From Deltaproteobacteria bacterium (GTDB lineage Bacteria > Myxococcota > UBA727 > VGSZ01): DNA of 64,000 bases. The notes under the pieces were generated by a model. That model was given only the letters and a program-made list of their open reading frames with translations, was not told where the DNA came from and did not search any database. The position numbers were made by a program, and so were the translations under genes. The stretch spans positions 30,374 to 94,373 of the forward strand of contig JACOUT010000005.1 in assembly GCA_016177705.1 (NCBI GenBank), given 5' to 3'. Shown here one piece after another: positions 1 to 64,000 of this stretch (within the stretch, counting starts at the first letter, position 1; every line of letters starts with the position of its first letter).

Positions 1-482
1 TCTACTTCGCGCGCGTCACGGGCGCGACCGGGGCCTACCTCACAGAGGTGGACAGCGATTGCACCGCAGCGGCACCTTGGCCGGAGATCACGGCGCCGCC
101 CACGGCGCCGTCGACCGTGGTCGGCGGCAACGACATCACCATCAGCGTGCCGGTGAACGCGCTGGTGCAGGGGGGCAGCATCTCGCTCTGGAACGAGCCG
201 AACGCGATGGGCTTGACGGACGGCATCGTGGCAAACGGCGTGCTGACCGCGACGCTGTACACGTACGCGGGCGCCGCCTACCAGGGACCGTGGACCGTGC
301 GGGTGCAGGTGTGGACGCTCGACGGCAGTGGCTTCATCCAACACCGCAGCACGTACCAGCTATCCCCTCCCTATTCGATGACGCAGTACACCCAGATCGA
401 AGAGAACTTCGAGTTCTTTCCGGAGTTGGTGACCACACAGTCCACGCCGTTTGATCTCGTCACCGTCACCGTCACTCCCTGA
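1..482 (+). CDS. 3' fragment of a CDS that starts upstream of the window (codon_start 3); hypothetical secreted protein C-terminus
   Basis: Open frame from nt 3 runs without stops into ORF 48..482. No family recognised. Confidence 0.35.
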   Translation, partial: YFARVTGATGAYLTEVDSDCTAAAPWPEITAPPTAPSTVVGGNDITISVPVNALVQGGSISLWNEPNAMGLTDGIVANGVLTATLYTYAGAAYQGPWTVRVQVWTLDGSGFIQHRSTYQLSPPYSMTQYTQIEENFEFFPELVTTQSTPFDLVTVTVTP

Positions 483-954
483 CCGACGGCTGGCGCGACC
501 GGACGCGCTTTCCAAGCGCCTGCGTCGTCCCGCGCGCGACGTCGCCGCCCCCGGCGATGACGAGAAGGAAGGGCAAGCGGCTGAGCGTGCTGCAGGACGC
601 CGGATCACGGGTGGACGGGCCGGGCGTGAGCGCGTGGGCTCGGATGTGACCGCGCAAGCGAGCGCATGGGTGCTCGGACGTCCGAATCGGCTCCGCCGTG
701 AAATTGAACACCCACGTTCACGTCGCCACCGCCGACGGCGTGCTCGTGCGCGGCGCCGAAGGTCGCGCCGCGCTGTTGCGTCTCCCGGCACCCGATGACG
801 ACGACAGTGACTCGCATGTCGTTTCGAGAGGTGTCCACCAAACCGGGTCAATTTCATACCAGCGCGACGTACCCGTCGAACGCCGACGCCGGCAGATCAG
901 GCTTTGGACGTGTTCGCTTTGCGGGAGGCGGTACGCCACGCCTTGGCGCGTGTG

Positions 955-2208
955 CTACGCGCCGAGCAGCCGCACCGCGGCGGCGACGCCGTCGTCCCCT
1001 CGTAGCCGTACCGCCAGCGCCTCGGCGCGCGCCTTGACGGCCGGGTCGAGTAGCGCGCGCAGGGCGGTGACCAGCCGCTCCGCGTCGACATGGCGGAACG
1101 GCACGCGCGCACCCACGCCGTTGGCGATCAATCGGCGGGCCCAATAGGGCTGGTCCACCAGGAAGTGGCACACGACCGCCGGCAAACCCGCGCGCAGCGC
1201 GGCGTGCGTCGTGCCGGCGCCGCCGTGGTGCACTGCTGCACGACAGCGCGGCAGCACCGCGTCGTGATCGAACGCGGGCGCGACGAACGTGCGCGCCCCG
1301 CGGCCGCCGCTCGGGCGCAGCGCGCTCCAGCCCGCGCCGACGAGGCCGCGTACGTCGAGCTCGGCGCACACGTCGTCGACGATCGCCAGCAGGCGCGAAG
1401 GGTCACGCACCGGCATGCTGCCGAAGCCGAAGAACACCGGCGCGTCGCCGGCGGCGAGCCACTCCTCGAGCCCCGACGGCGGGGCGCCTTCGCCCAGCTG
1501 TGCCCGTGTCGCCGGGTCGAGCACCAGCGCACCGGTGACAATGTGGTGCGACGGCCAGTCTCGCGGTCGCGGCTGCAGCACCTCGCTGTAGAGGTGCAGC
1601 GTCAGCGCCGCCAGCTCCTCGGCGCGCGCGTGCACGTTGCCGCGCGGGGGCGTCACGCCGAGCCTTGCTGCCGTGGCGCACGCGGTCGCGGCGCCGCCGC
1701 GTCCCAGCGTGCCGAGCAGGAACACCGCCGACAACCGGTTCAGCGCCCCACCGAGGTCACCGACGTCGATGAGCGGGAACGGCAGCTCGCGCGTCGGCAC
1801 GGTGGGCCCGAGCGCGACCCGCACCAGGCGCGCGCCGCGCGCCGCCACCACGGCCAGCGCAGGGCCCACCATGAGCGGGTGCGCGATCACCACCTCGGCG
1901 TCTTCGCCGGCGCGCGCGAACGCCTCGACGAGCTGCGGGCGGTGCTCGGCGTCGAGCCGCATCAGCGCGCGCGCGAACGCGAGCAAGCTGCCGTCCTCGA
2001 CGAAGCGCTGGCCGAACTCGCTGTGTAACACCTCTTGCGCGCCGAACGGCAGCGGCACCGCGGCGATGCCACCCGCCTCGGCGAACGCCACCAGGTCCCG
2101 CGGCGTCGTCATGGCGACGGCGTGGCCGCGCTGCGCGAGCGCGGCGCCGAGCGCGACGAGGGGCTGCACATCGCCGCGGGTGCCGGTCGTGAGGATCGCG
2201 ATGCGCAC
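955..2208 (-). CDS. GT1-family UDP-glycosyltransferase (MGT/UGT-like)
   Basis: 417 aa, N-terminal 'MRIAILTTGTRGDVQP', C-terminal 'HHGGAGTT' nucleotide-sugar binding signature typical of GT1 (GT-B) enzymes. Confidence 0.8.
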   Translation of the reverse strand: MRIAILTTGTRGDVQPLVALGAALAQRGHAVAMTTPRDLVAFAEAGGIAAVPLPFGAQEVLHSEFGQRFVEDGSLLAFARALMRLDAEHRPQLVEAFARAGEDAEVVIAHPLMVGPALAVVAARGARLVRVALGPTVPTRELPFPLIDVGDLGGALNRLSAVFLLGTLGRGGAATACATAARLGVTPPRGNVHARAEELAALTLHLYSEVLQPRPRDWPSHHIVTGALVLDPATRAQLGEGAPPSGLEEWLAAGDAPVFFGFGSMPVRDPSRLLAIVDDVCAELDVRGLVGAGWSALRPSGGRGARTFVAPAFDHDAVLPRCRAAVHHGGAGTTHAALRAGLPAVVCHFLVDQPYWARRLIANGVGARVPFRHVDAERLVTALRALLDPAVKARAEALAVRLRGDDGVAAAVRLLGA

Positions 2209-2280
2209 GCGTCCCGCATAGCGCGCCGGCGTAGCGAGCCCAACCTGCTACCGTGTGGCAACCCTCTGGTGGAGGAGCTC

Positions 2281-4857
2281 ATGCGCCGGTTCGTGCTCGC
2301 GCTCGCCCTGGTTGTCCTCGTCGTGCCCGCCTGCTCGTGTGACACGCCGGCGTCGATCGACGACGCGGGCACTTCCGACGACGGAGGCGCGCGCGATGGG
2401 GGCGCGGACGCGGACGCGGGCGAGCAGCAGGATGGGGGCGGCGATCTCGACGCGGGAGCTGACGACGACGCGGGTGGCGGCGGGGAGGACGCTGGCCCCA
2501 CCGACGCGGGGCCGACCGCGCCCGTCATCGCGCAGTTCACGGCGACACCGTCGACGGTCGACCTGCAGGCGCCGACCTCCGTCACGTGGAGCTGGAGCTA
2601 CGCGACGCTGCCCTCGCCGACGCCGAGCTGCACCATCGATCAGGGCGTCGGCGCCGCCGCCAGTGGCGCCAGCACGCAGGTGACGCTGCTCGGCGACACG
2701 ACCTTCACGCTCACCTGCGCCAGCTCGGCGGGCAGTGACACGGCGACGGCGCAGGTCGGCACCGCGATCCGGTCATGGACGCAGGTGTCCGCTGGCTCCC
2801 TGCACGCGTGCGGCCTCAAGGGCGCGGGCGAGCTGTTCTGCTGGGGCGACAACGCGAACGGCGCGCTCGGCACCGGCACCTTCGACGACGGCATCTACCC
2901 GTTGCGGGTGGGGCTCGCCGCAGACTGGACCTCGATCGCCGCCGGCACCGGGCATAGCTGCGGCATCCGCGGCGGTGAGCTGTACTGCTGGGGCGCCAAC
3001 ACGCACGGCAAGCTCGGCGTCGGCATCGCCGTGGGCGTCCCCACCTGGGTGCCGCTGCGGGTTGGCGGCGACAGCGACTGGACCAGCGTCACGGCCGGTG
3101 AGAATCACACGTGCGGTATCAAGGGCGGTGGCGAGCTGTGGTGTTGGGGCATGAATTGGTTCGGGCAGCTCGGCGACAGCTCCATCGGCACGCAGGAGGA
3201 CAAGGACGTGCCGGTGCGTGCGGGCGGCGACAGCGACTGGACGAGCGTGGTCGCCAGTACCTGGCATACCTGCGGCACCAAGGGCACAGGCGAGCTGTAC
3301 TGCTGGGGCTTCAACAGTTTCGGCCAGATCGGCGACAACTCGACCAGCCACAAGAGCGTGCCCACGCAGGTCGGCGTCGACGCGGATTGGCGCGCCGCGG
3401 CGGCCGGCGGCGACATGAGCTGCGCTGTCAAGGGCGCGGGCGAGCTGTTCTGCTGGGGCACGGGCGAGCTCGGTGACGGCGCCACCTACCTCTCGCGCGT
3501 GCCACTACGCGTCGGCAGCGCGACGGACTGGAGCCGCGTGGCGGCCGCCCCGACGCACATCTGTGGCGTGAGGGGCGTAGGCGAGCTGTACTGCTGGGGC
3601 GGCAATAACTCCGGGCAGCTCGGCGACGACAGCGTCGCGCTCCGCCGCACGCCGACGCGCGTGGGCAGCCTCGACACATGGAGCCAGGTCGACGTCGGCT
3701 ACCAGCTTAGCTGCGGCATCCACGACGGTGAGCTCGACTGCTGGGGCAACAACGGCGAGGGACAACTCGGCCTCGACACGCCGGGCTACGCGACCGCCCC
3801 TGAGCGCGTCGGCGTCGACAGCGACTGGAGCGCGGTGGCCGCCGGTGCGCGCTTCACCTGCGGCGTGAAGAGCGGCGAGCTGTGGTGCTGGGGTGAAAAC
3901 GCGGCGGGTCAGCTCGGCTCGGGCGATCGCGTGCCACTCGCCGAGCCGGCGCGCGTTGGCGCCGCCAGCGATTGGGCGTCGGTGTCGGCAGGCGCGCTCA
4001 CGGCTTGCGCCGTCACCACGCAGCGCGAGCTGTGGTGTTGGGGCGACAACGGCTTCGGCCAGGGTGGCGTGGGCTCGCCGGGGCCGCTGCTCGTGCCGAC
4101 GCGCGTCGGCACCGACAGCGACTGGACCGCGGTGGGCGTCGGTCTGTGGGTGAGCTGCGGCGTCAAGGGCGTCGGCGAGCTGTACTGCTGGGGCAGCGCG
4201 AGCAACGGCGCGCTCGGTGACGGCACCGACGTGAACAAGCCCTCGCCCACGCGCATCGGCAGCGACGACGACTGGATCGAGGTCGTGGGTGGCGGGCACT
4301 GGTTCATGTGCGGGCGTCGCGCCGGCGGCGAGGCGTTCTGCTGGGGCAACGGCGCCTTCGGACAGGTCGGCGATGGCAGCACGCAGCAGCGCAACGTGCC
4401 GACGGCCCTCGACACCGCCAAGCTGTTCTCGTCGCTGGCGGCGGGGCAGGCGCACGCGTGCGGCACCACCACCGACGGCGAGCTGTACTGCTGGGGCGCG
4501 AACGCGGGCATCGGCGCGTCGGGCAACGCCATCCCTGCCCAGAGCCCCGTGCCGGTCGGCCTCGAGACCGACTGGGGCGTGCTCGGCGCCGGCTCCGGCT
4601 TCACCTGCGGCCTGCGTGGCCCCGGCGCGCTCTACTGCCGCGGCGCCAACGACTACGGTCAGCTCGGCACCGGCAGCCGCGATGCCGCGGTCTACGCCGT
4701 GCGCGTGGGGCTCGGCGACGATTGGCAGGACGTCGCCGCCGGCACGTTGCACGCGTGCGGCGTCCGCGCGGGCGCGCTCTTTTGTTGGGGCTCGGACGCC
4801 TCGGGTCAGCTCGGCGTTGGCCGCGGCTGGGTGCAGGTGCCGTCGCGCGTGTGGTGA
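2281..4857 (+). CDS. RCC1-repeat (beta-propeller) lipoprotein with Asp/Gly-rich N-terminal linker
   Basis: Internal ATG at 2281 gives signal peptide + lipobox 'LVVPACSC'; upstream 82 codons of the ORF are R/G-rich junk. At least 14 repeats of the 'GEL(Y/W)CWG.N..GQLG' RCC1 blade signature. Confidence 0.8.
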   Translation: MRRFVLALALVVLVVPACSCDTPASIDDAGTSDDGGARDGGADADAGEQQDGGGDLDAGADDDAGGGGEDAGPTDAGPTAPVIAQFTATPSTVDLQAPTSVTWSWSYATLPSPTPSCTIDQGVGAAASGASTQVTLLGDTTFTLTCASSAGSDTATAQVGTAIRSWTQVSAGSLHACGLKGAGELFCWGDNANGALGTGTFDDGIYPLRVGLAADWTSIAAGTGHSCGIRGGELYCWGANTHGKLGVGIAVGVPTWVPLRVGGDSDWTSVTAGENHTCGIKGGGELWCWGMNWFGQLGDSSIGTQEDKDVPVRAGGDSDWTSVVASTWHTCGTKGTGELYCWGFNSFGQIGDNSTSHKSVPTQVGVDADWRAAAAGGDMSCAVKGAGELFCWGTGELGDGATYLSRVPLRVGSATDWSRVAAAPTHICGVRGVGELYCWGGNNSGQLGDDSVALRRTPTRVGSLDTWSQVDVGYQLSCGIHDGELDCWGNNGEGQLGLDTPGYATAPERVGVDSDWSAVAAGARFTCGVKSGELWCWGENAAGQLGSGDRVPLAEPARVGAASDWASVSAGALTACAVTTQRELWCWGDNGFGQGGVGSPGPLLVPTRVGTDSDWTAVGVGLWVSCGVKGVGELYCWGSASNGALGDGTDVNKPSPTRIGSDDDWIEVVGGGHWFMCGRRAGGEAFCWGNGAFGQVGDGSTQQRNVPTALDTAKLFSSLAAGQAHACGTTTDGELYCWGANAGIGASGNAIPAQSPVPVGLETDWGVLGAGSGFTCGLRGPGALYCRGANDYGQLGTGSRDAAVYAVRVGLGDDWQDVAAGTLHACGVRAGALFCWGSDASGQLGVGRGWVQVPSRVW

Positions 4858-4897
4858 AGCGGCGCATCGCCGAGGGCGCGGTTGCGCCGCCGGGCGG

Positions 4898-5605
4898 TCA
4901 CTGCGGCGCGGCGCAGGCGACGTTGGAGGAGTGCCCGCCGCGATCTTCGGTCCACACCGCCAGCTCGCGATCGACGCGGTCGACGCAGCCGAGCACGACG
5001 ACGGTGCCGGCAGCGGCGTCGCCCGACTGCGACAGCACAGCGTCGATCTGAAAGACGTACGGGAAGCCGACGAAGGACTGGCTCTGCACGAACACCGCGG
5101 CGCCCGAGTCCGTCGCCAGTTGCCACATGTCAGCTTCTCGATCGAGGAACGAATAGCTCACCCGCACACCTTCGAGGTCGGGGTCGCACGGCGAGGTCGC
5201 GATCACTTCCACGTCGAAGATCGCCGGCCCTCCGGCCTGCCGCGGCTGCGCGTTCGAGCCCGCGGCGCAACTGGGCGCCGCGCCACCAACGCACTGGGCC
5301 GCGGCACAGGGAGCCACGTCGCAGCAGAGCCCCGGTGCGCACGACCCATCCGTCGTGCAGGTCGGGTCGCCTTCGCCTTCGCCCTCTCCTTCGCCCTCGC
5401 CCTCTCCTTCGCCTTCGCCTTCGCCGGGTGGCGTGTCTTCTGCGCAGACGCGGTCGACGCAGTACGGCAGCGACTCGGGGCAGTCATCGTCGTCGTCGCA
5501 GCGGACGCGCGCTCCGTCGCAGCCGTCGAGGGCCGCCACACACCCGAGCGCGAGCACGACCGCGGCCACCGGAGACGGCCAGCCTCGGCGCTGCGCGCGG
5601 GTCAT
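4898..5605 (-). CDS. secreted lipoprotein: signal peptide, Cys motif, (GE)n tract (copy 1 of the recurring module)
   Basis: 'VVLALGCVAALDGCDGARVRCDDDDDCPESLPYCVDRVCAEDTPPGEGEGEGEGEGEGEGEGD', then a ~130 aa Cys-containing domain. Overlaps the upstream gene by 4 nt. Confidence 0.7.
   Translation of the reverse strand: MTRAQRRGWPSPVAAVVLALGCVAALDGCDGARVRCDDDDDCPESLPYCVDRVCAEDTPPGEGEGEGEGEGEGEGEGEGDPTCTTDGSCAPGLCCDVAPCAAAQCVGGAAPSCAAGSNAQPRQAGGPAIFDVEVIATSPCDPDLEGVRVSYSFLDREADMWQLATDSGAAVFVQSQSFVGFPYVFQIDAVLSQSGDAAAGTVVVLGCVDRVDRELAVWTEDRGGHSSNVACAAPQ
5368..5426. repeat. GGYGAR hexanucleotide microsatellite encoding (Gly-Glu)n
   Basis: 'gccttcgccttcgccctctccttcgccctcgcc...' read on the + strand; in-frame within 4898..5605. 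Confidence 0.85.
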
Positions 5606-6381
5606 GGGCCACGCTCGACGAGCAGCCCGACGCCGAGCGCGCCCAGGCCGACCACGGCCACGCCCGCCGCGACCAGCGAGAGCGCACCGAGCGGAGCGCC
5701 GTAGTCGAGGAAGCCTTGCTTGAGATTCGGATCGCCGCTCGGATCCTGGGTCGAGCCGTAGAGGATCCCGAGGGTGGCACCGAGCCCCACCGCAGCCACA
5801 GCCCCAACCGCGGCCACTGCGCCCCCTGCGACGGTGAGGGTCGGGAAGCGCGACTCCTGCGATCCGAGTCCCGCGACGGCGCTGGGCGCCTTGTCGACGA
5901 GATCCTCGATGCTCGCGGCCCGCACCGTGGTGCGGCCGAGCGCGCGCGCCGTCGCGGGATCGATGAGCGCGACGCTCAAGACCAGGCCCTCGCCGAGCCG
6001 CACCGCGCTGCCGTGGAGCACGCGGCTCGCGCCAAGCGCGGCGCCGAGCTCGGCCAGGCAGGCGTCGGTTCCCGTGTCGCAGCCGACCAGTTGCCTGCCC
6101 GCCTCAACGTCGAGCACACGCCGCAGGTCCTCCGAGGTGAGCACCTCGGTAGCCGGCGACCGTTGCAACTGTGCGGCGAGGGCGTCACGCACCAACGCGG
6201 CCTCGGCGTTCGACAGCGCGTCGCCAGAGATGTCGAGCACCAGCACGCGCAGCGGCGCTGACGCCGCTAGGAGCGCAAGGAGCGTGACGTGGCCCACGGG
6301 CCCATCCTCGCCTTCCCGTCGTGGTCGGCAAGCGGGCTTGCCGGCACGGCCGACCTTCCTCTTGAAGACCAGCGTTCGCAT
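5602..6381 (-). CDS. module partner protein: N-terminal signal, conserved CxxxxxC domain, C-terminal double Gly/Ala-zipper hydrophobic tail
   Basis: Real coding part starts around 'MRTLVFKRK...VGHVTLLALLAASAP' (ATG at 6381, or GTG at 6297). The N-terminal 87 codons of ORF 5602..6642 are Arg-rich junk. Clear paralog of 45433..46287 ('EVLTSEDLRRVLDVEAGRQLVGCDTGTDACLAELGAALGA' vs 'DVLSSSDVRRAVELEGDKRALGCAEQTSCLAEVAGAMGA'). Ends 'VAAGVAVVGLGALGVGLLVERGP'. Confidence 0.6.
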   Translation of the reverse strand: MRTLVFKRKVGRAGKPACRPRREGEDGPVGHVTLLALLAASAPLRVLVLDISGDALSNAEAALVRDALAAQLQRSPATEVLTSEDLRRVLDVEAGRQLVGCDTGTDACLAELGAALGASRVLHGSAVRLGEGLVLSVALIDPATARALGRTTVRAASIEDLVDKAPSAVAGLGSQESRFPTLTVAGGAVAAVGAVAAVGLGATLGILYGSTQDPSGDPNLKQGFLDYGAPLGALSLVAAGVAVVGLGALGVGLLVERGP

Positions 6382-6433
6382 CGTCCACGCCACAGGGCGC
6401 AGGCGCGACCGCCTGCTGGCGAGCTTCGACCAG

Positions 6434-8086
6434 TCACGCTCGTGGCGCGGCGGCGTAGTCGGGATAGGCTGGCGACCACAGCAGCGATCGGACGTGGGCG
6501 TCGAGGTCGTGCGGAGGCGGCGCGGTCGCCAGCCCGCGCGCGAACGCGACCTGCGCGACCGCGCAGGCGACGCGCACCGACACCTCGCGCACGCGCGACA
6601 GCCTCGGGAAGACGCGCCCAACCGCGAGATCGTCGTCGCCAACCTCTGCCGCCAGCGCCCGCGCCGCAGCCAGGAACATCTCGTCGGTGACTAGACGGCT
6701 GCGCGCGGCCACCACGCCAAGGCCGATTCCCGGGAAGACGTACACGTTGTTGCCCTGACCCGGCTCGATGCGCCGCCCCCCGAACGTGAGGGGCGGAAAT
6801 GGGCTGCCGCTGGCGAAGATCACGCGGCCGCCGGTGGCGTTCACCGCGGCCTCGGCGGTGCACTCGGCCTTGGCGGTCGGGTTGGAGAGCGCGAACACGA
6901 TCGGCCGCTGGTTGAGGGAAGCCATGCGCGACAGCACCTGGTCGCTGAAGGCGTTGGCCTGCGTGGAGGTGCCGATCAGCGCGGTAGGCCGCAGCGCCTC
7001 CACCGCGTCGAGCAAGGTCGAAGCCGGAGCGTGCTCGTGCGCGAAGTGCACCTTGTGGCCGGCCAGCGTGCCGTCGTTGCGAGCGCTCGTGACCAGCCCT
7101 CGCGAGTCGAACAGCCAGCATTGGCGTCGCGCGTCGCTCTCGGCCATCCCGTCTTGGACCGCGGCCGCGACGAACAGCTCGGCGATCCCGGTACCCGCCT
7201 CGCCCGCACCGAAGAACAGCAGGCGCTGCTCGCGCAACGACGTACCGCTGAGACGCAACGCGGCAACCAGCCCGGCGACGGCGACGGCGGCAGTACCTTG
7301 GATGTCGTCGTTGAAGGTGAGCACGCGACCGCGATAGCGCTCGAGCAAGCGGAACGCGTTGTTGTTGCCGAAGTCTTCGAATTGGATCAGCAGGCCCGGC
7401 CAGCGTTTGTTGAGTGCGCCGACCAGCTCCTCGACGAGCGCATCGTAGCGTTCGTCGCGTGTGCGACGACGCTTGAGGCCGAGGTAGAGCGGATCGGCGA
7501 GCAGCGCCTCGTTTTCGGTGCCGACGTCGAGCGTGATGGGCAAGCAGCGCAGCGGGTCGAAGCCGGCGCACGCGGTGTAGAGGGCGAGCTTGCCCACCGG
7601 GATGCCCATACCGTTGGCACCGAGATCGCCGAGCCCGAGGATGCGCTCCCCGTCGGTCACGACCACCACAGATGCGTCATCCTGCCAGTTGTCGACGATG
7701 CGCCCCACCCGACCTGCGTCTTCGATGGTCACGTAGAGGCCGCGGGGTCGGCGGAAGATCTGCCCGTAGCGCTCGCAGGCGAGGCCGACCGTGGGCGTGT
7801 AGACGATCGGCATCATCGTCTCGAGGTGCTCGGCCAGGAATCGGTAGAACAGGCGCTCGTTGCGGTCCTGCAGACCGATGAGCGCGATGTACTTCTCGAG
7901 GTCGTTGGGCTTGCTGTCGAGATTGTGCTTCACGCGCGCGACTTGCTGCTCCGCCGTCTGCACGCGGGGCGGCAACAGGCCGCGCAGGCCGAGCAGATCG
8001 CGCTCCTCTTCCGTGAAGGCGGTCCCCTTGTTGAACGCCGGATCGTGCAGCAGTGCGATGCCGGTCGGGAGCTGGTGGGGGCTCAT
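6434..8086 (-). CDS. maeA: NAD(P)-dependent malic enzyme
   Basis: 550 aa; 'IVYTPTVG', 'FNDDIQGTAAV', 'FGAGEAG', 'FALSNPT' malic-enzyme signatures. No C-terminal PTA domain. Confidence 0.9.
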   Translation of the reverse strand: MSPHQLPTGIALLHDPAFNKGTAFTEEERDLLGLRGLLPPRVQTAEQQVARVKHNLDSKPNDLEKYIALIGLQDRNERLFYRFLAEHLETMMPIVYTPTVGLACERYGQIFRRPRGLYVTIEDAGRVGRIVDNWQDDASVVVVTDGERILGLGDLGANGMGIPVGKLALYTACAGFDPLRCLPITLDVGTENEALLADPLYLGLKRRRTRDERYDALVEELVGALNKRWPGLLIQFEDFGNNNAFRLLERYRGRVLTFNDDIQGTAAVAVAGLVAALRLSGTSLREQRLLFFGAGEAGTGIAELFVAAAVQDGMAESDARRQCWLFDSRGLVTSARNDGTLAGHKVHFAHEHAPASTLLDAVEALRPTALIGTSTQANAFSDQVLSRMASLNQRPIVFALSNPTAKAECTAEAAVNATGGRVIFASGSPFPPLTFGGRRIEPGQGNNVYVFPGIGLGVVAARSRLVTDEMFLAAARALAAEVGDDDLAVGRVFPRLSRVREVSVRVACAVAQVAFARGLATAPPPHDLDAHVRSLLWSPAYPDYAAAPRA

Positions 8087-8262
8087 GGCGCTCCTCGCGG
8101 GGGTGATGCTGACCCCCTTCGTTGGACGGTCGGTCTACGCCGCACGGCTCATGCGCGCGACTCCTTCCTAGTCCGCCAGGCCTTTGCGTCCCAGCGAGTC
8201 CTGCCCGGTTCTTCGGCCCAGTGCTCGTTTGGCGCGGTCGCCGTGTGTGCCTGTTCGCAGCG

Positions 8263-10737
8263 CTACTCGGGGTCCACGGTAAACGTCCAGCTGGTCGTGA
8301 CCGACCACCCCGGGCCTTGCATGGTCACGGTGTCGCTCAGGTTGGTCAGGTCCCCTGCGGCGGTGCCTTCGCCGGCGATGTCGTCGATCGCGAGCACTAC
8401 GGCCTCCTCGAGTGGATCGTCGACGTTGGTGGCGCAGGTGTCCAGCGTGCCGAGGAACTCGTAGCGGGCCGTGAAGGCGCCCCGCCTCGTGCCGTCGACG
8501 GTCGTGCCCACGCTGGGCTCGACGCCGTAGCCGTTGTCCTCGGGGTCGTGGCCGAACAGAAAGGTACCGCCGGTCACCGACCCGCTGCCTTGCGTCGTCT
8601 CATGGGTCTCGAGCGTCTCGTGGTAGGTGCATTCCCCGCTGCCCAGGTCGGTGTTGCGCTCCACGTAGTCGTAGGTCTCGTCATAGGACGCGGTGCCACC
8701 GGTGACCAGGAACTCCTTGGCGTAGGCCGTGCTCGAGACCAGGCGCAGCGAGTAGCTCACCTGCTGCGTGCGTACGGTCCGGCTCGTCGCCGTCGAGGTC
8801 GCGGTCACGACCGACGACTCGTTCTCGTCGCGCCGGGTCGCCGTATAGCTGCCCAAGCGAACGCTCGTCGACGTCGCGTCAGCGAGCTCGAAGCGATAGC
8901 TCGGCGTCAGCACGGTCTCCACGAAGGCGACGAAGTTGCCCGGGATGGTGCCGGTCTCCGAGGCAGTCCAGCGCAGATTGAAGTCGGTCTGTCCTGGCGA
9001 CGCTTGCACCTCGTTCGCCAACTGCAGGTTGCCGCCGACGCGTCGATAGAGGCGTACGACCGTGACGTTGTAGCCGATGACCGGGAACACCGTGCTGCCA
9101 GGATCGAGCTTGACCTCGAAGGTGACCTCGTCGGCGGGCTCGAAGGCCTCGCGATCCGCAGTGACGCTGGTGGCCACGGGGGAGCTGGCGAGCGGGTGCT
9201 TGAGCTCGAGCGCGAGCGAGAAGACGTTGACGTGCATCGAACCGAGGAAGGCGGCGAAGTCGCGGCCCGCCTCGGCGCTGGCGAACAACGACAGCTGATA
9301 GTCGCCCTTGAAGTCGACATCAGCGGCCTGGCTCTGGTCGGGCGCCAGCACGGCGTCGAGCTCGATCCCCGCCTTGCACTCGATGGCGCGCACGCGCCAG
9401 CGGCGCCAGAAGCGCGCGCCTCCTTCGATGTCGGCGAACACGAACGCCGACAATTGCGCCTCGACGGTCAGGTCGGTCGAGGGCAGGCTCGCCGGGTAGA
9501 CGGGCTTGGCCTTGCCCGTGGCGACGCCGTCGAGCTCGGTCACCGCCTCGCAGTCCGGATCGCAGATGAAGCCGACGCGCGCGTTGACGCCGACCTCGCT
9601 GGTGGCTTCGAGTCCGACGTCAGCGAACGGGATCTCGCCCGCCAGCTCGAAGCCCGCGCCGAGCGGCACGGTGGCGCCGACGACGAACCCGATCACGCCC
9701 GGCACGCCGATGTAGAGCTTGGCCAGCTCGAGCTTGCACGTCACGGAGCCCGCCAGGGCCACGCCGGCCACCGGTGTGACCTCGAGGGTGGCGCGCGGCT
9801 CGCCGACCAGCAGCATCTTCTTCAGCTGGTCGTTCCAGGTGATCTCGTAGGAGAGGCCGGTGGTGATGGTGAGGTTCGACGTGAGCAGGTTGATCTCCAC
9901 GGCGGAGAGGTCGGCCTCACACGCAAAGGGGCCGAGCGGGAACTCGGCGGCGTAGGCGTTCGAGATCGGCGCCTCGCGCGGCGTGAACCGCAACGAGCCG
10001 TCCGGCAAGCGCTCCCACGTGAAGGCCTGCTGCACCTCGACCGGCACCTCGAACGGCGCGCGCGAGAGGTCGAGCGTTGCGTCGATGTCGAGCGAGGCGA
10101 ACAGCTCGTCGAGCGGCACCAGCTCGAGCGTGACGCGCGCGCCGTCGACCGCCACCACGCGACCGCTGACCAGCTTGTCGCCGGTGCCGAGCAGCAGCGT
10201 GCCCACCGCCGGTGGCGACACGCCGGTGAGCGTGATCGCGTAGCGCGAGCCCACGTGCGGCGCCTCGTCCGGCAGCTCCGGCTCGAAGCCGTCGATCACG
10301 TCGTCGTCGTTGATGACGACGGCGCCCGCGGCGGGCACTGCCGCGACAGCGAGCACCTCGCCGGTGAGCATGGTGCCGTCGGCGCTGGTGACGGTGGCGG
10401 TGATGAGCGCGCTGCCGGCCTCGACGAGCGCGCTGACCGTGCCTTGCTCGTCGACGGCGACCACGTCCGGCTTCGCCGAGGCCCACTGCACGGCGGCCTC
10501 GAGCTCCGTGCCGGCCGCGTCGAGCAGGCGCGCGCGCAGCTCTTGGCTGGGCATCGAGGGTGTGAGCAGCACGCCGCTCGGCGTGATGACGACGCTGATG
10601 GGCGGCCCGGGCGGCGTTTCGCCTTCCCCTTCGCCCTCACCCTCGGCGGGGCCGGGCGGTGGCTCGACGCAGGCGACACCGGCGAGCGCGAGCGAAAGGG
10701 CGGCGGGCAGAAGCGCGGAGGTTAATCGACCGATCAT
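8263..10737 (-). CDS. large secreted lipoprotein with a short (GE)n tract, otherwise uncharacterised
   Basis: Internal ATG at 10737 gives 'MIGRLTSALLPAALSLALAGVACVEPPPGPAEGEGEGEGETPPGPP'. The 824 aa frame has balanced composition, unlike the antisense frame 8122..10725. Confidence 0.7.
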   Translation of the reverse strand: MIGRLTSALLPAALSLALAGVACVEPPPGPAEGEGEGEGETPPGPPISVVITPSGVLLTPSMPSQELRARLLDAAGTELEAAVQWASAKPDVVAVDEQGTVSALVEAGSALITATVTSADGTMLTGEVLAVAAVPAAGAVVINDDDVIDGFEPELPDEAPHVGSRYAITLTGVSPPAVGTLLLGTGDKLVSGRVVAVDGARVTLELVPLDELFASLDIDATLDLSRAPFEVPVEVQQAFTWERLPDGSLRFTPREAPISNAYAAEFPLGPFACEADLSAVEINLLTSNLTITTGLSYEITWNDQLKKMLLVGEPRATLEVTPVAGVALAGSVTCKLELAKLYIGVPGVIGFVVGATVPLGAGFELAGEIPFADVGLEATSEVGVNARVGFICDPDCEAVTELDGVATGKAKPVYPASLPSTDLTVEAQLSAFVFADIEGGARFWRRWRVRAIECKAGIELDAVLAPDQSQAADVDFKGDYQLSLFASAEAGRDFAAFLGSMHVNVFSLALELKHPLASSPVATSVTADREAFEPADEVTFEVKLDPGSTVFPVIGYNVTVVRLYRRVGGNLQLANEVQASPGQTDFNLRWTASETGTIPGNFVAFVETVLTPSYRFELADATSTSVRLGSYTATRRDENESSVVTATSTATSRTVRTQQVSYSLRLVSSTAYAKEFLVTGGTASYDETYDYVERNTDLGSGECTYHETLETHETTQGSGSVTGGTFLFGHDPEDNGYGVEPSVGTTVDGTRRGAFTARYEFLGTLDTCATNVDDPLEEAVVLAIDDIAGEGTAAGDLTNLSDTVTMQGPGWSVTTSWTFTVDPE

Positions 10738-10948
10738 CCTGTTTTTTCTAGGGGAGCCACAGGGGGAGGGCAAGGCGGAGCCGGCCGATCGGTCGTCCAG
10801 GTCACACGACGAGGGTCACCTGCTTCTCGCCGCGGAATGGCGCCCCAAGGACCCCGTTCGATCCTTGTCTGCCAGGGAGAAGCGCAACTCAGGAAATGTG
10901 GGACCGATAACCACCTGGCCCTACAGAACCTGCAACAAGGAAGCGCCC

Positions 10949-12016
10949 ATGCCCGTCAGCGTCACCGCCCCCGCGTCCCCGGCTCCCACCGCGCTCATCA
11001 CCCGCCAGCCGCCGCCGGGCTACGCCATCGCGCCCGCCTGCGGGATCGTGCCGCTCGGCGACAAGGACGTCTGGGACACCAAGGTGGGCCGCGCCGGTCA
11101 CGCGCTCGACACCGCCAGCCGCGGCGTGGGCAAGGCCGAGCTCGAGGGTCTGTTGGCCGTGATGACGCGTTCGCCCGCCGAGTTCCTCTCGCGCCTGGCG
11201 GCCGACTCGGAGAACGGCACGCCGGTGGCGTACACCATCAAAGCGAAGAAGATGAAGGACTTCGGCATCGCGCAGCTCGACGTCAAGGTCGAGAACCGGA
11301 AGCTCGAGGCCACCGTGACCTTCCAAGTCACCAACAAGGCGGTCAACTCGGTGACGGCGCAGTACGCCGACAAGAAGACCGGCCCGCGCCTCACCGCCGC
11401 GCTCAAGATCACGGGCGAGATCGATCCGGCCACCGCCAGCATCAACAACTTCTCGGTCGGCCTCGACGTCAAGAACCTGCTGAGCTTCGACGCTGCCGCC
11501 ATCGACCAGACCAAGCAGAAGCTGAAGGAATTCAGCGACGCGCTCAAGAAGCTCGACAAGAAGGACCCGCAGGCGCAGACCGTGGCGGCCACCGCCGACG
11601 CCCTCACCAAGGCGCTGCAGGAGGCCTCGCTCGTGGCCGTGCTGATGGAGGTCGCGCACGACGACAAGAAGACCACCATGCGCATCAGCCGCGAGGGAGA
11701 AGCGGTGCGCGCGAAGGTCGAGCTCGGCGACGACAAGTTCTCCGTCGATCTCGAGAACGTGCTCGGCAAGGTCGGCCCCGGCTACCCGAAGACGCACCTG
11801 GTCATCGCGGGCGGCACCGACAGCGCCAAGAACAAGGTCGCGCTGCAGTCGATCCGCTTCTTCCACAACGACAAGCTCTCGCTGTCGTTCGAGGGCGGTC
11901 CGATCCCCACGCTGTACAAGATGAACAAGGACGGCACGCGCACCGAGCTCAAGGGCGACGCCGGCATGCTCATCGCGGGCGCCGGCGCCCTGCCGATGCT
12001 GCTGAACCGGCCTTGA
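10949..12016 (+). CDS. lysine-rich hypothetical protein without a signal peptide
   Basis: ATG at 10949 after the intergenic gap; the upstream part of ORF 10310.. overlaps gene 8263..10737 and is discounted. 355 aa, K/E/D-rich, very different composition from neighbours. Confidence 0.6.
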   Translation: MPVSVTAPASPAPTALITRQPPPGYAIAPACGIVPLGDKDVWDTKVGRAGHALDTASRGVGKAELEGLLAVMTRSPAEFLSRLAADSENGTPVAYTIKAKKMKDFGIAQLDVKVENRKLEATVTFQVTNKAVNSVTAQYADKKTGPRLTAALKITGEIDPATASINNFSVGLDVKNLLSFDAAAIDQTKQKLKEFSDALKKLDKKDPQAQTVAATADALTKALQEASLVAVLMEVAHDDKKTTMRISREGEAVRAKVELGDDKFSVDLENVLGKVGPGYPKTHLVIAGGTDSAKNKVALQSIRFFHNDKLSLSFEGGPIPTLYKMNKDGTRTELKGDAGMLIAGAGALPMLLNRP

Positions 12017-12135
12017 GTCACGCCGCCTCGCACTCGGCTGCACCGGCTCATCGGACCCGCGGGCCTGGTGGGCGGGCGCTAGTCGGTGGGCGGTGCCCGG
12101 TTGAGTTGCCGACGTGATTTGGACAGCCTGACGCT

Positions 12136-12363
12136 ATGGCCGGCTTGAGCCCCGAGGAGATCGAGCGCATTCGCGAAGAGGAGCGCGTGCGCGCACAGGT
12201 GCGGGCCGAGGTCGCCGCCGAACAGGCGACGCGTCTTCGCCGCGGCACCTTCGCCAAGACGCTGGTGCTGTGGGCGCTGCTGATCGTCGTCATGTTCGGC
12301 ATCTGGCGCGTGTTCGCGACGTCCCCTGGAGAGCCGCAAAGCACGCAGCAGGACGCGCGGTAG
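12136..12363 (+). CDS. small membrane protein
   Basis: 75 aa, charged coiled N-terminus then one TM helix 'TLVLWALLIVVMFGIW'; abuts the next gene. Confidence 0.45.
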   Translation: MAGLSPEEIERIREEERVRAQVRAEVAAEQATRLRRGTFAKTLVLWALLIVVMFGIWRVFATSPGEPQSTQQDAR

Positions 12364-12882
12364 ATGCGACCATGGGCGGCCTGCCTTTGGACCGCGCGCA
12401 ACAGCCTCGTGCGCACCGTTGGTCCCTGCGCGCTTCTGATGCTGCTCGCGGGCTGCCAGGGCGGTCCTGCCGAGGGGACCTGGAGCGGGATCGGCAACCT
12501 CGATCCCCTCGACGCGCCCGGCGGGTTCGAGGGCACCGTCGTGGTCATGGGGTTGCAGGTCGGGGAGGCGGACGAGGACTGGCCGCTTCAGCCCTGCGGC
12601 GTCGTGCCGGCCGAGGCTCGCGCGGAAGACCCGAACGCCTTCGCCATCGAGGACGCGAGGTGCACCTTCGAGGACCTCCCCGGCACCTGGCTGTTCACCG
12701 CGCCGCGCTTGGAGGTGCTCTTCGTAGCGTCCGATCCCATCGAGCGCACGGGGACGTTGCAGGTCGGTGGCGAGGGCGAGGTGAGCTTCAACGGCGCAGC
12801 GCCGGTCGCGGCGCTGCTGCAGGCGTCGCTCTCCTTGGAGCAGCCGCGTGCCTACGGCGACGCCGGGGCACTCGCCCCTTGA
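12364..12882 (+). CDS. lipoprotein
   Basis: Lipobox 'LLMLLAGCQGG'; 172 aa. Confidence 0.55.
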   Translation: MRPWAACLWTARNSLVRTVGPCALLMLLAGCQGGPAEGTWSGIGNLDPLDAPGGFEGTVVVMGLQVGEADEDWPLQPCGVVPAEARAEDPNAFAIEDARCTFEDLPGTWLFTAPRLEVLFVASDPIERTGTLQVGGEGEVSFNGAAPVAALLQASLSLEQPRAYGDAGALAP

Positions 12883-12967
12883 GCGCGAGCTCCAAGCAGC
12901 TCAACTCCGGCGGTCGGCACGGCCCACGTCAGGCCCAATCGAGGTGCGTCGGGATAGACTGGGCGTG

Positions 12968-13735
12968 ATGCGGACGCCGTTCTCCTCGATCATCGCGGGC
13001 ATGGGGTGCGCAGCGTGCACGCTGATCCCGCCGGCCCCGCCCGAGGAACCACCGATCCTCGATGACGCAGCTGCGGCGCGTAGCTTCTGTGGGCGCTACG
13101 TCGACTGCGCCGATGCGCCCGCCAGCTACGTCGGCACGTGTGAGATCGATCTCCGTAACTCGCTCATCCGCCTCCACAACAAGCAAACGCAGGAGTGCGA
13201 CGCCGCCGCGACGACGCTTGCGAGCGCGTTCATCTGCCTCGGTGATCAGGCCTGCGAGGTCGTGCAAAACAGCTCGCAGTGGGAGAGCGCGTGCGACGAG
13301 TGGCGCATCGCCCGTGAGCAGAGCGACGTCTGCGAAGGTCGGCAGCAGCAGCCCGTCGAGGAAGGTCCGGAGTACCCGTGCGACGCGGCGCAGGTCTTCG
13401 AGTCGATCGATGGCGATCAGGAAGACGTCACCTTTGAGCGCCTGGCCGGGTCGTTCGACGCCGAGCCGCTCGCCGCATGTGAGACCGACCTTGGCCGCCC
13501 TGCCTCGGCGACCGTCACGATGGATGTGACCGGCGACGCGAGCCTGGTGGTGGCCGCGATGTCCGGCTTCGACGGCAACAGCGCGACGACGGTGCTGAAC
13601 CTCGCGACCACCGACGCTGACACGCTCACGGCGACGATCTGCGCCGAGAGCACCTCGCTCGCCGAGGTTGCCGTGCAGCTCTACACCGAGAGCGGCGCGA
13701 CGCGTGTGCTCTGTGCGATGCTCGACGGGTCGTGA
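12968..13735 (+). CDS. Cys-rich lipoprotein
   Basis: ATG at 12968: 'MRTPFSSIIAGMGCAACTL' lipobox; about 14 Cys. Confidence 0.6.
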   Translation: MRTPFSSIIAGMGCAACTLIPPAPPEEPPILDDAAAARSFCGRYVDCADAPASYVGTCEIDLRNSLIRLHNKQTQECDAAATTLASAFICLGDQACEVVQNSSQWESACDEWRIAREQSDVCEGRQQQPVEEGPEYPCDAAQVFESIDGDQEDVTFERLAGSFDAEPLAACETDLGRPASATVTMDVTGDASLVVAAMSGFDGNSATTVLNLATTDADTLTATICAESTSLAEVAVQLYTESGATRVLCAMLDGS

Positions 13736-13747
13736 GCGGCCCGAACG

Positions 13748-14935
13748 TCATTCGACGAGATCGACGAACACGTCCCGCGAGAACAGGTGTAGTTCGAACG
13801 CCGCGAGCTGGAGCGGTTGCTCGACGCCAGCGACGTCGACGACGTCGAAGGGCTCGTGCATGTCGACGTGGAAGCCCTCGAGATCGTTGACCGCGCCGAT
13901 GCGCGTTCGTTGCGGAAGGGTGCCACGAAAGGTGGCGGCCCCTCCGATGTCGAGCTCGGCGACGTCGTCATCGCCGAACCGTAAGCGCAGCGCCGTCACG
14001 GCGAGGCGGGCGGGCGCGTCAGGATCGGCCTGCTCGAGCTCCGCATCGATGGCGACGACTTCGCCGTCGGTGTTCGCGCGCGCGTCGACGACGTGCAGGC
14101 GCGGATGCGCCTCGTCTCCACCCTCGGCTATCTCCAAGGACAGCGACACGTCGAGCAGCGGCACCGACAGCGTGCCGTCGCCGTTGGCGGTCGCCGACAC
14201 GACCCGATTGAGCGCCTCGAACTGATGCCAGACGCGCGCCGTGCCGATGGCGCTGTCGATGGTGGTCACGAGCTTGATCGGGAAGGCGTAGCCAAAGCCG
14301 AAGTCCCGCTGGGTCCAGTCGTCGGGTACGAACAGCTCCGCGGACGGGGCTTCGCCGCACGCGGTGCCGGAAAAATCGCCGCCGTTGCCGATGACGCGTC
14401 CAACGTCGTCAGCGAGCGCGAGGCGCACGCCGTCCGTCTCGCGTGTCGCGCCGACGATTCGAGGTGCGCGTTCGGGGAAACGCGGCAGCGCGAGCTCGAG
14501 GTCACCGCCGCAGCCGCTCACGTTCAAGGTCAGCTCGTCGACCGCCGGGTTGAGCCCCTCGACGGTCAGCAGGGCGTACGCGACCGAGCCGCCGAACAGC
14601 TCCCAGGTGCGTGGCGGTTCGCTGCTCGTCCGCGTGAGGAACAGCGCGTCGAGGCATGGTGCGGTGCTAATAGGGAAATCCCCGGGGCAATCGCAGACAG
14701 GAACGTCGGACCCGGTCCTGCACACACCGACGTCGGCGAAGGTGCCGTCCTGACAGTCGCACGTGAGCGCCGGATCACGCGCATAGACGAGGACCGCGTG
14801 CGTGGTCACCATCACGTCAATACCGATAGGGGTAACTCCGGCTGGTGGTACCTCAGGCGGCGGCGGGTCCTCGCCCGCGCCGACGCAACCGCCGATGAGG
14901 CCGAGCAAGGTTCCGACGACGAGCGACGCGCGCAT
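13748..14935 (-). CDS. lipoprotein, uncharacterised
   Basis: Internal ATG at 14935: 'MRASLVVGTLLGLIGGCVGAGEDPPPPE'. Confidence 0.6.
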   Translation of the reverse strand: MRASLVVGTLLGLIGGCVGAGEDPPPPEVPPAGVTPIGIDVMVTTHAVLVYARDPALTCDCQDGTFADVGVCRTGSDVPVCDCPGDFPISTAPCLDALFLTRTSSEPPRTWELFGGSVAYALLTVEGLNPAVDELTLNVSGCGGDLELALPRFPERAPRIVGATRETDGVRLALADDVGRVIGNGGDFSGTACGEAPSAELFVPDDWTQRDFGFGYAFPIKLVTTIDSAIGTARVWHQFEALNRVVSATANGDGTLSVPLLDVSLSLEIAEGGDEAHPRLHVVDARANTDGEVVAIDAELEQADPDAPARLAVTALRLRFGDDDVAELDIGGAATFRGTLPQRTRIGAVNDLEGFHVDMHEPFDVVDVAGVEQPLQLAAFELHLFSRDVFVDLVE

Positions 14936-14978
14936 CCCTAGATGATAGCGCGGTGCCGGCACCCGGCAGCCACCGCCG

Positions 14979-15416
14979 TCAGCGCGGCAGCTTCCTCTTC
15001 GCCGCCACCGCGCTGTTGTGAGCGATGGCCGCACGCACGAGCGTGCGGAAGGCTGCGGCATCGACCTGCTCGCCCTCGCGCACGTCGATGGCCCGCCGCG
15101 CGTTGCCCTCGAGGCTGGCGTTGAACAGCCGCTTGGGGTCGGGGAGGCTCGCGCCCGCGGCGAAGGTGAGCTTCACGATCTGCCGGTACGTCTCACCGGT
15201 GCACACGATGCCGTCGTGCGACCACACCGGCACGCCGACCATGCCGTTGGACGGCTTGCGCCACTTGCGCTCCTCGATCATCGCGGGGTCGGCCTCGAGG
15301 ATCAGCGCGCGCATGCGCTCGAGCGTCGCCGCGCGCCAGTCGGGCTGTTCGCCCGGAGGGCTGGCCTCACGAGCCGAGGTGCGCTTCTTCGCGGGAGCGG
15401 ATGCACGTGACGCCAT
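14979..15416 (-). CDS. DUF1801 (YdhG-like) domain protein
   Basis: ATG at 15416 'MASRASAPAKKR...'; the 150 upstream codons of ORF 14979..15866 are Arg/Gly junk. 'ILEADPAMIEERKWRKPSNGMVGVPVWSHDGIVCTGETY' fits DUF1801. Confidence 0.55.
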   Translation of the reverse strand: MASRASAPAKKRTSAREASPPGEQPDWRAATLERMRALILEADPAMIEERKWRKPSNGMVGVPVWSHDGIVCTGETYRQIVKLTFAAGASLPDPKRLFNASLEGNARRAIDVREGEQVDAAAFRTLVRAAIAHNSAVAAKRKLPR

Positions 15417-15451
15417 AAGCACTCCTTCATCGACCTCGGTAGCGCTCCTCC

Positions 15452-15907
15452 TCACGGGCCGAGCTTGGCGAGCGCGAGCGCGACCTTGAGCGCGGCCTCG
15501 TCCTGCTGATGCGTGGGAGAGAGCGACACCACCAGCGCGCCCACCGGCAGGTTGAGGTGACCCGTCAGCACGGCGGCGGCGCCTTCGAGGAACGGCGGAT
15601 CGCCCGGGCGCGGTCCGCGCAGCGTGTAGGCGATCACGGCGTCCGCTTGCTCCGCCTTCCCTGGGCACCAGAAGACGTCGGCCGAGATGCCCTCGAGGGT
15701 CAGACGTCGCGCCAGCTTGGGGATGGGCACGCCGGTCGCGAGCGCCTGGTTGAGGTTGTCGAGCTCCTGCTGCATCACCGAGCCCGCCCCCTTGCGCTCC
15801 GCGACGCGGATGCCCTCGCGCTCGAGCCCCGCCACCAGCTCGTCGACCGACAGCTCGCCCGCGCACGACGTCGCGAACAGCAGGGCCAGGGCGAGCGCGC
15901 GGCTCAT
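15452..15907 (-). CDS. small secreted protein
   Basis: C-terminal 151 codons of ORF 15452..17158: 'MSRALALALLFATSCAGELS...'. Overlaps the upstream kinase-like gene by 4 nt. Confidence 0.55.
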   Translation of the reverse strand: MSRALALALLFATSCAGELSVDELVAGLEREGIRVAERKGAGSVMQQELDNLNQALATGVPIPKLARRLTLEGISADVFWCPGKAEQADAVIAYTLRGPRPGDPPFLEGAAAVLTGHLNLPVGALVVSLSPTHQQDEAALKVALALAKLGP

Positions 15908-17430
15908 CGCGCGTCCCTTCGTGCCATCTCGGCGCGGGCCGTGAGGCGCATGCCGAACTCGTGGCAGCGCGTGCCCATGGGAACCAGCTCGCTCGCCTCG
16001 CCGAGGAGCTGCTGTGCCAGCTCGGCCTCGCCGAGCTGTGCCGCCTGCATCGCCTTGATGAGCACCACGCGCCCGCCGGGCTCGCAGTCGGCGGCGGCCT
16101 GCGCGAGCATACCCATCTGCACGGCGCGGTTCGGGCGTGACCCCGTGCGCTGCGCGACCAAGAGCGCGCCGCTCACGAGCCCGCTGCCGGTGAGCACCAT
16201 GAGGAACAGCCGGGCGCGCGGCTCGAGCCGGCCGTAGGCCTGCCCGAGCGCGCGCAGCACCTGGCCGATCGGCCCCGGCACCTGCTCCTCGTCCGCGGCG
16301 AACGGCGCCTGCGTCGCCGGCGACGCAGGCATCGGCTGGTTCCTGGCAGCCGTCGCTGCGGCGATCGGCGCCAGCACCCACTCGCCACCGACGGCGAAGG
16401 GCGCGTCCACCGCGTCGGGCGCCAGCTCGGCGAGCTGCGCGGCGAGGATGCGGTTGGTTGGCTGCGCGAGCATGACGCGCTTCATCAGGCCGAGCGCCTC
16501 GAGCAGGTTGCCGCAGCCGAGGTGCAGCGTGGCCGCTTTGCGTAGCAGGGCTGGCGATGGGTCGGGCTCCGCCTGCGCGATGTGCGCGTTGGCGTCGGTG
16601 ACCTCCAGCGGCTCGGGCCGCGCGCCGCGGATGAGGCCGGCCGCGGCGGCCTGCCCGAGCAGCTCCACCACCTGCGGCAGGCCGGGGAGCAGCGCCTGCG
16701 CGCGCAGAAGGCAGACGGCGGCCGCGACGCGGGCGCGCGGATCGGCGACCAGCGCGGCGCCGCGCTCTCCCTCGGCGACGGCCTGCGCTTCGTGCAGGTG
16801 GCGGGCCGCGTCCTGCGGTCGATCGACGAGGACGCTGAGCGCGTCGGGGAAACGCGCGCGCAGCGACGCGATGGGCGCCGCGATGGACGCGTGAGCCGAC
16901 GCCGCGTCCGGCGGACGCCGCGCCACGTCGGGGTGCAAGAGCGCGAGCAGCACGTGCTCGAGGAAGCCGGGCGTCGTCGGCCACAGGACCGCGATCGGCG
17001 GCGGCTGCTTGAGCCGTGCCAGCAGGGCGGTCGTCGCCTCGGCGCTGCCGGCGTCGAACACGCGACGCCCGCACAGCAACTCGAGCAGCAACGCGCCGAG
17101 CGCGAACAGGTCCGCCTTGATCGTGGGTGCGCCCGTGGCGCCGCGCTCGGGCGCGCACAGCCAGGGCGCCGGCGTCGTCGCAGGCGCGAGCTGTACCCCG
17201 CCGGCGGTGACCGTGATGGCACCCGGTTGCAGGTCGAGGCCCACCGTGCCGGCGTCGTGCAGCAGCGCCATGCGCTCGAGCAGCGCGTCCGCGAGGAGCG
17301 CGACCGCGGCCGCCGGCAGGCGGCCGAAGGGCGCCACGAGATCGGCGAGGCTCCGCGCACGCTCGTTCACGGCGCCGAGACTAGCGCAGCCCCGGTTCGG
17401 CGGATCGTCCGGGCGTCGGCCGGCGAGCAC
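15904..17430 (-). CDS. degenerate protein-kinase-like domain protein with helical-repeat C-terminus
   Basis: 'GLDLQPGAITV' in place of HRDLKPxN, 'IKADLFALGALLLELLCG' sub-domain IX-like; no Gly-loop or VAIK visible; C-terminal Ala/Leu-rich TPR-like region. Confidence 0.5.
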   Translation of the reverse strand: MLAGRRPDDPPNRGCASLGAVNERARSLADLVAPFGRLPAAAVALLADALLERMALLHDAGTVGLDLQPGAITVTAGGVQLAPATTPAPWLCAPERGATGAPTIKADLFALGALLLELLCGRRVFDAGSAEATTALLARLKQPPPIAVLWPTTPGFLEHVLLALLHPDVARRPPDAASAHASIAAPIASLRARFPDALSVLVDRPQDAARHLHEAQAVAEGERGAALVADPRARVAAAVCLLRAQALLPGLPQVVELLGQAAAAGLIRGARPEPLEVTDANAHIAQAEPDPSPALLRKAATLHLGCGNLLEALGLMKRVMLAQPTNRILAAQLAELAPDAVDAPFAVGGEWVLAPIAAATAARNQPMPASPATQAPFAADEEQVPGPIGQVLRALGQAYGRLEPRARLFLMVLTGSGLVSGALLVAQRTGSRPNRAVQMGMLAQAAADCEPGGRVVLIKAMQAAQLGEAELAQQLLGEASELVPMGTRCHEFGMRLTARAEMARRDAR

Positions 17431-17448
17431 ACGCGCGGAGCGCCGCGG

Positions 17449-18717
17449 CTATCGGCGGGGCTCGAGGTCGCAGGTGCCGACGAGGTCAACGTCTTCATCG
17501 TCGACGTCCACGTCGAAGATGCACGCGAGCGCGAAGGCGCAGGCGTCGTGACTGTCGCAGGGCTCGCCTGGCCCAGCGGGCTGCGTGCAGCGTTCGCGCA
17601 CACAGCGGAGCTCATCACGGCACTCCTCGCTCGTGACGCAGGAGTCGCCTTGGCCACCAGCGAGCGCGCAGGTGCCGTCCCGGCAGAAGGTGGTTCGCAG
17701 AAGGCCCCGGCACCGCGCCTCGTTGTCATCGCACCGCTCGCCGACCTCGGCGTAGCGCACGGGCAAGCAGGCGGGACCGTCAGCGCCGTCGACGCACGCC
17801 ACTCCGTCGCTGTCATTTCGACACGAGCACGGCGGCGGCTCGGCCTCGTGGTGGCCCAGCGGTCGCAGGGCGTCGTTGAGGGCGCGCAGGTCCACGCACA
17901 GTCCCTCGAGGCACCAGTTGTCCTCGTCGCATCGATCGCGGCGCCGGTCGCAGGGCTCGCCGGTACCGACCTGCCTGAACGCCCGGCAGCGCAAGTCGTC
18001 GCCGCACCAATGATCCTCGGCGCACCGGGCGCCGAGCAAGCAGGGCTCGCCCTCGAGCGGGGCGGGGACGCACGTGCTGCTGCCGAGCTCGCCCGCGACG
18101 CAGAACATGCTAGTACCGCAGTCGGCTTTGGTTTCGCACTCGTCGCGCGGCGCGCATCGACCGAGGCGGCACGTCTCCGAGCTGCATTGCCCGTCGACCG
18201 CGCACGCGTCCCCCTCTGCGAGCGTGCCGGCGAACGGCTGCGCGCACGCCTCCCACGACGCTGCCACCTCGGCGCAGGCCGCGCGCGCGAAGGTCGTTTG
18301 GCACCGCTGCATGCGTTCCTCGTCGAGCACCACGCCGTACAGCATGCGCCAGGCGTCCCAGGACGGACGCAGGTCGGGCTTGAGCGCGCGCCAGTCGTCC
18401 TCCAGCTCCAGCAGCACCGCAGGGTCGACGCCCTCGAGCTCGGGGGCGCAGCGCTGGTAGCCGTCGCCGAGCGTCGCGTCGAACGCCGCGAGCCTCTCCC
18501 CCTCGATCTGACCGGTGGACGGCTCGACAGCCCTCGCTGGCGTTGTCCGGAGTAGCTCGTCTTGTGCCTCGATCGTCGCTGCACGCGCGGCGCGCCCGGC
18601 GACGCGCACCCGTGCGGTCGACGTCACCTGGGCATCGCCTCGTGCCCAGGTCCAGGCCGCCGCGCCGAGCACGCCGGCGACGAGGAGGGCGAACGCAGGA
18701 GCGCGGCGCGACATCAA
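17449..18717 (-). CDS. secreted multi-repeat cysteine-rich protein (about 7 copies of C-x(3,4)-D-C-x2-G-x2-C-x(4,6)-C)
   Basis: Signal peptide 'MMSRRAPAFALLVAGVLGAAAWTWARG'; repeats such as 'CSSETCRLGRCAPRDEC', 'CETKADCGTSMFCVAGELGSSTC', 'CDEDNWCLEGLCV', 'CVTSEECRDELRCVRERC'. Confidence 0.7.
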   Translation of the reverse strand: MMSRRAPAFALLVAGVLGAAAWTWARGDAQVTSTARVRVAGRAARAATIEAQDELLRTTPARAVEPSTGQIEGERLAAFDATLGDGYQRCAPELEGVDPAVLLELEDDWRALKPDLRPSWDAWRMLYGVVLDEERMQRCQTTFARAACAEVAASWEACAQPFAGTLAEGDACAVDGQCSSETCRLGRCAPRDECETKADCGTSMFCVAGELGSSTCVPAPLEGEPCLLGARCAEDHWCGDDLRCRAFRQVGTGEPCDRRRDRCDEDNWCLEGLCVDLRALNDALRPLGHHEAEPPPCSCRNDSDGVACVDGADGPACLPVRYAEVGERCDDNEARCRGLLRTTFCRDGTCALAGGQGDSCVTSEECRDELRCVRERCTQPAGPGEPCDSHDACAFALACIFDVDVDDEDVDLVGTCDLEPRR

Positions 18718-18974
18718 CGCCCGACACCGCCCGGCCCTCGCCGGTTCCGCCTGACGCGCTGTTCCTGTGAAAGAACCTCTCGTCGCCGTCCCGGTGCCGC
18801 TCGTCGAGGTCCATGCCGCTGAGCAGCACCAGGGGCACCACGAGGTGCAGGCTGCGGTCGATCGCGTGAGGCTACCCCCGCGGGATCGCAGGGAATTCCA
18901 GGGCCGCGGTCCGGATCTGCTGGCAGAGCGTCACGGCATCCGTTATAACGGACAGAGCGCAAATCTCGACGTGC

Positions 18975-19448
18975 TTGGGAGCGGAGGAGCTGATGGAGCG
19001 CTGGGAATTCTGGCTGGGCGCGCTGGCGCTCGGTGGCATCGCGGTGGCGACGCTGGCGGCCAGTGGTCGACCGCTCGGCGTCTCGGGCTTCGTCGCGGCC
19101 ACGCTCGGGCGTCGCGCCGCTGCGCCGCGCCTTGGCTCGGCGCTGTTCCTGGTCGGCATCGTCGTCGGCGGCGCGCTGGCGGCGCTTGGTAGCGGCTGGT
19201 CGACGTCGCTGGCGGACGCCGCGCATGCGCGCTTCTTCGGCGCCGGCGCCTCCGGCCTGGCGGCGCTCCTCGTCGGCGGCGCGCTGGTCGGCTTCGGTAC
19301 CTCGTGGGCGGGCGGCTGCACCTCGGGTCACGGGCTGGCGGGAGTGTCGCGCGTGCAGCCGGGCTCGCTGGTCGCCACCGCGGCCTTCTTCGGCACCGCC
19401 GTGGTGGTCTCGCTCGCGCTCGCGCAGCTCTTTGGCGGTGCCGCATGA
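18975..19448 (+). CDS. YeeE/YedE family membrane protein, N-terminal half of a two-gene split pair
   Basis: 'GTSWAGGCTSGHGLAG' signature; 4 TM segments. Confidence 0.75.
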   Translation: MGAEELMERWEFWLGALALGGIAVATLAASGRPLGVSGFVAATLGRRAAAPRLGSALFLVGIVVGGALAALGSGWSTSLADAAHARFFGAGASGLAALLVGGALVGFGTSWAGGCTSGHGLAGVSRVQPGSLVATAAFFGTAVVVSLALAQLFGGAA

Positions 19449-19888
19449 CCCCGACCGCCGTCGTCCCCTCGACGTCGCCGGCGCGCCAGCTCGTGTCGCT
19501 GCCGCTCGGCATCGCACTCGGCTACTCCTTGTCGCGCATCGGCTTCACCGACTACAGCGAAGTGCACCGCATGTTCGTGTTCGCCGACCTGCGCCTGTTC
19601 CTGGTGTTCATGGGCGCCGTGCTGGTCACCGGCATCGGCACCGCGGCGCTCGGCCGCTGGCGCACGCTGCCCAACAAGCGTATCCACCGTGGAGCCGTCG
19701 TCGGTGGCGTGCTGTTCGGCCTCGGCTGGGCGATCGCCGGGGCCTGTCCGGGCGCGGCGTTGGCGCAACTTGGCGAAGGCAAGCTGTACGCGTTGGTCAC
19801 GCTCGTCGGCATCGCGCTCGGGACCACTGCGTTCCACGCCCTCGCCGGGCGCTTCCGGCTGTTGCGCAGCGAGGACGCCTGCGGCTGA
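19445..19888 (+). CDS. YeeE/YedE family membrane protein, second half
   Basis: ATG overlapping the previous stop; 'GLGWAIAGACPGAALAQLG' signature. Confidence 0.7.
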   Translation: MTPTAVVPSTSPARQLVSLPLGIALGYSLSRIGFTDYSEVHRMFVFADLRLFLVFMGAVLVTGIGTAALGRWRTLPNKRIHRGAVVGGVLFGLGWAIAGACPGAALAQLGEGKLYALVTLVGIALGTTAFHALAGRFRLLRSEDACG

Positions 19889-19936
19889 CCGAGGCGCCGG
19901 GTCGCCCCGCGGTGCTGCGCGCCCGACCAGGAGCCG

Positions 19937-20962
19937 CTACTGCGGCGCGGCGACGAGCGCGCGCACCGCGTCCCGCAAGGTCTCGAGCGCTGCGTAGTCG
20001 GCGCCCGAGGTGTCTCCTTCGACGCGCGCGACGCAGCGTGGTTTGCCCTTCATGACCTCGAGGCAGGTCTCGCTTGCCGGTGAGCCCTTCCTGCGAGGCA
20101 CCGCCGGGCGCGACGCCTTGGTCCGCTGGAACGCCTTGAGCAGGCCCTCAACCTCGGCGGGGTTCGTCAGCACGCCCGCGGCCTTTCGTTGTGGTGTGGT
20201 CTGCTCGACGCGCGTGCCGACGACGTTGAACGCCTCGATGGCGGCAGCGCCGGCGCCGGCGCTGCGCGTCGTCAGCGTGAAGCACAGCGCGGGCGCGTCC
20301 TTCTTGCTCAGCTCGATGGCGAGTGACCAGGCGTCGACGTTGGCCGCGGCACGCGCGATCAGGCGCTGCAGCGCCGGGGCATCCGCGCTCAGCACGGTCT
20401 CCTTCAGCGACTGCCGCTCGCCATCTCGTGCGTCGCCGTAGCCGCGCACCAGCTCGACCACGGGCAGGCTGCCCGGGTCGCGCGCGATCTCGGCGTCGAG
20501 GAAGTCGGCGTCCAGGTATTCGAGCGCGACGCCGTCGGCGGGCGTGCGCACCACCCTGAGGTAGAGATGCTGGGGCAGGCTCATGCCCTTGGCGAGCTTG
20601 CCGGTTTTGCTCAAGTCCTCCGCGACCAGATCGGCGTAGCGCTTGCCCTCGACGTCGAACAGGAACAGGCGCAGCCGCACGTCCTTCAGCTCGGAGGTCG
20701 GGCTCTCGTCGCCGATCACCAACAGGTAGGACGGGCCGTCGGTGGTGTCCTCGCGCTTGATGGTCGAGGTCGGGAAGGTGCCGGGCCGCTTCTTCGACGG
20801 CTCAGCCGACACCGTCACCCAGCTTCCGACCAGGGAGTCGTCGGCGACGACGGTGCCCGGCATGAACGCTGAGTGAAGCCCGGCGGCCGGGCCACAGCGC
20901 TCACCTTGCAGGAGCAGGGCGGCAGGGAGGAAGGCGAGCGGGAACAGGCGAGAGCGGCGCAT
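19937..20962 (-). CDS. secreted hypothetical protein
   Basis: Signal peptide 'MRRSRLFPLAFLPAALLLQGERC'; 341 aa, balanced composition. Confidence 0.55.
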   Translation of the reverse strand: MRRSRLFPLAFLPAALLLQGERCGPAAGLHSAFMPGTVVADDSLVGSWVTVSAEPSKKRPGTFPTSTIKREDTTDGPSYLLVIGDESPTSELKDVRLRLFLFDVEGKRYADLVAEDLSKTGKLAKGMSLPQHLYLRVVRTPADGVALEYLDADFLDAEIARDPGSLPVVELVRGYGDARDGERQSLKETVLSADAPALQRLIARAAANVDAWSLAIELSKKDAPALCFTLTTRSAGAGAAAIEAFNVVGTRVEQTTPQRKAAGVLTNPAEVEGLLKAFQRTKASRPAVPRRKGSPASETCLEVMKGKPRCVARVEGDTSGADYAALETLRDAVRALVAAPQ

Positions 20963-21036
20963 GCGGCCAGGCTACAGCGGTGGTCGCTGCACGTCGCACG
21001 GCGAGAGCCCAGGCCCGCTGCTCACGGCGCCCGGGG

Positions 21037-22578
21037 TCACGGCGGCGTTGCGCCAAACTCGAACGCGCCGGCGTCACATGCGCCGTCAGTGCGCAAGAAG
21101 CCGCGCTGGTCTGCAGGCGGGCAGGTGACGGACGCGGCGGCGCCTCTGGCGGGGCTGGTAGCGGCGATTGACAGCGTCGGGGTCAGGCCGCCCTGGTTCG
21201 CGACATTGGCCGCGAGCTGGGGATCGGCGAAGACGTCGCCGTAGATGATGCTGAGGCCGCAATCTGTGTCGACGGTGGGCGAGACGTTGCCGCCGAGTGA
21301 GAGGAACTGCCCGTCGTTGGCGAAACAGGTGCCGGCCGACGGGTCGTCGATGATGGAGCCGAGCAGCACGACTGAGCCGGGCGGCCCCTCTTGATCGTCG
21401 AGCCGCGCCATCGCGCCGGTGTTGCCGCGGAACGTGGTGTGCACCAGCTCGATGGTCTCGTCGCCGCAGATGAAGATGACCTCCTGGCCGGCGTTGGCGA
21501 AGAAGGTGCTGTTCTCGAAGCGCACCGTGCCCTCGGTGGCGCAATTGACGTCGATGGCGCCGCCGCGGTTGTCGCTGATGTTGCCGATGAACAGCGAGCG
21601 GCGGATCACGACGTTGGCGCCGGGCACCGCCAGGTAGAGTGCGCCGCCGACGTCGCCGGCGCGGTTGCGATCGAGGACGCAGTCCTCGAGCAGCATGGTG
21701 GCGTTGTCGTGCACGCCGATGGCGCCACCGCGGGAGTAGCCCGGCGGCGTCTCGAGCCGGTTCATCACGAACGACGCGTGGTGCCCCTCCAAACGGGCAT
21801 TGCCGAACAGCGCGATGGCACCGCCTTGGTAGTAGACGGTGTCGACCGAGGTGCTGACGTTCTGCCGAACGTCCACGTCCTCGAGCAGCAGGGTCGCGCT
21901 CGTGGTGACCACCGCGGCGGCGGCGTGGGTGGTGGAGACGCCGCCCGCCAGCATCATGGTGCGCAGCCGCAGGCGCACCGTGCCGCTCAGGACGAACAAC
22001 CGGTTCGTGCCGCCGCCCTGCAGCGCGACGCCGTTGCCCTCGATGGTCAGGTCGCCGACGTCGAGGTTGAGGCTCGAGCCGATGCCGATGGTGCTGAGCG
22101 CGGCCTCGATGCAGATGGTGGTCGGCAGCGGCCCGAGCTGGTTCGCCTCGTCGAGCGCCGCTCGCAAGGTACAGCCACCGCTTGGCGCCAGGCACGTGCC
22201 GTCTGGGGCAGCGTCCCCGTCGTCGAGCTCGGAGGTGACCTTGAACGCGCCGACGCAGGCCGGCTCCCCCTCACCTTCGCCTTCGCCCTCACCCTCACCT
22301 TCGCCTTCGCCCTCACCCTCTCCTTCGCCCTCACCCTCGCCTTCGCCCTCACCCTCGCCTTCGCCCTCTCCTTCACCCTCGCCTTCGCCCTCTCCTTCAC
22401 CCTCGCCCTCCCCCTCGCCCTCGCCCTCGGCCGAGCGGCACGCGCCCTCGACACACCGTTGCCCGGCTTCACAGTTCGCATCGCCCTGGCACGGCAGCGG
22501 CGCCAGACCAAAGGACAGGCAACCCGCGACCAGCGCGGCGAGGAGCGCCAGCGCCAGCACCCATCGGCGCCCGCTCAC
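21037..22578 (-). CDS. lipoprotein: Cys motif, ~35x(GE), then right-handed parallel beta-helix domain (copy 3 of the module)
   Basis: GTG start at 22578 overlaps the upstream TGA (GTGA): 'VSGRRWVLALALLAALVAGCLSFGLAPLPCQGDANCEAGQRCVEGACRSAEGEGEG...'. C-terminal beta-helix repeats ('NRLFVLSGTVRLRLRTMMLAGG', 'GGAIALFGNARLEGHHASFVMN', 'GGALYLAVPGANVVIRRSLFIGN', 'GGAIDVNCATEGTVRFENSTFFAN'). The upstream ~380 codons of ORF 21037..23730 are poly-Arg junk. Confidence 0.75.
   Translation of the reverse strand: MSGRRWVLALALLAALVAGCLSFGLAPLPCQGDANCEAGQRCVEGACRSAEGEGEGEGEGEGEGEGEGEGEGEGEGEGEGEGEGEGEGEGEGEGEGEGEGEGEGEPACVGAFKVTSELDDGDAAPDGTCLAPSGGCTLRAALDEANQLGPLPTTICIEAALSTIGIGSSLNLDVGDLTIEGNGVALQGGGTNRLFVLSGTVRLRLRTMMLAGGVSTTHAAAAVVTTSATLLLEDVDVRQNVSTSVDTVYYQGGAIALFGNARLEGHHASFVMNRLETPPGYSRGGAIGVHDNATMLLEDCVLDRNRAGDVGGALYLAVPGANVVIRRSLFIGNISDNRGGAIDVNCATEGTVRFENSTFFANAGQEVIFICGDETIELVHTTFRGNTGAMARLDDQEGPPGSVVLLGSIIDDPSAGTCFANDGQFLSLGGNVSPTVDTDCGLSIIYGDVFADPQLAANVANQGGLTPTLSIAATSPARGAAASVTCPPADQRGFLRTDGACDAGAFEFGATPP
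22268..22428. repeat. GGYGAR microsatellite (~27 units) encoding (GE)n
   Basis: 'ccctcaccttcgccttcgccctcaccctc...' in-frame within 21037..22578. Confidence 0.85.
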
Positions 22579-23246
22579 GGCTCGCCTCCGGCGGCGACGC
22601 CGACGATGACACCGCCGGCGATGGCGAGCAGCACCCCCGCGCCGGCGCCGACGGCGCTCACCTGCCCGACGGCGCGCAGCGCGCCGCGCTCGGCGCCCGG
22701 TCGCGTCGGATCGGCGAGCGCGCTCTCGGCGTAGGCGAGCCCGCCCGCGCCGCCGACGAGCACCACCGCGCCCGCCCCCGCCACCACCGCGCCCGCCACC
22801 ACCGCAGTCGACGGCCCGTCCTGCTGCGCAGGCGGGACCGGCGCCGGCAGCGCCTCCGGGCGCGGCAGAGCAGGGGCTTGCGCGGCGCGCTCCGCCTCCA
22901 CCTCCTGCCGCACGCTCGCGAAGAACAGCGCCACCTTGGGCGGCGCGTCGGCGTCGAGCGTGGTCTCGGGCGCGCGCAGCAGCACGTAGCGGAAGTTGAT
23001 GCGAGCCTCCAGGTCGCGCCCGAGGATGCGGTGCGCGATGCCGGCGAGCAGGTTGGCGCGCAGCTTCTCGTCGTCGCTGGCCTCGGGAGCGGTGGCCGCG
23101 CGCATCAGCTCGTCCGCCGCGATCTCGTAGTCGAGCGCCGCCATCGCCGCTTCGCCTCGGGCGAGGTGTTGGGCGGGGGTGACGGGCGCGGCGACGGCGA
23201 CGAGCGCGGCGAGCAGCAGCACGGTGGCAGCATACCGTGCGCGCAT
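22575..23246 (-). CDS. module partner (copy 3): signal peptide, TPR-like helical domain, Pro/Ala linker, double Gly/Ala-zipper tail
   Basis: ATG at 23246: 'MRARYAATVLLLAALVAVAAPVTPAQ'. Tail 'VVAGAVVAGAGAVVLVGGAGGLAYAE...VSAVGAGAGVLLAIAGGVIVGVAAGGEP'. Confidence 0.6.
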   Translation of the reverse strand: MRARYAATVLLLAALVAVAAPVTPAQHLARGEAAMAALDYEIAADELMRAATAPEASDDEKLRANLLAGIAHRILGRDLEARINFRYVLLRAPETTLDADAPPKVALFFASVRQEVEAERAAQAPALPRPEALPAPVPPAQQDGPSTAVVAGAVVAGAGAVVLVGGAGGLAYAESALADPTRPGAERGALRAVGQVSAVGAGAGVLLAIAGGVIVGVAAGGEP

Positions 23247-23362
23247 GATCCGGGCGGGGTTGTCGCAGGCGGTGCAGGTGCGCATCCTGGCTCGATGTCC
23301 TTGCGCGAAGACGTGGCGCTGCCGGAGCCGGTGCGGGACGCCCTCGACCGTGCGAGGATGCC

Positions 23363-24790
23363 GTGGTGAGCGCCGCGCGCACCGCCACCGAGACGCGCAC
23401 CTCGACGCGTCCGTCGACCGGCACCTCCACCGGCACTGAGGCGCGTCGCGCGCCCGACATCGTCGCGGGCGTGGTCGACGCCGACAAGCTGGCCGACGAG
23501 ATCGCGGCTACCTCGGTCGACCCGCGCCTGTGGACCGGCGCCTTCGCCACCAACGTCTGGGGCGGCCGCTTCGCCGTCGACGGCGTGCTCGGCGAGGGCG
23601 CGCAGGGCACCACCTTCCAAGGCACCGACCTCAAGACCGGTGGCCGCGTCGCCATCAAGGTCTTCGACGTTGGCCGCGCCAAGGACTGGAAAGCGGTGCA
23701 GCTCTTCGACCGCGAGGCCGAGACGCTCAAGAGCGTCGATCACCCGGGCATCCCCAAGCTGCTCGACGTCATCGTCGACGAGGAGACCGGCGCGCGCGCG
23801 CTGGTGCGCACGCTGGTGCCGGGCGAGAGCCTGGCCGCCGAGATCAAGAGCAAGGGGCCGCTCGCCGAGGCGGCGTTGTGGAGCGTGATCATCGACGTCA
23901 CCGACGTGCTCGGCGCGCTGCACGGCCGCTCCTCGCCCATCGTGCACCGGGACATCAAGCCGGCGAACCTGATCCGCCGGCCCGACGGCAAGGTGTGTCT
24001 GGTCGACTTCGGCGGCGTCGGCAGGATGCGCGAGGCGGCCGGCTCCACGGTGGTCGGCACCTTCGGCTACATGGCGCCCGAGCAGCTCTATGGCGCGCAG
24101 ACGCCGGCCACGGACATGTACGCGTTCGGCGCCACGCTGCTGATGCTCGCAACCGGCCGAGAGCCCGAGGAGCTGCCAAGGAGCGGCCTGTCGCTCGACG
24201 TCGACCAGGCGGCGCCCAAGCTGTCGCCCCAGTTGCGCGCGCTCGTGAAGAAGCTGACCGCGCCCGACCCGAGCGGCCGTCCGGCCGACGCCAAGGCGCT
24301 GCTCGCGGAGCTGCACGCCATCGCTGACGCCAAGGACCGTCCGGCCGTCGAGCCGAGCTGGCCGGAGCCGATGGTCGACAGCCCGTTCGCCGCGCGCGGC
24401 GTCGAGGGCGACTTCCTGGTGGGAATCGTCGGCCTGGTGTTCGGCGTGCTCGGCGTGGTCGGTGCCGTCATCGTCGGGCAGCTGCTCATCCCGCTCGTGC
24501 TCACCATCATCGCCGCCACCGCCGACGGCGCGCAGAAGGAGCGCATCCTGGCGGCGCGCGCGCGCGTCGTCGAGGCGGCGACGTTGGCGCAGCGCTCCTT
24601 CGAGCGCTCGGCGCAGCACGGCGCCAAGAAGCTCGAGAGCGCCTCCGAGCGCGAGCGCGAGCGCGCCGAGGATCGCCGCCGTCGCCGGCGTGAGCTCAAG
24701 CGCCACTGGAAGGAAGAGGAGCGACGCCTCAAGCAGCTCGCCAAGGACGCCAAGCGCTCGGCACGGCGCGACGGTAGGTTCTGGGTGTAG
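23363..24790 (+). CDS. Hanks-type Ser/Thr protein kinase with C-terminal TM helix and coiled coil
   Basis: 'VAIKVF', '[10 protein letters not shown]', 'DFG', 'GTFGYMAPE'; TM '[34 protein letters not shown]'. Confidence 0.85.
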
Positions 24791-24859
24791 CCCTTTCTGG
24801 TCTGAGCACGCCCGCGCCGGGGCTTGTGCGCCCAGCGCGCGTGGGGCAAGAGGAACGCG

Positions 24860-25591
24860 ATGAAGTGGTCGACGATCGCCGCGCTGATGTTCAAGCACCG
24901 CGTGGCCTTCCTGCTCGTGTGGGTGGTGTGTTGGGTCGGCTGCGATCAGGCGAGCAAGATCTGGGCGCAGGGCGCGCTCGCGGAGCAGCGCGAGGTGGTC
25001 AGGCCCAAGGAAGTGGTGGCGCCTGACGGCACCAGCACGCGCACCGAGGAGCGCGTCACCCAGTTCTTCGCCAAGCGCACCATCACGCTGCACGAAAACG
25101 GCCTGTTCGGCCTCGGCTTCAAGTACGCCGAGAACCGCGCCGCTGCCTTCTCGCTCACCGAGTCGATCCCCGAGGGCGCGCGCCGGCCGCTGTTGTTGCT
25201 CGTCAGCGTCGCGGCGTGTGCGCTGATCGCCGTGTGGTACCTGCGCCTCAAGGTGGTCGACGGGCTTCTGATGCTCTCGTTCGCGCTCATCATCGGCGGC
25301 GCGCTCGGCAACTTCTTCGACCGGCTGCGGCTCAGCTACGTCATCGACTTCCTCGACATGTACCTGACCGGGCCGGGCGCGGTCGCCTGGCTGCGCGCGC
25401 CGCACTCGCTGTTCGGCATCGGCTTCCGCCTGTCCGACCACTGGCCGACGTACAACGTCGCCGACGTCGGCATCGTGTCGGGCGCCATCGGGGTCTTGCT
25501 GCGCACCTTCAAGCCGCTGCCGGGCACCTCGACCGACAGCGCCGTCGAGCCGAGCCCGCCGGCGCCCGCACCCGCCAAAGAGGCCGCCTGA
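24860..25591 (+). CDS. lspA: lipoprotein signal peptidase (signal peptidase II)
   Basis: 'GGALGNFFDRLRLSYVIDFL', 'WPTYNVADVGI' LspA motifs; 4 TM segments. Confidence 0.85.
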   Translation: MKWSTIAALMFKHRVAFLLVWVVCWVGCDQASKIWAQGALAEQREVVRPKEVVAPDGTSTRTEERVTQFFAKRTITLHENGLFGLGFKYAENRAAAFSLTESIPEGARRPLLLLVSVAACALIAVWYLRLKVVDGLLMLSFALIIGGALGNFFDRLRLSYVIDFLDMYLTGPGAVAWLRAPHSLFGIGFRLSDHWPTYNVADVGIVSGAIGVLLRTFKPLPGTSTDSAVEPSPPAPAPAKEAA

Positions 25592-25875
25592 TGTACCTGG
25601 CGCGCGTCATCGGCACCGTGGTCGCCACCAAGAAGGCCGACCACATGACCGGCCTCAAGCTGTTGGTGGTCGAGCCCGTCGACCGGGCCAACAAGCCGAA
25701 CGGCGAGATTCATGTCGCGGTCGACGTGGCGCAGGCCGGCGAGGGTGACCTGGTCACCTGCGTCGGCTCGCGCGAGGCGGCGCTGGCCATCGAGCCCTCC
25801 TTCGTGCCGGTCGACGCCGCCATCGTCGGCATCGTCGACCAGACCGACTGGGTGGCCGACCGGGTGCGCGCATGA
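25591..25875 (+). CDS. bacterial microcompartment vertex protein BMC-P (EutN/CcmL/PduN family, PF03319)
   Basis: 94 aa 'MYLARVIGTVVATKK...LKLLVVEPV...VAVDVAQAGEGDLV'; SD 'aagagg'; start overlaps the lspA stop (TGATG). Confidence 0.85.
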   Translation: MYLARVIGTVVATKKADHMTGLKLLVVEPVDRANKPNGEIHVAVDVAQAGEGDLVTCVGSREAALAIEPSFVPVDAAIVGIVDQTDWVADRVRA

Positions 25876-26231
25876 TCCTGTGCGACGTGGTCGGCACGGT
25901 GGTGATGACCGTGAAGCACCCGGCGCTCGCCGGCGAGAAGGTGCTGTGCTGTCAGCCGCTCGACGACGCCAAGGAGCCGGCCGGCGCCGTCATCCTGGCC
26001 GTCGATCGCGCGCAGGCCGGCGTGGGCGACCGCGTGCTGGTGATGCGCGAGGGCAACGGCGTGCGCCAGATCATCGGCCGCGAGCAGGGCAAGCCGCTCG
26101 ACGAGGCCGTCAAGATGGATTGGCCGGTGCGCTCGATGGTGGTGGGTGTGGTCGACCGTGTCGATGTCGCGCCGCGCGGTGCTTCGGTCGGCGGTGCTTC
26201 GCTCGGTAGGGCGCGCGACGCCAAGGCGTGA
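25872..26231 (+). CDS. second BMC-P (EutN/CcmL family) paralog with ~25 aa C-terminal extension
   Basis: '[16 protein letters not shown]...KVLCCQPLD...[17 protein letters not shown]'; ATGA overlap with the preceding gene. Confidence 0.8.
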
Positions 26232-26235
26232 CGAC

Positions 26236-26901
26236 GTGAGCGAGCCGCACAAGCGCCTGCTTGCCGAGGTGTCGCGCCGCATGCACGCCGCCGGCTGGGT
26301 CGCCAACCACGACGGCAACGCCTCGGCGCGCCTGGCCGACGGCAAGCGCTTCCTGGCCACGCCCACGGCCGTCTCCAAGCGACTGGTCGACGCGCACGAG
26401 GTGCTCACCGTCGACGTCGAGGGCAAGGTGCTGTCCGGTCGGAAGCGCCTGTTCTCGGAGTGGCACCTGCACGCCGCCGCCTACCGCGCACGCCCCGACG
26501 CCGGTGCCGTGCTGCACGCGCACCCGCCGCACGCGACCGCCGTCGGCGTGGCGCGCAAGCAGCTCGGCGTGCCGGCGCTGCCCGAGATGGTGGTGAGCCT
26601 CGGCGCCAACGTGCCGACGCTCGACTTCGCGATGCCGAAGAGCGCGTCGCAGGACACCGCCATCGCGCGCGCGCTTTGCGAGGGTGACGCCGACGCGCTC
26701 CTGCTGGCCGGCAACGGCGTGCTGGTGGTCGGCGTCGACCTCGAGCAGGCGTACCTACGCCTGGAGCTGGTCGAGCACTACGCGCGCATCCTGGTGGCGG
26801 CCGCTGCCCTCGGCGGGCCAGCGCCGCTGCCGGCTGACGACGTCAAGAAGCTGCTCGAAGCGCGCACCAAGGCGGGGCTCGGCCGAGCGGCACGGCAGTA
26901 G
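26236..26901 (+). CDS. class II aldolase/adducin-family protein (fuculose/rhamnulose-phosphate aldolase-like)
   Basis: GTG 5 nt after the BMC-P stop; '[11 protein letters not shown]', '[10 protein letters not shown]' metal-binding His pair typical of class II aldolases. Confidence 0.8.
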
Positions 26902-26910
26902 CCCAAGAGC

Positions 26911-28704
26911 TCACGGTGGCGAGCAGGAGCCGTCGATGCGGCAGAGGCCGCCGCCGCACTCGAGGTCCGAAGCGCACCGGTCGAGCACGGCGCCGAAGAT
27001 CTCGGACGCGCGCGCCGCGTCTTGTGCGCGCACCTCGAGCACCAGCCCGTCCCCGCGCACGCAGCCGCACTCGGTGCAGGCCGCCGGGTCGAGCGCGCCC
27101 TCGTGGTCGAGCGACACCGCCGCGAGCTGGTGGCTGGCGAGCGCCCAGGAGAGCACGCCGAGCAGCTCGTCGAGGGAGCCCGGCTCGCCCTGGTAGCCTG
27201 CCTCCTGCCAGGGGTTGGCGCACACGGTCGGCGCCACGCGGAACAGCACGCTGGTTGGGCAGGGCGCGTCGACCAGCATCTCGGTGGCGTTGCCGCACTC
27301 GTCGCGCAGGTCGCAGGAGAGGTGCACGTCGCCGTTGACCGGGTCGCCGGCGGTCGCTGTCTGCGCGCACTGCCGGCAGCTCGCCACCGCCGGCCCGTTG
27401 TCGAGCGTCAGCGACGTGCCGTTGACATCGGCGAGCGCGAAGGCACCGAGCACGGAGCAGCTCTCGCCGTTGCAGCTCGAGTAGATGGGGGCGCCGGTCG
27501 AGGGGTCGTAGCAGATCTCGCAGCCGGCCGTGCCGTCGGCGCCGGGCAGCGTCTCACACGAGGGCGGCGGCGCGCCGCCGCAGTCGCGGTACACCTCCAC
27601 GCCGGTACCGAGGTCGTAGCAGACCGTGCACCGCTGCGTTGGGTCGAGCAGCTCCTCGCACGCGAGCGTCGGCTCGCCGATGCACTGCGTCTCGACGTAG
27701 CCGTCATCGGCCGGGCAGCTCCGGCACAGGCTGCCGTCCTCGGCGTACTCGAACCAGCAGGGCTCGGCCGGCGCGCAAGCGTCGCCGGGAGCACAGTCGT
27801 TGCGCTCGCACGAGGTCGAGCTGACGCCGCCGTATTGGTCGAGGCAGACCACGCAGGTCTGGTCGGTGTAGGCGAGCACCTCGCACTGTTGCGGCGCTGG
27901 CACGTCGGGGCTGCAGCTTTGGTCGACCACGATGCCGTTGGCGTCGACGCAGGTGGTGCACCACAGGCCGTCGACGGTCACGCTCTCGACGCACGACACC
28001 GGCACGGTGGTGTCGGAGCAGCGGTGGCTCAACAGCACGTCGCCGCTCCAGCAGTCGACGCAGCGGCCGACGTCGTTGGCGTAGGCCTCGCACACCTCGG
28101 GATCGAGGCGGTCGTCGCCGGCGCCGGCGCAATCTTGCACCACCACCTCGTTGTCGCGCGTGCAAACCCGGCAGGTGGCGTCGCCGAGCACCTCGGCGTG
28201 GCACTCGTCGCTTGCAGGCTCGCAGCGGTTCTCCACCACCACGCCGCGCTCGTCGCGGCAGACCGCGCACGCCATGTCCGCCGACACCGGGTCGTTCGGG
28301 TCGACGGGCGCGGGCTCGCACGCGAGGTCGCCCTGCGCGCCCGGCACGAAGCAGTCGTCGAACAACACCTCGCCCAGGTCGGTGGCGCAGTAGCGGCACT
28401 GCTGGCCGTCGGCGTCGAAGCGCAGCTCGCACTCGGCGACGGTCGGCTCGCCGCAGATGGTCACGTCGCCGCCGGCGGTCTGGCACGAGGCGCAGGTCTC
28501 GCCCTCGTTGCGCTCGACCGCGGTGCCGTCGCAGCCCGGGCTGGTGACCGCGCATGAGCCGTCCGCGCACGGGTCGCGCTCGGGCCCGCCGTCCTCCTCG
28601 CCGACGCATTGGGGCAAGGTGGGGTCGAAGAAGCAGTCGCAGCCGAGCGCCGTCGCCGCGCCGAGCACGGCGAGCAGGGAGCGCAGGAGCGAGCCGGGCG
28701 CCAT
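26911..28704 (-). CDS. secreted lipoprotein built from ~10 Cys-rich ~22-aa repeats (CxxC-x2-D/N-x2-G-x(5,7)-C)
   Basis: Lipobox 'LGAATALGCDC'; repeats 'QCRYCATDLGEVLFDDC', 'ACAVCRDERGVVVENRC', 'TCRVCTRDNEVVVQDC', 'RCVDCWSGDVLLSHRC', 'WCTTCVDANGIVVDQSC', 'TCVVCLDQYGGVSSTSC', 'LCRSCPADDGYVETQC', 'RCTVCYDLGTGVEVYRDC', 'GCEICYDPSTGAPIYSSC'. Confidence 0.7.
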   Translation of the reverse strand: MAPGSLLRSLLAVLGAATALGCDCFFDPTLPQCVGEEDGGPERDPCADGSCAVTSPGCDGTAVERNEGETCASCQTAGGDVTICGEPTVAECELRFDADGQQCRYCATDLGEVLFDDCFVPGAQGDLACEPAPVDPNDPVSADMACAVCRDERGVVVENRCEPASDECHAEVLGDATCRVCTRDNEVVVQDCAGAGDDRLDPEVCEAYANDVGRCVDCWSGDVLLSHRCSDTTVPVSCVESVTVDGLWCTTCVDANGIVVDQSCSPDVPAPQQCEVLAYTDQTCVVCLDQYGGVSSTSCERNDCAPGDACAPAEPCWFEYAEDGSLCRSCPADDGYVETQCIGEPTLACEELLDPTQRCTVCYDLGTGVEVYRDCGGAPPPSCETLPGADGTAGCEICYDPSTGAPIYSSCNGESCSVLGAFALADVNGTSLTLDNGPAVASCRQCAQTATAGDPVNGDVHLSCDLRDECGNATEMLVDAPCPTSVLFRVAPTVCANPWQEAGYQGEPGSLDELLGVLSWALASHQLAAVSLDHEGALDPAACTECGCVRGDGLVLEVRAQDAARASEIFGAVLDRCASDLECGGGLCRIDGSCSPP

Positions 28705-28876
28705 GCCAGGGTTTTAGCACCCTCCGTGCCAGCGGGCCGGCTTGGTGCCGGCGCGTCGGGACGCCACGATCCGTCGTCCGACCGACCTTGGCGCGGCGGC
28801 TGCGAGGTCGATGCCGCAGGTCCGTGCGATCTCGTCGTCGCGGGGACAGTGGGCCACATGGTACGACAGCCTACAG

Positions 28877-29644
28877 ATGCTACCTCTCGTCGTGGCGCTG
28901 GTTGTGGCGCAGGTCGACGCCGGCCCTGCCGACGCTGGACCTGTCGACGCCGGACAGCCGCCAACGGTCTGCGGCACGCTCAGCGCCGAGGGCGCGTGCT
29001 TCGGCGAGGTCGCCGCCTGGTGCAGCGAGGACAACACGGGCGGCGCCGCCGCCGCCGCCGATGTGCACGTCGAGGACTGCGCGGGCGGCGCCTGCGCCGT
29101 GCTCGACGACGTCGGCGCTTGGTGCTTCGCCGCGGACGGCGCGCGCTGCGCGTTCGCCGCGGGGGCCGGCGCCACCGCGCACGCCTGCGGGCCGGTGCAG
29201 GCCGCGCCCGACCCTGCCTGGGGCTGCGACCTCGTCGACGGCTGCGTGCCGCTCGCGACCGCCGGCTGCGGCGCGGGCTGCGTCGATGCCGAGCGCGTGC
29301 GCCTGGCCTGTTCGCCCTTCGGGCAGCCGGTGATGTTTCGCTGCGCGGGCTTCGGCGGCGCCTGCGTCGGTGAGGGCTGTGTCGACCTTGGCGTCGGCGC
29401 GCCCTGCGACGAGCGCTTCACCTGCGCCGCGGGCCTCGCGTGCATCGTCGGGGCGTGCGTGGCGGACCTGCCGGGCGCGCTCGTCGACGCTGGGCCGGGT
29501 GAGCCGCCGGCACCACCGGCACCGCCTCCCCTGTGCGGCGCCGGCGCCGTCACCTGCCTTGGGCCCGCGGCGCTCTTGCTCGTCGCTGTTCGCCGAGGCA
29601 GCCGGCGCGCGCGCACGACGTCACCGCCCTATCGGTTGACCTGA
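28877..29644 (+). CDS. Cys-rich secreted protein with MYXO-CTERM-like C-terminal sorting tail (array member 1)
   Basis: ATG at 28877 'MLPLVVALVVAQVDAGPADAGPVDAG'; C-terminus 'PPPLCGAGAVTCLGPAALLLVAVRRGSRRA'. Confidence 0.65.
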   Translation: MLPLVVALVVAQVDAGPADAGPVDAGQPPTVCGTLSAEGACFGEVAAWCSEDNTGGAAAAADVHVEDCAGGACAVLDDVGAWCFAADGARCAFAAGAGATAHACGPVQAAPDPAWGCDLVDGCVPLATAGCGAGCVDAERVRLACSPFGQPVMFRCAGFGGACVGEGCVDLGVGAPCDERFTCAAGLACIVGACVADLPGALVDAGPGEPPAPPAPPPLCGAGAVTCLGPAALLLVAVRRGSRRARTTSPPYRLT

Positions 29645-29816
29645 CAGCAGGCCCTGACAAGAGCGTCGCATCGGCCGGGTGTCCGACCGAGCGCGGCGCC
29701 GCCGGCCTTGCGCTCGTCGACGTGTCGGGTACGGTGCCAGGCGTCCCGGACCAACCGGGATCATGCCGGCTCGACCGGCCAGGAACCCGGCCGAACGGCC
29801 CCCCAGGAGAGGTCAC

Positions 29817-30650
29817 ATGCGGAACGTGCTGCTTTGTTGTTCGTTGGCGTTGGTTGCGTCGGGCGCGGCGTTCGCGCAGGGCGAGGGAGAGGGCGAGGGC
29901 GAGGCCTGCGGCGCCGTCACGCTCGAGGGCGAGTGCCAGGGCACGGACGCCGTGTGGTGCCAGGACAATGTCCTGCAGCGCGTGACCTGCGCGGATCTGC
30001 TGGGTGATGGCAGCGTGGTCGGCAGCTGCGAGGTCTACACCGGCTTCGGTTCGTGGTGCGCCTTCAACGACGGCGACCCGTGCGCGTTCCAGACCCAGGA
30101 CGGCAACGCCATCTACTTCGCTTGCGCCAACGACAGCTCGGGCTGCGTCGACGGTCAGTGCACGGCCGGCACTGGCGCCTGCACGCCCGACGCGGATCCG
30201 CAGAACCCCACCGTGACCTGCCTCGACGGCGGCAACCTTCAAATCGGCTGCCAGCCCTGGGCGCAGGCGTTCGTCTACACCTGCGCGGGCATCAGCGCCG
30301 CCTCCACCTGCGCCAACGACGTGTGCGGCAACGTCGGCTCGGGCGATCCGTGCGCTGACGGCATCGCCGAGTGCGGCGGCGGCCTCTCCTGCGGCGCCGA
30401 CAACACCTGCGGTGGCGGCGGCGAGGGCGAGGGCGAGCCCGCCGAAGGCGAAGGCGAGGGCGACAACGGTGAGTGCGCCAGCGACCGCGACTGCGACGAA
30501 GGCGAGATCTGCGACAACGGCGAGTGCACCGGCGGTGGCGAGCAGCCCCCGGTGTGCAGCCACACGGCCACGAGCGCCGGTCTGCCGGCGGCGGGCCTGT
30601 TGGCGCTCGGCGGTCTGGTGATCGGCGTGCGCCGTCGCCGTCGCGCCTGA
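29817..30650 (+). CDS. Cys-rich secreted protein with short (GE)n tracts and MYXO-CTERM-like tail (array member 2, paralog of 28877..29644)
   Basis: SD 'ggagag' then ATG 29817: 'MRNVLLCCSLALVASGAAFAQGEGEGEGEACGAVTLEGECQGTDAVWCQDN' (compare 'CGTLSAEGACFGEVAAWCSEDN'). C-terminus 'PPVCSHTATSAGLPAAGLLALGGLVIGVRRRRRA'. Confidence 0.7.
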   Translation: MRNVLLCCSLALVASGAAFAQGEGEGEGEACGAVTLEGECQGTDAVWCQDNVLQRVTCADLLGDGSVVGSCEVYTGFGSWCAFNDGDPCAFQTQDGNAIYFACANDSSGCVDGQCTAGTGACTPDADPQNPTVTCLDGGNLQIGCQPWAQAFVYTCAGISAASTCANDVCGNVGSGDPCADGIAECGGGLSCGADNTCGGGGEGEGEPAEGEGEGDNGECASDRDCDEGEICDNGECTGGGEQPPVCSHTATSAGLPAAGLLALGGLVIGVRRRRRA

Positions 30651-30674
30651 TTGCTTCGCGCTCGCGCGAGTGAC

Positions 30675-30706
30675 AAAGGGGGCCGCGAGGCCCCCTTTGC
30701 TTTTTC
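30675..30706 (+). terminator. rho-independent terminator hairpin
   Basis: 'aaaGGGGGCCgcgaGGCCCCCtttgcttttt' 25 nt after the stop at 30650. Confidence 0.7.
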
Positions 30707-31233
30707 GCACCAGCGTCCTGCTCGCCGTCGCCGCCGCGCCCGTGCTGTTCGCCGTGCCGGCGCGCGCACAGGCCGACGCAGGTGTTCAGGACGCAGGTGT
30801 CGAGGATGCCGGCACGCCCGACAACCCCTGCGACCCCAGTTGCGACGGCGACACCCTGCGCTTCTGCGACGGCGAGACGCCCCGGGAGCTGCCGTGCGAC
30901 GCGCCGTTTGCGCGCTGCGATGAGCTGTCGGCCGCGTGGGGCGCCGACTGCCTGCTGCCCGAGGGCGCCGCGTGCGATCCCGGCTACGCCTTCGGCGAGT
31001 CGCGCTGCGACCGCGCCGCGTCGCTGTACTGCATCGAGGGCACCTGCCAGGTGGCGAGCGGTCCGGAGGTGCCTGGTCCGTTGTCGCCGAGCCCCGGCAC
31101 CAGCTCGACGTCCGGCACCAGCGCCACCAGCGACCCCTTCGGCTGCTCGTCGTGCGGCTCGGCGTCGGCGCTCGGGCTGCTCGGCTGCGGCGGCGCGCTG
31201 CGACGCCTGCGCCGACGTGCTCGGCGGACCTGA
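30697..31233 (+). CDS. Cys-rich secreted protein with MYXO-CTERM-like tail (array member 3)
   Basis: Probable TTG start at 30697 inside the terminator U-tract gives 'MLFRTSVLLAVAAAPVLFAVPARAQA'; the alternative GTG at 30670 would place the hairpin in the CDS. C-terminus 'GCSSCGSASALGLLGCGGALRRLRRRARRT'. Confidence 0.5.
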   Translation: MLFRTSVLLAVAAAPVLFAVPARAQADAGVQDAGVEDAGTPDNPCDPSCDGDTLRFCDGETPRELPCDAPFARCDELSAAWGADCLLPEGAACDPGYAFGESRCDRAASLYCIEGTCQVASGPEVPGPLSPSPGTSSTSGTSATSDPFGCSSCGSASALGLLGCGGALRRLRRRARRT

Positions 31234-31236
31234 CCA

Positions 31237-31938
31237 GTGCTCACGCCGCGCATCGGCCAGGACGAGGCGACGGACCTGTCGGATCCGAACCTCGCGAGCA
31301 TCCCTCCCGCGGTGCTGCACGGCGGCATCGCCGGCTCGTTTCGTGTCGCCATCGCGGGCGTGCTGCGCACCATCGCGGCGCAGCGCAACATGAAGATCCA
31401 CGTGCTGTCGGGTCTGATGGTGCTGATCGTCGGCATGACGTTGCCGCTCGGGCTCGAGGTGCGGGTGGCGCTGATCTTCGCCGTCGCCATCGTCTGGTTC
31501 GCCGAGATCCTGAACACCGCGCTCGAGGCGTTCGTCGACCTGCACATCCGCACGTACCACCGCCTCGCCATGATGGCGAAGGACGCGGCCGCGGCCGGCG
31601 TGCTCGTGCTCGCCAGCGCCACCGTCGTGGTGCTCTGCGAGATCCTCTACACCCAGTGGCACTTGGTGACCGACAACCTGCCGGCGGTGCAGCGCGCGGT
31701 GCTGTTCGGCGTCCCCTGTGTGGCGCTCGAGGCCGTTGGCTTGTTTGCCGTGCGACGCGGCGCGCTCGCCGTGGTGCGCTTGCTCGCGTCGCTCGGGTTG
31801 TTGGCGCCGCTCGTCGTGGCCACGCACGATCCGTTCTTCGCCGGCCTGGCGGTGGTGCTGGTGCTGGTGGCCGCCTACGCGCGTTGGTCGTTCCCCCTCA
31901 TGCCTCGCGCGGGCAGCGTGCGCATCGACGCCGCGTGA
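31237..31938 (+). CDS. dgkA: diacylglycerol kinase (DgkA/prokaryotic DAGK) family membrane protein with ~100 aa extra C-terminal TM extension
   Basis: 'AVAIVWFAEILNTALEAFVDL' matches the DgkA 'EILNSAIEAVVD' core; 3 + 3 predicted TM segments. Confidence 0.65.
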   Translation: MLTPRIGQDEATDLSDPNLASIPPAVLHGGIAGSFRVAIAGVLRTIAAQRNMKIHVLSGLMVLIVGMTLPLGLEVRVALIFAVAIVWFAEILNTALEAFVDLHIRTYHRLAMMAKDAAAAGVLVLASATVVVLCEILYTQWHLVTDNLPAVQRAVLFGVPCVALEAVGLFAVRRGALAVVRLLASLGLLAPLVVATHDPFFAGLAVVLVLVAAYARWSFPLMPRAGSVRIDAA

Positions 31939-32788
31939 GCGCGGGCAGCGCCGTCACCATCGACGTCGACGGCGTGCGCCACTACCACGCCATCCACGGC
32001 CTGCCGCCGCCGCGCGGCCCCGATCCGATCTGGCGCGCGGGCGTGCCGCGCGTGCTCGAGCTGTGTGCCGAGCACCGGGTGCGCGCGACGCTCTTCATCG
32101 TCACCGAGGACCTCGAGGACGAGACGGCGCGAGAGCTGGTACGGCGCGCGCACGTCGCCGGTCACGAGATCGCGAGCCACAGCCACCGTCACCGCTACGA
32201 GCTGAGCACGCTCGCGCCCGCCGAGATCGACGCCGAGCTGCGCCGCTCCATCGACGTCATCACCGCGGTGACGGGCGAGCCGCCGCGCGGCTTCCGTGCG
32301 CCCGGCTACACGTTGTCGGCGCCGCTCGTCGACGCGCTGGTGCGGCTCGGCTTCCGCTACGACTCGAGCGTGATGCAGGCGCCGGCCTATTGGGCGGCGC
32401 GCGCGGCCGCGCGCCTGGCGCTGCGCGCCCGCGGTCGCCGGAGCGCGTCGCTGCTCGGCGACCTCCGACAGTTCCTGCCCGGCTATGCCCCGCGCGGTCT
32501 CGTCGAGCTGCCGATCAGCAGCGCGCTCGGCTGGCCGTGGCTCGGCACCACGCTCGCGTTGCTGCCGGCGCCGCTCGGGGCCATGGAGACCGCCGTCGCG
32601 CGCGCGACCCCGCGGCGCGGGCCCGTGGTGCTCGAGTTGCACGCCGTCGACCTATGCGACGCCGGCGACGGCTTCGAGGGCGCGCTGGTGCAAGCGCAAC
32701 GTGATCTCGCCGTGCCGCTCGCGCGCAAGCGCGGACGCCTGGGCCAAGCGGTGGCGGCGCTCGCCAAAGACGCCCGCCCGCTCGCCGA

Positions 32789-32798
<10 letters not shown>
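31935..32798 (+). CDS. polysaccharide deacetylase (NodB homology domain, CE4)
   Basis: GTG overlapping the dgkA TGA; 'RATLFIVTED', 'HEIASHSHRHR' (H-S-x-x-H zinc motif), 'RGFRAPGY'. Confidence 0.8.
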
Positions 32799-35017
<2,219 letters not shown>

Positions 35018-35038
35018 CCGAGCTCCCAGGAGCTGGCG

Positions 35039-36406
35039 TCACTGCACCTCGCCGTCCCCGTCGTCGTCGTCGAGCGGCTCGTGTTCGCAGCCGCCACCGC
35101 CGGGCTCGCCCTGCGCGCCGTCGTCACCCTCGCCGGTGGGCTTGGCCGCGGCGGCAGGCTTTCCCGATGCGGCCATCAGTGCGGGGATCGTGCTCGGGTC
35201 GAGCGGCGGTAACGACGCATGCGGCGGCACGGCCATTCCCTCGATGGGCCAGCCCTTGGTGCGATCGGGCAGGTTGCCGCGCTCGTCGAGCAAGAGCCAC
35301 CGCGCCGGGTTCTTCTGGTAGATGCGCGACAGCACGTCATCATCGAGGTGCATGCCGTGCATGGTGTAGCCGGGGGCCAGGAAGAAGCGCCAGCGCTCCA
35401 TCTCGAGGAACTGCAGGTAGCTGCGCAGCGTGTTCTCGACGTAGGGCTGGTCTTTGGTCGGCTCGAGCACCATGTCCGAGGCGTAGAGCACCTTGTCTTG
35501 GTTGGTGGCGAACCACTCGCGGCTGCGCGAGCGCCAACGGGCAAGCTGCTCGAAGCCCTCGATCTGGAACGTGTAGAAGCCGAAGCTGACGTCGGTGTAG
35601 ACGTTCGGGTATCGCTGCAGCAGCCACGCCATGCGCTTGAGCTTGCCCTCGGAGTTCTTGTGCAGCCCGAAGTGCGGGACGTTCAAGCGCAGGTACGGGT
35701 GCTTCTCGAGCAGTCGTACCGTCTCGTCCCAGTACTTGTTCAGGTTGATGTGGACCACCAGCGGTAGCTGCGTCTCCTCGGCGTAGGCCCAGAACGGCTC
35801 CATGCGCGGATCGTCGAGCGGCATGACGTGGAACGGCCCCTTGCCGGTCTTCTCGCCGTGGCCGAGGTAGAGCTTGACCCCGTCGGCGCCGCGCGCCACG
35901 TAGTCCTTGACCAGCTCGAGGTTGCCCTCGTCGAGCGGGTTGAAGGTGACGAACGCCGCGAAGCGGTCCGGCCACTTCTTCTCCACGGCCAGGATCGACT
36001 CGTTGTTCTCCTTGAACCCCTCGAAGCCGTAGACGGGGTTGAGCGTCAGCGTGTAGATGGTCGATGCCATCAAGATGGTGCGCTTGATGCCGAGCTTGTC
36101 CATCTCGGCGATCAGCACCTTGGCCTCGTCCTCGCCCTTGAGGTGCTCGTGCACGTCGATGATGGCGAAGCGCCGCGCGGGCAGCGAGTCGACCTTGAGC
36201 GTGAGGTCATCCTCGGACAGGTACGCGTTCTTGCTCTTGGCCGACGGCTTGTGCCCGAGCAGCGGCTGGTTGCCCATCGACGGCAGCGGCGGCGGTGACA
36301 CCACGCCGAAGCGGCTGGCGATGGTCCAGCCGACCAGCGCGAGCGCCACCACCAACAGCAGCCACCACGCGAGCTGCAGGACGCGGTTCTTCGTCGACGG
36401 CGCGGG
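35039..36406 (-). CDS. membrane-anchored amidohydrolase-family (TIM-barrel metal-dependent hydrolase) protein
   Basis: ATG at 36406 'MSDPAPSTKNRVLQLAWWLLLVVALALVGWTIAS' (TM anchor); 'AIIDVHEHL' metal-ligand motif; acidic C-terminal tail. The upstream 146 codons of the ORF are junk. Confidence 0.7.
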   Translation of the reverse strand, partial: PAPSTKNRVLQLAWWLLLVVALALVGWTIASRFGVVSPPPLPSMGNQPLLGHKPSAKSKNAYLSEDDLTLKVDSLPARRFAIIDVHEHLKGEDEAKVLIAEMDKLGIKRTILMASTIYTLTLNPVYGFEGFKENNESILAVEKKWPDRFAAFVTFNPLDEGNLELVKDYVARGADGVKLYLGHGEKTGKGPFHVMPLDDPRMEPFWAYAEETQLPLVVHINLNKYWDETVRLLEKHPYLRLNVPHFGLHKNSEGKLKRMAWLLQRYPNVYTDVSFGFYTFQIEGFEQLARWRSRSREWFATNQDKVLYASDMVLEPTKDQPYVENTLRSYLQFLEMERWRFFLAPGYTMHGMHLDDDVLSRIYQKNPARWLLLDERGNLPDRTKGWPIEGMAVPPHASLPPLDPSTIPALMAASGKPAAAAKPTGEGDDGAQGEPGGGGCEHEPLDDDDGDGEVQ

Positions 36407-36467
36407 ATCGCTCATGCGCCGGAGCACAGCAATTGCGCCGGCGGCGCGCAATCCCGTGCTGCCGTCG

Positions 36468-38288
36468 TCAGCCGGCGAGGCCGAGGCGCTCGGCGATGGC
36501 GCGCGGCACGCAGAAGTGGTTCGCGCTGATCGAGGGGTTGTGGCCGTGGTGCGGCGCCGTCGGGTAGATGGTGCGGCTCCTCGACGAGTACCGCTCCGCC
36601 CGCAGGTAGCCGGCCAGCGCCGTGCACTCGTGCCAGCTCTTGGCCAATGGGAAGCGTGACGGCGGCGGCGCCTCCGCCGGCCGCAGCCCCTGGCCGCTCT
36701 TCTCGTGCACGTAGCGGAACCCCGCATGGTAGGTGTTCCAGGCGGTGGCGAGCAGGTCATCGATGGAGAGCGCGCTCTCCTCGGTGAAGGACAAGATGAT
36801 GCCCGCGTCGGCGTAGCCGCGCAGCACCTCGACCATCCGCTCATCGGTCTGGCCGCGCACCTCGTGAAAGCCGTTGCCGACGATCATGACGGCGCCTTGT
36901 GGGTCGGCGCCGGCGGCGCGGATGGCGTCGATCAGGCGTGCGGGCTCGCCGATGTCGGCGTTGCGCACGAACACCATGCCGGCCGGCAAGCGGCCCGCGC
37001 GCTGCTCTTCGAGACACGCGTCGATGGCGGCGTCCTCGAGGTCGGCGCCGAAGTAGCGCAGCTCGCGGCCACCGGGCCGCGAGTAGCGCTGGCGAGTGGC
37101 TTCGCCGCGGCCGATGGCGTGCTCGATGAACACGCGCGGCGTGAAGCCGGTGTCTTTGCAGAAGGCGTCGAGCGCGTCGTTGGCGCGGGTGAAGCTCTCG
37201 CGGTTGGCGTCTTGGCTGGCCGCGATGTTGGCGCCGCGCGTCACCCACGAGCCGCCCTGGCCGTCGATCAAAATGGTGTCGAGCCTCGCCAGGTACGGGT
37301 GGTAGGCCTCGATGATGCCCATCGGCCCGGCGCCCTTGTCGCCGATGCGTCTCCCGCAAGCGGTGGGTGCGGCGGCCTCGCCATCTCGAACCGCGACGCC
37401 AGTGGCCACGAGGATGGTGAGCGCCGCTTCCCCGACTTCGCGGTCCGCGGGCGAAAGCGAGCGGGCCACCATCTCGATGCCCGAGGCGAGCAGCGTGTGC
37501 TTGCCGGCGGCGCGCAGGCCGAGCACCACCGGCAAGAGGTGCGCGCCCGCCTCGATCTCGTCGCCGGTGGGCAGCCAGCTCCGCGGCCCTGTATCGGGCA
37601 GCGAGGGGCAGCTCCTGCCCAGCGCCACCAGCTCCTTCCGCTCGGGCGCCTCGAGCGACACGCCGGCGAAGGCGCGCGCCCACAGCCGTGAGACGTCGGC
37701 CGGCCACGACGGTGGCGCCGTAAACGCGCCGAGCGCGCCTTGCGCATGCGGGTCCCTCGGGCGCACGAAGCGGCCGGCCTCGTCCTGCTCGAGCAGGCCG
37801 CGCGACAGCACGAAGCCGAGATCGGCCAACAGCTCGCGGCGGTTGGCGGCGATGCGGCGGCCATCGCGCTCGACGTCGGTGGCGGCCGGATCGAGCGCCT
37901 CACCCTCGAGCGCGCGGTGGGTGAGGCCGACCTGCGCCAGCGTGCCGAGCACGTAGCGCAACAGCCACAGGTCCGACGGCGCCGTGATGGCAGCGGTCAG
38001 CACGCAGCCCTTGACCACCTTGGCCGCGGCGTCGACGTCGAGACCGTGTCGGCGCGCGGCGGCCTGCACCAGCTCGAGCGCGTGCAACGCGCGCGGCCCC
38101 ATGGCGAGAATGTGCGGCACGCGATCGCGGAAGCGCGCGTACGCGGACGGCTCGAGGAAGGGGAATCCCTTGGACGAGGTGCCGGTCGGCTCCGCGAGCA
38201 CGTGGGCCAGCTCGAAGGCGATGGGGTCGGCGCGCACCACGTCGTCGCGTGTCAGCGCCGCTTCCGCCGGGTGCACGTGGCCGGACAT
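36468..38288 (-). CDS. hypothetical protein (606 aa), no family recognised
   Basis: Long frame with balanced composition; the alternate frames are Arg-rich. Confidence 0.55.
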   Translation of the reverse strand: MSGHVHPAEAALTRDDVVRADPIAFELAHVLAEPTGTSSKGFPFLEPSAYARFRDRVPHILAMGPRALHALELVQAAARRHGLDVDAAAKVVKGCVLTAAITAPSDLWLLRYVLGTLAQVGLTHRALEGEALDPAATDVERDGRRIAANRRELLADLGFVLSRGLLEQDEAGRFVRPRDPHAQGALGAFTAPPSWPADVSRLWARAFAGVSLEAPERKELVALGRSCPSLPDTGPRSWLPTGDEIEAGAHLLPVVLGLRAAGKHTLLASGIEMVARSLSPADREVGEAALTILVATGVAVRDGEAAAPTACGRRIGDKGAGPMGIIEAYHPYLARLDTILIDGQGGSWVTRGANIAASQDANRESFTRANDALDAFCKDTGFTPRVFIEHAIGRGEATRQRYSRPGGRELRYFGADLEDAAIDACLEEQRAGRLPAGMVFVRNADIGEPARLIDAIRAAGADPQGAVMIVGNGFHEVRGQTDERMVEVLRGYADAGIILSFTEESALSIDDLLATAWNTYHAGFRYVHEKSGQGLRPAEAPPPSRFPLAKSWHECTALAGYLRAERYSSRSRTIYPTAPHHGHNPSISANHFCVPRAIAERLGLAG

Positions 38289-38347
38289 GGCAGCAAGACC
38301 CCCACACCGAAGAGAACCGCTGCCAACCCTGGTAGGTTTGCCGCCGC

Positions 38348-39568
38348 GTGTCCACTGGCAAGAAGCTCGGCCTGCTCGCGACGCTCTACCTGTCCCAGGG
38401 CCTGCCCTACGGCTTCTTCGTCACCGCCGTGCCGGTGTTGCTGCGCAAGCAGGGCTCGTCGCTCGCGCTGGTATCGCTCAGCTCGGTGCTGCTGTTGCCG
38501 TGGGGCTGCAAGCTGTTGGTGGCGCCGTTCGTCGACAAGCACCACGGCAGCCCGCTCGGTGCGCGCCGCGGCTGGATCCTGCCGCTGCAAGTGATGACCG
38601 CGCTGTGCGTGCTGGCGGCCGCGCTCGCCGGTGAGGCGGTCGGTCGCGGCGGCGAGCTGTTGATGGCGGCACTCGCCATCGCCACCGTGCTGACGGCGGT
38701 GCTGGCCGCCACGCAGGACTGCGCCACCGACGGCCTGGCGGTCGAGCTGCTCGAGCACCGAGAGCGCGGGCTCGGCAACGGCGTGCAGGTGGCGGCGTAT
38801 CGGCTTGGCATGATCGTCGGCGGCTCGGCGCTGCTGGTGGTCTTCGACGTCGCCGGCTGGTTGCCGACCTTCGTCGCCATGGCGGCGCTGCTGCTCGTTG
38901 CCACGGTGCCCATCGCGCTGTGGCGCGAGCCCGCCGGTACGCCGCCACCGACGGCGGCAGCGCTCGCCATCTTCCGACGCTTCCTGGCACGGCCGCGCGT
39001 CTGGCCCTGGCTCGCGCTCATCGTGCTCTACAAGGTCGGTGACGCCTTCGGCTCGCCCATGGTCAAGCCGCTGCTGGTCGATCGCGGGTTGTCGCTCGCC
39101 GACATCGGCGTGTTGGTCGGCGGCTTCGGCTCTGCCGCGGCGTTGATCGGCGCGCTGGCAGGAGGCTGGCTCGCCGGGCGTGCCGGGCGCGGCCCCGCCC
39201 TGCTCGGCGCCGGTCTGGTCCACGCGCTCTTGATGGGGGCGTACGCGTTGCCGGTGTACGGCTACGGCGGCACGGCGCTGCTGTCGACGTTGATGGTGCT
39301 CGAGCACCTGACCGGCAGCATGGCCACGGTGGCGCTCTTCACCGTGATGATGGACGCCTCCGACGAGAGCACCGGCGCCACCGACTACACGGTGCAGGCG
39401 AGCGTCATCGTCTGGGCCACCTTCGCCGGCGCGGCGCCCTCGGGCCTGGTGGCGCAGAGCCTCGGCTACGCGGCGCACTTCCTCATCGCCGGGCTGGTGT
39501 GCGCGCTCGGCGCGATCGTGCTTCCCTGGGGCCTGACACGTGGTGCACTGCCGCCACGTGCGCCATGA
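38348..39568 (+). CDS. ampG: MFS transporter, AmpG/muropeptide-permease-like
   Basis: 'LLATLYLSQGLPYGFFVTAVPVLLRKQG' N-terminal signature; 12 TM segments. Confidence 0.7.
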   Translation: MSTGKKLGLLATLYLSQGLPYGFFVTAVPVLLRKQGSSLALVSLSSVLLLPWGCKLLVAPFVDKHHGSPLGARRGWILPLQVMTALCVLAAALAGEAVGRGGELLMAALAIATVLTAVLAATQDCATDGLAVELLEHRERGLGNGVQVAAYRLGMIVGGSALLVVFDVAGWLPTFVAMAALLLVATVPIALWREPAGTPPPTAAALAIFRRFLARPRVWPWLALIVLYKVGDAFGSPMVKPLLVDRGLSLADIGVLVGGFGSAAALIGALAGGWLAGRAGRGPALLGAGLVHALLMGAYALPVYGYGGTALLSTLMVLEHLTGSMATVALFTVMMDASDESTGATDYTVQASVIVWATFAGAAPSGLVAQSLGYAAHFLIAGLVCALGAIVLPWGLTRGALPPRAP

Positions 39569-39806
39569 CGATCGCGATCTAGAGACAGCGTTCGCGGATT
39601 TACGGCGCCGCGCCCGCGTCACGACGCCATGTAGGCGTGGGTGCGCGTGCGCCAAGCACCCGGAAGATCGAGATCACGCACCCTTGATCCGCGTGACGAC
39701 GATCGCCGCGAAGAAAAGCGCCGTCAGGCATGTTTCTCGCTCCGAATCCTTCACGAGCGTCGCGCACGCTCACGACCTGGGCCAACGTGATCCCGCCGGG
39801 GTGCAC

Positions 39807-40002
39807 CATGGCAGAGCCGAATCGGAACCGAGCCCCGCTGCCCGTCGCCCTCGACCGCGACGACGAGCCGACCTCGCCCGACACGCCGGCCGCCCAGACC
39901 GAGTTGGTCGAGGCCATCGAGTGGCTGAAGAAGAAGGGCATCGTCAGCGACTCCAAGCCGCCATTCGCCGGCTTCTACGAAGAGCTGGTCGACGGCGAGT
40001 AG
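39807..40002 (+). CDS. small acidic hypothetical protein
   Basis: Internal ATG of ORF 39730..40002; 64 aa; weak. Confidence 0.25.
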
Positions 40003-40008
40003 CCGAGC

Positions 40009-41322
40009 TCACTCCTCGATGGTCGTGTAGTGCTGCGGCCTCGGCGCCAACGATCCGGCACCGGCGCTGTACTGCTTCCAGCTCACGCTCGGCGCGCCGT
40101 TCTCCACCTTGCGCATGGTGATGCAGCCGGGCACCGGGCACACCAGGCTGCACAGGTTGCAGCCGACGCACATGTCCTCTTTGACCTCGACGAGGCGCTT
40201 GCCGTTCTTGGGCGCGAGCGCGAGCGCCTGGTGCGCGCCGTCTTCGCAGGCGATGAAGCACAGCTCGCAGCCGATGCACTTGTCCTCGTCGATGTGCGCG
40301 CGGATGAAGTGGTTGAGGTCGAGGTTCTCCCACTTCTGGATGCTCGGCACCGCCAGGCCCTGGAAATCCGTCAGACGTGTGTAGCCCTTCTCCGCCATCC
40401 AGTTGGCGAGCCCGTCGATCATGTCCTCGACGATGCGGAAGCCGTAGTGCATCACCGCCGTGCACACCTGCACGTTGGCGCAGCCGACCGCGATGAACTC
40501 GGCGGCGTCCTTCCAGGTGGAGATGCCGCCGATGCCGGAGATGGGCAGGCCCTTCAGCTCGGGGTCGGCGGCGATCGACGAGACGAAGTTGAGCGCGATC
40601 GGCTTGACCGCCGGGCCGCAGTAGCCGCCGTGGCTGCCCTTGCCGGCGACGTTGGGCCGCGGCGCCATCATGTCGAGGTCGACGCCCATCAGCGAGTTGA
40701 TGGTGTTGATGGCGCTGACCGCGTCGGTCTTGGCGCGCTTGGCCGCCTTCGCCGGGTAGGTAATGTCGGCAACGTTGGGCGTGAGCTTGGTGATGACCGG
40801 GATGGTGCTCACCTCTTTCACCCACTCGACGATCTGCTGGCAGTAATCGGGCACCTGACCGACGGCGGCGCCCATGCCGCGCTCGCTCATGCCGTGCGGG
40901 CAGCCGAAGTTCAGCTCGAAGCCGTCGCAGCCGGTCTCGCCATGGGTGCGCTTGACGATCTCGTGCCACACCTCGCGCTTGCTCTCGACCATCAGGGACG
41001 CGATCAAGGAGTGCTTGGGGTAGCGCTTCTTGATGAGCTTCATCTCCCGCAGGTTGTCCTCGATCGGGCGGTCGGTGATCAGCTCGATGTTGTTCAAGCC
41101 GATCAGCTTCTGCGTGCCGGAGTCGATGCCGCCATAGCGCGAGTAGACGTTGACGATGGGCTGGCCGATGGTCTTCCACACCGCGCCACCCCAGCCGCAA
41201 TCGAACGCGCGCGCCACCTGTCCGTAGGTGTTGGTGGGCGGCGCCGAGGCGAGCCAGAACGGGTTGGGCGAGACGATACCCGCGAGGTTGGCGGTGAGAT
41301 CGACGTTGCTGGCAGCGGCCAT
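40009..41322 (-). CDS. preA: NAD-dependent dihydropyrimidine dehydrogenase subunit PreA (DHOD-like FMN domain plus two 4Fe-4S ferredoxin motifs)
   Basis: 'GFELNFGCPHGM', 'CIGCELCFIACEDGAHQA', 'CVGCNLCSLVCPVPGCI'. Confidence 0.9.
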   Translation of the reverse strand: MAAASNVDLTANLAGIVSPNPFWLASAPPTNTYGQVARAFDCGWGGAVWKTIGQPIVNVYSRYGGIDSGTQKLIGLNNIELITDRPIEDNLREMKLIKKRYPKHSLIASLMVESKREVWHEIVKRTHGETGCDGFELNFGCPHGMSERGMGAAVGQVPDYCQQIVEWVKEVSTIPVITKLTPNVADITYPAKAAKRAKTDAVSAINTINSLMGVDLDMMAPRPNVAGKGSHGGYCGPAVKPIALNFVSSIAADPELKGLPISGIGGISTWKDAAEFIAVGCANVQVCTAVMHYGFRIVEDMIDGLANWMAEKGYTRLTDFQGLAVPSIQKWENLDLNHFIRAHIDEDKCIGCELCFIACEDGAHQALALAPKNGKRLVEVKEDMCVGCNLCSLVCPVPGCITMRKVENGAPSVSWKQYSAGAGSLAPRPQHYTTIEE

Positions 41323-41324
41323 GA

Positions 41325-42683
41325 TCAGTGCCCCCTCAGGAAGGTCGAGATGGCGGCGGCGGCGCGCTTGCCGTCGGCGGCGGCGTTGACGATCTCTTTG
41401 CCGCCGTTGACGCAGTCGCCGCCGGCAAAGACCTTGGCGTTGCCGGTGCGTCCAACCTCATCGATGACCACGCGACCGGCGCCGTCGAGCTGCACGCCGG
41501 ACACGCCGCGCAACAGCTCGACCCGCTTGGTCTGCCCGAGCGCCTTGATGACCAAGTCGCAAGGGAGCACGTGCTCGCTGCCGGCGACGGCGCTGACGCC
41601 GCGGCGGCCGCTCGCGTCCGGCGCGCCGAGCGCCATCTTCACGCACGTGAGGCCGGTGACCCGTCCGCCGTCGGCCACGACCTCGACCGGCGCGGTCAGC
41701 CAGTGGAATTCGCAGCCGCTCGCGCGCGCGAGCGCGATCTCGAAGTCGTAGGCCGGCGCCTCGTCTTCCGAGCGCCGATAGACGAAGGCGACGGACGCAG
41801 CGCCGAGCCGCTTGGCCTGCGTGGCGGCGTCGACGGCGGTGTTGCCGCCGCCGATGACCAGCACGCGCGTCGGCGGCGTGAAGGTGCCGTACGGACGCGT
41901 CTTGAGCTGCTCGATGAAGGAGAGCGCGTCGACCACGCCGGCATGTCCCTCGCCCGCGATGCCGAGCGACTGAGTGGCGCCGAGCCCGACCCCGAGGAAG
42001 ACCGCGTCGAAGTCGCGCTCGAGCTGGGCGAACGACAGGTCCGTGCCGACCGTGACGCCGGTGCGTAGCTCGACGCCGAGGTCGAGGATGGTCTTGGCTT
42101 CGGCGAGCGCGGTGTCCGGGCGCAGCTTGTATTGGGCGATGCCGAAGGTGTTGAGGCCGCCGGGTTGCTTGCGCGAGTCGAACATCACCACCGCGTGTCC
42201 CGCGCGGCGCAGCTCCTGCGCACAGGCGAGGCCGGCGGGGCCCGCGCCGACGACCGCGACCTTCTTGCCGGTCGAGGCGCCGGGCGCGAACAGCTTCCAG
42301 CCCTTGGCCAGCACGGCGTCGGTAGCGTGGCGCTGCAGTCGGCCGATGGCGACCGGCCGGCGCTCGGACTGGTTCATCACGCAGGAGCCCTCGCACAAGA
42401 CCTCGACGGGGCAGGCGCGCGCGCACGAGTGGCCGAGCGGGTTGGCATCGAGGATGACGCGCGCGGCACCCTTGAGGTTGTCGTTGGCGATCTTCTTGAT
42501 GAAGGACGGCACGTCGATGTGCGTGGGGCACGCGATGGTGCAGGGCGCGTCGTAGCAGTAGAGGCAGCGCGCCGACTCGGCCACGGCTTCGCTGTCGGTG
42601 AGCGCGGGGTGCAGCTCGGCGAAATTGTGCGCGATGTCGGCAGCAGAGAGCGGCGCGCCGGCGCCGGCGGTGCGGAGACTCAT
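41325..42683 (-). CDS. preT: dihydropyrimidine dehydrogenase subunit PreT (GltD-like NAD(P)H oxidoreductase)
   Basis: 'CLYCYDAPCTIACPTHIDV', 'VAVVGAGPAGLACA', 'VLVIGGGNTAVD'; 2-nt gap to preA. Confidence 0.9.
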   Translation of the reverse strand: MSLRTAGAGAPLSAADIAHNFAELHPALTDSEAVAESARCLYCYDAPCTIACPTHIDVPSFIKKIANDNLKGAARVILDANPLGHSCARACPVEVLCEGSCVMNQSERRPVAIGRLQRHATDAVLAKGWKLFAPGASTGKKVAVVGAGPAGLACAQELRRAGHAVVMFDSRKQPGGLNTFGIAQYKLRPDTALAEAKTILDLGVELRTGVTVGTDLSFAQLERDFDAVFLGVGLGATQSLGIAGEGHAGVVDALSFIEQLKTRPYGTFTPPTRVLVIGGGNTAVDAATQAKRLGAASVAFVYRRSEDEAPAYDFEIALARASGCEFHWLTAPVEVVADGGRVTGLTCVKMALGAPDASGRRGVSAVAGSEHVLPCDLVIKALGQTKRVELLRGVSGVQLDGAGRVVIDEVGRTGNAKVFAGGDCVNGGKEIVNAAADGKRAAAAISTFLRGH

Positions 42684-42785
42684 GGGGCCTTCTCGGACGG
42701 CGCCACCTCGAGGTCAACCGGGACGCGCGCGGCGCGCTGCGGCGGCGAGGTGCGCCGCGGCGGCACCCTGGGGTAGACCTGCCCG

Positions 42786-44150
42786 GTGCTGGTCCCGCTC
42801 TCGTCCTTGCTGATGGTCGGTTGGCTCGCCGCTGCGCCCGGCATCTCCGAGGTCGTGCGCACCAAGAGCGCCAACGCAACCTTCACCGACGCGTTCGAGC
42901 TGCGCTTGGTGGACGGCAAGATCTGGTGGCGCCCGCGCTCGACGACCGCGTCGGCGCTCGAGCCATGGACGCTGTTCCCCAAGGACGGCGTGCCGACGCC
43001 GCCGAGCAAGCTCGCGGCCGTCAAGGAGCGGCTCGGCCTGCGCGGCACCGTCCGCGCCGGCGCCTTCGATGCGGCCGCGCGCCTCGTCGCCATCGCGGCC
43101 GACGGCGACGATCTGGTCGCCGTCGACGAGCGGCAGCGCGTCTACACCACCCGCCTCGACCGGGTGCGCTGGTCCGATCGGTTCGCGCCCGGCCCACGCG
43201 GCGCGCCCTTGCGCGTGCCGAGCGGATCCCGGATCGCGATGAGCGTGCGTCGCCAGCCCTACCTCGACGTTGACGGCAACGCCCACGCGCCCGATGGCGA
43301 GGTCGCGACGCTGTACGCGCTCACCAGCGACGGCGCGCGTCTCTTGTTCAGCGACCGTCGAGACAAGAACCGCCTCGAGGACGAGCTGTGCTTGCCGGAG
43401 CGCGGCGCGTTTCGCGGCGCTGCGCTGGCGGCCACCGCGTCGACCGTCGCCGTGCTTGACGACGCCGGACGCGTGTTCACGCGGCTCGCCGACTACGACA
43501 GCCTCGGTCACGACGGGCACGCGTTCTACTCGTGGCGCCGCGAGCGCCGCACCGGCGCGCGCAGCGAGGTGCGCTCGTTGCCGCCCGAGCCGTGGCGCGA
43601 GCAGCCGCCATTGCCCGGTCCGTTCGCGCGTGAGCTCACGGTGCTGGCCGCCGGCCCGAGCGCGGGCGCGCGCGAGCTGCGCGTGCCGACCGACGGTGGC
43701 TACTTTCACAAGCCGATGCAGGGCGGCGCTTGGGCCAAGGTGGTCACGGGGGTCGCCCGCCACGACGTGGCACCGGCCGCCGCGCTACCGACACGCGGGC
43801 CGAGGCGGACCAAGATGCTTCCCGGCGCCATTTGGCACGGCGCGAGCACGAGGCTGCAGCAGTTCGATCCGGTGTGCCCGCCGGCCGAGGTGGTGGTCGA
43901 GCGCGACGGCGAGCGTGTGATGCTCGAGTTGTGGATGCGCGAGAACCTCGAGCGCCTGGCGCACGGCCGAGAGCTGTCGGGCGCGCTCGTGCTGCCGGCG
44001 TCGGCGAAGGGCGCGCTCGCCACCGACCTGCGCGCGCTGCTCGGCGACACCACGGTCGAGGTCAAGATCGACATCGACGAGCGGCGCGTCTCCGTGCGCT
44101 CCGCCAACCGCACCCGCTCCGAGCCGCGACTGAACTTCACGCGCCGTTGA
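42786..44150 (+). CDS. secreted hypothetical protein
   Basis: Hydrophobic N-terminus 'MLVPLSSLLMVGWLAAAPG'; 454 aa. Confidence 0.55.
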   Translation: MLVPLSSLLMVGWLAAAPGISEVVRTKSANATFTDAFELRLVDGKIWWRPRSTTASALEPWTLFPKDGVPTPPSKLAAVKERLGLRGTVRAGAFDAAARLVAIAADGDDLVAVDERQRVYTTRLDRVRWSDRFAPGPRGAPLRVPSGSRIAMSVRRQPYLDVDGNAHAPDGEVATLYALTSDGARLLFSDRRDKNRLEDELCLPERGAFRGAALAATASTVAVLDDAGRVFTRLADYDSLGHDGHAFYSWRRERRTGARSEVRSLPPEPWREQPPLPGPFARELTVLAAGPSAGARELRVPTDGGYFHKPMQGGAWAKVVTGVARHDVAPAAALPTRGPRRTKMLPGAIWHGASTRLQQFDPVCPPAEVVVERDGERVMLELWMRENLERLAHGRELSGALVLPASAKGALATDLRALLGDTTVEVKIDIDERRVSVRSANRTRSEPRLNFTRR

Positions 44151-44155
44151 TCCGG

Positions 44156-45274
44156 TCAGCGCCGGGCAGGCTCGAGCTTCGGCCCGCGTAGCTCGGTGTA
44201 CGACGACGCCGCCAACAGCAGGTCACCGTCCGGCGACAGGCTGACGCGCCCGTCGCCGCCCACCGGGCCCGCCCTGGCGCCGTGCGGCAGCGTCCAGCGC
44301 GCGGCCACCGGGGAGCCGGTGACCAGCAGCGTACCGTCGCGCGCCAGCGCGATCGAGCGCGTACGACCGCCGACGTCGATGGCGGCGGTGCGTTCGGCGG
44401 AGTCGACGCGCCACACCTCGGCGCGTCCGTCGAATGCGAAGGCGACGCGTTGGCCATCGGCGGTAATGGCCGAGGCGCAGCCGATCCGCTCGCTCACTTC
44501 CTTGGGCGTGAGGCGCGCGGGGAAGCGGAACAGCTCGTTGCCGCGCTCGGCGTCCCACACGACGGCGACGCCGTCGGGGCCGAGCACCGCGATCACCAAC
44601 AAGCCGTCCGAGTGGAAGGCGACGTCGCGCAACGGGCGATCGACGGCCGGCGAGCGCCACAGCGGCACGCCGGTGCCGGCGTCGAGCACCACCGCGAAGC
44701 CGCGTCGCAGCAGCTCCTCGATCAACACGTCGCCGACGACGAGACGGCCGCCGTCGGGCGCGAAGGCGATGGCAGTGACGGCGTGCAGCGACGCGGTCCA
44801 GGCCAAGCTGCCCTTGGTGGTGTCGTAGACGCGCACCTCCGGGTGGCCATGGCTCGCCACCGCCAAGCGTGCGCCGTCGGGGGAGAGCGCGATGCGATCG
44901 GGCACGCCGACCTCGGTGACGCGCAGCACCAGCGCGGCGTGCTCGCCGCGGCGCACCGGCGCGAGATCCCAGACGTGGACCTTGCCCTCGGACGACGTCG
45001 CCAGCCAGCGACCGTCCCTCGAGAAAGCGGAGGCCACCAGCGAGAACTCACCGGCCGCGCGGGCGACACCGGCCGGCGCGCGCTTCGACCGGCGACGCGC
45101 CGCCGGCTTGCGGCGCACGCCGGCTTTGGCCTTGGCCTTCGTTGTGGCCTTGGCCTTGATCTTGGTCTTCTTGCGGGCCACCGGCTTCGCGCGCACCTTC
45201 GCGCGGGCGCGTGGCTTTGGCTTCGCCCTCTTGCGGGTCTTCGCCTTCGCCGTCTTCTTCTTGCGGGACGCCAT
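44156..45274 (-). CDS. WD40-repeat protein with Lys/Ala-rich (histone-H1-like) N-terminal tail
   Basis: 'MASRKKKTAKAKTRKRAKPKPRARAKVRAKP...' then WD-like blades ('VHVWDL', 'VRVYDT', 'VAVVWDA'). Confidence 0.7.
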   Translation of the reverse strand: MASRKKKTAKAKTRKRAKPKPRARAKVRAKPVARKKTKIKAKATTKAKAKAGVRRKPAARRRSKRAPAGVARAAGEFSLVASAFSRDGRWLATSSEGKVHVWDLAPVRRGEHAALVLRVTEVGVPDRIALSPDGARLAVASHGHPEVRVYDTTKGSLAWTASLHAVTAIAFAPDGGRLVVGDVLIEELLRRGFAVVLDAGTGVPLWRSPAVDRPLRDVAFHSDGLLVIAVLGPDGVAVVWDAERGNELFRFPARLTPKEVSERIGCASAITADGQRVAFAFDGRAEVWRVDSAERTAAIDVGGRTRSIALARDGTLLVTGSPVAARWTLPHGARAGPVGGDGRVSLSPDGDLLLAASSYTELRGPKLEPARR

Positions 45275-45432
45275 GGCCGCCTCGTCGCTGGTGGTGGGCG
45301 CACGGTACTCTGGACCGCCCGCAACGCAACGGGGTCGCCGCGGCGGCGTGGGAATCGGCTCTCACGTCGATCGTCTTGCACCGGCCCCAAACGCCGCCTA
45401 GCCTCGCGCGCGGTCCGCCAGGGGAACCGCCG

Positions 45433-46287
45433 ATGTCGACGCCGCGAAACACCATGGTCTCCCCCCGCCCCCATCGCGCGGTGGTCGCCGCGTTGCTCTG
45501 CTCGGTGCTCGGCTGCGCGCGCGCGGCCGACGCTGCCGAGCTGTCGCCATCGACGTTCGCGACGTTGACCAGCGTCATCACCGTCGCGCTCGGCCGCCAC
45601 GAGAATCTCGACGTGCTCTCCTCGTCCGATGTGCGGCGCGCCGTCGAGCTCGAGGGCGACAAGCGCGCGCTCGGCTGCGCGGAGCAGACCTCGTGCCTGG
45701 CCGAAGTCGCGGGCGCCATGGGCGCTCGGCTGGTGGTGTTCGGTCAGCTCGGCGACCTCGACGGCGAGCTGGTGCTGACGCTCAACCTCTATGACTCGCA
45801 GTCGGCGAGCGCGGTCGGCCGAGCGCTCGAGCGCGCCCCCGACTCGCGGCGCTTGGCGGCACAGCTCGAAGGAGCCGTCGACCGGCTACTCGCGCGCACG
45901 CTCTCCTCGCTCAAGGCGGGCGAGCGCCTGCGCATCCTGGTGCTCGACCTCGAGCCAGGCGCGCCGACAGCAGCGCCTGGGCCTGCCGAGGCGGCGGCCG
46001 CGACCACCTCGTCCGACGAGCCAACTCCCTGGCTGCTTTATGGCGCGGGCGCCACCGCGGGCGTCGCGGCGCTGGCGGTCGGCGTTGGTGCCGTGCTCGG
46101 CGGACTCAACGTCGCGGAGCTCGATGCCGGCGCCAAGGAGCCGCTCGCGAAGAAGGCGCTGGAGCACGATCAGGCGGCGCAGGTGCTCGGCCTCGGCGCC
46201 AACGCCTCCTTCCTCACGTCTGCGGCCGCGCTGGTGGTCGCCGCCAGTCTCGGCGCTGCGCACCTCGTCGTCGGAGGGCCGGAATGA
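45433..46287 (+). CDS. module partner (copy 2), paralog of 5602..6381
   Basis: ATG near 45433: 'MSTPRNTMVSPRPHRAVVAALLCSVLGCARAADA'. Conserved 'LGCAEQTSCLAEVAGAMGARLVVFGQLGDLDGELVLTLNLYD'. C-terminal zipper 'GAGATAGVAALAVGVGAVLGG...SAAALVVAASLGAAHLVVGGPE'. Confidence 0.65.
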   Translation: MSTPRNTMVSPRPHRAVVAALLCSVLGCARAADAAELSPSTFATLTSVITVALGRHENLDVLSSSDVRRAVELEGDKRALGCAEQTSCLAEVAGAMGARLVVFGQLGDLDGELVLTLNLYDSQSASAVGRALERAPDSRRLAAQLEGAVDRLLARTLSSLKAGERLRILVLDLEPGAPTAAPGPAEAAAATTSSDEPTPWLLYGAGATAGVAALAVGVGAVLGGLNVAELDAGAKEPLAKKALEHDQAAQVLGLGANASFLTSAAALVVAASLGAAHLVVGGPE

Positions 46288-46793
46288 GAATCGTGGCGCT
46301 GCTGGCGTCGATGATCGCGCTCGGCTCGTGCTTCGGCCGCGTCGACCTCGAGGGCAAGCAATGCGGGGCCGACGAGGACTGCGGCGACGGCTACGTGTGC
46401 CGCGACGAAGTCTGTCGCGCGACCGGTGAGGGTGAAGGCGAGGGTGAAGGCGAGGGTGAAGGCGAGGGTGAAGGCGAGGGTGAAGGCGAGGGTGAAGGCG
46501 AGGGTGAAGGCGAGGGTGAAGGCGAGGGTGAGGGCGAGGGTGAGGGCGAGGGTGAAGGTGAAGGTGAGGGCGAAGGCGAGGGTGAGGGTGAAGGCGAGGG
46601 TGAGGGTGAAGGCGAGGGTGAGGGCGAGGGCGAAGGTGAACCGCCCGCCACCGTGCTGCTGGCCGGCATCGAGTCCGGCGGCGGCATGGTCCAAACCGCG
46701 GGGGGCGAGCTGCGGCTCTTCGCGGGCGGCCTGGAGATGCCCACCAGGGCGTGCAGCGGTGTTGTGTGTTTGCTCGGAGGGATCGCGCCATGA
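46284..46793 (+). CDS. lipoprotein: signal/lipobox, Cys motif, ~36x(GE), short tail (copy 2 of the module)
   Basis: ATGA overlap with the partner; 'MRIVALLASMIALGSCFGRVDLEGKQCGADEDCGDGYVCRDEVCRATGEGEGE...'. Confidence 0.7.
   Translation: MRIVALLASMIALGSCFGRVDLEGKQCGADEDCGDGYVCRDEVCRATGEGEGEGEGEGEGEGEGEGEGEGEGEGEGEGEGEGEGEGEGEGEGEGEGEGEGEGEGEGEGEGEGEGEGEGEPPATVLLAGIESGGGMVQTAGGELRLFAGGLEMPTRACSGVVCLLGGIAP
46424..46640. repeat. GE-coding microsatellite containing a perfect 12-bp unit 'ggcgagggtgaa' x~9
   Basis: 'gaaggcgagggtgaaggcgagggtgaa...' read directly. Confidence 0.9.
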
Positions 46794-47734
46794 GGCTGGT
46801 CATCAACGTCTCGAACACCTTGCTGCGCCGCGCGCTCGGCGCCGCTGCCATCAGCGGCCTGCTCGCGGGCGCGTACTTCATCGGCAGCGCGCGCGCCGAT
46901 GGCATCCCGACCGGCAACGCCATCTTCTATTCGGGCCTGCTCGAGGAAAGCGGCGTGCCCGCCGAGGGTGATCGGTCCGTCGTTATTCGCCTGTTCGACG
47001 CGCCCTCGGCTGGCACCGAGCGCTGCACCACCACACTGACGGCGACGTTCACGGCCGGTCGCTTCCGCGTGCCGCTGGTCGGTGCGTGCACGGCCGCCAT
47101 CCACACCTACGCCGATCTGTTCGCCGAGGTGAGCGTGGGCGTCTACACGCTGCCGCGCACCAAGCTCGGCGCCGTTCCCTACGCCGTCGAGGCCGAGCGT
47201 GCGACGCAGGCACAGGTGGCCGACGACGCCAACCTGCTCGGCGGCTCGGCGCCGAGCGCGTTCGCGACTGCCGCGCACAATCACGACACCGGCGCCATCA
47301 CCAGCGGCACCTTGCCGATCAACCGCGGCGGCACCGGCATCAACACCGTCACCGGCAATGCCAACCGCGTGCTCGGCGCCAACTCCGGCGGCACCGGCTA
47401 TGAGCTGAAGGCGATCAACGGCACCTCGGGCCAGATCGCGGTCACGCAGGCACCGGGCGCCGTCGCGCTCAGCCTGGCCGCCGGCGTGCCGCGCGGCTGC
47501 TCCTATGAGAGCAATTCGACCGCCACGCAGCAGACGCAGGTGACCTGCCCAGCCGGCAAGTACGTCGTCGGTGGCGGCGGCGCCTGCGCGCCGAGCAACG
47601 ACCAGGGGCAAGCGACGGAGAACCGTATGAAGTACACGCGGCCGCTGAGCAACCGCACCGGCTGGGAGACCATCTGCACGGTCACCGACGGGTCGAAGTC
47701 GACGTACTCGTATGCGATCTGCTGCACCGAGTGA
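46790..47734 (+). CDS. secreted Gly/Thr-rich fibre-like protein with Cys-rich C-terminal knob
   Basis: ATGA overlap with 46284..46793; signal 'MRLVINVSNTLLRRALGAAAISGLLAGAYFIGSARA'; 'SGTLPINRGGTGINTVTGNANRVLGANSGGTGYELKAINGTSGQIAV'; C-terminus 'CPAGKYVVGGGGACAP...YAICCTE'. The sequence line numbering and the ORF track disagree by 1 nt here. Confidence 0.55.
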   Translation: MRLVINVSNTLLRRALGAAAISGLLAGAYFIGSARADGIPTGNAIFYSGLLEESGVPAEGDRSVVIRLFDAPSAGTERCTTTLTATFTAGRFRVPLVGACTAAIHTYADLFAEVSVGVYTLPRTKLGAVPYAVEAERATQAQVADDANLLGGSAPSAFATAAHNHDTGAITSGTLPINRGGTGINTVTGNANRVLGANSGGTGYELKAINGTSGQIAVTQAPGAVALSLAAGVPRGCSYESNSTATQQTQVTCPAGKYVVGGGGACAPSNDQGQATENRMKYTRPLSNRTGWETICTVTDGSKSTYSYAICCTE

Positions 47735-47769
47735 GCGTGCGCCGCGTGACGATGTAGTGGCGAATCGAG

Positions 47770-49209
47770 CTATCGCAGCAGCTCGCCTGCGCGCGCCCGC
47801 CTGATGAACTGCCCGCCGCCCTTGGCCTGCTGGCTGCCCTTGTCGACGACAATACGGCCGCGCGAGATGACCGTGTCGGGATAGCCCTTGACGGTGAAGC
47901 CCTCGAACGCCGAGTAGTCCACCCGCATGCGGTGCGTCCGCGGGTTGTTGACGCTGATGGTCTCGGTGCGGTTGGGGTCGAAGACCACGATGTCGGCGTC
48001 GGACCCGACCGCGATGGTGCCCTTCCGGGGGAACAGGCCGAAGATCTTGGCCGCGAACGTGGAGGTGACCTCGACGAAGCGGTTGAGCGACAGTCGGCCC
48101 TCGACCACGCCGCCCTGGTACATGAGCGCCATGCGGTTCTCGACGCCGGGAGCGCCGTTCGGGATCTTGTTGAAGCCCGCGCGGCCGAGCTCCTTGCCCG
48201 GGCGTTCGGGCGACGGGTCGCCAGGCTTCCAAGTGCCGTTGAAGAAGAAGGGGCAGTGGTCGGTGGCCACCGAGTGCACGTGGTGGAGCCTGAGCCCCTG
48301 CCACAGCGCGTCTTGGTTCCCCTTCTCGCGCAGCGGCGGCGACATGACCCACTTGGCGCCCTCGAAGCCGCCGTTGCCCTCGCTCAGGTAGGCGCTCTCG
48401 TCGAGGAACAGGTACTGCGGGCAGGTCTCGGCGTGCACGTCGACGCCGCGCATCCTACCGAGCTTGATCTGCTCGAGCCCGTCGGCCGACGACAGGTGCA
48501 CGATGTACAGCGAGGCGCCAGCCAGCTCGGCGATGGCGATGGCGCGGTGCACGCTCTCGGCCTCCATGCGCGTCGGCCGCGTCCTGGCATGCCAGATGGG
48601 TGCGAGCTTCTTGTCCTGCACCGCGCCCTTGATGATCTCGTCGATGACGATGCCGTTTTCGGCATGGAGGCACACGCGCGAGCCGTCGGCGCCGGCCTGC
48701 CGGAAGGCGCGGTAGAGTGTGCCGTCGTCGGCGTAGAGCACGCCGGGGTACGCCATGAACATCTTGTACGAGGTGACGCCGTCGTCGGCGAGCCGCCGCA
48801 TCTCCGAGATGCGCTCCTCCGGCATGTCGGTGAGGATCATGTGGAACGCGTAGTCGATGGCCGCCTTGCCCTCGGCCTTCTTGTGCCAGGCGTCGAGCCC
48901 TTCGAGGGCGCTCTTGCCGCGCGTCTGGATGGCGTAGTCGATGATGGTCGTGGTGCCGCCGAAGGCGGCCGCGACCGTGCCGGTGTCGAAGTCGTCCGAT
49001 GAGAAGGTGCCACCGAAGGGCATGTCCATGTGCGTGTGCGGATCGATGCCGCCCGGGATCACCAGCTTGCCGGTGGCGTCGAGAACGGTTTCGGCCTTGA
49101 CCGCGAGGTCCTTGCCGATCTGCTTGACGGTGCCGCCGTCGACGAACACGTCGGCGAAGTAGTCGTCGGTGGCGGTGATGACGCGGCCATTCTTGATGAG
49201 CAGGCTCAT
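47770..49209 (-). CDS. dihydropyrimidinase / D-hydantoinase (cyclic amidohydrolase)
   Basis: 'IPGGIDPHTHMDMPFGG', 'VHLSS', C-terminal 'GSDADIVVFDP' typical of the family. Confidence 0.9.
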   Translation of the reverse strand: MSLLIKNGRVITATDDYFADVFVDGGTVKQIGKDLAVKAETVLDATGKLVIPGGIDPHTHMDMPFGGTFSSDDFDTGTVAAAFGGTTTIIDYAIQTRGKSALEGLDAWHKKAEGKAAIDYAFHMILTDMPEERISEMRRLADDGVTSYKMFMAYPGVLYADDGTLYRAFRQAGADGSRVCLHAENGIVIDEIIKGAVQDKKLAPIWHARTRPTRMEAESVHRAIAIAELAGASLYIVHLSSADGLEQIKLGRMRGVDVHAETCPQYLFLDESAYLSEGNGGFEGAKWVMSPPLREKGNQDALWQGLRLHHVHSVATDHCPFFFNGTWKPGDPSPERPGKELGRAGFNKIPNGAPGVENRMALMYQGGVVEGRLSLNRFVEVTSTFAAKIFGLFPRKGTIAVGSDADIVVFDPNRTETISVNNPRTHRMRVDYSAFEGFTVKGYPDTVISRGRIVVDKGSQQAKGGGQFIRRARAGELLR

Positions 49210-49281
49210 GGAAGCACCTCGGCGCAGAGGTGACTCCAAAAGCGAAGGCCGCGCAATCAGGCGCGACCGGCGCGACGCGCG

Positions 49282-50181
49282 CTACGACGCTGCGCGTGGC
49301 TCGACGTGGACCTGCACGCCCATCACACCGGGTATGCCCTCCTTGACCGCATCCTCGACCCGGTGAGCAAGCACGTGCGCTGCGGCCACGGTGAGCGCGC
49401 CGTCCACCTCGACGGTCAGGTCGATGAAGATGCCGCCCGGCGTACCGCGCGAGCGTCCATCCTTCGCGGCGCCGACACCGTCGACGCCGCGTGCCAGATC
49501 GAGCACGCGCGCCGGATCGAGCACGCTGGCGTCGAGCAAGTAGCCGGCGTTCTCGCGCAGCACGCGCGACGCCAACAGCACGATATAGACGGCGATGGCC
49601 GCGCCGGCGAGCGCGTCGAGCCAGACCAGCCCCCGCCACACCAACAGCGTCGAGGCGGCGACGCCGACCGTGACCAGGATGTCGCCGCGCGTGTGTGCCG
49701 CGTCCGACAGCAGCCCCGGGCTCATCAACCGCTTGCCGGCGCGCGCCTCGTAGGTCGCCACCACCACGTTCACCAAGAAGGTCACGCCGAGCACCACGAA
49801 CGCGATGGGTTCGATGGCCGGCGCGCCGCCCATGCCGCGCAGCCGATCGACCACGCCCATCAGGACGTTGAAGGCGGCGGCCAGCAGCGACAGCCCGATG
49901 AAGCTCGCTGCCAGCACCTCGAACTTGCGGTGGCCGTAGGGGTGCTCCTTGTCGGGCGGCGCAGCGGCGAGCCAGGTGCCGACCAGCAGCACCACGTTGT
50001 TGAGCCCGTCGGTGGAGGAATGGAATCCGTCCGCACGGATGGAAAGCGAGTCCAACGTCGCGCCCACCACCACCTTGGCGACCGCCACGGCGACGTTGGC
50101 TACCAGCGTGACGATGAGGACGGCGCGGATGCCGCGCGCCCGCTGCGCCTCCTGCTCCTCGCGAGTCATCGCGCCGAGCAT
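49282..50181 (-). CDS. cation diffusion facilitator (CDF) family efflux transporter
   Basis: ATG at 50181 'MLGAMTREEQ'; 'HSSTDGLNNVVLLVG', 'YGHRKFEVLAA', 'DAAHTRGD' CDF motifs. Confidence 0.8.
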   Translation of the reverse strand: MLGAMTREEQEAQRARGIRAVLIVTLVANVAVAVAKVVVGATLDSLSIRADGFHSSTDGLNNVVLLVGTWLAAAPPDKEHPYGHRKFEVLAASFIGLSLLAAAFNVLMGVVDRLRGMGGAPAIEPIAFVVLGVTFLVNVVVATYEARAGKRLMSPGLLSDAAHTRGDILVTVGVAASTLLVWRGLVWLDALAGAAIAVYIVLLASRVLRENAGYLLDASVLDPARVLDLARGVDGVGAAKDGRSRGTPGGIFIDLTVEVDGALTVAAAHVLAHRVEDAVKEGIPGVMGVQVHVEPRAAS

Positions 50182-50262
50182 AGCGTTGCTGCGCCGTCTC
50201 GACCCAGCGCAAGACCGGCCGGATTCTCGCGATGTCGCGCGCCACTCGGTACAACGTGGGAG

Positions 50263-51549
50263 ATGGCCTCCGACGGCCCCCGCGCCGCAACCGTCCTCGG
50301 CATGACCATCGCGCGCAACCGCATCGAGCGGCTGATCGGCGGCGGCGCGATGGGGCGTGTCTTCGTGTGTCGAACCCCCGAGGATCGGGTGGTCGCGGTC
50401 AAGCTGCTGCGCAGCTCGCACGCCGCCATGGGTGATCGGCTGCTCGACAAGCGCGGCGCGCTCGAGAAGGTGCGCTCACCGCACGTCGTCGAGGTGTACG
50501 ACGTCTCGGTCTACAACAACGTGCCCTTCGTGGTGATGGAGCTGGCGGAGGGCGGCACGCTCGCCGACCTGCTCAAGCAGGGCCCGCTGCGCACCGTCGA
50601 CGCGCTCGGCTACGCGGGCGAGATCGCCGAGGGCGCGCGGGCCGCCTGGGCGCAGGGCGTGGCGCACGGCGATCTGCGCCCGCACAACGTCTTGTTGGTG
50701 CAGGACCACGTCAAGCTGGTCGACTTCCTGCTCGCGCCCGCCGTCGAGGGCACGACCTCGGTCCGCGGCACGCCGGCCTACGTCGCACCCGAGTTGTTGG
50801 TAGGCACGCCACCGGACGCGCTCAGCGACATCTACGCCTTCGGCTCGATGCTCGCCGAGTGCTTGACCGGCAGGACCCCGTACCAGGGATCGCCCGGCGC
50901 GGTGCTGCAGCAGCAGAGCGCCGATCGGCCCATCTCCTTCGCGGCGATGATGCCGGGCGCACCCCACTTCCTGGTCGAGCTGGTCGATCGCCTGCTCGAG
51001 AAGGACCGCGCGCGCCGCATGAAGACCTGGGACGAGGTCATCGAGGGCGTCGAGCGCGCAAAGCGCGGCCTGTCGATGAAAGAGGTCAAGCCGCAGTTGC
51101 CCGACGTCGAGCTCGACATCGACACCTCGTTCGACGATGAGCACAAGACCGCCGAGGTGCACACCTCGGCCTCGGCCAAAGACCTGATGGACTCCATCGA
51201 CGACGAGGAGCCCATCATCCCCGCTGCTGCTCCCGCGGCGCCGGCCGCCGCCGCGTCGCCATGGGTCCATCGCGCCGCCGCCAAGCCGGAGCAGGCTCCG
51301 CCGTCGGTGTTGGCGCCGGCGCCGATGCCGATGAGCCTCGAAGAGCTGGAGCTGCCGGAGCTGCCGCCGCCGGCTGCTCTCGACGAGGCCGTCGCCTTCG
51401 ACGTGGACGAGGCGATCGACGATCAGGTGCTCGAGGACGAAGCGACGCGCGTGCAGCCGGGCATCACCTCGGCAGCCGACGCGCTCGGCGACCTGCTCGG
51501 CGACCGATCCGGCGCCGGGCAGGCCAAGCCGAAGCCGAAGAAGCCCTGA
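50263..51549 (+). CDS. Ser/Thr protein kinase with acidic/Pro-rich C-terminal tail
   Basis: ATG 50263; 'VAVKLL', 'HGDLRPHNVLL', 'DFL', 'GTPAYVAPE'. Confidence 0.8.
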   Translation: MASDGPRAATVLGMTIARNRIERLIGGGAMGRVFVCRTPEDRVVAVKLLRSSHAAMGDRLLDKRGALEKVRSPHVVEVYDVSVYNNVPFVVMELAEGGTLADLLKQGPLRTVDALGYAGEIAEGARAAWAQGVAHGDLRPHNVLLVQDHVKLVDFLLAPAVEGTTSVRGTPAYVAPELLVGTPPDALSDIYAFGSMLAECLTGRTPYQGSPGAVLQQQSADRPISFAAMMPGAPHFLVELVDRLLEKDRARRMKTWDEVIEGVERAKRGLSMKEVKPQLPDVELDIDTSFDDEHKTAEVHTSASAKDLMDSIDDEEPIIPAAAPAAPAAAASPWVHRAAAKPEQAPPSVLAPAPMPMSLEELELPELPPPAALDEAVAFDVDEAIDDQVLEDEATRVQPGITSAADALGDLLGDRSGAGQAKPKPKKP

Positions 51550-51555
51550 CCCGCG

Positions 51556-53355
51556 CTACAGCCCGAGCCGCGCGTTCACCTCGGCCTTGGTGCGCTGGCC
51601 TTGCGCCTCGAGCCGCGCGCGCGCCGCCGCGATCTCGCCACGCGCGCTCACCCTCGCCACCAGCTCGTCGTACAGCTTGATCTTGGGCTCTGTGCCCGAG
51701 GGGCGCACCGTCAGGCGCGCGCCGTCCTCGGTGTGCAGCACCACCACGTCCGCCGGGTTGCCGTCCCTCGCCAGATCGTCGACGCGCACCACCTTCTTGC
51801 CGTCGAGCACGGCCGGTGGATCCTTGCGCAACGCCGCCATCGCGCCCTTGATGCGCTCCATGCCCGAGGCGCCGGGCATGGTCACCGACCAGTTGACGGC
51901 GTGCGACAGGCCGTGCGCGACGAACAGCTCCTCGAGCCGGTCGAGCACGGTCTTGCCCTCCGCCTTGAGCGCGCGCGCCAGCTCGGCGAAGCGCACGGCG
52001 GCGCCGATGCCGTCCTTGTCTTTCACCAGCGGGCCCACCGAGTAGCCGAGCGCCTCCTCGTAGCCGCACACGAAGTGCTCGCCGTGCGGCGCCCGCTCCA
52101 TGGCCTTGTTGGCGATCCACTTGAAGCCGGTGAGCGTCTCGGCGTACGCGGCGCCCTTGTCCTTGGCCATGCGTGACAAGAACGTCGACGACACGATGGT
52201 GGTGACGACGAGCTTCTTGCCGGCGCCCACCGGCAGCGGCTGGTGGTCGAGCGCGTCGGCGCACAGCAGCATGCCGATCTCGTTGCCCGACAAGAGCCGA
52301 TAGGCGCCGTCCGTCGCAACGGCGACCGCCAGTCGATCGGCGTCGGGGTCGTTGGCGAGGATCAGCTCGGCGCCGGCCTCCTTGGCGACCGCGATGGCGC
52401 GGTCGAGCGCGCCCTTCTCCTCGGGGTTGGGAAACGCCACCGTGCGGAAGGTGCCGTCGGGATCGGCCTGGGTCGGCTCGTCGATGACGCCGAGAAAGCC
52501 GGCCTCGGCGAGCGCTCGCAGCGCCAGACGATGACCGACGCCGTGCATGGCGGTGTAGACGATGCGCAGCGGCGCGCCGCCGGCCGACGCGCGGTGCCAA
52601 GCCAAGCCGCGCACGGCGTCGAGGTAGGCGCGCTCGACGTCGTCGGCGACCAGCCTGCGCACGCCGCGCGCCGCGGCGTCAGGTGGTGCCACGCGCTCGA
52701 TCGCGTTCGGCGCGGGCGCCTTGGTGATGCAGGCGGCGATGCCGGAGTCGTGCGGCGGGATGATCTGCGCCGCGTTGGCCCAGTAGACCTTGTAGCCGTT
52801 GTCGGCCGGCGGATTGTGGCTCGCGGTCACCATGACACCGGCGGCGGCGCCGAGCTGCTCGACGGCGAACGCGCACAAAGGGGTCGGCACCGGGTCGAGG
52901 AAGACGAGTGCAGGGACGCCCTGCGCCGCCAGCACCGCGCAGGTGTCCTCGGCGAATTGGCGCGACGACAGGCGGCCGTCGAAGCCGACCACCACGCCGC
53001 GCTTGCGGGCGTCGACGCCGAAGCGCGCGCCCTCGTCGAGCAGGTAGCGGCCCACGCCCCAGCTCGCCTGCATGACCACGCTGCGGTTCATGCGGGCGCT
53101 GCCCGCCTCGACGCGCCCGCGCAGGCCCGCCGTGCCGAAGCTCAGCGTGCCGGCGAAGCGCTCGACGAGGTCGGCGCCGGCCGCGTCGTCGCCGGCCTCG
53201 GCGCGAGCGAGCAACGCCGACAGCTCGGCCCTGGTCTCCGGGTCCGGATCCTCGGCGAGGAACTTGCGCGCGCGCGCCAGCGTCTCAGTCAACTTCCCTG
53301 TGCTGGTCCCTGTGCTGGTCCCTGTGCTGGTCCCTGTGGTCGATCCTGCGGCCAT
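51556..53355 (-). CDS. alpha-D-phosphohexomutase (phosphoglucomutase/phosphomannomutase family, PgcA-like)
   Basis: 'VTASHNPPADNGYKVY' active-site loop (phosphoserine), 'GFDGR', C-terminal domain conserved. Confidence 0.85.
   Translation of the reverse strand: MAAGSTTGTSTGTSTGTSTGKLTETLARARKFLAEDPDPETRAELSALLARAEAGDDAAGADLVERFAGTLSFGTAGLRGRVEAGSARMNRSVVMQASWGVGRYLLDEGARFGVDARKRGVVVGFDGRLSSRQFAEDTCAVLAAQGVPALVFLDPVPTPLCAFAVEQLGAAAGVMVTASHNPPADNGYKVYWANAAQIIPPHDSGIAACITKAPAPNAIERVAPPDAAARGVRRLVADDVERAYLDAVRGLAWHRASAGGAPLRIVYTAMHGVGHRLALRALAEAGFLGVIDEPTQADPDGTFRTVAFPNPEEKGALDRAIAVAKEAGAELILANDPDADRLAVAVATDGAYRLLSGNEIGMLLCADALDHQPLPVGAGKKLVVTTIVSSTFLSRMAKDKGAAYAETLTGFKWIANKAMERAPHGEHFVCGYEEALGYSVGPLVKDKDGIGAAVRFAELARALKAEGKTVLDRLEELFVAHGLSHAVNWSVTMPGASGMERIKGAMAALRKDPPAVLDGKKVVRVDDLARDGNPADVVVLHTEDGARLTVRPSGTEPKIKLYDELVARVSARGEIAAARARLEAQGQRTKAEVNARLGL
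53296..53340. repeat. 12-bp tandem repeat 'ccctgtgctggt' x3.75, encoding (TSTG)n at the N-terminus of the phosphohexomutase
   Basis: Read directly; gives '[13 protein letters not shown]' in the minus frame. Confidence 0.85.
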
Positions 53356-53440
53356 AGCTGCCTCCGTACGCGCGCGTCGCTAGTGAGTTCATCTACACTC
53401 GACAATGCAGGCGCGCTGAACCGCTCACCTCGGAGCCGAC

Positions 53441-54676
53441 ATGAGACGACGGATGAACAGCGTGCCCACCTTCCTGGCGGGCGTCCTCGTCGGGCTGGTC
53501 TTGGCCGCGGGCGGCGGCGTGGCGCTCGCCGCCGGCAACGTCGACGCCGCCTACCAGAAGCTGCGCGTGTTCTCGCAGGTGCTCACCTACGTGCAGCAGA
53601 GCTACGTCGACGAGGTGGACGGCGACGAACTGGTCTACGACGCGGTGGTCGGCATGCTGTCGGGCCTCGATCCGCACACCGTCTTCATGCGCCCCGCCGA
53701 GTACGAGAAGCTGCGCGAGGACACGGTGGGCGAGTTCGGCGGCCTCGGCATCGAGGTCGGCGTGGCCGGCGACGTCATCCAGGTGGAGGTGGTGCACGCC
53801 GAGAGCCCGGGCGCGCACGCGGGGCTGCGCCCGGGTGATCGCATCATCGCGGTCGACAACGAGAGCCTGCGCGGCCAGCCCATCGAGGCGAGCGTGCGGC
53901 TGATGCGCGGGCTGCCGGGCACGCGCGTGGTGCTGACCGTCGAGCGCAAGGGCTGGGAGCGCCCACGCGACATCCCGCTGGTGCGCCGTCAGGTGCGGGT
54001 CCCCTCGGTGGATCTCGAGGATCTCGGTGACGGCGTCGCCTACGTGCGCGTGCGCGCGTTCCAAGAACGCACCGACTTCGAGCTGTCGAAAGCGCTGGCC
54101 GAGGCGCGGCGCAGCGCCAAGGCGGCCGGCCGCGAGCTTCCCGCCGGGCTGGTGCTCGATCTGCGCGACAACCCGGGCGGCCTGCTCGACGAGGGCGTGC
54201 GCGTCGCCGACCGCTTCCTGGCCGAGGGGATCATCGTCACCACCAAGGGGCGCAACCCCCGCAACACCGAGGTGGAGAACGCGCGCCCCGACGGCACCGA
54301 GCCCGGCTACCCCATCGCGATCCTGGTCAACGACGGCACCGCGTCGGCCAGCGAGATCGTCGCCGGCGCCCTGCAGGACCACCACCGCGCGGCCGTGGTC
54401 GGCACGCGCACCTTCGGCAAGGGATCGGTGCAGACCCTGTTCGGCCTAGACGACGGCGCCGGCCTCAAGCTGACCATCGCGCGCTACTTCACGCCGAGCG
54501 GCCGCTCCATCCAGGACGTCGGCATCGAGCCCGATCTGGCGGTGCGTCCCGCCGACGAGCTGCCGGCCGGCCTCAAGGGGGCGGAGCGCGCCAAGCGCGA
54601 TCCCCAGGTGGCGGCGGCGCTCGACGCCCTCCGCCGGGGGCCGAAAAACCTCGCGCGTGGCCAAAAGGACGGATGA
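53441..54676 (+). CDS. ctpA: carboxyl-terminal processing protease (S41A) with PDZ domain
   Basis: Signal anchor, PDZ 'GLRPGDRIIAVDNESL', catalytic 'NDGTASASEIVAGAL', 'GTRTFGKGSVQT'. Confidence 0.85.
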   Translation: MRRRMNSVPTFLAGVLVGLVLAAGGGVALAAGNVDAAYQKLRVFSQVLTYVQQSYVDEVDGDELVYDAVVGMLSGLDPHTVFMRPAEYEKLREDTVGEFGGLGIEVGVAGDVIQVEVVHAESPGAHAGLRPGDRIIAVDNESLRGQPIEASVRLMRGLPGTRVVLTVERKGWERPRDIPLVRRQVRVPSVDLEDLGDGVAYVRVRAFQERTDFELSKALAEARRSAKAAGRELPAGLVLDLRDNPGGLLDEGVRVADRFLAEGIIVTTKGRNPRNTEVENARPDGTEPGYPIAILVNDGTASASEIVAGALQDHHRAAVVGTRTFGKGSVQTLFGLDDGAGLKLTIARYFTPSGRSIQDVGIEPDLAVRPADELPAGLKGAERAKRDPQVAAALDALRRGPKNLARGQKDG

Positions 54677-54687
54677 GGCGCGCGCCG

Positions 54688-54720
54688 CAGTGCCTTCTCA
54701 GTGCCTTCTCAGTGCCTTCG
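54688..54720 (+). promoter_or_regulatory. 3 x 11-bp direct repeat 'cagtgccttct' in the intergenic region upstream of the T3SS block
   Basis: Read directly at 54688-54720, 12 nt after the ctpA stop and ~170 nt upstream of the ATG at 54891. Confidence 0.6.
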
Positions 54721-54890
54721 AAGAGGCTATGGCTATCGTGTGCCGCGTGGCGCAGATCGGATGGCGCTGGCGGTCGATGTAGGACAGCGGCGCCACGCCG
54801 CCGATTGCCTCTTGGCGTCACCCCGCCGACGCGACGTATGATGCCGTTGGACCAACAGCCTCTCCACCCCGGACTCTCGTCGACAGCACC

Positions 54891-56861
54891 ATGGCCGCCT
54901 TCAAGCTGATCATCGAAGACGACGCCGGCAAGCAGATCATCGTGCCGTTCGCCAAGGACGTGATCACGATCGGTCGCAAGGAGGGCAATACCATCCGCCT
55001 GACCGAGCGGAACGTGTCGCGCAAGCATGCGCGGCTCTCCAAGGAGAACGGTCATGTCCTGGTAGAGGACCTGTCGAGCTACAACGGCATCCGGCTGAAC
55101 GGCGAGCGCATCACCGGGCGCGTGCAGGTCGCCGAGGGCGACACCATCCAGATCGGCGACTACCACCTCGCCATCCACGCGCAGGACGGGGCTGCCGCCA
55201 AGCCCGCAGGGTCCGGCGATCCGAACGAGACTGCGCAGATGCGCAGCGTGTCGGCGCCCACCACGATGGCGCCCGAGGATGACGAGTTTGCCGGCGATAC
55301 CCAGCGCTGGGAGGCTCCCGCCGACCTGTCCCCCGTGCCGGTCGGCTCGATGATGACGCAGGAGGAGCCCGCCATCCTGCCGACCGCCACGGCCGAGGAG
55401 ACCGTGCCGGGCCCGCATGCGGCTGGCGCCCCTACCGCCGACGGCAACCCGTTCCTCGGCGGCGGCGACACCGTGCGCGTGCCGTCGCCGTCGTCGCCGC
55501 TGTCGTCGCTCAACGCGGGCGCACCGTCGGCGATGCCCGCGCGCCGGCACGAGGTCGAGCTCGAGCCCACCGTGCGCCAGGTCGCGTCGCCCGCACCGGT
55601 CTCGGTGCCGGGCTCCGGCCATTTGGGAGAAGTCCCACGCCCGTCGTCCGCGCCGCCGGCAGCAGGCTCCGGCCCGAACCCGGCGCTCGCCGAGGACACC
55701 GCCACCGTGCGCGCGCCACCGGCGCCCGACGAGGACGTCGCCCAGCCGCGGCTGGTGGTGCTGAACACCATCTTCGCCGGCAGCGTGTTCCCGCTGCGCT
55801 CCACCGAGCAGGTGATCGGCCGCACCGACGAGAACGACATCACCGTCGAGCACCGCTCGGTGTCGCGCAACCACGCCAAGCTGGTGCGCGAGGGCGACCG
55901 CGTGCGCATCCTCGACCTGAAGAGCGCCAACGGCGTGCTGGTCAACGACGAGGAGGTCGAACAGCAGGTCTTGCAGTCAGGCGACGTCATCGAGCTCGGT
56001 CGCGTGCGATTGCGCTTCGTTCCGGTGGGCGAGCGCTTCGCCGTGCCGGCCGACGAGATCGAGCGCGCGCGCCTGGCGGACGCCGCGGGCGACGACTTCG
56101 AGAGCGACGCCAGCACCGGCATCACCAACCCGGTGCGGCCCAAGAAGAGCCTGCACTCGGACGCCGACCTGGTGCTACCGACGTCTGGCCTGGGCATGCG
56201 CAAGCTGCCGGTGCCGGTGTTGGCAGGCGCCGGGGTGCTTTTGCTGCTGCTCGTCGTCATCGTGGTGCTGTTGGCGCGCGGTGGCAGCGACGAGCAGCCG
56301 GCGGTGACGCCGCTGCCGCCCGGCGACCCACGCGTGGCGGTCATCGACAAGCCGGCCCCACCCACGCCGCCGGCCGACCCCGCGGCGACCGCGCCGACGC
56401 CGACGCCACCGGTCGCCGACCCCGCCGTGCCCGACCCGGTCGCCGCCGACCCCGCCGTGCCGGCGCCGGTCGGCGACCCAACGCCCGATCCCGCGCCGGA
56501 TCCGATCGACGCCACGCCCGATCCCGATCCCGGCGCGACGCGTCCGCCCGACCCGAACCGGGTGCGCAAGCCGCCCCCGGCCGAGCCGCGCATGTCCAAG
56601 GCGGACATCGAGAGCGCCATCACCGAGGCACGCAAGTTCTACGTGCAGGGCAAGCACGACAAGGCGATCGAGACCATCAAGCCGGTGACCAAGGCGGACA
56701 AGAACAACGCCACCGCGTGGAAGCTGCTCGGCATGGCCGCCCAGAAGCTCAACCGCTTGCAGACCATGTGCGGCGCCTACGGTGAGCTGCTGCGCCTGCA
56801 ACCGAGCGGGCCCGACGCCGAACAGGCACGCAGCAACCGCAAGACGGCGAACTGCAAATGA
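54891..56861 (+). CDS. FHA-domain inner-membrane protein, candidate T3SS SctD/YscD-like (2 FHA, TM helix, Pro-rich periplasmic part, TPR)
   Basis: Two FHA cores ('ITIGRKEGNTIRLTERNVSRKHARL', 'VIGRTDENDITVEHRSVSRNHAKL'), TM 'LPVPVLAGAGVLLLLLVVIVVLLA', Pro-rich repeats 'PAVPDPVAADPAVPAPVGDP'; 4-nt overlap with sctN. Confidence 0.65.
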   Translation: MAAFKLIIEDDAGKQIIVPFAKDVITIGRKEGNTIRLTERNVSRKHARLSKENGHVLVEDLSSYNGIRLNGERITGRVQVAEGDTIQIGDYHLAIHAQDGAAAKPAGSGDPNETAQMRSVSAPTTMAPEDDEFAGDTQRWEAPADLSPVPVGSMMTQEEPAILPTATAEETVPGPHAAGAPTADGNPFLGGGDTVRVPSPSSPLSSLNAGAPSAMPARRHEVELEPTVRQVASPAPVSVPGSGHLGEVPRPSSAPPAAGSGPNPALAEDTATVRAPPAPDEDVAQPRLVVLNTIFAGSVFPLRSTEQVIGRTDENDITVEHRSVSRNHAKLVREGDRVRILDLKSANGVLVNDEEVEQQVLQSGDVIELGRVRLRFVPVGERFAVPADEIERARLADAAGDDFESDASTGITNPVRPKKSLHSDADLVLPTSGLGMRKLPVPVLAGAGVLLLLLVVIVVLLARGGSDEQPAVTPLPPGDPRVAVIDKPAPPTPPADPAATAPTPTPPVADPAVPDPVAADPAVPAPVGDPTPDPAPDPIDATPDPDPGATRPPDPNRVRKPPPAEPRMSKADIESAITEARKFYVQGKHDKAIETIKPVTKADKNNATAWKLLGMAAQKLNRLQTMCGAYGELLRLQPSGPDAEQARSNRKTANCK

Positions 56862-58267
56862 TCTCGGCGAAACAGTCGCTCGAGGAGAACCTGGTTGGCG
56901 ACAAGCGGGGCGACCTGCCCGCCGGCAAGGTCATCGAGCTGCGCCGCGCCATCGAGGAGATCCGAGACGCCAAGCCGTACCGCGTGCGCGGCCGTGTCAC
57001 CGAGGTCACCGGCCTGATCATCAAGGCCGCGGTGCCGGGCGTGCGTATCGGCGAGATGTGTTACGTGACGTCGCCCAAAGAGGACACCGCACCGCTCAAG
57101 ACCGAGGTGGTCGGCTTCAAGGACGGCGCCGTCTTCTTGATGCCGCTCGGCGACGCCAAGAACGCCGGCCTTGGCCCCGACAGCGAGGTCATCCCCTCCG
57201 GCAAGCCCTTCCAGGTCAAGTGTGGCTTTGGCCTGCTTGGCCGCACGCTGTCGGGCATCGGCGAGCCCATCGACGGCCTCGGCCCGCTCGACGAGATCGA
57301 GGGCTTGCAGGACTGGGCGGTCGAGCGCGAGTGCCCCGATCCCTACACGCGCCAACCCGTCGACCGCGTCATCTCCTTCGGCGTGCGCGCGTGGGACGGC
57401 CTGCTTACCGTCGGGCGCGGCCAGCGCGTCGGCCTCTTCGCAGGCTCGGGCGTCGGTAAGTCGACCTTGATGGGGCAGATCGCGCGCCAGACCTCAGCCG
57501 AGGTGGTGGTCGTCTGCATGGTCGGCGAGCGCGGCCGCGAGGTGCTCGAGTTCATCCACGACTCGCTCGGCGAGGAGGGTCTCAAGCGCTCGGTGGTGGT
57601 GTGCGCCACGTCCGACCAGCCGAGCTTGGTACGCCTCAAGAGCACCTTCGTCGCCACCGCGGTCGCCGAGTGGTTCCGCGATCAGGGCAAGGACGTGCTG
57701 TTCATGATGGATAGCGCCACGCGCTTTGCGCGCGCGCAGCGCGAGATCGGCCTCGCCCTCGGTGAGCCACCGGCGCGCCAGGGATTCCCGCCCAGCGTGT
57801 TTGCGCTCATCCCCAAGCTGATGGAGCGCACCGGCAACAACCACATCGGCAGCATCACCGCCATGTACACCATCCTGGTGCAGGGCGGCGACATGGAGGA
57901 GCCCATCGCCGACGAGGTGCGCGGTATCCTCGACGGCCACGTCATCTTGAACCGCGACCTCGGCGCCCGAAACCACTGGCCCGCCATCGACGTGCTGCCC
58001 TCGCTGTCGCGCGTCATGAGCGGCATCGCCTCCGATGAGCATAAGAAGGCCGCAGGCATCATGCGGCGCACCATGGCGACCTACGAGAAGAACCGCGATC
58101 TGATCCTGCTCGGCGCCTACAGCTACGGCACCGATCCCAAGGTCGACTACGCCATCGACAAGATCGAGGAGGTCGAGACCTTCTTGAGGCAGGGCACCTA
58201 CGAGTCCTCGCCCTTCGAGGAGACGGTGCAGCGCATGGTCGACATGTTTGCCGACGCGCAGGAGTGA
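56858..58267 (+). CDS. sctN: type III secretion system ATPase (SctN/YscN/FliI family)
   Basis: Walker A 'GSGVGKSTL', 'VLFMMDSATRFARAQREIGLALGEPP', 'SITAMYTILVQGGD'. Confidence 0.9.
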   Translation: MISAKQSLEENLVGDKRGDLPAGKVIELRRAIEEIRDAKPYRVRGRVTEVTGLIIKAAVPGVRIGEMCYVTSPKEDTAPLKTEVVGFKDGAVFLMPLGDAKNAGLGPDSEVIPSGKPFQVKCGFGLLGRTLSGIGEPIDGLGPLDEIEGLQDWAVERECPDPYTRQPVDRVISFGVRAWDGLLTVGRGQRVGLFAGSGVGKSTLMGQIARQTSAEVVVVCMVGERGREVLEFIHDSLGEEGLKRSVVVCATSDQPSLVRLKSTFVATAVAEWFRDQGKDVLFMMDSATRFARAQREIGLALGEPPARQGFPPSVFALIPKLMERTGNNHIGSITAMYTILVQGGDMEEPIADEVRGILDGHVILNRDLGARNHWPAIDVLPSLSRVMSGIASDEHKKAAGIMRRTMATYEKNRDLILLGAYSYGTDPKVDYAIDKIEEVETFLRQGTYESSPFEETVQRMVDMFADAQE

Positions 58268-58650
58268 AGTGCTTCCACCACCCTGACGCGGACGCGGTGG
58301 GCCTGTGCAAAGCCTGCGGCAAGGGCCTGTGCCGGTCGTGCGCCGTCGACATGGGGCAGGGGCTCGCCTGCGCCAACTCCTGCGAGGTCGCGGTGCGCGA
58401 CCTCATCGTGCAGCTCGCCATCAGCAGGAAGGCGCTCGCGACGACGCCGGGCGCCTACAAGACGCAGTCGACCATCGGCTTCGTCACCGGCGGCATCTTC
58501 ATGGCCACCGCCGGGCTGGCGGCGCTCACGCCCGCGTGGTTCGTGGCGCCCCTGCTCGCCCTCTTCGGCTTGCCCATGATCTACCAGGGCGTGCGCGCGC
58601 GGCGGACCTATCGTTCGCTCGTCGCTGCGCACAAGGAACTACCTCCCTAG
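58264..58650 (+). CDS. small zinc-ribbon (B-box-like Cx2Cx5Cx2C) membrane protein embedded in the T3SS block
   Basis: 'MKCFHHPDADAVGLCKACGKGLCRSCAVDMGQGLACANSCE' then 2 TM helices; GTGA overlap with sctN. Confidence 0.5.
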   Translation: MKCFHHPDADAVGLCKACGKGLCRSCAVDMGQGLACANSCEVAVRDLIVQLAISRKALATTPGAYKTQSTIGFVTGGIFMATAGLAALTPAWFVAPLLALFGLPMIYQGVRARRTYRSLVAAHKELPP

Positions 58651-58667
58651 CTTGCTAGGATCGCCTC

Positions 58668-59180
58668 ATGGCCAAGACGCCTGCCTACCGCCTGCAAGTC
58701 CTCTTCGAGATGCGCGAGAAGAAGAAGAAGGAAGCGGAGGAGCTGTACGCCGAGAAGAAGAAGAAGGTCGTCGAGGAGCAGAAGAAGCTCGACGGCATGA
58801 AGCAGACGCTCAAGGAGATGGTGCAGCTCCGCCAGGACAAGAAGCGCGAGTACGCAGAGCGCACCCGCGCGGGCGAGTACACCGTGAGCCAGATCACAGC
58901 GAATGATCGCCACGTCGAGCGTTTGAAGCAGCAGGAGCAGGCCTACCAAGTGGAGATCGACCGTCAGGCGGAGCGTGTGCAGGAAGCCGAGCGCATCGCC
59001 CAGGAGGCGATGGACGCGCTCGTCAAGGCGACGCAGGACCACAAGGCGCTCGAGAAGCACAAGGACAAGTGGCTCAAGGCGGTCAGGCGCGAGGCCGCGA
59101 TGAAGGAGGAGCTGCAGGTCGAGGACATCGCGCAGGCGCAGTACTTCCAGAAGCTCCTCGAAGAGCTGGGCGAGGCGTGA
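58668..59180 (+). CDS. coiled-coil stalk protein, SctO/YscO/FliJ-like
   Basis: 170 aa all-helical K/E/Q-rich, positioned immediately after the ATPase as in T3SS loci. Confidence 0.5.
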   Translation: MAKTPAYRLQVLFEMREKKKKEAEELYAEKKKKVVEEQKKLDGMKQTLKEMVQLRQDKKREYAERTRAGEYTVSQITANDRHVERLKQQEQAYQVEIDRQAERVQEAERIAQEAMDALVKATQDHKALEKHKDKWLKAVRREAAMKEELQVEDIAQAQYFQKLLEELGEA

Positions 59181-59182
59181 CC

Positions 59183-59455
59183 ATGGGGCCCCTGGTCGGC
59201 AAGGTGCTGCTCGAGATCGCCAAGGCGCTCGGCAAGGCCGTCATCGCCGGCGTGGGCGTGGAGCTGGCGCGCGTCGCCTCGGGGCATGTGCAGAAGCGCT
59301 TCGGGCCCAAGACTGGGAAGGACGAGAAGAAGCCCGAAGAGATGACGCCCGACGAGCTGAAGAAAGAAAACGAACGCCTGCGCGCCGAGGTAGAGGAGCT
59401 GAAAGAGCGGCTCGGCACCTCGACCGTGCCGCCGGACGTGGCCATAGGCAGCTAG
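59183..59455 (+). CDS. small T3SS-associated hypothetical protein (hydrophobic N-terminus plus coiled coil)
   Basis: ATG 2 nt after the sctO-like stop: 'MGPLVGKVLLEIAKALGKAVIAGVGVELARV...ENERLRAEVEELKERL'. Confidence 0.35.
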   Translation: MGPLVGKVLLEIAKALGKAVIAGVGVELARVASGHVQKRFGPKTGKDEKKPEEMTPDELKKENERLRAEVEELKERLGTSTVPPDVAIGS

Positions 59456-59540
59456 GCGCCCGCGAGAGACGCATCGCGTCAAGACCGATCGCGGCCGCCG
59501 TCCGATACTTCGACGGTCAACCGCTCTCTCGGGGTTCCCC

Positions 59541-60467
59541 ATGTCCAGCAGAGTCGACGAGCAGAACGCGCAGGCGGCAGCCGAAGCGGAGCGCGTGGCC
59601 CAGAAGGCCGACAAGCAGGCGCGCGAGGCCAAGACCAGCCAAACGAGCCGCGAAGCGTTCTCCAAGCTGGTCAAGGCGAACCAGCAGGGCTCGGACGTGC
59701 ACCGGGGCAAGGCGGAGAAGCAGCAGGGCGAGACGCGGCAGGGGGAGGCGCATGCGCAGAAGCAGGTGAAGGGCTCCGAGCAGGCCGATCGCGCCGCCAG
59801 GATGGCGCGCGGCGGCGTGATGCAGCACTCGCGCGTGATGGAGCAGGCCAAGAGCTTCTCGCAGGTGCTCGGCAAGCAGCAGACCGAGACCGCGCAGGCC
59901 GACGGCCAGCGCGTCGAGGCGCGTGAGCAGGGCAGCACGAAGGATCGGGTGGAGCGCGACGACCGCGACCGCGACGTCGGCGCGACCGAGGTGAAGAGGG
60001 AGAGCGAGCGGGAACAGGCGCGCGTGGAGGCGCGCGACGGCGGCGCACAAGGTGGCCCCGTCGACCCCGACGGCAAGAACCGCGGTGGCGGCGGCAAGCA
60101 GCAAGGCCGTGGCGATGAGGGGGCGGCAGCGCTGGCCGCGCTCAGCAAGCCGTCGACGCCGCAAGCCGCCGCGGGCCCGCAGGGCGCGGTGGGCGTCAAG
60201 CAGATCCCGCCCGAGCTGCTCGAGAAGCTGGTGAGCGCGATCTACCTGGCCGTCAACGACAAGGGACTCAAGGAATTCCAGATCGAGCTGAAGGACGGAC
60301 CGCTCAAGGGCGGCTTCCTCAAGCTCACTGCCGACGGCGGCAAGGTCAGCCTGTCCTTCCTCGGGCTCGCCGGCGATCAGAAGCGGCTGGTGGAGGCGAG
60401 CAAGGGCGAGCTGATGCGCCGGTTGGAGAAAAAGGGCCTCCGTCTGGAACGCCTGTCCGTCGCGTGA
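59541..60467 (+). CDS. T3SS length-control/substrate-switch protein candidate (SctP/FliK-like with T3S4-type C-terminal domain)
   Basis: Q/E/R-rich disordered N-terminus; C-terminus 'FQIELKDGPLKGGFLKLTADGGKVSLSFLGLAGDQKRLVEASKGELMRRLEKKGLRLERLSV' follows the FliK/YscP C-terminal pattern. Confidence 0.5.
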   Translation: MSSRVDEQNAQAAAEAERVAQKADKQAREAKTSQTSREAFSKLVKANQQGSDVHRGKAEKQQGETRQGEAHAQKQVKGSEQADRAARMARGGVMQHSRVMEQAKSFSQVLGKQQTETAQADGQRVEAREQGSTKDRVERDDRDRDVGATEVKRESEREQARVEARDGGAQGGPVDPDGKNRGGGGKQQGRGDEGAAALAALSKPSTPQAAAGPQGAVGVKQIPPELLEKLVSAIYLAVNDKGLKEFQIELKDGPLKGGFLKLTADGGKVSLSFLGLAGDQKRLVEASKGELMRRLEKKGLRLERLSVA

Positions 60468-60522
60468 GCACTGCCGCTGGCCCGGAAAGCTGCTAGAGCC
60501 GTTCGACCTGAACGGAGGCAGC

Positions 60523-61629
60523 GTGCAGTCGATCGGGACACCCGCCTTGTGGGTCGCCTTCACCGCCGTAGTGACGGTGGTGCTGGTCGCCGACCTCTAC
60601 GTCGGCAGCAAGAAGACCGAGCCGATGTCGCGCCGCGCCGCGCTCGGCTGGACCTCGTTGTGGGTGTCGCTCGCGTGCGCGTTCGGCGCCGGTATCTGGT
60701 TGGTGATCGACCACGATCGCTCGCGCGAAGCGGCGATGGAGTTCTTCACCGCCTACATCATCGAGTACTCGCTCTCCGTCGATAACCTCTTCGTCTTCTT
60801 GCTGCTGTTCTCGTCGTTCAAGGTGCCGCAGGCCTGGCAGCACCGCGTGTTGTTCTGGGGCATCTTCGGCGCCGTCATCCTGCGCGCCATCTTCATCTTC
60901 GCAGGTACTGCGCTGTTGCAGCGCTTCCACTTCCTCATCTACCTGTTCGGCGCGTTCTTGCTCTACACCGGCGTCAAGCTGGTATTCGGCGGCGAAGACG
61001 AAGAGGAGGTCGAAGTCAGCGAGAACCGCATCGTGCGCTTCGCGCGGCGCTTCGTGCCGGTGACTGATCATTACGACGGGCACCGCTTCGTCACCGTCGT
61101 CGACGGCGTCAAGAAGGCGACGCCGCTGCTGCTCGTGTTGGTGGCGGTCGAGCTATCCGACGTGGTGTTCGCGCTCGACTCGATCCCGGCGGTGTTCGGC
61201 GTCTCCCTCGATCCCTTCATCGTCTACACCTCGAACATCTTTGCCATCCTCGGCCTGCGCTCGCTCTATTTCTTGCTGGCGGGCGCGCTGTTCGGCCTGC
61301 GCTTCTTGAAGCCGTCGCTCGGCATCGTGCTCGCGTTCGTCGGCGCCAAGATGTGCCTGCCGCTGGTGCATTGGCTCGCGGCCAAAGCGGGTCAGGCGGA
61401 CGCGGTCTCCTGGCTGCCCGAGCACGTACCGACACCGGTGTCCCTTGGCGTGGTGGGCGGGTTCCTCGTCGGTGGCGTCGCGCTGTCAATGCTGTTCCCC
61501 GGCAAGAAGCCCGAGGGCGTCGAGGCCGCCGAGGAGATCAAAGAGGACATCCTCGAGGCGGTCACCGGCGAGCCGCAGCCGCACGAGCCGCCGAGTGGCG
61601 TCCCCCCCGGCGCCGCCGGTCCGGGGTAG
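60523..61629 (+). CDS. terC: TerC/Alx family integral membrane protein
   Basis: 'YIIEYSLSVDNLFVFLL', 'ALDSIPAVFGVSLDPFIVYTSNIFAILGLRSLYF' duplicated TerC motifs. Confidence 0.8.
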   Translation: MQSIGTPALWVAFTAVVTVVLVADLYVGSKKTEPMSRRAALGWTSLWVSLACAFGAGIWLVIDHDRSREAAMEFFTAYIIEYSLSVDNLFVFLLLFSSFKVPQAWQHRVLFWGIFGAVILRAIFIFAGTALLQRFHFLIYLFGAFLLYTGVKLVFGGEDEEEVEVSENRIVRFARRFVPVTDHYDGHRFVTVVDGVKKATPLLLVLVAVELSDVVFALDSIPAVFGVSLDPFIVYTSNIFAILGLRSLYFLLAGALFGLRFLKPSLGIVLAFVGAKMCLPLVHWLAAKAGQADAVSWLPEHVPTPVSLGVVGGFLVGGVALSMLFPGKKPEGVEAAEEIKEDILEAVTGEPQPHEPPSGVPPGAAGPG

Positions 61630-61641
61630 AGTCCGTCCACG

Positions 61642-63090
61642 ATGGCGAAGAAGCTGCGCAAGTACCGGCTGCAAGACCTGCCGCGGCTCACGCGCGAGCA
61701 GGTGCGGGCCACCAACGCGCTCTTGTGCCACCTGCCACAGACGCCGTTCGAACAAGGGTTCAAGAGCCGGCTGCGCGACCTCCTCTCGCAGCTCGTGCAC
61801 GCCGACGTCGACGTCTGGTTCGACGGTGCGCGCGCGCTCGCGCAAGGCGAGCTGAAGCGGGTGCTGGCCGAGCCGACCTGCGTTGCCGTCGTTGGGCTGC
61901 CGCCGCGCACGGACAAGGCGCTGCTCGAGGTCGACCTGACGGTGGCGCAGTTCGCCATCGACAAGATGCTGGGCGGCGGCGCCGAGGACGTCGACGGGCA
62001 GCGACCGCTCTCCGAGATCGAAGACGGCGTGTTCTCCTTCATCCTGCTCAAGGTCTTGCAGCTCGTCACCGCTGACCTCGAGGAGAGCCAGCTCGGCCTG
62101 CGCCTGGAGGCAGTGCACGGCACGCTGGCCTCGCTCAAGGAGCGCTACCCCACGTCGGACGCGTGCCTGTGCCTGAGCTTCAAGGTGTTCTTCAACCAGA
62201 AGGTCGGCTTCGCGCGCATCTACCTGCCGCTCGCCTTGCTGAGCGAGGCGCTGACGGGGGCGCCGCCCGAGGAGGGGCCGGCGCAGCAGCGCGCGTTCGC
62301 GCGCATGCAGCAGCGCATCGATCTGGTGCGGCTCGTCACGGCGCCGCTGGTGGTCGAGGTCGGGCGCATCACGCTGCCGGTGGCCGACGTCGAGGCGCTC
62401 GACACCGAGGACATCATCCTGGTCGAGGACAGCGAGCTGCGCCTCGAGCCCGGCGAGCCGCCCGCCTTGACCGGTCGTGCGCAATGCCGCGTGGGCGACG
62501 GCGCGCATGGCGTCCTGACCGGCACCGTCGTGGTAGGAGAGCGCGGCCGCTACGAGATCCAGGTGGAGGCGATCGCACCGGTGGGCACGCCGCGTCCGCG
62601 CGGCCACCTGTTCCTGGGTACGGTGGGCACGGGCGAGGGAGAGGCGGGAATGGCGAGCGAGCACGCGAGGGAGCTGTCGGCGCCGGGCATCGTCGACGAG
62701 GTGGAGCGGTCACTGCGCGCGCGTCGCGCCGTGGCCGTGCGCGCGCTCGCCGGCTCCACCTCGCCGCTCGGGCACGGCGGCGTCGACGACGAAACGGGTG
62801 CCGAGCACAGCGACAGTCAAGAGGAGCAGGGCGAGGACGACGGCGACAACATGCCGTCGGCGTCGGCCAGCCTGCTCGACGACGTCTCGGTGGCGCTGGT
62901 AGTGGAGCTTGGGCGCGTCTCGGTGTCCGCCGCGGACGTGGTGCAGCTTCGGCCGGGCCACGTCATCGAGCTGTCGAGGAAGCCCGGCGACGCGGTGGAC
63001 CTCGTGGTCGACGGCAAGCGCATCGGCAAGGGTGAGCTGGTCGAGGTCGACGGCGAGCTCGGGGTGCGCATCCTCTCGCTGGCGAAGTAG
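61642..63090 (+). CDS. sctQ: T3SS cytoplasmic sorting-platform protein SctQ (YscQ/FliM-FliN family, C-terminal SpoA domain)
   Basis: C-terminus 'VALVVELGRVSVSAADVVQLRPGHVIELSRKPGDAVDLVVDGKRIGKGELVEVDGELGVRI' matches the SpoA/FliN fold pattern. Confidence 0.7.
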   Translation: MAKKLRKYRLQDLPRLTREQVRATNALLCHLPQTPFEQGFKSRLRDLLSQLVHADVDVWFDGARALAQGELKRVLAEPTCVAVVGLPPRTDKALLEVDLTVAQFAIDKMLGGGAEDVDGQRPLSEIEDGVFSFILLKVLQLVTADLEESQLGLRLEAVHGTLASLKERYPTSDACLCLSFKVFFNQKVGFARIYLPLALLSEALTGAPPEEGPAQQRAFARMQQRIDLVRLVTAPLVVEVGRITLPVADVEALDTEDIILVEDSELRLEPGEPPALTGRAQCRVGDGAHGVLTGTVVVGERGRYEIQVEAIAPVGTPRPRGHLFLGTVGTGEGEAGMASEHARELSAPGIVDEVERSLRARRAVAVRALAGSTSPLGHGGVDDETGAEHSDSQEEQGEDDGDNMPSASASLLDDVSVALVVELGRVSVSAADVVQLRPGHVIELSRKPGDAVDLVVDGKRIGKGELVEVDGELGVRILSLAK

Positions 63091-63404
63091 CGCCGAGGTG
63101 CGGGGCGGAGCGGGGGGCGGGTGGTCGCCGCCGCGCCGCTGGTCCTCGGCCCCTTCACCTTCGTGCCGTGTCGCGCGGCCGCCGCCGGCTCTTGATGGTC
63201 GTGGCGCATGGCTGCGTTCGTGCCGAGGATTGGTTCGGCGTGCCTCTCGGTGGCCGGCGTGCGATCGGCGTCGTCACGCGGGTCGTGGAGGGTAGGGGCG
63301 GAGCTGTGGGCCTGCGGGCGCGGCACGTCGACGACCACCCGCCCCCCGCTCCTGGTGCCACGCTCGAAATCGAGGCGGCGCCGTCCCCCGCCGGTATTCG
63401 CAGT

Positions 63405-63441
63405 CCATGAAATCACATTGATGGGAAACGTAATTTCATGG
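63405..63441. promoter_or_regulatory. AT-rich 9-bp inverted repeat 'ccatgaaat-N19-atttcatgg' overlapping the start codon of the downstream ATPase gene
   Basis: Read directly; a local AT island in a ~70% GC background. Confidence 0.5.
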
Positions 63442-64000
63442 ATGATCGTACCATGGTTGCACGCCCGCGCCACCTCGCCGACGTTCGACGGCTGCTCAAG
63501 TCCAACCCGATCGTCGCCCTGCTCGGCGCGCGGCAGACCGGCAAGACCACGCTCTCCCGTGAGGTCATCGGCGATCGATCGGCAACGCGTTTCGACCTCG
63601 AGTCTCCCCACGACAGCGAGCGGCTGCGCGATCCGACGCTCGCGCTCGCGCCGCTTCGCGGCTTGGTGGTGCTCGACGAGGTGCAGCGGCGACCGGACCT
63701 ATTTCCGGTGTTGCGGGTGCTCGCCGATCGGCCGCGCACCCAGGCGCGCTTCCTCGTCCTCGGCAGCGCCAGCGGCCAGCTGTTGCGGCAGACGTCCGAG
63801 TCGCTCGCCGGCCGCATCGCCTACCACGAGCTGCCGGGCTTCGCGCTCGATGAGGTCATGGCTACCGGCACGGGCGCGCACCTCAGGCTCTGGCGCCGCG
63901 GCGGGTTTCCCCGCTCGTTCCTCGCCAGGAGCGAGGCAGAATCAGCCCGATGGCGCGACGACTTCGTGCGCACCTTCCTCGAGCGCGATGTTGGCACGCT
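63438..64000 (+). CDS. AAA+ ATPase (COG1373/DUF4143-type), 5' part; runs off the window end
   Basis: 'VALLGARQTGKTTL' Walker A, 'VVLDEVQRRPDLFPVLRVL' Walker B region. Confidence 0.7.
   Translation, partial: MDDRTMVARPRHLADVRRLLKSNPIVALLGARQTGKTTLSREVIGDRSATRFDLESPHDSERLRDPTLALAPLRGLVVLDEVQRRPDLFPVLRVLADRPRTQARFLVLGSASGQLLRQTSESLAGRIAYHELPGFALDEVMATGTGAHLRLWRRGGFPRSFLARSEAESARWRDDFVRTFLERDVGT

Follow-up and report, generated by a model that had tools for sequence, protein, structure and literature searches.

The window, a 64-kb stretch of DNA, carries three consecutive plus-strand open reading frames for Cys-rich proteins with signal peptides, here called m1, m2, and m3, in the frames in which they had first been read. 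A GC3 frame plot backs coding for each of them (0.86–0.96 for m1 and m2, and 0.8–0.94 for m3), and their Cys contents are 7.9%, 9.7%, and 7.3%, respectively. Two further genes are packed behind m3. The start of dgkA lies 3 nt past the m3 stop codon, and the polysaccharide deacetylase gene overlaps dgkA by 4 nt. The features discussed below are as follows.

26911..28704, minus strand: gene for a 597-aa Cys-rich lipoprotein (lipobox ...ALGC), divergent from m1-m2-m3
28811..29644, plus strand: m1, Cys-rich secreted protein, 277 aa from the probable start (255 aa from ATG 28877)
29534-29611, plus strand: m1 tail, CGAGAVTCLGPAALLLVAVRRGSRRA, then 10 more residues
29700..29816, plus strand: block upstream of m2, nearly invariant in alignments with L001, L003, and L004
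29817..30650, plus strand: m2, Cys-rich secreted protein, 277 aa
30656..30669, plus strand: small hairpin hp1, TCGCG-CTCG-CGCGA, about -8 kcal/mol, 4 nt upstream of the terminator-type hairpin
30674..30699, plus strand: terminator-type hairpin, 11-bp stem, GNRA loop GCGA, -22.6 kcal/mol
30696..30706, plus strand: U-rich tract, TTTGCTTTTTC, which is also the m3 start codon and codons 2-3 (CTT TTT, Leu-Phe)
30697..31233, plus strand: m3, Cys-rich secreted protein, 178 aa
31138-31230, plus strand: m3 tail, FGCSSCGSASALGLLGCGGALRRLRRRARRT
31237-31938, plus strand: dgkA, diacylglycerol kinase (Pfam PF01219, E = 6e-22)
31935-32798, plus strand: polysaccharide deacetylase gene (PF01522 in an identical Logan copy and in orthologs)

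The window comes from a 'Deltaproteobacteria bacterium' MAG, and the related loci (given by L numbers) are from Myxococcales or Myxococcota MAGs, the lineage in which MYXO-CTERM proteins are expected. The m3-dgkA-deacetylase order is retained in L001, L005, and L021–L023, and in L003 through dgkA only, where the contig ends. The 597-aa lipoprotein gene is a conserved neighbor of the m2-like gene, and this holds for close relatives as well as for more distant loci. Its product matched no Pfam or NCBIfam model, and it has no significant similarity to m2 or to a 742-aa protein encoded downstream. The latter protein matches the MXAN_6577-like model (E = 8e-13) at 48.5 bits, below the curated cutoff of 100. 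As part of the explanation that we favor overall, the locus is probably a set of genes, conserved in Myxococcota, that encodes disulfide-rich proteins of the cell envelope.

Relationship and N-termini of the Cys-rich proteins

The three genes had been described as a tandem array of paralogs. This holds for m1 and m2, which share 31% identity over 170 aa (E = 7e-15), and not for m3, which is no close paralog of them. BLASTP shows the DAG repeats only, and it takes profile comparison to see that m3 is homologous to the N-terminal subdomain of m1/m2. On that evidence, m3 counts as a remote relative, with one domain, of this m1/m2 subdomain. m1 is a lineage-specific, recent duplicate of m2. In L004, m1 has been deleted, leaving a scar in which ATG has become ATA.

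The m2 protein consists of a signal peptide (MRNVLLCCSLALVASGAAFA/Q), the (GE)n linkers noted in the initial annotation, a Cys-rich beta core in two parts, a single Cys repeat of the Myxo type, and a tail that is MYXO-CTERM-like and encoded at 30555-30647. The repeat (residues 219-237, GECASDRDCDEGEICDNGEC) resembles the myxobacterial Cys-rich repeats TIGR04201 (Myxo_Cys_RPT), NF041328 (MXAN_6577-like), and Pfam DUF7107, but unlike members of these families, it scores below threshold (15.5 bits against a cutoff of 25, and 14.6 against 24.6). In m3, a signal peptide (MLFRTSVLLAVAAAPVLFAVPARA/Q) and a (DAG)n linker precede one beta domain with 10 Cys residues, and a tail follows. No Pfam model, NCBIfam model, or solved fold matched the 10-Cys beta domains of m1, m2, or m3. 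The three proteins form a small, uncharacterized disulfide-rich family with no known fold, restricted to uncultured Myxococcota.

Sec signal peptides, judged by sequence and alignment alone, are found in all three families as a hydrophobic N-terminus followed by a conserved A-x-A/Q site (AFA/Q, ARA/Q, and VVA/Q). For m1, the charged n-region of the signal peptide requires a start at ATG 28811, and this is probably the correct start rather than ATG 28877, which had been assigned at first. L001 and L003 both keep the m1 frame, ATG 28811, and a preceding GAGG, and this ATG is picked by a gene caller, as seen in L010. Upstream of m2, the nearly invariant 29700..29816 block holds TTGCGC-N16-TACGGT, a leader, and the Shine-Dalgarno (SD) sequence GGAGAGG. 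From their sequence, we infer that the two hexamers may be promoter-like. The block has no Rfam match. A structured 5′ leader was considered and rejected, as the block is no stabler than shuffles (z = 0.87).

C-terminal tails

Proteins of the MYXO-CTERM type (TIGR03901/TIGR03382; prototype TraA of Myxococcus xanthus) have a defining tail architecture, are processed by a myxosortase (MrtX, MrtC, or MrtP), and are displayed through the T2SS (PMC11980579; 10.1101/2023.06.07.544157). The tail helix is without charged or Pro residues and is followed by an Arg-rich C-terminus (10.1101/2023.06.07.544157). Tails of this type had been proposed for all three proteins. The tails read as quoted in that proposal (m1 ...LLLVAVRRGSRRA..., m2 ...LVIGVRRRRRA, and m3 ...LRRLRRRARRT), and the layout of Cys motif, hydrophobic segment, and Arg cluster is present in m1, m2, m3, and their orthologs. 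Membership in the models was a different matter, with the m1 and m3 tails falling below threshold. In the TIGR03901 search that had been suggested as a check, m2 alone was matched, and marginally: the whole protein scored 18.9 bits, below the cutoff of 20, and its tail on its own scored 25 bits. Neither the m1 nor the m3 tail of the window gave an NCBIfam match. TIGR03901 was matched by 13 of 21 tails at E <= 1. With the sorting-signal models, m3 orthologs scored 10.8-11 bits, one m1 ortholog scored 13.3 bits, and one m3 ortholog just reached TIGR03382 (15.9 vs 15.85). Homologs are named MYXO-CTERM or TIGR03382 proteins by JGI.

The likeness to MYXO-CTERM proteins includes the signal peptide, the tripartite tail, Myxococcota origin, and, in the m2 family, tails that score at the cutoff. 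The Cys before the transmembrane segment is conserved as P-x-C-S/G in the m2 family and as L/W-C-G-A in m1, and m3 has a nearly invariant F-x-C-x-x-C motif before its hydrophobic segment. As is common, a second Cys lies near the first in TraA (FCCG), m3 (FGCSSCG), and m1 (CGAGAVTC). The m2 tail has a good hydrophobic helix (AAGLLALGGLVIGV). The other two tails, besides their scores, differ from the MYXO-CTERM type. The m1 segment (CLGPAALLLVAV) contains Pro, and 10 or more extra residues follow its Arg cluster. In m3, the Cys motif is a variant, and the segment (SASALGLLGCGGAL) is short, weakly hydrophobic, and Gly/Cys-rich.

A look for a cognate protease nearby had been suggested as a check. 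The 64 kb contain no gene for a CPBP-type myxosortase, exosortase, or rhombosortase. A Pfam scan of 36 ORFs in the window gave neither PF02517 nor T2SS components, and no other window protein was found with such a tail. Linkage between a myxosortase gene and the genes of its substrates is not the norm (10.1101/2023.06.07.544157), so the absence of one from the window says little. We propose that m2 and its duplicate m1 would be exported by Sec and probably held, then processed, via the MYXO-CTERM-type tail (Cys motif, transmembrane helix, and Arg cluster), and that m3, a relative that has a single such domain, carries a variant tail (F-x-C-x-x-C). For these proteins, lipidation, processing, and surface display are predictions. 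Points against this sorting route are the failure of the m1 and m3 tails in the HMM searches, the short, Gly-rich hydrophobic segment of m3, and the absence of myxosortase and T2SS genes from the window. The tails of this family widen the sequence range of MYXO-CTERM-like signals.

The hairpin between m2 and m3

A perfect hairpin with a U-tract had been reported between m2 and m3, and we find it as the stem-loop CAAAGGGGGCC-GCGA-GGCCCCCTTTG at 30674-30699, followed by CTTTTTCG. It begins 23 nt past the m2 stop codon, its stem is composed of 7 G-C pairs and 4 A-U/C-G pairs, and CTTTTT directly follows the stem. In geometry and stability, the structure matches an intrinsic terminator. On both strands of the 64 kb, this is the sole stem of at least 8 bp with a T-rich tail of comparable quality, and shuffles are expected to give 0 matches to the hairpin pattern. 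The palindrome occurs as a single copy in the window, and a REP-like repeat was therefore rejected. Rfam searches of the whole window at gathering thresholds, and of 28500-31500 at E <= 5, returned nothing relevant.

The U-tract is interrupted (UUUGCUUUUU) and is one of only two T5 runs on the plus strand of the window. Its codons are rare in window genes, where CTT accounts for 2.8% of Leu codons and TTT for 5.4% of Phe codons. The m3 N-terminal sequence M-[LF]-[FW]-R is kept in orthologs by third-position changes, with CTT TTT, CTT TTC, TTT TTC, CTG TTC, and CTT TGG as codons 2-3. The U-tract is under nucleotide-level selection and, in the clade of this locus, is kept against a strong codon bias.

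All 19 of 19 related Myxococcota MAG loci have a strong hairpin and a U-rich tail between m2-like and m3-like genes. The m2-like genes end in ...RRRR-stop in every one, the hairpins range from -20 to -44 kcal/mol, and the stem sequences differ. When the full set of 13 hairpins was aligned with MAFFT, those of distant clades fell out of register, and the covariation count was therefore limited to the 9 in-register hairpins. Of the cells in this alignment, 91.8% were paired, and 5 of 14 pairs had changed on both sides; 0 of 500 shuffles did as well, and slid controls gave 41-66%. By the evidence of these compensatory changes, the hairpin is maintained by selection. T-runs of 4-8 lie behind the stem in most loci, and the U-tracts are weak in L017, L022, and the second of two tandem hairpin copies in L004 (CUGUUCC). 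The stretch from the m2 stop to the hairpin is unusually conserved in the clade. L001 has a compensatory version of hp1 (CTGGC-ACGC-GCCAG), and a small hairpin also fills the hp1 position in the distant loci L007 and L022. A metagenome scan for further m3 loci gave two loci only.

The start of m3 lies within this structure. The in-frame TTG 30697-30699 supplies the final 3 nt of the hairpin 3′ arm and pairs with C74-A76. The proposal that the hairpin's GAGG serves as the SD sequence stands up well, since GAGG 30687-30690 is 6 nt upstream of TTG and is conserved in every hairpin of the clade. It sits at the loop/stem junction, with 2 nt in the loop and 2 in the stem. The SD sequence and the initiation codon lie within a stable helix, as in a sequestering hairpin. 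TTG is the m3 start in 8 loci of the clade, with GAGG and TTG conserved in those 8. It is used by NCBI and by a second gene caller, and coding-type third-position variation starts exactly there. TTG is not the only start that yields a signal peptide, as had been claimed, because GTG 30670 also gives one in the window. As an m3 start, GTG 30670 was rejected since it does not share the m3 frame in L003, L005, and L020, and upstream ATGs in L004 were likewise rejected as out of frame. In L013 and L014, an ATG or GTG start is inside the hairpin loop. Nine of the 19 loci have the m3 start 12-120 nt past the U-tract (only 12-14 nt in L007 and L021), and overlap of start and hairpin is therefore dispensable.

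Expression across the hairpin

We believe that the hairpin is probably an operon-internal attenuator that also occludes m3 initiation, with m2 expressed far above m3-dgkA-deacetylase. Most transcripts begun upstream of m2 would end in the U-tract, at ~30700-30708, and a minority would read through and carry m3-dgkA-deacetylase. In the clade, the same hairpin also holds the m3 SD sequence (GAGG) and the weak TTG start, so that read-through mRNA would be poorly initiated as well. The net outcome would be much more m2 than m3 and the products of the genes packed behind it. We infer termination, partial read-through, and translational occlusion from the sequence of the element. The earlier suggestion that the hairpin sets differential expression is plausible and fits its universal position between m2-like and m3-like genes. 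Several points speak against attenuation. An 11-bp stem of -22.6 kcal/mol over the SD sequence and start codon, with TTG as that codon, should leave m3 nearly silent, yet m3, dgkA, and the deacetylase gene are conserved and presumably needed. Furthermore, the start/hairpin overlap is not universal, and the U-tract is interrupted here and weak in L004 hairpin 2 and L022.

Attenuating intrinsic terminators within operons are known to follow highly expressed structural genes. Examples are the terminator between genes VIII and III of f1/M13, T-phi behind gene 10 of T7, the E. coli rplL-rpoB attenuator, and the hairpins that follow papA and fimA, which encode major pilins. The m2-m3 element resembles these in having a GC-rich hairpin and U-tract right past a stop codon, before related same-strand genes, and in the expected excess of upstream over downstream product. 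Unlike in those systems, the 3′ arm and U-tract here are the next gene's start codon and codons 2-3, the loop/stem junction is its SD sequence, rare codons build the U-tract, and termination is a prediction. Initiation regions also lie in stable hairpins in translational operators, RNA thermometers, and riboswitch platforms that join a terminator to an SD-sequestering helix. As in these, the m3 SD sequence and start are in a stable helix, and 30S binding should depend on its opening. Unlike in those regions, the element has no evident alternative pairing (anti-terminator or anti-sequestor), ligand domain, or Rfam match, and a stem of -22.6 kcal/mol is far too stable for an RNA thermometer. A literature search for precedents of terminator/start-codon overlap found nothing specific. 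A terminator hairpin with a start codon is a tidy variant of known regulation and not a new principle.

It is unlikely, in our view, that the hairpin is instead an efficient full terminator of m1-m2 and that m3-dgkA-deacetylase is a separate unit, with a promoter overlapping the m2 3′ end. Transcription would then start inside or just past the hairpin, giving a leaderless mRNA or a very short leader, and the hairpin would never form on m3 mRNA. This would remove the paradox of genes that are silenced yet conserved. It would also fit the unusual conservation between the m2 stop and the hairpin, and the loop starts of L014 and L013, from which a transcript would be leaderless and without the 5′ arm. 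However, no sigma-70-like promoter was found in a scan of 26-36 kb, although that scan neither supports nor excludes an internal m3 promoter. UUG initiates poorly at a leaderless 5′ end, and the conservation of GAGG at SD distance in the clade speaks for a start that has a leader and depends on the SD sequence. The SD and ATG of L007 and L021 lie 12-14 nt past the U-tract, so the mRNA 5′ end must lie upstream and no promoter fits downstream of the hairpin. This spacing, and the tight packing of m3, dgkA, and the deacetylase gene (3 nt apart or overlapping), favor read-through over a separate promoter.

A mainly post-transcriptional role is also improbable, to a similar degree. The hairpin would then be a 3′-to-5′ exonuclease barrier or processing site with little termination, stabilizing the m2 segment of a polycistronic mRNA, and differential expression would come from segmental mRNA decay. 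The intercistronic hairpins of the puf, mal, and pap operons are precedents for such barriers. The great stability of the hairpins in all loci, the conserved hp1 just upstream, and the weak U-tracts of L004 hairpin 2, L017, and L022 are in keeping with this role. A pure barrier needs no U-tract, however, and the tract is kept against codon bias, with its T-runs in most loci.

More speculatively, and rather doubtful, the hairpin, instead of attenuating passively, could be a regulated two-level switch opened by an antiterminator, RNA helicase, or RNA-binding protein, possibly with hp1, and the m3 F-x-C-x-x-C tail could represent a separate subclass of sorting signal, processed by rules of its own. 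Transcriptional read-through into m3-dgkA-deacetylase and translation of these genes would be turned on at the same time, which would tie a minor surface protein and envelope-lipid/glycan enzymes to envelope state. That nothing here is functional, the hairpin being a chance palindrome or REP-like element and GTG 30670 the true m3 start, is highly improbable: the GTG does yield a plausible signal peptide in the window and the tandem copies in L004 are what a mobile palindrome might show, but the window has a single copy with 0 expected by chance, its position is conserved in 19 loci with compensatory changes, the GTG and the L004 ATGs are out of frame as described above, and third-position coding variation begins at TTG.

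If attenuation with start occlusion holds, one 33-nt element would do three jobs, namely end the upstream transcript, hide the next gene's ribosome binding site, and encode the first signal-peptide residues, with rare codons recruited for the U-tract. Such an element could serve as a design motif for stoichiometry tuning. It may also help in predicting gene starts and operons of GC-rich genomes, in which a TTG start within a hairpin is easily mis-called. The series of loci, with the m3 start well downstream of the hairpin, then in its loop, and then in its stem, illustrates how an intergenic region may be compacted without loss of the terminator.

Gene Array and Start Codons

The window has a G+C content of 71%, and in a frame plot of the + strand third-position G+C rises to 0.8–0.96 in precisely the frames of m1, m2 and m3, three consecutive genes for Cys-rich secreted proteins. 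These ORFs are thus real coding regions. The m2 product is identical to NCBI protein HYS27_09995 (from a MAG labeled "Deltaproteobacteria bacterium") and that of m3 to HYS27_10000. Related loci, denoted here by L numbers, come without exception from Myxococcales or Myxococcota MAGs. The features of the array are as follows.

28811–29644, + strand: m1, likelier start ATG 28811
29817–30650, + strand: m2, with the Shine-Dalgarno (SD) sequence GGAGAGG upstream
30656–30669, + strand: hp1, a small hairpin (TCGCG-CTCG-CGCGA) 4 nt before the terminator hairpin
30674–30699, + strand: terminator-type hairpin, CAAAGGGGGCC-GCGA-GGCCCCCTTTG then CTTTTTCG
30697–31233, + strand: m3, start TTG 30697

The initial annotation began m1 at ATG 28877, from which the signal peptide would lack an n-region. 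We consider ATG 28811 the more likely start, since its preceding GAGG and the open frame 28811–28877 are kept without indels in L001 and L003, and since a gene caller chose it on an identical Logan contig. In L004, m1 has been deleted, and at 1905–2010 a scar remains in which the m1 start region, its ATG now ATA, runs into the 3′ flank of the gene. m1 is thus a dispensable, lineage-specific copy.

The block at 29700–29816, covering the ~115–130 nt before the m2 ATG, is almost invariant in the window, L001, L003 and L004, with conservation far above that of the coding regions. Within it lie a promoter-like TTGCGC-N16-TACGGT and a hairpin, TCCCGG-ACCAA-CCGGGA. The block matches no Rfam family, and its fold is no better than those of shuffled sequences. 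On the - strand, a sigma-54-type promoter match (TGGCACGGAGGGTGCT, 28716–28731) is the sole one in the window with at most one mismatch. In L001, L003 and L004 the -24 and -12 elements are unchanged and the spacer varies. The match ends ~12 nt before ATG 28704 of a divergent gene for a 597-aa Cys-rich lipoprotein, and a transcript from it would be nearly leaderless, without an SD.

Terminator-Type Hairpin Between m2 and m3

A hairpin with a U-tract had been reported between m2 and m3, and our analysis confirmed it as the sole such structure in the window. The hairpin has a free energy of -22.6 kcal/mol. No other hairpin on the window's two strands combines 8 bp or more of stem with a T-rich tail of such quality. 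The pattern is unexpected by chance, and the T5 run after this stem is one of two on the window's + strand. No Rfam family matches it.

We compared 19 distinct loci (the window, L001, L003–L007, L011 and L013–L023). The same order was found in 19/19: an m2-like gene ending in RRRR-stop, a strong hairpin, a U-rich tail and an m3-like gene. Free energies range from -20 to -44 kcal/mol, and the stem sequences vary by locus, including GGGGGCC, GGGAGCC, GGGGACCC, GGGCCGC and ACGGAGCC, among others. Covariation was counted in the 9 hairpins whose MAFFT alignment was in register, where 91.8% of cells are paired and 5 of 14 pairs show changes on both sides; 0 of 500 shuffles match these values, and slid registers are 41–66% paired. 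The smaller hp1 has a compensatory version in L001 (CTGGC/GCCAG versus TCGCG/CGCGA in the window), and distant loci also carry a small hairpin at its position. In L004, the terminator hairpin between m2 and m3 is present twice, in tandem.

The m3 Start and Proposed Attenuation

The window's clade comprises the window, L001, L011, L003, L005, L004, L019 and L020. Throughout this clade, the 3′ arm ends in TTG, always in the m3 frame, and coding-type variation starts precisely there. The GAGG located 6 nt upstream, at the loop/stem junction, is likewise invariant. The earlier proposal that m3 starts at this TTG, with the hairpin's GAGG as SD, therefore holds across the clade, and both NCBI and a second gene caller place the start at TTG 30697. 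GTG 30670 was rejected as the start because it does not share the m3 frame in L003, L005 and L020, and in L004 the upstream ATGs are likewise out of frame.

Codons 2–3 read CTT TTT, CTT TTC, TTT TTC, CTG TTC or CTT TGG, and the peptide is always M-[LF]-[FW]-R. Since CTT makes up 2.8% of Leu codons and TTT 5.4% of Phe codons in the window, yet both are used here, the U-tract is maintained against codon bias and serves a double function. Elsewhere the arrangement differs. In L014 the start is an ATG within a hairpin loop; the stem has 14 bp, and R-V-P-F-V-F is encoded by its 3′ arm and the U-tract. In L013 the start is a GTG within a long hairpin loop. In L006, L007, L015–L018 and L021–L023, m3 starts 12–120 nt past the U-tract with its own SD.

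Behind m3, dgkA and a polysaccharide deacetylase gene follow, with the three genes 3 nt apart or overlapping and kept together in several lineages. In L007 and L021, m3 starts only 12–14 nt after the U-tract, which leaves no room for a promoter downstream of the hairpin. The tight packing and this lack of room argue that m3 is reached by transcriptional read-through from upstream, and they make an operon-internal attenuator the most economical reading of the hairpin. The majority of transcripts would stop after m2, and m3, dgkA and the deacetylase gene would be carried on read-through transcripts. In the window's clade, read-through output would be limited further by occlusion of the SD and start and by the weak TTG. 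The difficulty is that a helix so stable should leave conserved genes nearly silent, and this keeps two rivals alive: transcription may start inside the hairpin itself, or the hairpin may act mainly as an mRNA-decay barrier. The components are each known already: tails of the MYXO-CTERM type, terminators that lie inside operons behind abundant structural genes, and helices that sequester an SD. Unlike in known systems, they are here fused in one element with dual-coded rare codons, conserved across a gene family without an assigned function.

Encoded Proteins, Putative Sorting Tails and Neighboring Genes

In all three proteins the N-terminus is hydrophobic, ends in A-x-A|Q and leads into a low-complexity acidic linker. 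The linker is (DAG)n in m1 and m3; in m2 it is (GE)n, and the (GE) tracts noted previously are indeed present. Cys-rich regions follow the linker, and Cys contents are 7.9, 9.7 and 7.3% for m1, m2 and m3, respectively. In the m3 orthologs of L006, L007, L015 and L018, the linker corresponding to window 30769–30820 is (DAG)n or (GE)n at the same position, so linkers are swapped between otherwise orthologous proteins.

The initial annotation regarded all three genes as paralogs. This fits m1 and m2, which are paralogs sharing 31% identity (E = 7e-15); BLASTP of m3 against either finds nothing beyond DAG repeats. Profile-profile comparison relates the m3 family to the m1/m2 family at 93% probability. 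With signal peptides and linkers removed, the m3 core aligns to the m2 N-terminal subdomain at 91% probability (E = 1e-6) with Cys in register, and m3 is thus a remote, single-domain relative. Confident AlphaFold2 models predict all-beta cores for both (pLDDT about 90 for m3 residues 41–125 and 70–90 for m2). No Pfam or NCBIfam family covers the Cys-rich domains of m1, m2 or m3. The families are small: a word-seeded search across 5.8 billion proteins gave 16 clusters for one and 25 for the other.

MYXO-CTERM joins a signature motif, whose Cys is invariant, to a transmembrane helix and a cytoplasmic end rich in Arg, and is cleaved by myxosortase, a CPBP protease (PMC11980579; 10.1101/2023.06.07.544157). 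The Cys/hydrophobic/Arg layout attributed to the three tails is present in m1, m2, m3 and their orthologs, and in no other protein of the window. Against TIGR03901 (curated cutoff, 20 bits), m2 is borderline, at 18.9 bits for the full-length protein and 25 bits for the tail alone; among homologs of m2, some are named MYXO-CTERM or TIGR03382 proteins by JGI. Neither the m1 nor the m3 tail of the window matches a sorting-signal model. Orthologous m3 tails score ~11 bits, with one barely making TIGR03382 (15.9 versus 15.85), and one m1 ortholog tail scores 13.3 bits. In m3 the tail is conserved in a form of its own, F-x-C-x-x-C-G, then a short Gly-rich hydrophobic stretch, then L-R-R-x-R-R. A search for a cognate sorting protease nearby had been suggested, and neither a CPBP protease nor a T2SS component was found among the 36 window ORFs scanned; this is indecisive, because the genes for myxosortases usually lie away from those for their substrates (10.1101/2023.06.07.544157).

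Several neighboring loci were also observed. Genes for signal peptidase II (LspA), two EutN/CcmL-type microcompartment vertex proteins and a class II aldolase (24860–26901) look like a satellite bacterial-microcompartment locus, which adjoins the array in L001, L003 and L010 too. A 742-aa protein (32789–35017) has roughly 35 (GE) repeats following its N-terminus; its Cys-rich region is MXAN_6577-like (E = 8e-13, under the model cutoff), and it lacks a C-terminal sorting tail. Unrelated to the array, a ~940-aa ORF of RCC1-like repeats lies at 2029–4857 (Pfam RCC1-like domain, E = 1e-112). At 54783–63090, a type III secretion cluster encodes FHA/YscD-like, EscN-type ATPase, YscO-like and FliM/FliN (SctQ)-like proteins; a gene for a TerC-family membrane protein lies within the cluster.

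Follow-up and report, generated by a model that had tools for sequence, protein, structure and literature searches.

A putative translationally coupled module of a hairpin-tailed membrane partner and a stalked lipoprotein in the cell envelope of Myxococcota

A gene pair that recurs with four-nucleotide overlaps

Two genes, here called A and B, form a pair that occurs three times in the window, which is the whole stretch of 64,000 nucleotides analysed here and part of a Myxococcota MAG of ~71% GC (locus tags HYS27_…). The product of gene A starts with a signal peptide and a periplasmic head, which a Pro/Ala linker connects to two hydrophobic helices rich in Gly and Ala. Gene B overlaps gene A; its predicted product is a lipoprotein in which a long flexible spacer precedes a swappable distal domain, as an earlier note on this DNA had proposed. 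With moderate confidence we interpret the pair as a translationally coupled envelope module, widespread in Myxococcota, that consists of a membrane partner (A) and a stalk-displayed binding module (B). The features concerned are listed below.

45433..46287, forward strand: A2 (HYS27_10060, MBI1946031.1, annotated as hypothetical), with signal peptide, head, linker and two helices
46284..46793, forward strand: B2, lipoprotein of 169 aa, ATGA overlap with A2
46425..46640, forward strand: (GE)36 tract of B2, a DNA repeat with a 12-nt period and 89% matches
46790..47734, forward strand: C2 (HYS27_10070), 314 aa, ATGA overlap with B2
5602..~6381, reverse strand: A1, start codon uncertain, head homologous to the A2 head, helices matching the family profile
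4898..5605, reverse strand: B1, lipoprotein with Cys modules and (GE)9, ATGA overlap with A1
22575..23285, reverse strand: A3 (HYS27_09955), with signal peptide, TPR head, Pro/Ala linker, two Gly/Ala-rich helices and a GGAGG end
21037..22578, reverse strand: B3, lipoprotein with 4-Cys module, (GE)27 and beta-helix distal domain, GTGA overlap with A3
~32846..35017, forward strand: B4, orphan stalked lipoprotein with (GE)33, no gene A upstream

A check of frames and junctions found all genes of the earlier note present in the frames it had given, and GC3 in the called frames is 0.73-0.92. The overlap of start and stop codons by four nucleotides was likewise confirmed at all three A-B pairs (ATGA at A1/B1 and A2/B2, GTGA at A3/B3); the B2/C2 junction is also ATGA. 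For A3, the NCBI call starts later and gives a protein of 215 aa. The count of three copies holds for the A-B pairs, whereas the (GE)n lipoproteins number four, B4 having no gene A. A junction scan of the window (upstream ORF of at least 150 aa, downstream ORF of at least 100 aa, GC3 cut-offs) listed 14 four-nucleotide overlaps, and only the three A-B pairs join a two-segment tail to a downstream lipoprotein. Promoter and terminator scans together with Rfam returned no informative feature over 44-48.5 kb.

Gene A combines one of two head types with a Gly/Ala-rich tail

In A2, a type I signal peptide precedes a head of TolB-N/LpoB/CsgG-like type. The head contains an invariant G-C-x5-C-LAE motif, whose Cys pair would fit an oxidising compartment. 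The homology of the A1 and A2 heads suggested by the earlier note was borne out (34% identity, E 3e-12), and the tails of the two proteins are homologous at profile level (E 1e-12). The A1/A2 head is an alpha/beta sandwich that superposes on TolB-N, LpoB, CsgG or PelC. The fold search recovered CsgG, PelC, flagellar outer-ring proteins, LptE and PqiC as structural relatives of this head type; nearly all relatives of this kind lie close to the outer membrane, and several form rings. Further fold-search matches to EndoV, a ribosome hibernation factor and a PTP were set aside as generic alpha/beta sandwiches. A1 and A2 themselves gave no Pfam or NCBIfam match above threshold; only longer relatives pass the Pfam cut-offs for LpoB (42.9 bits against 22.3), TolB_N (26.9 against 22.4) and DUF3280 (41.1 against 30.1). 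The description of the last family, PF11684, as "DUF2380" pointed to papers on the SitA6 toxin. Since these concern pfam09533, which is another family than PF11684, this lead was dropped.

The head of A3 is of a different kind. It had been described as TPR-like and is indeed modelled as a small TPR domain with a pLDDT of ~98. The top Foldseek matches are all TPR domains (YbgF/CpoB, PilF, RPAP3 and PelB; probability 1.00, E 0.02-0.2), although the Pfam TPR models all stayed below threshold. A PHROGs search gave no match for A2, A3 or C2.

The two helices of A2 lie at residues ~200-233 and 240-280, and GGAGG is found in its last codons. Across the family the two tail segments have median lengths of 22 and 23 aa, and contain ~45% Gly+Ala; the number of zipper motifs in a tail has a median of 4. 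The small-residue motif [GAS]xxx[GAS]xxx[GAS] is present in both adjacent helices, which is a 2TM glycine-zipper-like pattern, and AF2 models the tail as a helical hairpin. The Gly-zipper families of Pfam (PF05433, PF13488 and PF13441) did not match A1, A2 or A3 at E<=1. On the Hessa insertion scale, the A tails were not separated from bona fide inner-membrane proteins of the window. The earlier note had assigned the same tail to copy 3. A3 does have two Gly/Ala-rich helices of similar composition, but hhalign of the A family against A3 found no sequence relationship; we therefore do not claim homology of the tails, and the likeness could be convergence. The endings GGPE, ERGP and GGEP listed in the earlier note are better understood at the DNA level, as an embedded Shine-Dalgarno sequence rather than a protein motif; GGPE and GGEP encode GGAGG, the ribosome binding site of gene B. 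A Shine-Dalgarno-like core lies within the last codons of gene A at 23 of 41 junctions, compared to 12% of control windows.

Gene B encodes predicted lipoproteins with variable spacers and distal domains

In the B proteins the parts come in one order: behind the lipobox stand a short tether and a 4-Cys module, then a spacer of low complexity and finally a C-terminal domain that is swappable. Using a signal peptide ending in [LVI][ASTVI][GAS]C as criterion, lipoboxes were predicted in B1 (LALG/C), B2 (ALGS/C), B3 (LVAG/C) and B4 (TAAA/C). The GE tracts comprise 9 (B1), 27 (B3), 33 (B4) and 36 units (B2), and not 30-36 throughout as first thought; among B2 orthologues the length varies as well, with 23 units in L003. 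A four-Cys motif is shared in the form C-x5-C-x5/6-C-x4-C, while the exact pattern C-x2-D-x2-C-x2-G-x2-C-x2-G-x-C proposed earlier fits only B3, whose module reads CQGDANCEAGQRCVEGAC. B2 has an 11-aa tether, the 4-Cys module CGADEDCGDGYVCRDEVC, (GE)36 and a conserved C-terminal tail of ~45 aa. The modules stayed under the curated cut-offs of TIGR04201 Myxo_Cys_RPT (13.4 against 25), EB (16.9 against 24.3) and DUF7107 (13.9 against 24.6), and we note a resemblance only to Myxo_Cys_RPT, EB, DUF7107 and Dickkopf_N modules.

The distal domains differ between the copies. B1 ends in a small domain of no known family. B3 carries a CSLREA / right-handed beta-helix / choice-of-anchor-Q domain (NF041518, 53.3 bits against a cut-off of 25), with Beta_helix (25.0 against 25.9) and CSLREA_Nterm (17.7 against 25) just under threshold. 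In B4 the lipobox, 4-Cys module and (GE)33 precede a large distal domain, which includes a Cys-rich block of MXAN_6577-like type. Matches of B proteins to TrAA12, Trypan_PARP, ser_rich_anae_1 and a K+/Ca2+ exchanger cover the GE tract only and were rejected as low-complexity artefacts. The distal domains of 51 B proteins have folds of the binding type, such as propellers, beta-helices, EGF/TSP3 and FGE-sulfatase domains, and nuclease or other toxin domains were not found. The (GE)n tract had been taken as a hallmark of the module. This is true for the present genome, but it is a lineage-specific trait, as relatives have (GD)n, (GGSAA)n, GGTA or S/G-rich spacers; GE chemistry is thus not essential. 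The Cys module is also missing from many relatives, for example from the (GGSAA)n group.

B2 and the fibre-like protein C2

C2 had been called fibre-like, and a phmmer search against PDB supports this with matches of residues 152-210 to the R2-pyocin tail fibres 6cl6, 6cl5 and 6ct8 (E 1e-7 to 7e-7). In this protein a signal peptide and a conserved N-domain of ~100 aa precede the shaft motif of tail fibres (residues 152-199), and the tip contains Cys. Relatives of C2 share the N-terminal 33-48% and differ in their tips, which are C1q, fibrinogen_C, FGE-sulfatase, Collar, Xlink or Peptidase_S74 domains. The B2-C2 arrangement recurs in the orthologous locus L093 and in two distant genomes (L094 and L100) with the same B2 tail sequence, and the latter two have no gene A. 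B2 and C2 make up a conserved unit of their own: a small, putatively stalked lipoprotein is followed by a fibre protein with swappable tips.

C2 resembles phage or R-pyocin tail fibres and the mosaic adhesive trimers (MATs) of Bdellovibrio in its layout, in which a signal peptide and a conserved N-terminal domain are followed by the tail-fibre shaft and a tip that is swapped, with Peptidase_S74 among the tips of relatives. However, C2 has 314 aa compared to ~600-1,100 aa in MATs. The MAT N-domain is predicted to bind an unidentified surface element (PMC10769870). No lipoprotein partner has been reported for MATs, whereas C2 has a dedicated stalked lipoprotein gene coupled upstream. B2 carries no distal domain of its own; its conserved 45-aa tail would hold the conserved N-domain of the co-encoded C2, and B2 would thus be a lipid-anchored stalk for a MAT-like fibre.

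The A-B pairing is conserved in Myxococcota

The gene A family comprises 9,334 representatives at 50% identity (E<=1e-3), most of them ~250-300 aa long and matching the full profile, and has neither a Pfam nor an NCBIfam model. All 80 genome loci of gene A relatives are from Myxococcota, and several MAGs contain 3-6 paralogues. A lipoprotein gene lies downstream of the gene A relative in 52 of the 78 evaluable loci, compared to 145 of 591 background ORFs (odds ratio 6.2, p 6e-13). Pairing in related genomes, on which the earlier note had made its idea depend, is thus supported, and the A-B pattern exceeds chance. The two-segment tail was found in 65/78 of these loci and an exact 4-nt overlap with the lipoprotein gene in 36/78. 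Downstream lipoproteins with at least 3 Cys in the first 80 mature residues occur at 34/78 loci against 53/591 background ORFs. Distant metagenomic homologues of gene A also keep the pairing, and relatives of the TPR-type A3 likewise precede GTGA-overlapped lipoproteins with a Cys module (2 usable of 4 metagenome loci). We conclude that the pairing is conserved well beyond orthologues. Exceptions are seen on both sides: gene A is absent upstream of the B-type lipoproteins B4, L094 and L100, and with our gene calls no recognisable B follows about one third of the A relatives. In one case (P0042), A and B are joined by a natural fusion or a frameshift.

Comparison with known envelope systems

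Our search found neither a curated family nor a published description with the A-B layout, in line with the earlier note. Anti-sigma, CsgG-pore and LpoB-orthologue identities of gene A were ruled out by architecture and context. LpoB proper is an outer-membrane lipoprotein that has a lipobox and, N-terminally, a long disordered linker. A lacks a lipobox and has a signal peptide of type I instead; the Cys is missing in orthologues. Compared to the LpoB/TolB-N/CsgG/PelC class as a whole, A would be anchored by a C-terminal Gly/Ala-rich hairpin, and the A2 clade shows a circular permutation. No PBP, Tol-Pal, curli or Pel genes were found near gene A. The earlier note had considered that a gene A of CsgG/LpoB type with no link to gene B would speak against a module. 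In fold, the heads of A1 and A2 are indeed members of the LpoB/CsgG/TolB-N class; as their link to gene B is clear, however, the module idea is not refuted.

Neisseria Slam and RcsF likewise involve a dedicated envelope factor: the lipoprotein has a long, flexible linker at its N-terminus and either relies on this factor or has its gene beside that of the factor. TPR modules take part in Slam. The Slam partner has a DUF560 outer-membrane beta-barrel, whereas A has no DUF560 match or barrel and is modelled as a head plus two helices. SlyB, Pcp and YfgH are, like A, envelope proteins with two adjacent Gly-rich helices that form a membrane hairpin able to oligomerise (bioRxiv 10.64898/2025.12.22.696046). 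They are lipoproteins whose zipper lies near the N-terminus. A, by contrast, has a cleavable signal peptide of type I, and its hairpin stands at the very C-terminal end; the A helices are richer in Ala, Val and Leu. The SitB-SitA(-SitI) cassettes share with A-B an accessory gene overlapping a lipoprotein gene with a conserved N-terminal part and swappable C-terminal domains, and both are multi-copy in myxobacteria. SitB is helpful but dispensable, and many SitA genes lack SitB, as B genes may lack A (PMC5562445, PMC8546572). The overlap is 4 nt in A-B compared to 11 in SitB-SitA, and A is modelled as an alpha/beta or TPR head plus a helical hairpin, whereas SitB is described as a predicted beta-barrel.

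Discussion

In the reading that we prefer, gene A would encode an exported adaptor with a disulfide-containing periplasmic docking head of two interchangeable types, either a TolB-N/LpoB/CsgG/PelC-like alpha/beta domain or a small TPR. The C-terminal Gly/Ala-zipper hairpin would hold A in a membrane and probably drive self-association. B would be synthesised in step with A through the 4-nt overlap and the ribosome binding site buried in the last codons of A. As an outer-membrane-type lipoprotein, B would have a constant lipid-proximal part, namely a short hydrophobic tether and, in most cases, a 4-Cys knot behind it, and its low-complexity spacer, (GE)9-36 in this genome, would keep a swappable binding or adhesin domain off the membrane. 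A and B would act as a pair. Since the head is swapped while tail and pairing stay constant, the hairpin end most likely acts on behalf of B, and docking of the pair to another envelope component would fall to the head. Gene structures, junctions, fold classes, family size and the conservation of the A-B and B2-C2 pairings were observed; the physical contacts between A and B and between B2 and C2, the membrane in which A sits, the surface display of B and the roles as anchor and stalk are what we infer from these features.

Gene A might instead be a dedicated export or surface-exposure factor for B rather than a static partner, which we regard as possible but doubtful. Zipper hairpins would then form oligomers in the outer membrane, with the heads as a ring above them, and the unstructured B spacer would pass through or alongside them, with the distal domain outside and the lipid anchor and Cys knot at the inner face, comparable to Slam, SitB-SitA or RcsF passing through OMPs. 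The outer-membrane-proximal and partly ring-forming relatives of the head agree with this, as do the extracellular appearance of the B distal domains and the C2 fibre. The loop between the helices is net negative in 47/67 proteins, which is unexpected for an inner-membrane hairpin under the positive-inside rule. Furthermore, the glycine-zipper hairpins of SlyB and YfgH do sit in the outer membrane (bioRxiv 10.64898/2025.12.22.696046), and SitB is an overlapping upstream accessory gene that boosts lipoprotein delivery and is not essential (PMC5562445). However, A is neither a lipoprotein nor a beta-barrel, and no Lol-free route of a hydrophobic hairpin to the outer membrane is known. The hydrophobicity of the tails (Kyte-Doolittle median ~1.9-2.0) suffices for Sec stop-transfer, the Pfam glycine-zipper models gave no match, and B-type lipoproteins occur without A. 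A more specific form of this idea is a surface-display route without a beta-barrel, in which TolB-N/CsgG-like or TPR heads form rings above an outer-membrane bundle of zipper hairpins, the B spacer is threaded through, and an adhesin, or a fibre trimer held by the B2 tail, lies outside. We consider this route quite improbable; if it were true, it would also supply the class of surface anchor that is still missing for predatory fibres of the MAT type.

It is also unlikely, in our view, that A and B are merely co-expressed, A being a protein with a general part in envelope organisation or stress (Tol-Pal, Lpo or SlyB-like) that happens to head operons of secreted lipoproteins, and the overlap a result of compact high-GC operons. 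Four-nucleotide overlaps are common, as the 14 junctions of the window illustrate, both genes are found alone, and the fold class of the head serves many unrelated envelope systems. Against this stand the strong enrichment over background (p ~1e-13) and the fact that two types of A without sequence relationship share one class of lipoprotein as partner. The family is expanded in parallel, genomes having several A-B pairs with different distal domains, and this is the pattern expected of cognate pairs; the fusion or frameshift in P0042 points in the same direction. A polymorphic toxin cassette of the Sit type, in which A corresponds to SitB and B to SitA and delivery occurs by outer-membrane exchange, appears highly improbable. 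The layout is the same, with an upstream type I signal-sequence gene overlapping a modular lipoprotein gene (PMC5562445), and many SitA genes without SitB as well as multi-copy families are known from myxobacteria (PMC5562445, PMC8546572). Yet the 51 B proteins lack toxin domains, and B1, B3 and C2 are followed by convergent housekeeping genes and not by an immunity-like gene. SitB is described as a predicted beta-barrel without detectable homologues (PMC5562445), as opposed to the alpha/beta head and helices of A, and the SitA escort domains of ~375 aa (PMC8546572) differ from the Cys knot and repeat spacer of B.

If the preferred reading of a membrane partner with a stalk-displayed binding module is correct, the LpoB/CsgG/PelC fold may be anchored by a C-terminal Gly/Ala-zipper hairpin in place of a lipid. 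In the Myxococcota, which are social predators, it is the surface proteins that drive adhesion, the recognition of kin and contact with prey. Most of the hundreds of myxococcotal lipoproteins are functionally unassigned. For a large share of them the module would give a rule: the membrane partner and the lipid-proximal knot are constant, the length of the spacer can be tuned, and the binding head is swapped. Gene A has thousands of representatives, with several pairs per genome and none annotated. Assemblies break within the repeat spacers, and these lipoproteins are therefore systematically truncated in public databases. Relatives of gene A occur in Archangium and Myxococcus, and since both are genetically tractable, these ideas are open to test. 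B2-C2 would be a concrete candidate for the tethering of tail-fibre-like adhesins to the bacterial surface, a question left open by the Bdellovibrio MAT study (PMC10769870).

A recurrent gene pair and a fourth stalked lipoprotein

A six-frame search of the window, whose GC content is ~71% throughout, revealed four Gly-Glu tracts, all located in lipoprotein genes (B1 to B4).

Gly-Glu tracts and the fourth stalked lipoprotein gene
5372-5425, - strand: (GE) tract of B1, 9 units
22267-22428, - strand: (GE) tract of B3, 27 units
33002-33199, + strand: (GE) tract of B4, 33 units
46425-46640, + strand: (GE) tract of B2, 36 units
32846-35017, + strand: B4, fourth stalked lipoprotein, with lipobox, four-Cys module, (GE)33 and a large distal region

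The range of 30-36 units that the earlier note had given does not hold for all of these tracts. All four products share the order signal peptide, lipobox, tether of 10-14 residues and four-Cys module. B1, B2 and B3 each follow a partner gene (A1, A2, A3) encoding a signal peptide, a head, a Pro/Ala linker and two Gly/Ala-rich segments, and the 4-nt start/stop overlaps reported for these pairs were confirmed (A1/B1 ATGA, A3/B3 GTGA, A2/B2 ATGA). The earlier claim of three copies thus holds for the A/B pairs, but the (GE)n lipoproteins number four: B4 has no gene A upstream, and its preceding ORF is polysaccharide-deacetylase-like and ends at 32798. The junction of B2 with the fibre-like gene C2 is likewise an ATGA overlap. 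Called frames have a GC3 of 0.73-0.92. Scanning the window for four-nt overlaps (upstream ORF ≥150 aa, downstream ORF ≥100 aa, GC3 cut-offs) listed 14 junctions, and a two-segment hydrophobic tail upstream combined with a lipoprotein downstream was found at 3/14, only the A/B ones.

The annotation reads "hypothetical protein" for HYS27_09955 (A3), HYS27_10060 (A2) and HYS27_10070 (C2), in a MAG named "Deltaproteobacteria bacterium". A WD40/beta-propeller protein whose N-terminus is rich in Lys and Ala is encoded divergently from A2 (44156-45274, - strand), and this neighbor is also kept in the orthologous loci L001-L004. Short tandem repeats with 100% matches are present at 53295-53348 (12 nt x 3.7) and 54688-54719 (11 nt x 2.9).

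Conservation of the A-B pairing

A word-indexed search with A2 returned 13 relatives only, while an exhaustive profile search recovered 9,334 gene A representatives at E ≤1e-3, of which 729 reach E ≤1e-30; most are full-profile matches of ~250-300 aa. Scanning species-representative genomes yielded 80 gene A loci, all of them (80/80) in Myxococcota, including Archangium and Myxococcus MAGs; several genomes carry 3-6 paralogues. The two-segment tail was present in 65/78 evaluable loci. Genes in these loci were called by simple ORF rules, with regex-based lipobox and low-complexity tests. Pairing in related genomes was borne out, since a lipoprotein gene lies downstream in 52/78 evaluable loci, compared to lipoprotein-like ORFs in 145/591 cases of a deliberately generous background that includes spurious high-GC ORFs (odds ratio 6.2, p 6e-13). 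The identical 4-nt overlap occurs in 36 of the 52 paired loci, and in 34/78 loci the downstream lipoprotein has at least three Cys in its first 80 mature residues. The same arrangement was found on independent metagenomic contigs and in two A3-type loci. In P0042, a protein of 983 aa from the representative library, one ORF comprises a full gene A (head and both helices), behind which come another signal peptide, a lipobox and a Cys module. Such an ORF would result either from natural fusion of A and B or from a frameshift in a gene pair. At L088 (~6720-7965, + strand) a gene A relative is followed, with a 4-nt overlap, by a second gene A-like gene and no lipoprotein, hence tandem gene A copies also occur. 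Literature searches found no published description of the A-B pairing.

GGAGG lies within the last codons of A2, A3 and B2, with the following start codon 6-9 nt downstream. An SD-like core was present at 23/41 four-nt-overlap junctions of other genomes, compared to 12% of control windows taken from within these genes. We regard these cores as direct sequence evidence for a predicted translational coupling. The shared gene A endings "GGPE/ERGP/GGEP" were rejected as a protein motif; what had been read as protein is the Shine-Dalgarno sequence.

Two unrelated heads share one kind of tail

As had been proposed, the heads of A1 and A2 are homologous (34% identity over 116 aa, E 3e-12), and their tails also match at profile level (E 1e-12). 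A3 showed no relationship to A1/A2 by BLAST or hhalign, and neither Pfam/NCBIfam (A1, A2, A3) nor PHROGs (A2, A3) gave a model at threshold. AlphaFold2 predicted the A2 head with pLDDT >90 and, behind it, a helical hairpin (residues 200-233 and 240-280). Foldseek matched this head to TolB and LpoB with probability ≥0.99, albeit with weak E-values, and longer relatives exceed the Pfam thresholds for LpoB, TolB_N and DUF3280. From these models, the A1/A2 head is predicted to be a member of the LpoB/TolB-N/CsgG/PelC fold class. The family alignment contains an invariant G-C-x5-C-LAE motif, whose Cys pair likely forms a disulfide, which would fit an exported protein. The strand "LRILVLDL" sits after the head domain in the A2 clade and before it in other family members; this clade (A2, 45433-46287, + strand) thus appears circularly permuted, its first beta-strand "RLRILVLDLEPG" having moved behind the head. 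The A3 head (pLDDT ~98) proved TPR-like as suspected, with all top structural matches being TPR domains such as YbgF/CpoB, PilF and PelB.

The linker and both Gly/Ala-rich segments come after either head type. The segments have median lengths of 22 and 23 aa, ~45% Gly+Ala and a median best 19-aa Kyte-Doolittle mean of ~1.9-2.0. They resemble the glycine zippers of SlyB/YfgH in composition only.

Gene B would display variable domains on a flexible stalk

Depending on the lineage, the spacer is (GE)n, (GD)n, (GGSAA)n, (GGTA)n, S/G-rich or D/A/G-rich; its conserved trait is predicted to be a flexible low-complexity stalk, not charge. Tract length varies even among orthologues (36 units in B2 and 23 in L003). 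Many public metagenome and MAG contigs stop within the GE repeat (e.g., L001, L002, L004, L013, L034), leaving gene B truncated or missing in databases, and for this reason exact-sequence look-ups of B1-B4 gave no match. Pfam analysis of 51 B proteins detected Kelch, FG-GAP and RCC1 propellers, beta-helices, EGF/TSP3/DUF4215 repeats, FGE-sulfatase fold, Ig-like and LTD domains, and no nuclease or toxin domains. B3 carries a CSLREA/beta-helix/choice-of-anchor-Q domain and B4 an MXAN_6577-like Cys-rich block. The distal domains can be read as a putative binding or adhesin repertoire. A tether motif …SPY[GY]R[AP]C or similar occurs in B partners of both head types.

Lipoprotein sorting rules tie the +2 residue to membrane destination. 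In gene B lipoproteins this residue is hydrophobic or small, never Lys or Asp, which suggests outer-membrane targeting.

Related elements occur elsewhere in the window. A large RCC1-repeat protein (2035-4857, + strand), convergent with B1, has at its likely start a lipobox (…LVVPAC) and a D/G/A-rich acidic spacer, and would thus be a further stalked lipoprotein, one lacking the Cys module. A Cys-rich secreted protein (29679-30650, + strand) has short GE runs, the same Cys module (CASDRDCDEGEICDNGEC) and a MYXO-CTERM-like tail (…GLLALGGLVIGVRRRRRA), indicating that secreted proteins of this genome draw on the module and the GE runs as common building blocks. A very Cys-rich lipoprotein of 597 aa (26911-28704, - strand) ends with the same small Cys module (CASDLECGGGLCRIDGSC).

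B2 and the fibre-like protein C2

B2 has no distal domain; its (GE)36 is followed by a ~45-aa tail. The orthologues L003 and L093 have conserved this tail, and so have two distant genomes (L094, L100); at each of these loci the small lipoprotein gene that encodes it lies directly upstream of a C2 homologue. Gene A is absent at both distant loci. In C2, a signal peptide and a conserved N-domain of ~100 aa precede a shaft motif matching R2-pyocin tail fibres (E 1e-7), in line with its earlier description as fibre-like. Its relatives retain the N-terminal part and differ in their tips (C1q, fibrinogen-C, FGE-sulfatase, phage collar, Xlink, Peptidase_S74), the layout reported for the mosaic adhesive trimer (MAT) fibres of Bdellovibrio, whose N-domain is predicted to bind an element of the cell surface (PMC10769870). 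From the conserved tail next to C2 homologues and the MAT-like layout we infer that B2 may serve as a lipid-anchored stalk and hold the C2 fibre by its tail.

A putative membrane partner for a stalked lipoprotein

Sequence comparison thus yields two conserved pairings, A with B and B2 with C2. A and B would act as a pair. As two unrelated heads come with one kind of tail and one partner class, and B tethers are similar for both, the tail of A would most likely serve B and the head would dock to another envelope component. That A and B are co-expressed without physical pairing appears quite unlikely to us. Alternatively, A could be an export factor, an outer-membrane assembly helping B to reach the surface, rather than a static inner-membrane partner. 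The inter-segment loop is net negative in 47/67 gene A relatives and positive in only 5/67, unlike the usual cytoplasmic loop of an inner-membrane hairpin, while a simple translocon-scale test did not separate the tails from bona fide inner-membrane proteins of the window. We consider an export factor somewhat doubtful.

Nearest in layout are the SitB-SitA lipoprotein toxin cassettes of Myxococcus, with an overlapping upstream accessory gene carrying a type I signal and a modular lipoprotein. SitB is a predicted barrel (PMC5562445), and the accessory gene is dispensable and often absent (PMC5562445, PMC8546572). However, A does not resemble the predicted barrel, and toxin and immunity features are absent from the A-B module, making a Sit-like cassette highly improbable. 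The head fold is common to LpoB, TolB-N, CsgG and PelC. A, however, is no lipoprotein, and none of the partners of those systems is encoded nearby. The earlier note had considered an LpoB/CsgG-type protein with no link to gene B; the fold class is right, and the missing link is contradicted by the paired loci. We classify the module as an "accessory protein plus modular lipoprotein" layout built from known folds, and give an even chance to the general reading that it would combine a membrane partner with a stalk-displayed lipoprotein.

Follow-up and report, generated by a model that had tools for sequence, protein, structure and literature searches.

Glycine-glutamate repeat tracts as probable polyanionic spacers beside the membrane anchors of exported proteins in uncultured Myxococcota

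The window, i.e. the whole 64,000-nucleotide stretch of DNA analysed here, belongs to a Myxococcota genome of 71% G+C and carries a short gene (hereafter the focal gene) in the middle of a three-gene unit, with ATGA stop/start overlaps at both ends and a GGAGGG sequence 5 nt upstream of its ATG (Table 1). Its product is laid out as a signal peptide with a lipobox, a 4-Cys knot, a (GE)36 tract and a tail of ~50 residues. An exact-sequence look-up found that this protein is not on record. Neither operon partner matched a family in Pfam, NCBIfam or PHROGs, and an Rfam search of the whole window gave no match. The upstream partner shares 72-81% identity with its counterparts on two related contigs, L008 and L015, which also carry orthologues of the focal gene; the three-gene cassette is absent from contig L002. 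In an AF2 model of the focal protein, residues 3-14 form a helix and the knot a beta-hairpin (pLDDT about 78-85). The tract has no secondary structure and a pLDDT of about 45-57, which, since the model was built from a single sequence, is only weak evidence for disorder. As the earlier note on this DNA expected, the tract is thus polyanionic by net charge and predicted to be unstructured. The other five frames through it read RVKARVKA, a stop-rich sequence, FTFALALT, SPSPSP and HLRPRPHP. The odd open reading frames found in such alternative frames are artefacts, as already supposed, because they overlap genes with real homologues (dihydropyrimidinase; gene 46790-47734).

Table 1. Positions of the GE tracts, of the genes around the focal tract and of a context gene in the window
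Feature	Position	Strand	Remarks
(GE)9.5 tract, 19 aa	5369..5425	-	gene 4898-5605
Short (EG)4.5 run	10618..10644	-	9 residues past putative lipobox Cys of an 824-aa Big_2-domain protein
(EG)27.5 tract, 55 aa	22264..22428	-	gene 21037-22578
Signal peptidase II (LspA)	24824..25591	+	Pfam Peptidase_A8, E = 4.5e-28
Short (GE)4 run	29880..29903	+	directly after predicted signal-peptidase I site (AFA/Q), gene 29817-30650
Two short GE runs	30420-30437 and 30444-30461	+	near C-terminus of gene 29817-30650, before last Cys knot
(GE)33.5 tract, 67 aa	33002..33202	+	gene about 32846-35017
Upstream operon partner, 284 aa	45433..46287	+	stop overlaps focal start (ATGA)
Focal gene, 169-aa predicted lipoprotein	46284..46793	+	ORF and translation
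Signal peptide, lipobox-like ALGS-C end (Cys16)	46284..46331	+	read by inspection of MRIVALLASMIALGSC
4-Cys knot C-x5-C-x5-C-x4-C (CGADEDCGDGYVCRDEVC)	46362..46415	+	motif scan
(GE)36 tract, 72 codons, no non-synonymous interruption, net charge -36	46425..46640	+	TRF period 12, 17.8 copies
Perfectly 12-bp-periodic block, 104 bp, 8.7 periods	about 46428..46531	+	0/2000 synonymous codon shuffles reach 104 bp
Downstream operon partner, 314-aa secreted protein	46790..47734	+	start overlaps focal stop (ATGA)

Six-frame translation of the window revealed (GE)n runs free of interruption in four genes (19, 55, 67 and 72 residues) and short runs in two more, with lengths as in the assembly. The motif (GGNGAR)4 has 95 matches, compared with 0.00 expected from 100 dinucleotide shuffles of the window. 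All tracts lie in the GE frame within high-GC3 ORFs, and TRF recovered arrays matching the six-frame runs. The base unit is 6 bp and the higher-order units are 12, 18 and 24 bp. The tracts are therefore in-frame coding minisatellites, given that their units are arranged head to tail, have a length that is a multiple of three and lie, as periodic blocks, inside an ORF. The earlier note had placed GE runs in the same four genes, and they were found within 1-4 bases of its coordinates, the shorter runs it listed being somewhat shorter. It had also described them as 6/12-bp in-frame arrays in coding sequence with all units multiples of three. Both points hold, the second for every higher-order unit found, and the 18- and 24-bp units can be added. 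Across the four main tracts, 92 of 213 codons differ from the major codons GGC and GAG, all of them synonymously, and the tracts found in relatives (18, 40 and 49 codons; 107 in total) likewise encode pure GE. This purity of the G/E alternation, kept in three species, exceeds the apparent need of a passive spacer.

Codon use within the tracts was then compared with synonymous codon shuffles. A 12-bp unit had been noted to repeat about nine times in a row in the focal tract, which is roughly right: the exact unit GGCGAGGGTGAA occurs seven times in succession (46437-46520, in that register) inside a periodic block of 8.7 periods. The tract at 22264-22428 contains a 24-bp repeat (1/2000 shuffles) and an 18-bp repeat (21/2000 shuffles). 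Two tracts are more periodic than random, at 12-24 bp, and in the tracts at 33002-33202 and 5369-5425 higher-order periodicity does not exceed that of randomly ordered codons. The rare synonymous codons GGT, GGA and GAA are enriched 4-6-fold in all tracts, in three species. The earlier note had proposed that synonymous alternation buffers the arrays against slippage. The compositional half of this proposal stood, with rare codons enriched in every tract; the half concerning order did not, as the order, for this composition, is no less 6-bp-periodic than random. Avoidance of 6-bp periodicity through codon order was not significant (175-1847 of 2000 shuffles at or below the observed value). Since the rare codons are not more dispersed than random, the support for buffering comes from composition. 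Avoidance of G-quadruplex (G4) motifs through codon order was also not significant given composition, and the tract at 33002-33202 retains 15 canonical G4 starts. In the other long tracts, GAA use lowers the number of G4 motifs from 24-32 to 0-2, so that G4 avoidance stays a partial possibility, for GAA alone.

We sought the same tracts in related genomes and metagenomes. In the two relatives carrying the focal orthologue, tracts lie at equal positions and are homogenised for 12-bp units that can differ from those of the window. The focal tract reads GGC GAG GGT GAA in the window and in L008, and the L015 orthologue is homogenised for GGT GAA GGC GAA, with 24 of its 25 Glu codons being GAA. 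Similarly, the L008 orthologue of the tract at 33002 has at least 40 GE residues at the matching position and a unit, GGT GAA GGA GAG, unlike that of the window. Such differently homogenised units in orthologous tracts indicate turnover of the arrays between species. The related contigs all end inside a tract (L001, L008 at both ends, L015 and L016-L021), so that none of them yielded a further full-length allele of any tract. A search of genome contigs with PreA returned syntenic relatives with no full tract, and a search of metagenome contigs with the upstream gene returned the single locus L015, ending inside the tract. Look-ups with neighbouring genes yielded Logan contigs only, all stopping at the tract; the sequencing runs SRR12113419, SRR12113421, SRR12113422 and SRR22387838 contain this organism. 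Altogether, tracts terminate short-read contigs at both ends of one MAG contig, in one metagenome contig and in seven Logan contigs. At the protein level, at least 28 of the best 142 matches among 1.84 billion representative proteins share the lipobox-knot-GE-rich layout, as do many other matches. The longest uninterrupted GE run among the best matches is 15-17 residues, against 55-72 here, and distant homologues of like architecture accept interruptions by P, V, D, A or S (e.g., GEGEGEPV, GEGEGDV).

Each tract adjoins a membrane-anchor signal. This is a lipobox or signal peptide, after which a small 4-Cys knot usually comes, or else a MYXO-CTERM-like tail. In five genes, the GE run begins 0-35 residues past the lipobox or signal-peptide cleavage site, these sites having been read by eye and several being non-canonical at position -2 or -3. 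Four of the five have a C-x5-C-x5/6-C-x4-C knot between the cleavage site and the tract. The Cys spacing resembles that of TIGR04201, at scores below its cut-off of 25 bits (13.4 bits for the focal knot and 15.5 bits for gene 29817-30650), and the focal knot also gave sub-threshold matches to EB and DUF7107. The tail of gene 29817-30650 (...PPVCSHTATSAGLPAAGLLALGGLVIGVRRRRRA) has the layout expected of MYXO-CTERM (TIGR03901), namely a Cys motif, a TM helix and an Arg-rich C-terminal tail, and scores 18.9 bits for a cut-off of 20. The passengers beyond the tracts are unrelated to each other. Lipobox, knot and GE tract are followed by an MXAN_6577-like/Stig1-like Cys-rich passenger in gene about 32846-35017, by a CSLREA/beta-helix/choice-of-anchor Q passenger in gene 21037-22578 (lipobox VAGC) and by an unknown domain in gene 4898-5605; a Big_2 domain and a short tail complete the set. 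Recent shuffling of an anchor-knot-GE module among paralogues was considered and rejected because the four knot regions have diverged at the DNA level, to 43% mean column identity. When a disordered linker is defined as more than 22 residues of predicted disorder after the lipobox Cys, three tracts (55-72 residues) qualify, with the caveat that a folded 4-Cys knot lies between this Cys and the tract in four genes; the 19-residue tract (5369..5425) is shorter. The window also encodes LspA, a context gene outside the tracts, which would process these predicted lipoproteins.

Because the tracts adjoin anchors and the passengers downstream are unrelated, a generic disordered polyanionic spacer is suggested. 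We consider it probable that the (GE)n tracts are translated, intrinsically disordered and strongly polyanionic spacers beside the membrane anchors of exported proteins in uncultured Myxococcota, and acting as flexible, negatively charged spacers is their most likely role. The precursor would be exported, then lipidated and cut at the lipobox Cys, and the neighbouring 4-Cys module would fold into a small disulfide-bonded hairpin. The (GE)n stretch, whose net charge ranges from -9 to -36 and whose contour length is about 7-26 nm, would keep the unrelated passenger off the membrane, charge repulsion and glycine flexibility holding it extended and hydrated. At the DNA level, each tract would evolve as an in-frame minisatellite by replication slippage or unequal exchange, with copy number changing and the frame staying intact. 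That such events have acted on the arrays is supported indirectly, because the focal block exceeds all shuffles and the relatives' arrays are homogenised for different units. The tracts may also be polymorphic in length at present.

The tract could be more than a linker and act as a polyanion in its own right, binding Ca2+, metal ions or mineral surfaces, or serving as a decoy for cationic antimicrobial peptides or other polycations. Strict alternation in an extended strand would put all carboxylates on one face, and the net charge goes down to -36. The absence of any non-synonymous interruption in 213 + 107 codons, despite abundant synonymous variation, suggests selection on the exact G/E pattern, although this purity may also come from recent expansion of pure units. 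Two precedents exist: anionic regions of the surface lipoprotein LbpB give protection against lactoferricin (PMC3896470, PMC5352143), and in the Geobacter lipoprotein PgcA, low-complexity linkers reportedly contribute to metal binding (PMC10570954). However, the tract is always flanked by an anchor and an unrelated passenger, as a linker would be, and distant homologues built alike tolerate P, V, D, A and S. We therefore regard an active polyanion as unlikely. A role in sorting, with the acidic disordered stretch steering the lipoprotein through Lol and/or to the cell surface, is improbable. It would liken the tract to the negatively charged lipoprotein export signals of other phyla and to E. 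coli Lol linkers, and fits the N-terminal position directly past the lipobox or knot. El Rayes et al. found that Lol processing is optimal only with disordered N-terminal linkers, and speculate that these aid lipoproteins in getting to the surface (10.1101/2021.01.05.425367). But 55-72 residues are far above the known need, in four genes a folded knot stands between the +2/+3 positions and the tract, and other GE runs adjoin a C-terminal MYXO-CTERM-like anchor or follow a signal-peptidase I site, where Lol is irrelevant.

The repeats also raise the question of whether these are contingency-type hypermutable loci, frequently switching stalk length in clonal populations for adaptive or antigenic variation, comparable to the size variation of Ureaplasma MBA or Mycoplasma Vlp. 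The perfect 12-bp block of 8.7 periods, the homogenised units differing between species and the surface-protein context would fit. Synonymous variants nevertheless interrupt most of each tract and should make slippage rarer, periodicity is not in excess in two tracts, and a free-living soil or water myxobacterium is under no obvious adaptive-immune pressure; such switching is thus very improbable. On/off switching is a separate matter: as the units of 6, 12, 18 and 24 bp inside the ORFs are multiples of three, slippage would preserve the frame, and phase variation by a simple sequence repeat was rejected. A reading that joins several of these threads has, in our view, a small chance of being right. 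Here pure (GE)n would be a selected functional polyanion of the clade, acting perhaps as a surface that binds cations or minerals or traps polycations, or as a charge brush. Its alternation would be under purifying selection and its DNA kept synonymously heterogeneous. The rare GGT, GGA and GAA codons would be kept by selection against perfect (GGCGAG)n arrays, which may carry a cost in the form of slippage or of G-quadruplexes on the coding strand. The 55-72-residue tracts would then be the sign of an envelope architecture specific to this lineage, which short-read metagenomics misses since assemblies break in the tracts.

If the tracts are spacers, a single module, simple and tunable, serves this lineage as a general stalk for many unrelated envelope proteins: a lipid anchor, a small disulfide knot and a pure Gly-Glu polyanion, with the length tuned by in-frame repeat gain and loss. 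It would also provide a natural series on how linker length and charge relate to lipoprotein reach in the Gram-negative envelope. Since the tracts end short-read contigs, MAGs of this clade would be fragmented and such proteins missing from public protein sets. Synonymous interruptions are known in eukaryotic repeat tracts, to which the rare codons here are analogous, and their excess in a 71% G+C genome would make a clean bacterial case for coding-repeat stabilisation. Current understanding is not overturned by these findings.

A literature search for bacterial Gly-Glu repeats found nothing relevant, and comparisons were made with other repeat- or linker-bearing surface proteins. TraA of Myxococcus carries, to our knowledge, no GE tract. 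Its Cys-rich repeat (TIGR04201) is a short Cys-spaced module akin to the knot adjoining GE and was proposed to form a rigid stalk (PMC3325183). Here a single knot per protein is found, not a tandem array, and scores stay below the curated cut-offs, as does that of the gene whose MYXO-CTERM-like tail recalls MYXO-CTERM surface proteins. Two family assignments were rejected as compositional matches: Trypan_PARP (Pfam; 14-19 bits against 100) and TrAA12-like (14-30 bits against 30.9, with only the low-complexity part of the model covered). The acidic dipeptide-repeat coat of trypanosome procyclins (EP repeats) is likewise similar in composition only, in unrelated organisms and proteins. The same is true of the Glu-Gly dipeptide low-complexity coding region of eukaryotic RPGR ORF15, which is described as purine-rich and difficult for NGS or Sanger sequencing (PMC10706286).

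The closest parallels lie among anchored proteins with flexible linkers. [quoted passage not shown] Gram-negative outer-membrane lipoproteins such as RcsF, NlpD, Pal and LpoB have, as is predicted for the present genes, a lipobox Cys, a long unstructured segment and then a globular domain. What sets the linker here apart is that a minisatellite encodes it as a pure dipeptide repeat, reaching 72 residues, and that a small disulfide knot usually comes first; GE also lies beside a C-terminal anchor. Neisseria Lip/H.8, Laz and AniA similarly have a lipobox, a linker of imperfect short AAEAP repeats and an enzyme domain (PMC5542605), but these repeats are Ala/Pro-rich pentapeptides over about 30-40 residues, with no alternating Gly/acidic dipeptide. 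The (PT)n tethers of Geobacter sulfurreducens PgcA, a lipobox-bearing extracellular protein, are also dipeptide repeats giving flexible nanometre-scale spacing (PMC10570954); they are uncharged Pro-Thr repeats between cytochrome domains and not beside the anchor. In Mollicutes, Ureaplasma MBA and Mycoplasma Vlp/Vsa combine, as is predicted here, a signal peptide, a lipid anchor and uniform short in-frame repeats, and slipped-strand mispairing of the 6-aa MBA unit (QPAGKE) alters size, not frame (PMC3047005). The MBA repeats make up the antigenic bulk of the protein at its C-terminus, with variation shown experimentally; those described here would be internal, spacing passenger from anchor in a free-living Myxococcota, and may vary in length. 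The proposed GE stalks are an unusual version of a familiar theme, that of repeat-encoded linkers in surface lipoproteins, and not a new kind of system.

Six-frame translation of the whole window (71% G+C) revealed four long and several short stretches of uninterrupted Gly-Glu (GE) alternation, and Tandem Repeats Finder (TRF) recovered the same arrays. The pattern (GGNGAR)4 matched 95 times, versus 0.00 expected from dinucleotide-preserving shuffles. An earlier note, made from sequence alone, had placed and described these tracts correctly to within a few bases. For the focal tract, the (GE)36 run of a predicted lipoprotein, it had counted about nine copies of a 12-bp unit; the perfectly 12-periodic block spans 104 bp, or 8.7 periods. 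The other frames of this tract read RVKARVKA, SPSPSP, FTFALALT and HLRPRPHP and are by-products of the repeat, as had been proposed for the SPSPSP-type ORFs.

GE tracts (six-frame translation) and other features in the window and in related contigs; the last column compares codon order with 2000 synonymous shuffles per tract
Feature	Position	Strand	Description	Codon order
Focal GE tract	46425-46640	+	72 aa	12-bp block matched by 0/2000 shuffles
Exact unit in focal tract	46437-46520		GGCGAGGGTGAA x 7, consecutive	
GE tract	33002-33202	+	67 aa	not distinguishable from random
GE tract	22264-22428	-	55 aa	24-bp repeat (59 bp, 1/2000); 18-bp repeat (47 bp, 21/2000)
GE tract	5369-5425	-	19 aa	not distinguishable from random
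GE run	10618-10644	-	short	
GE run	29880-29903	+	short	
GE runs	30420-30437 / 30444-30461	+	short	
Focal gene	46284-46793	+	169-aa product	
Other cassette genes	45433-46287 / 46790-47734			
Pyrimidine catabolism genes	40012-42713 / 47773-49209	-		
Cys module, genes without GE tracts	17587-18204 / 26923-26976	-	C-x5-C-x5-C-x4-C	
Cys module, gene without GE tract	29405-29458	+	C-x5-C-x5-C-x4-C	
WD40 gene	44156-45274	-		
GGCCTT x 8 array	45122-45169		in WD40 gene	
Tandem repeat	53295-53338		TCCCTGTGCTGG, perfect 12 bp x 3.7	
Tandem repeat	54688-54719		CAGTGCCTTCT, perfect 11 bp x 2.9	
RCC1-repeat gene	2029-4857	+	large protein, 10 repeats	
Repeat in RCC1 gene	3049-3341		159-bp repeat (TRF)	
Two-knot focal orthologue	L008 49-290	-		
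Two-knot focal orthologue	L015 1203-1390	+		
GE tracts at contig ends	L008 1-54, 13417-13536; L015 1380-1526; L001 5498-5531			
Interval without cassette	L002 5798-6207			

In every case the GE frame of the tract belongs to an ORF whose GC3 is about 0.86-0.92, and each long tract is preceded by a putative basic/hydrophobic signal peptide with a lipobox-like Cys at its end; signal peptidase II is encoded in the window. In four GE genes a small Cys module (C-x5-C-x5/6-C-x4-C, hereafter the knot) comes after this Cys; it matched TIGR04201, EB and DUF7107, all below threshold. TIGR04201, a Cys-rich repeat, was originally defined from Myxococcus TraA, for which it has been proposed as a rigid stalk (PMC3325183). 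In gene 29817-30650, one GE run directly follows a signal-peptidase I-type site, and two more lie near the C-terminus; immediately behind them come a final knot and a tail resembling MYXO-CTERM (18.9 bits; cut-off 20). Downstream, the tracts lead into mutually unrelated domains, here called passengers: CSLREA/beta-helix/choice-of-anchor Q, MXAN_6577-like/Stig1-like Cys-rich, Big_2, a 50-residue tail and one without an assigned family. Unrelated passengers and the location beside anchors suggest that the tract is a generic element adjoining membrane anchors, tied to no single protein family. The Cys module was also found in genes without GE tracts, one of which carries several copies in tandem.

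The focal product comprises a predicted signal peptide with lipobox, one knot, the (GE)36 tract and a tail of about 50 residues. Single-sequence AlphaFold2 modelled the knot as a beta-hairpin (pLDDT ~80) and residues 48-119 without secondary structure (pLDDT ~45-57). The net charges of the four long tracts are -9, -28, -33 and -36, and their contour lengths are ~7-26 nm (at 3.6 Å per residue). The model and the charges agree with the extended polyanionic spacer that the earlier note expected. The focal gene sits between two others, with an ATGA stop/start overlap at each junction, and neither neighbour matched a family in Pfam, NCBIfam or PHROG. This three-gene cassette is present in MAG contig L008 and metagenome contig L015 but missing from the otherwise syntenic MAG contig L002, in which ~400 bp separate the dihydropyrimidinase gene from the WD40 gene; this places the GE lipoprotein in an accessory operon. 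Flanking the cassette are genes of reductive pyrimidine catabolism (PreT/PreA-type dihydropyrimidine dehydrogenase, dihydropyrimidinase), which are syntenic in related MAGs. One gene from the operon, the GGCCTT array gives the WD40 protein a polycationic N-terminal tail rich in Lys, Ala and Arg (KAKTRKRAKPKPRARAKVRAK...), opposite in charge to the GE tracts.

The best homologues of window proteins were annotated Polyangiales or Myxococcota MAG proteins. A scan of genome contigs with PreA recovered the syntenic L002 and L008 at 92-93% PreA identity; no 100% match was found among genome contigs of species representatives, from which the source species is therefore apparently missing. The 13.5-kb L008 both starts and ends inside GE tracts, in orthologues of the focal gene and the 33002 gene and at the same protein positions. 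L015, whose upstream gene is 81% identical, bears an orthologue of the focal gene and breaks off at least 49 codons into its GE tract, and Logan contigs from four sequencing runs, encoding neighbours identical to those of the window, all stop at tract edges. The tracts thus occupy the same positions in at least three species. Short-read assemblies break in them, and the related contig L001 also ends inside one. They probably fragment MAGs of this clade and drop such proteins from public protein sets. Ahead of the tract, the focal orthologues of L008 and L015 carry two knots, against one in the window gene; a knot has been gained or lost beside the repeat.

We compared each tract with 2000 shuffles permuting its own synonymous codons (Table). 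Species differ in the unit for which their arrays are homogenised. The focal unit is GGC GAG GGT GAA in the window and L008 and GGT GAA GGC GAA in L015, where GAA accounts for 24/25 Glu codons in the tract and 1/16 in the flanking gene. The 33002 tract has GGT GAA GGA GAG in L008 versus mixed GGT/GGC-GAG in the window. One synonymous difference in almost every unit of one species' array is not expected from independent point mutation and marks an array that turns over through slippage, unequal exchange or conversion. The slipped-strand idea of the earlier note thereby gains indirect but real support, on evolutionary time scales. A high-frequency contingency locus is less well supported, and a phase-variation switch was ruled out because all repeat units are multiples of three. 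Among other repeats, TCCCTGTGCTGG encodes on the minus strand an in-frame (TGTS)n run at the extreme N-terminus of gene 51556-53379, a second kind of coding minisatellite, and the intergenic CAGTGCCTTCT, between genes 53420-54676 and 54783-56861, could be regulatory.

Rare codons are enriched in every tract: GGT makes up 38% of Gly codons versus 9.3% in background genes of the window, and GAA 34% of Glu codons versus 8.2% (odds ratios ~6; Fisher p ~1e-15 and ~1e-12, which overstate independence since units are duplicated). In the L008 tract only 3/20 Gly codons are GGC, versus 74% in the background. All 92 tract codons other than GGC/GAG are synonymous. Synonymous alternation had been read as a buffer against slippage; composition bears this out, but arrangement does not, as codon order was not less 6-bp-periodic than random given composition (2000 shuffles per tract). 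If built of major codons only, a tract would form a G3N3 array, (GAGGGC)n, and contain 24-32 canonical G-quadruplex (G4) starts, whereas the observed tracts have 0-2, except 33002-33202 with 15. G4 avoidance could therefore account for some of the GAA excess; neither the GGT nor the GGA excess can be explained in this way, and not all tracts show such avoidance. Other candidate causes are survivorship of interrupted arrays, G:C-to-A:T transitions amplified through unit duplication, and translational effects.

A HMMER search of 1.84 billion representatives with the focal protein gave 2043 hits at E ≤ 1e-3, mostly via GE-rich low complexity. The order lipobox, knot, GE-rich region was found in at least 28 of the best 142 new hits, and several homologues (P0113, P0144; also P0056, P0069) are small and have a short tail like that of the focal protein. 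Their linkers are interrupted (GEGEGEPV, GEGEGDV, GEGEEGEGE). The longest unbroken GE run was 15 residues in the best 142 new hits and 17 in other homologue searches, versus 55-72 in the window, a comparison limited by the HMMER composition correction, which penalises pure repeats, and by short-read assemblies, which truncate exactly these genes. A literature search turned up no account of Gly-Glu repeat linkers in bacteria.

The best-supported reading is that the GE tract is a repeat-encoded, disordered, polyanionic spacer that would hold diverse envelope proteins away from the adjoining membrane anchor and would grow and shrink in frame. The interpretation given in the earlier note is borne out in part. 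It fits E. coli, where about half of outer-membrane lipoproteins have an N-terminal disordered linker whose length, not sequence, matters (10.1101/2021.01.05.425367). Active binding of cations or cationic peptides, for which LbpB offers a comparison (PMC3896470), and a sorting signal have less support. As a spacer, the GE feature is a low-complexity repeat-encoded linker in surface lipoproteins, a known theme. Conceptual precedents are Ureaplasma MBA, whose size varies with repeat number (PMC3047005), the AAEAP repeats of Neisseria Lip, Laz and AniA (PMC5542605) and the (PT)n tethers of Geobacter PgcA (PMC10570954). Closest in name is the Glu-Gly region of eukaryotic RPGR ORF15, likewise notoriously hard to sequence (PMC10706286). 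The GE tracts stand out for how strictly pure and how long their dipeptide runs are, for being paired as a module with a Cys knot, for a reproducible skew towards rare codons and for their effect on metagenome assembly.
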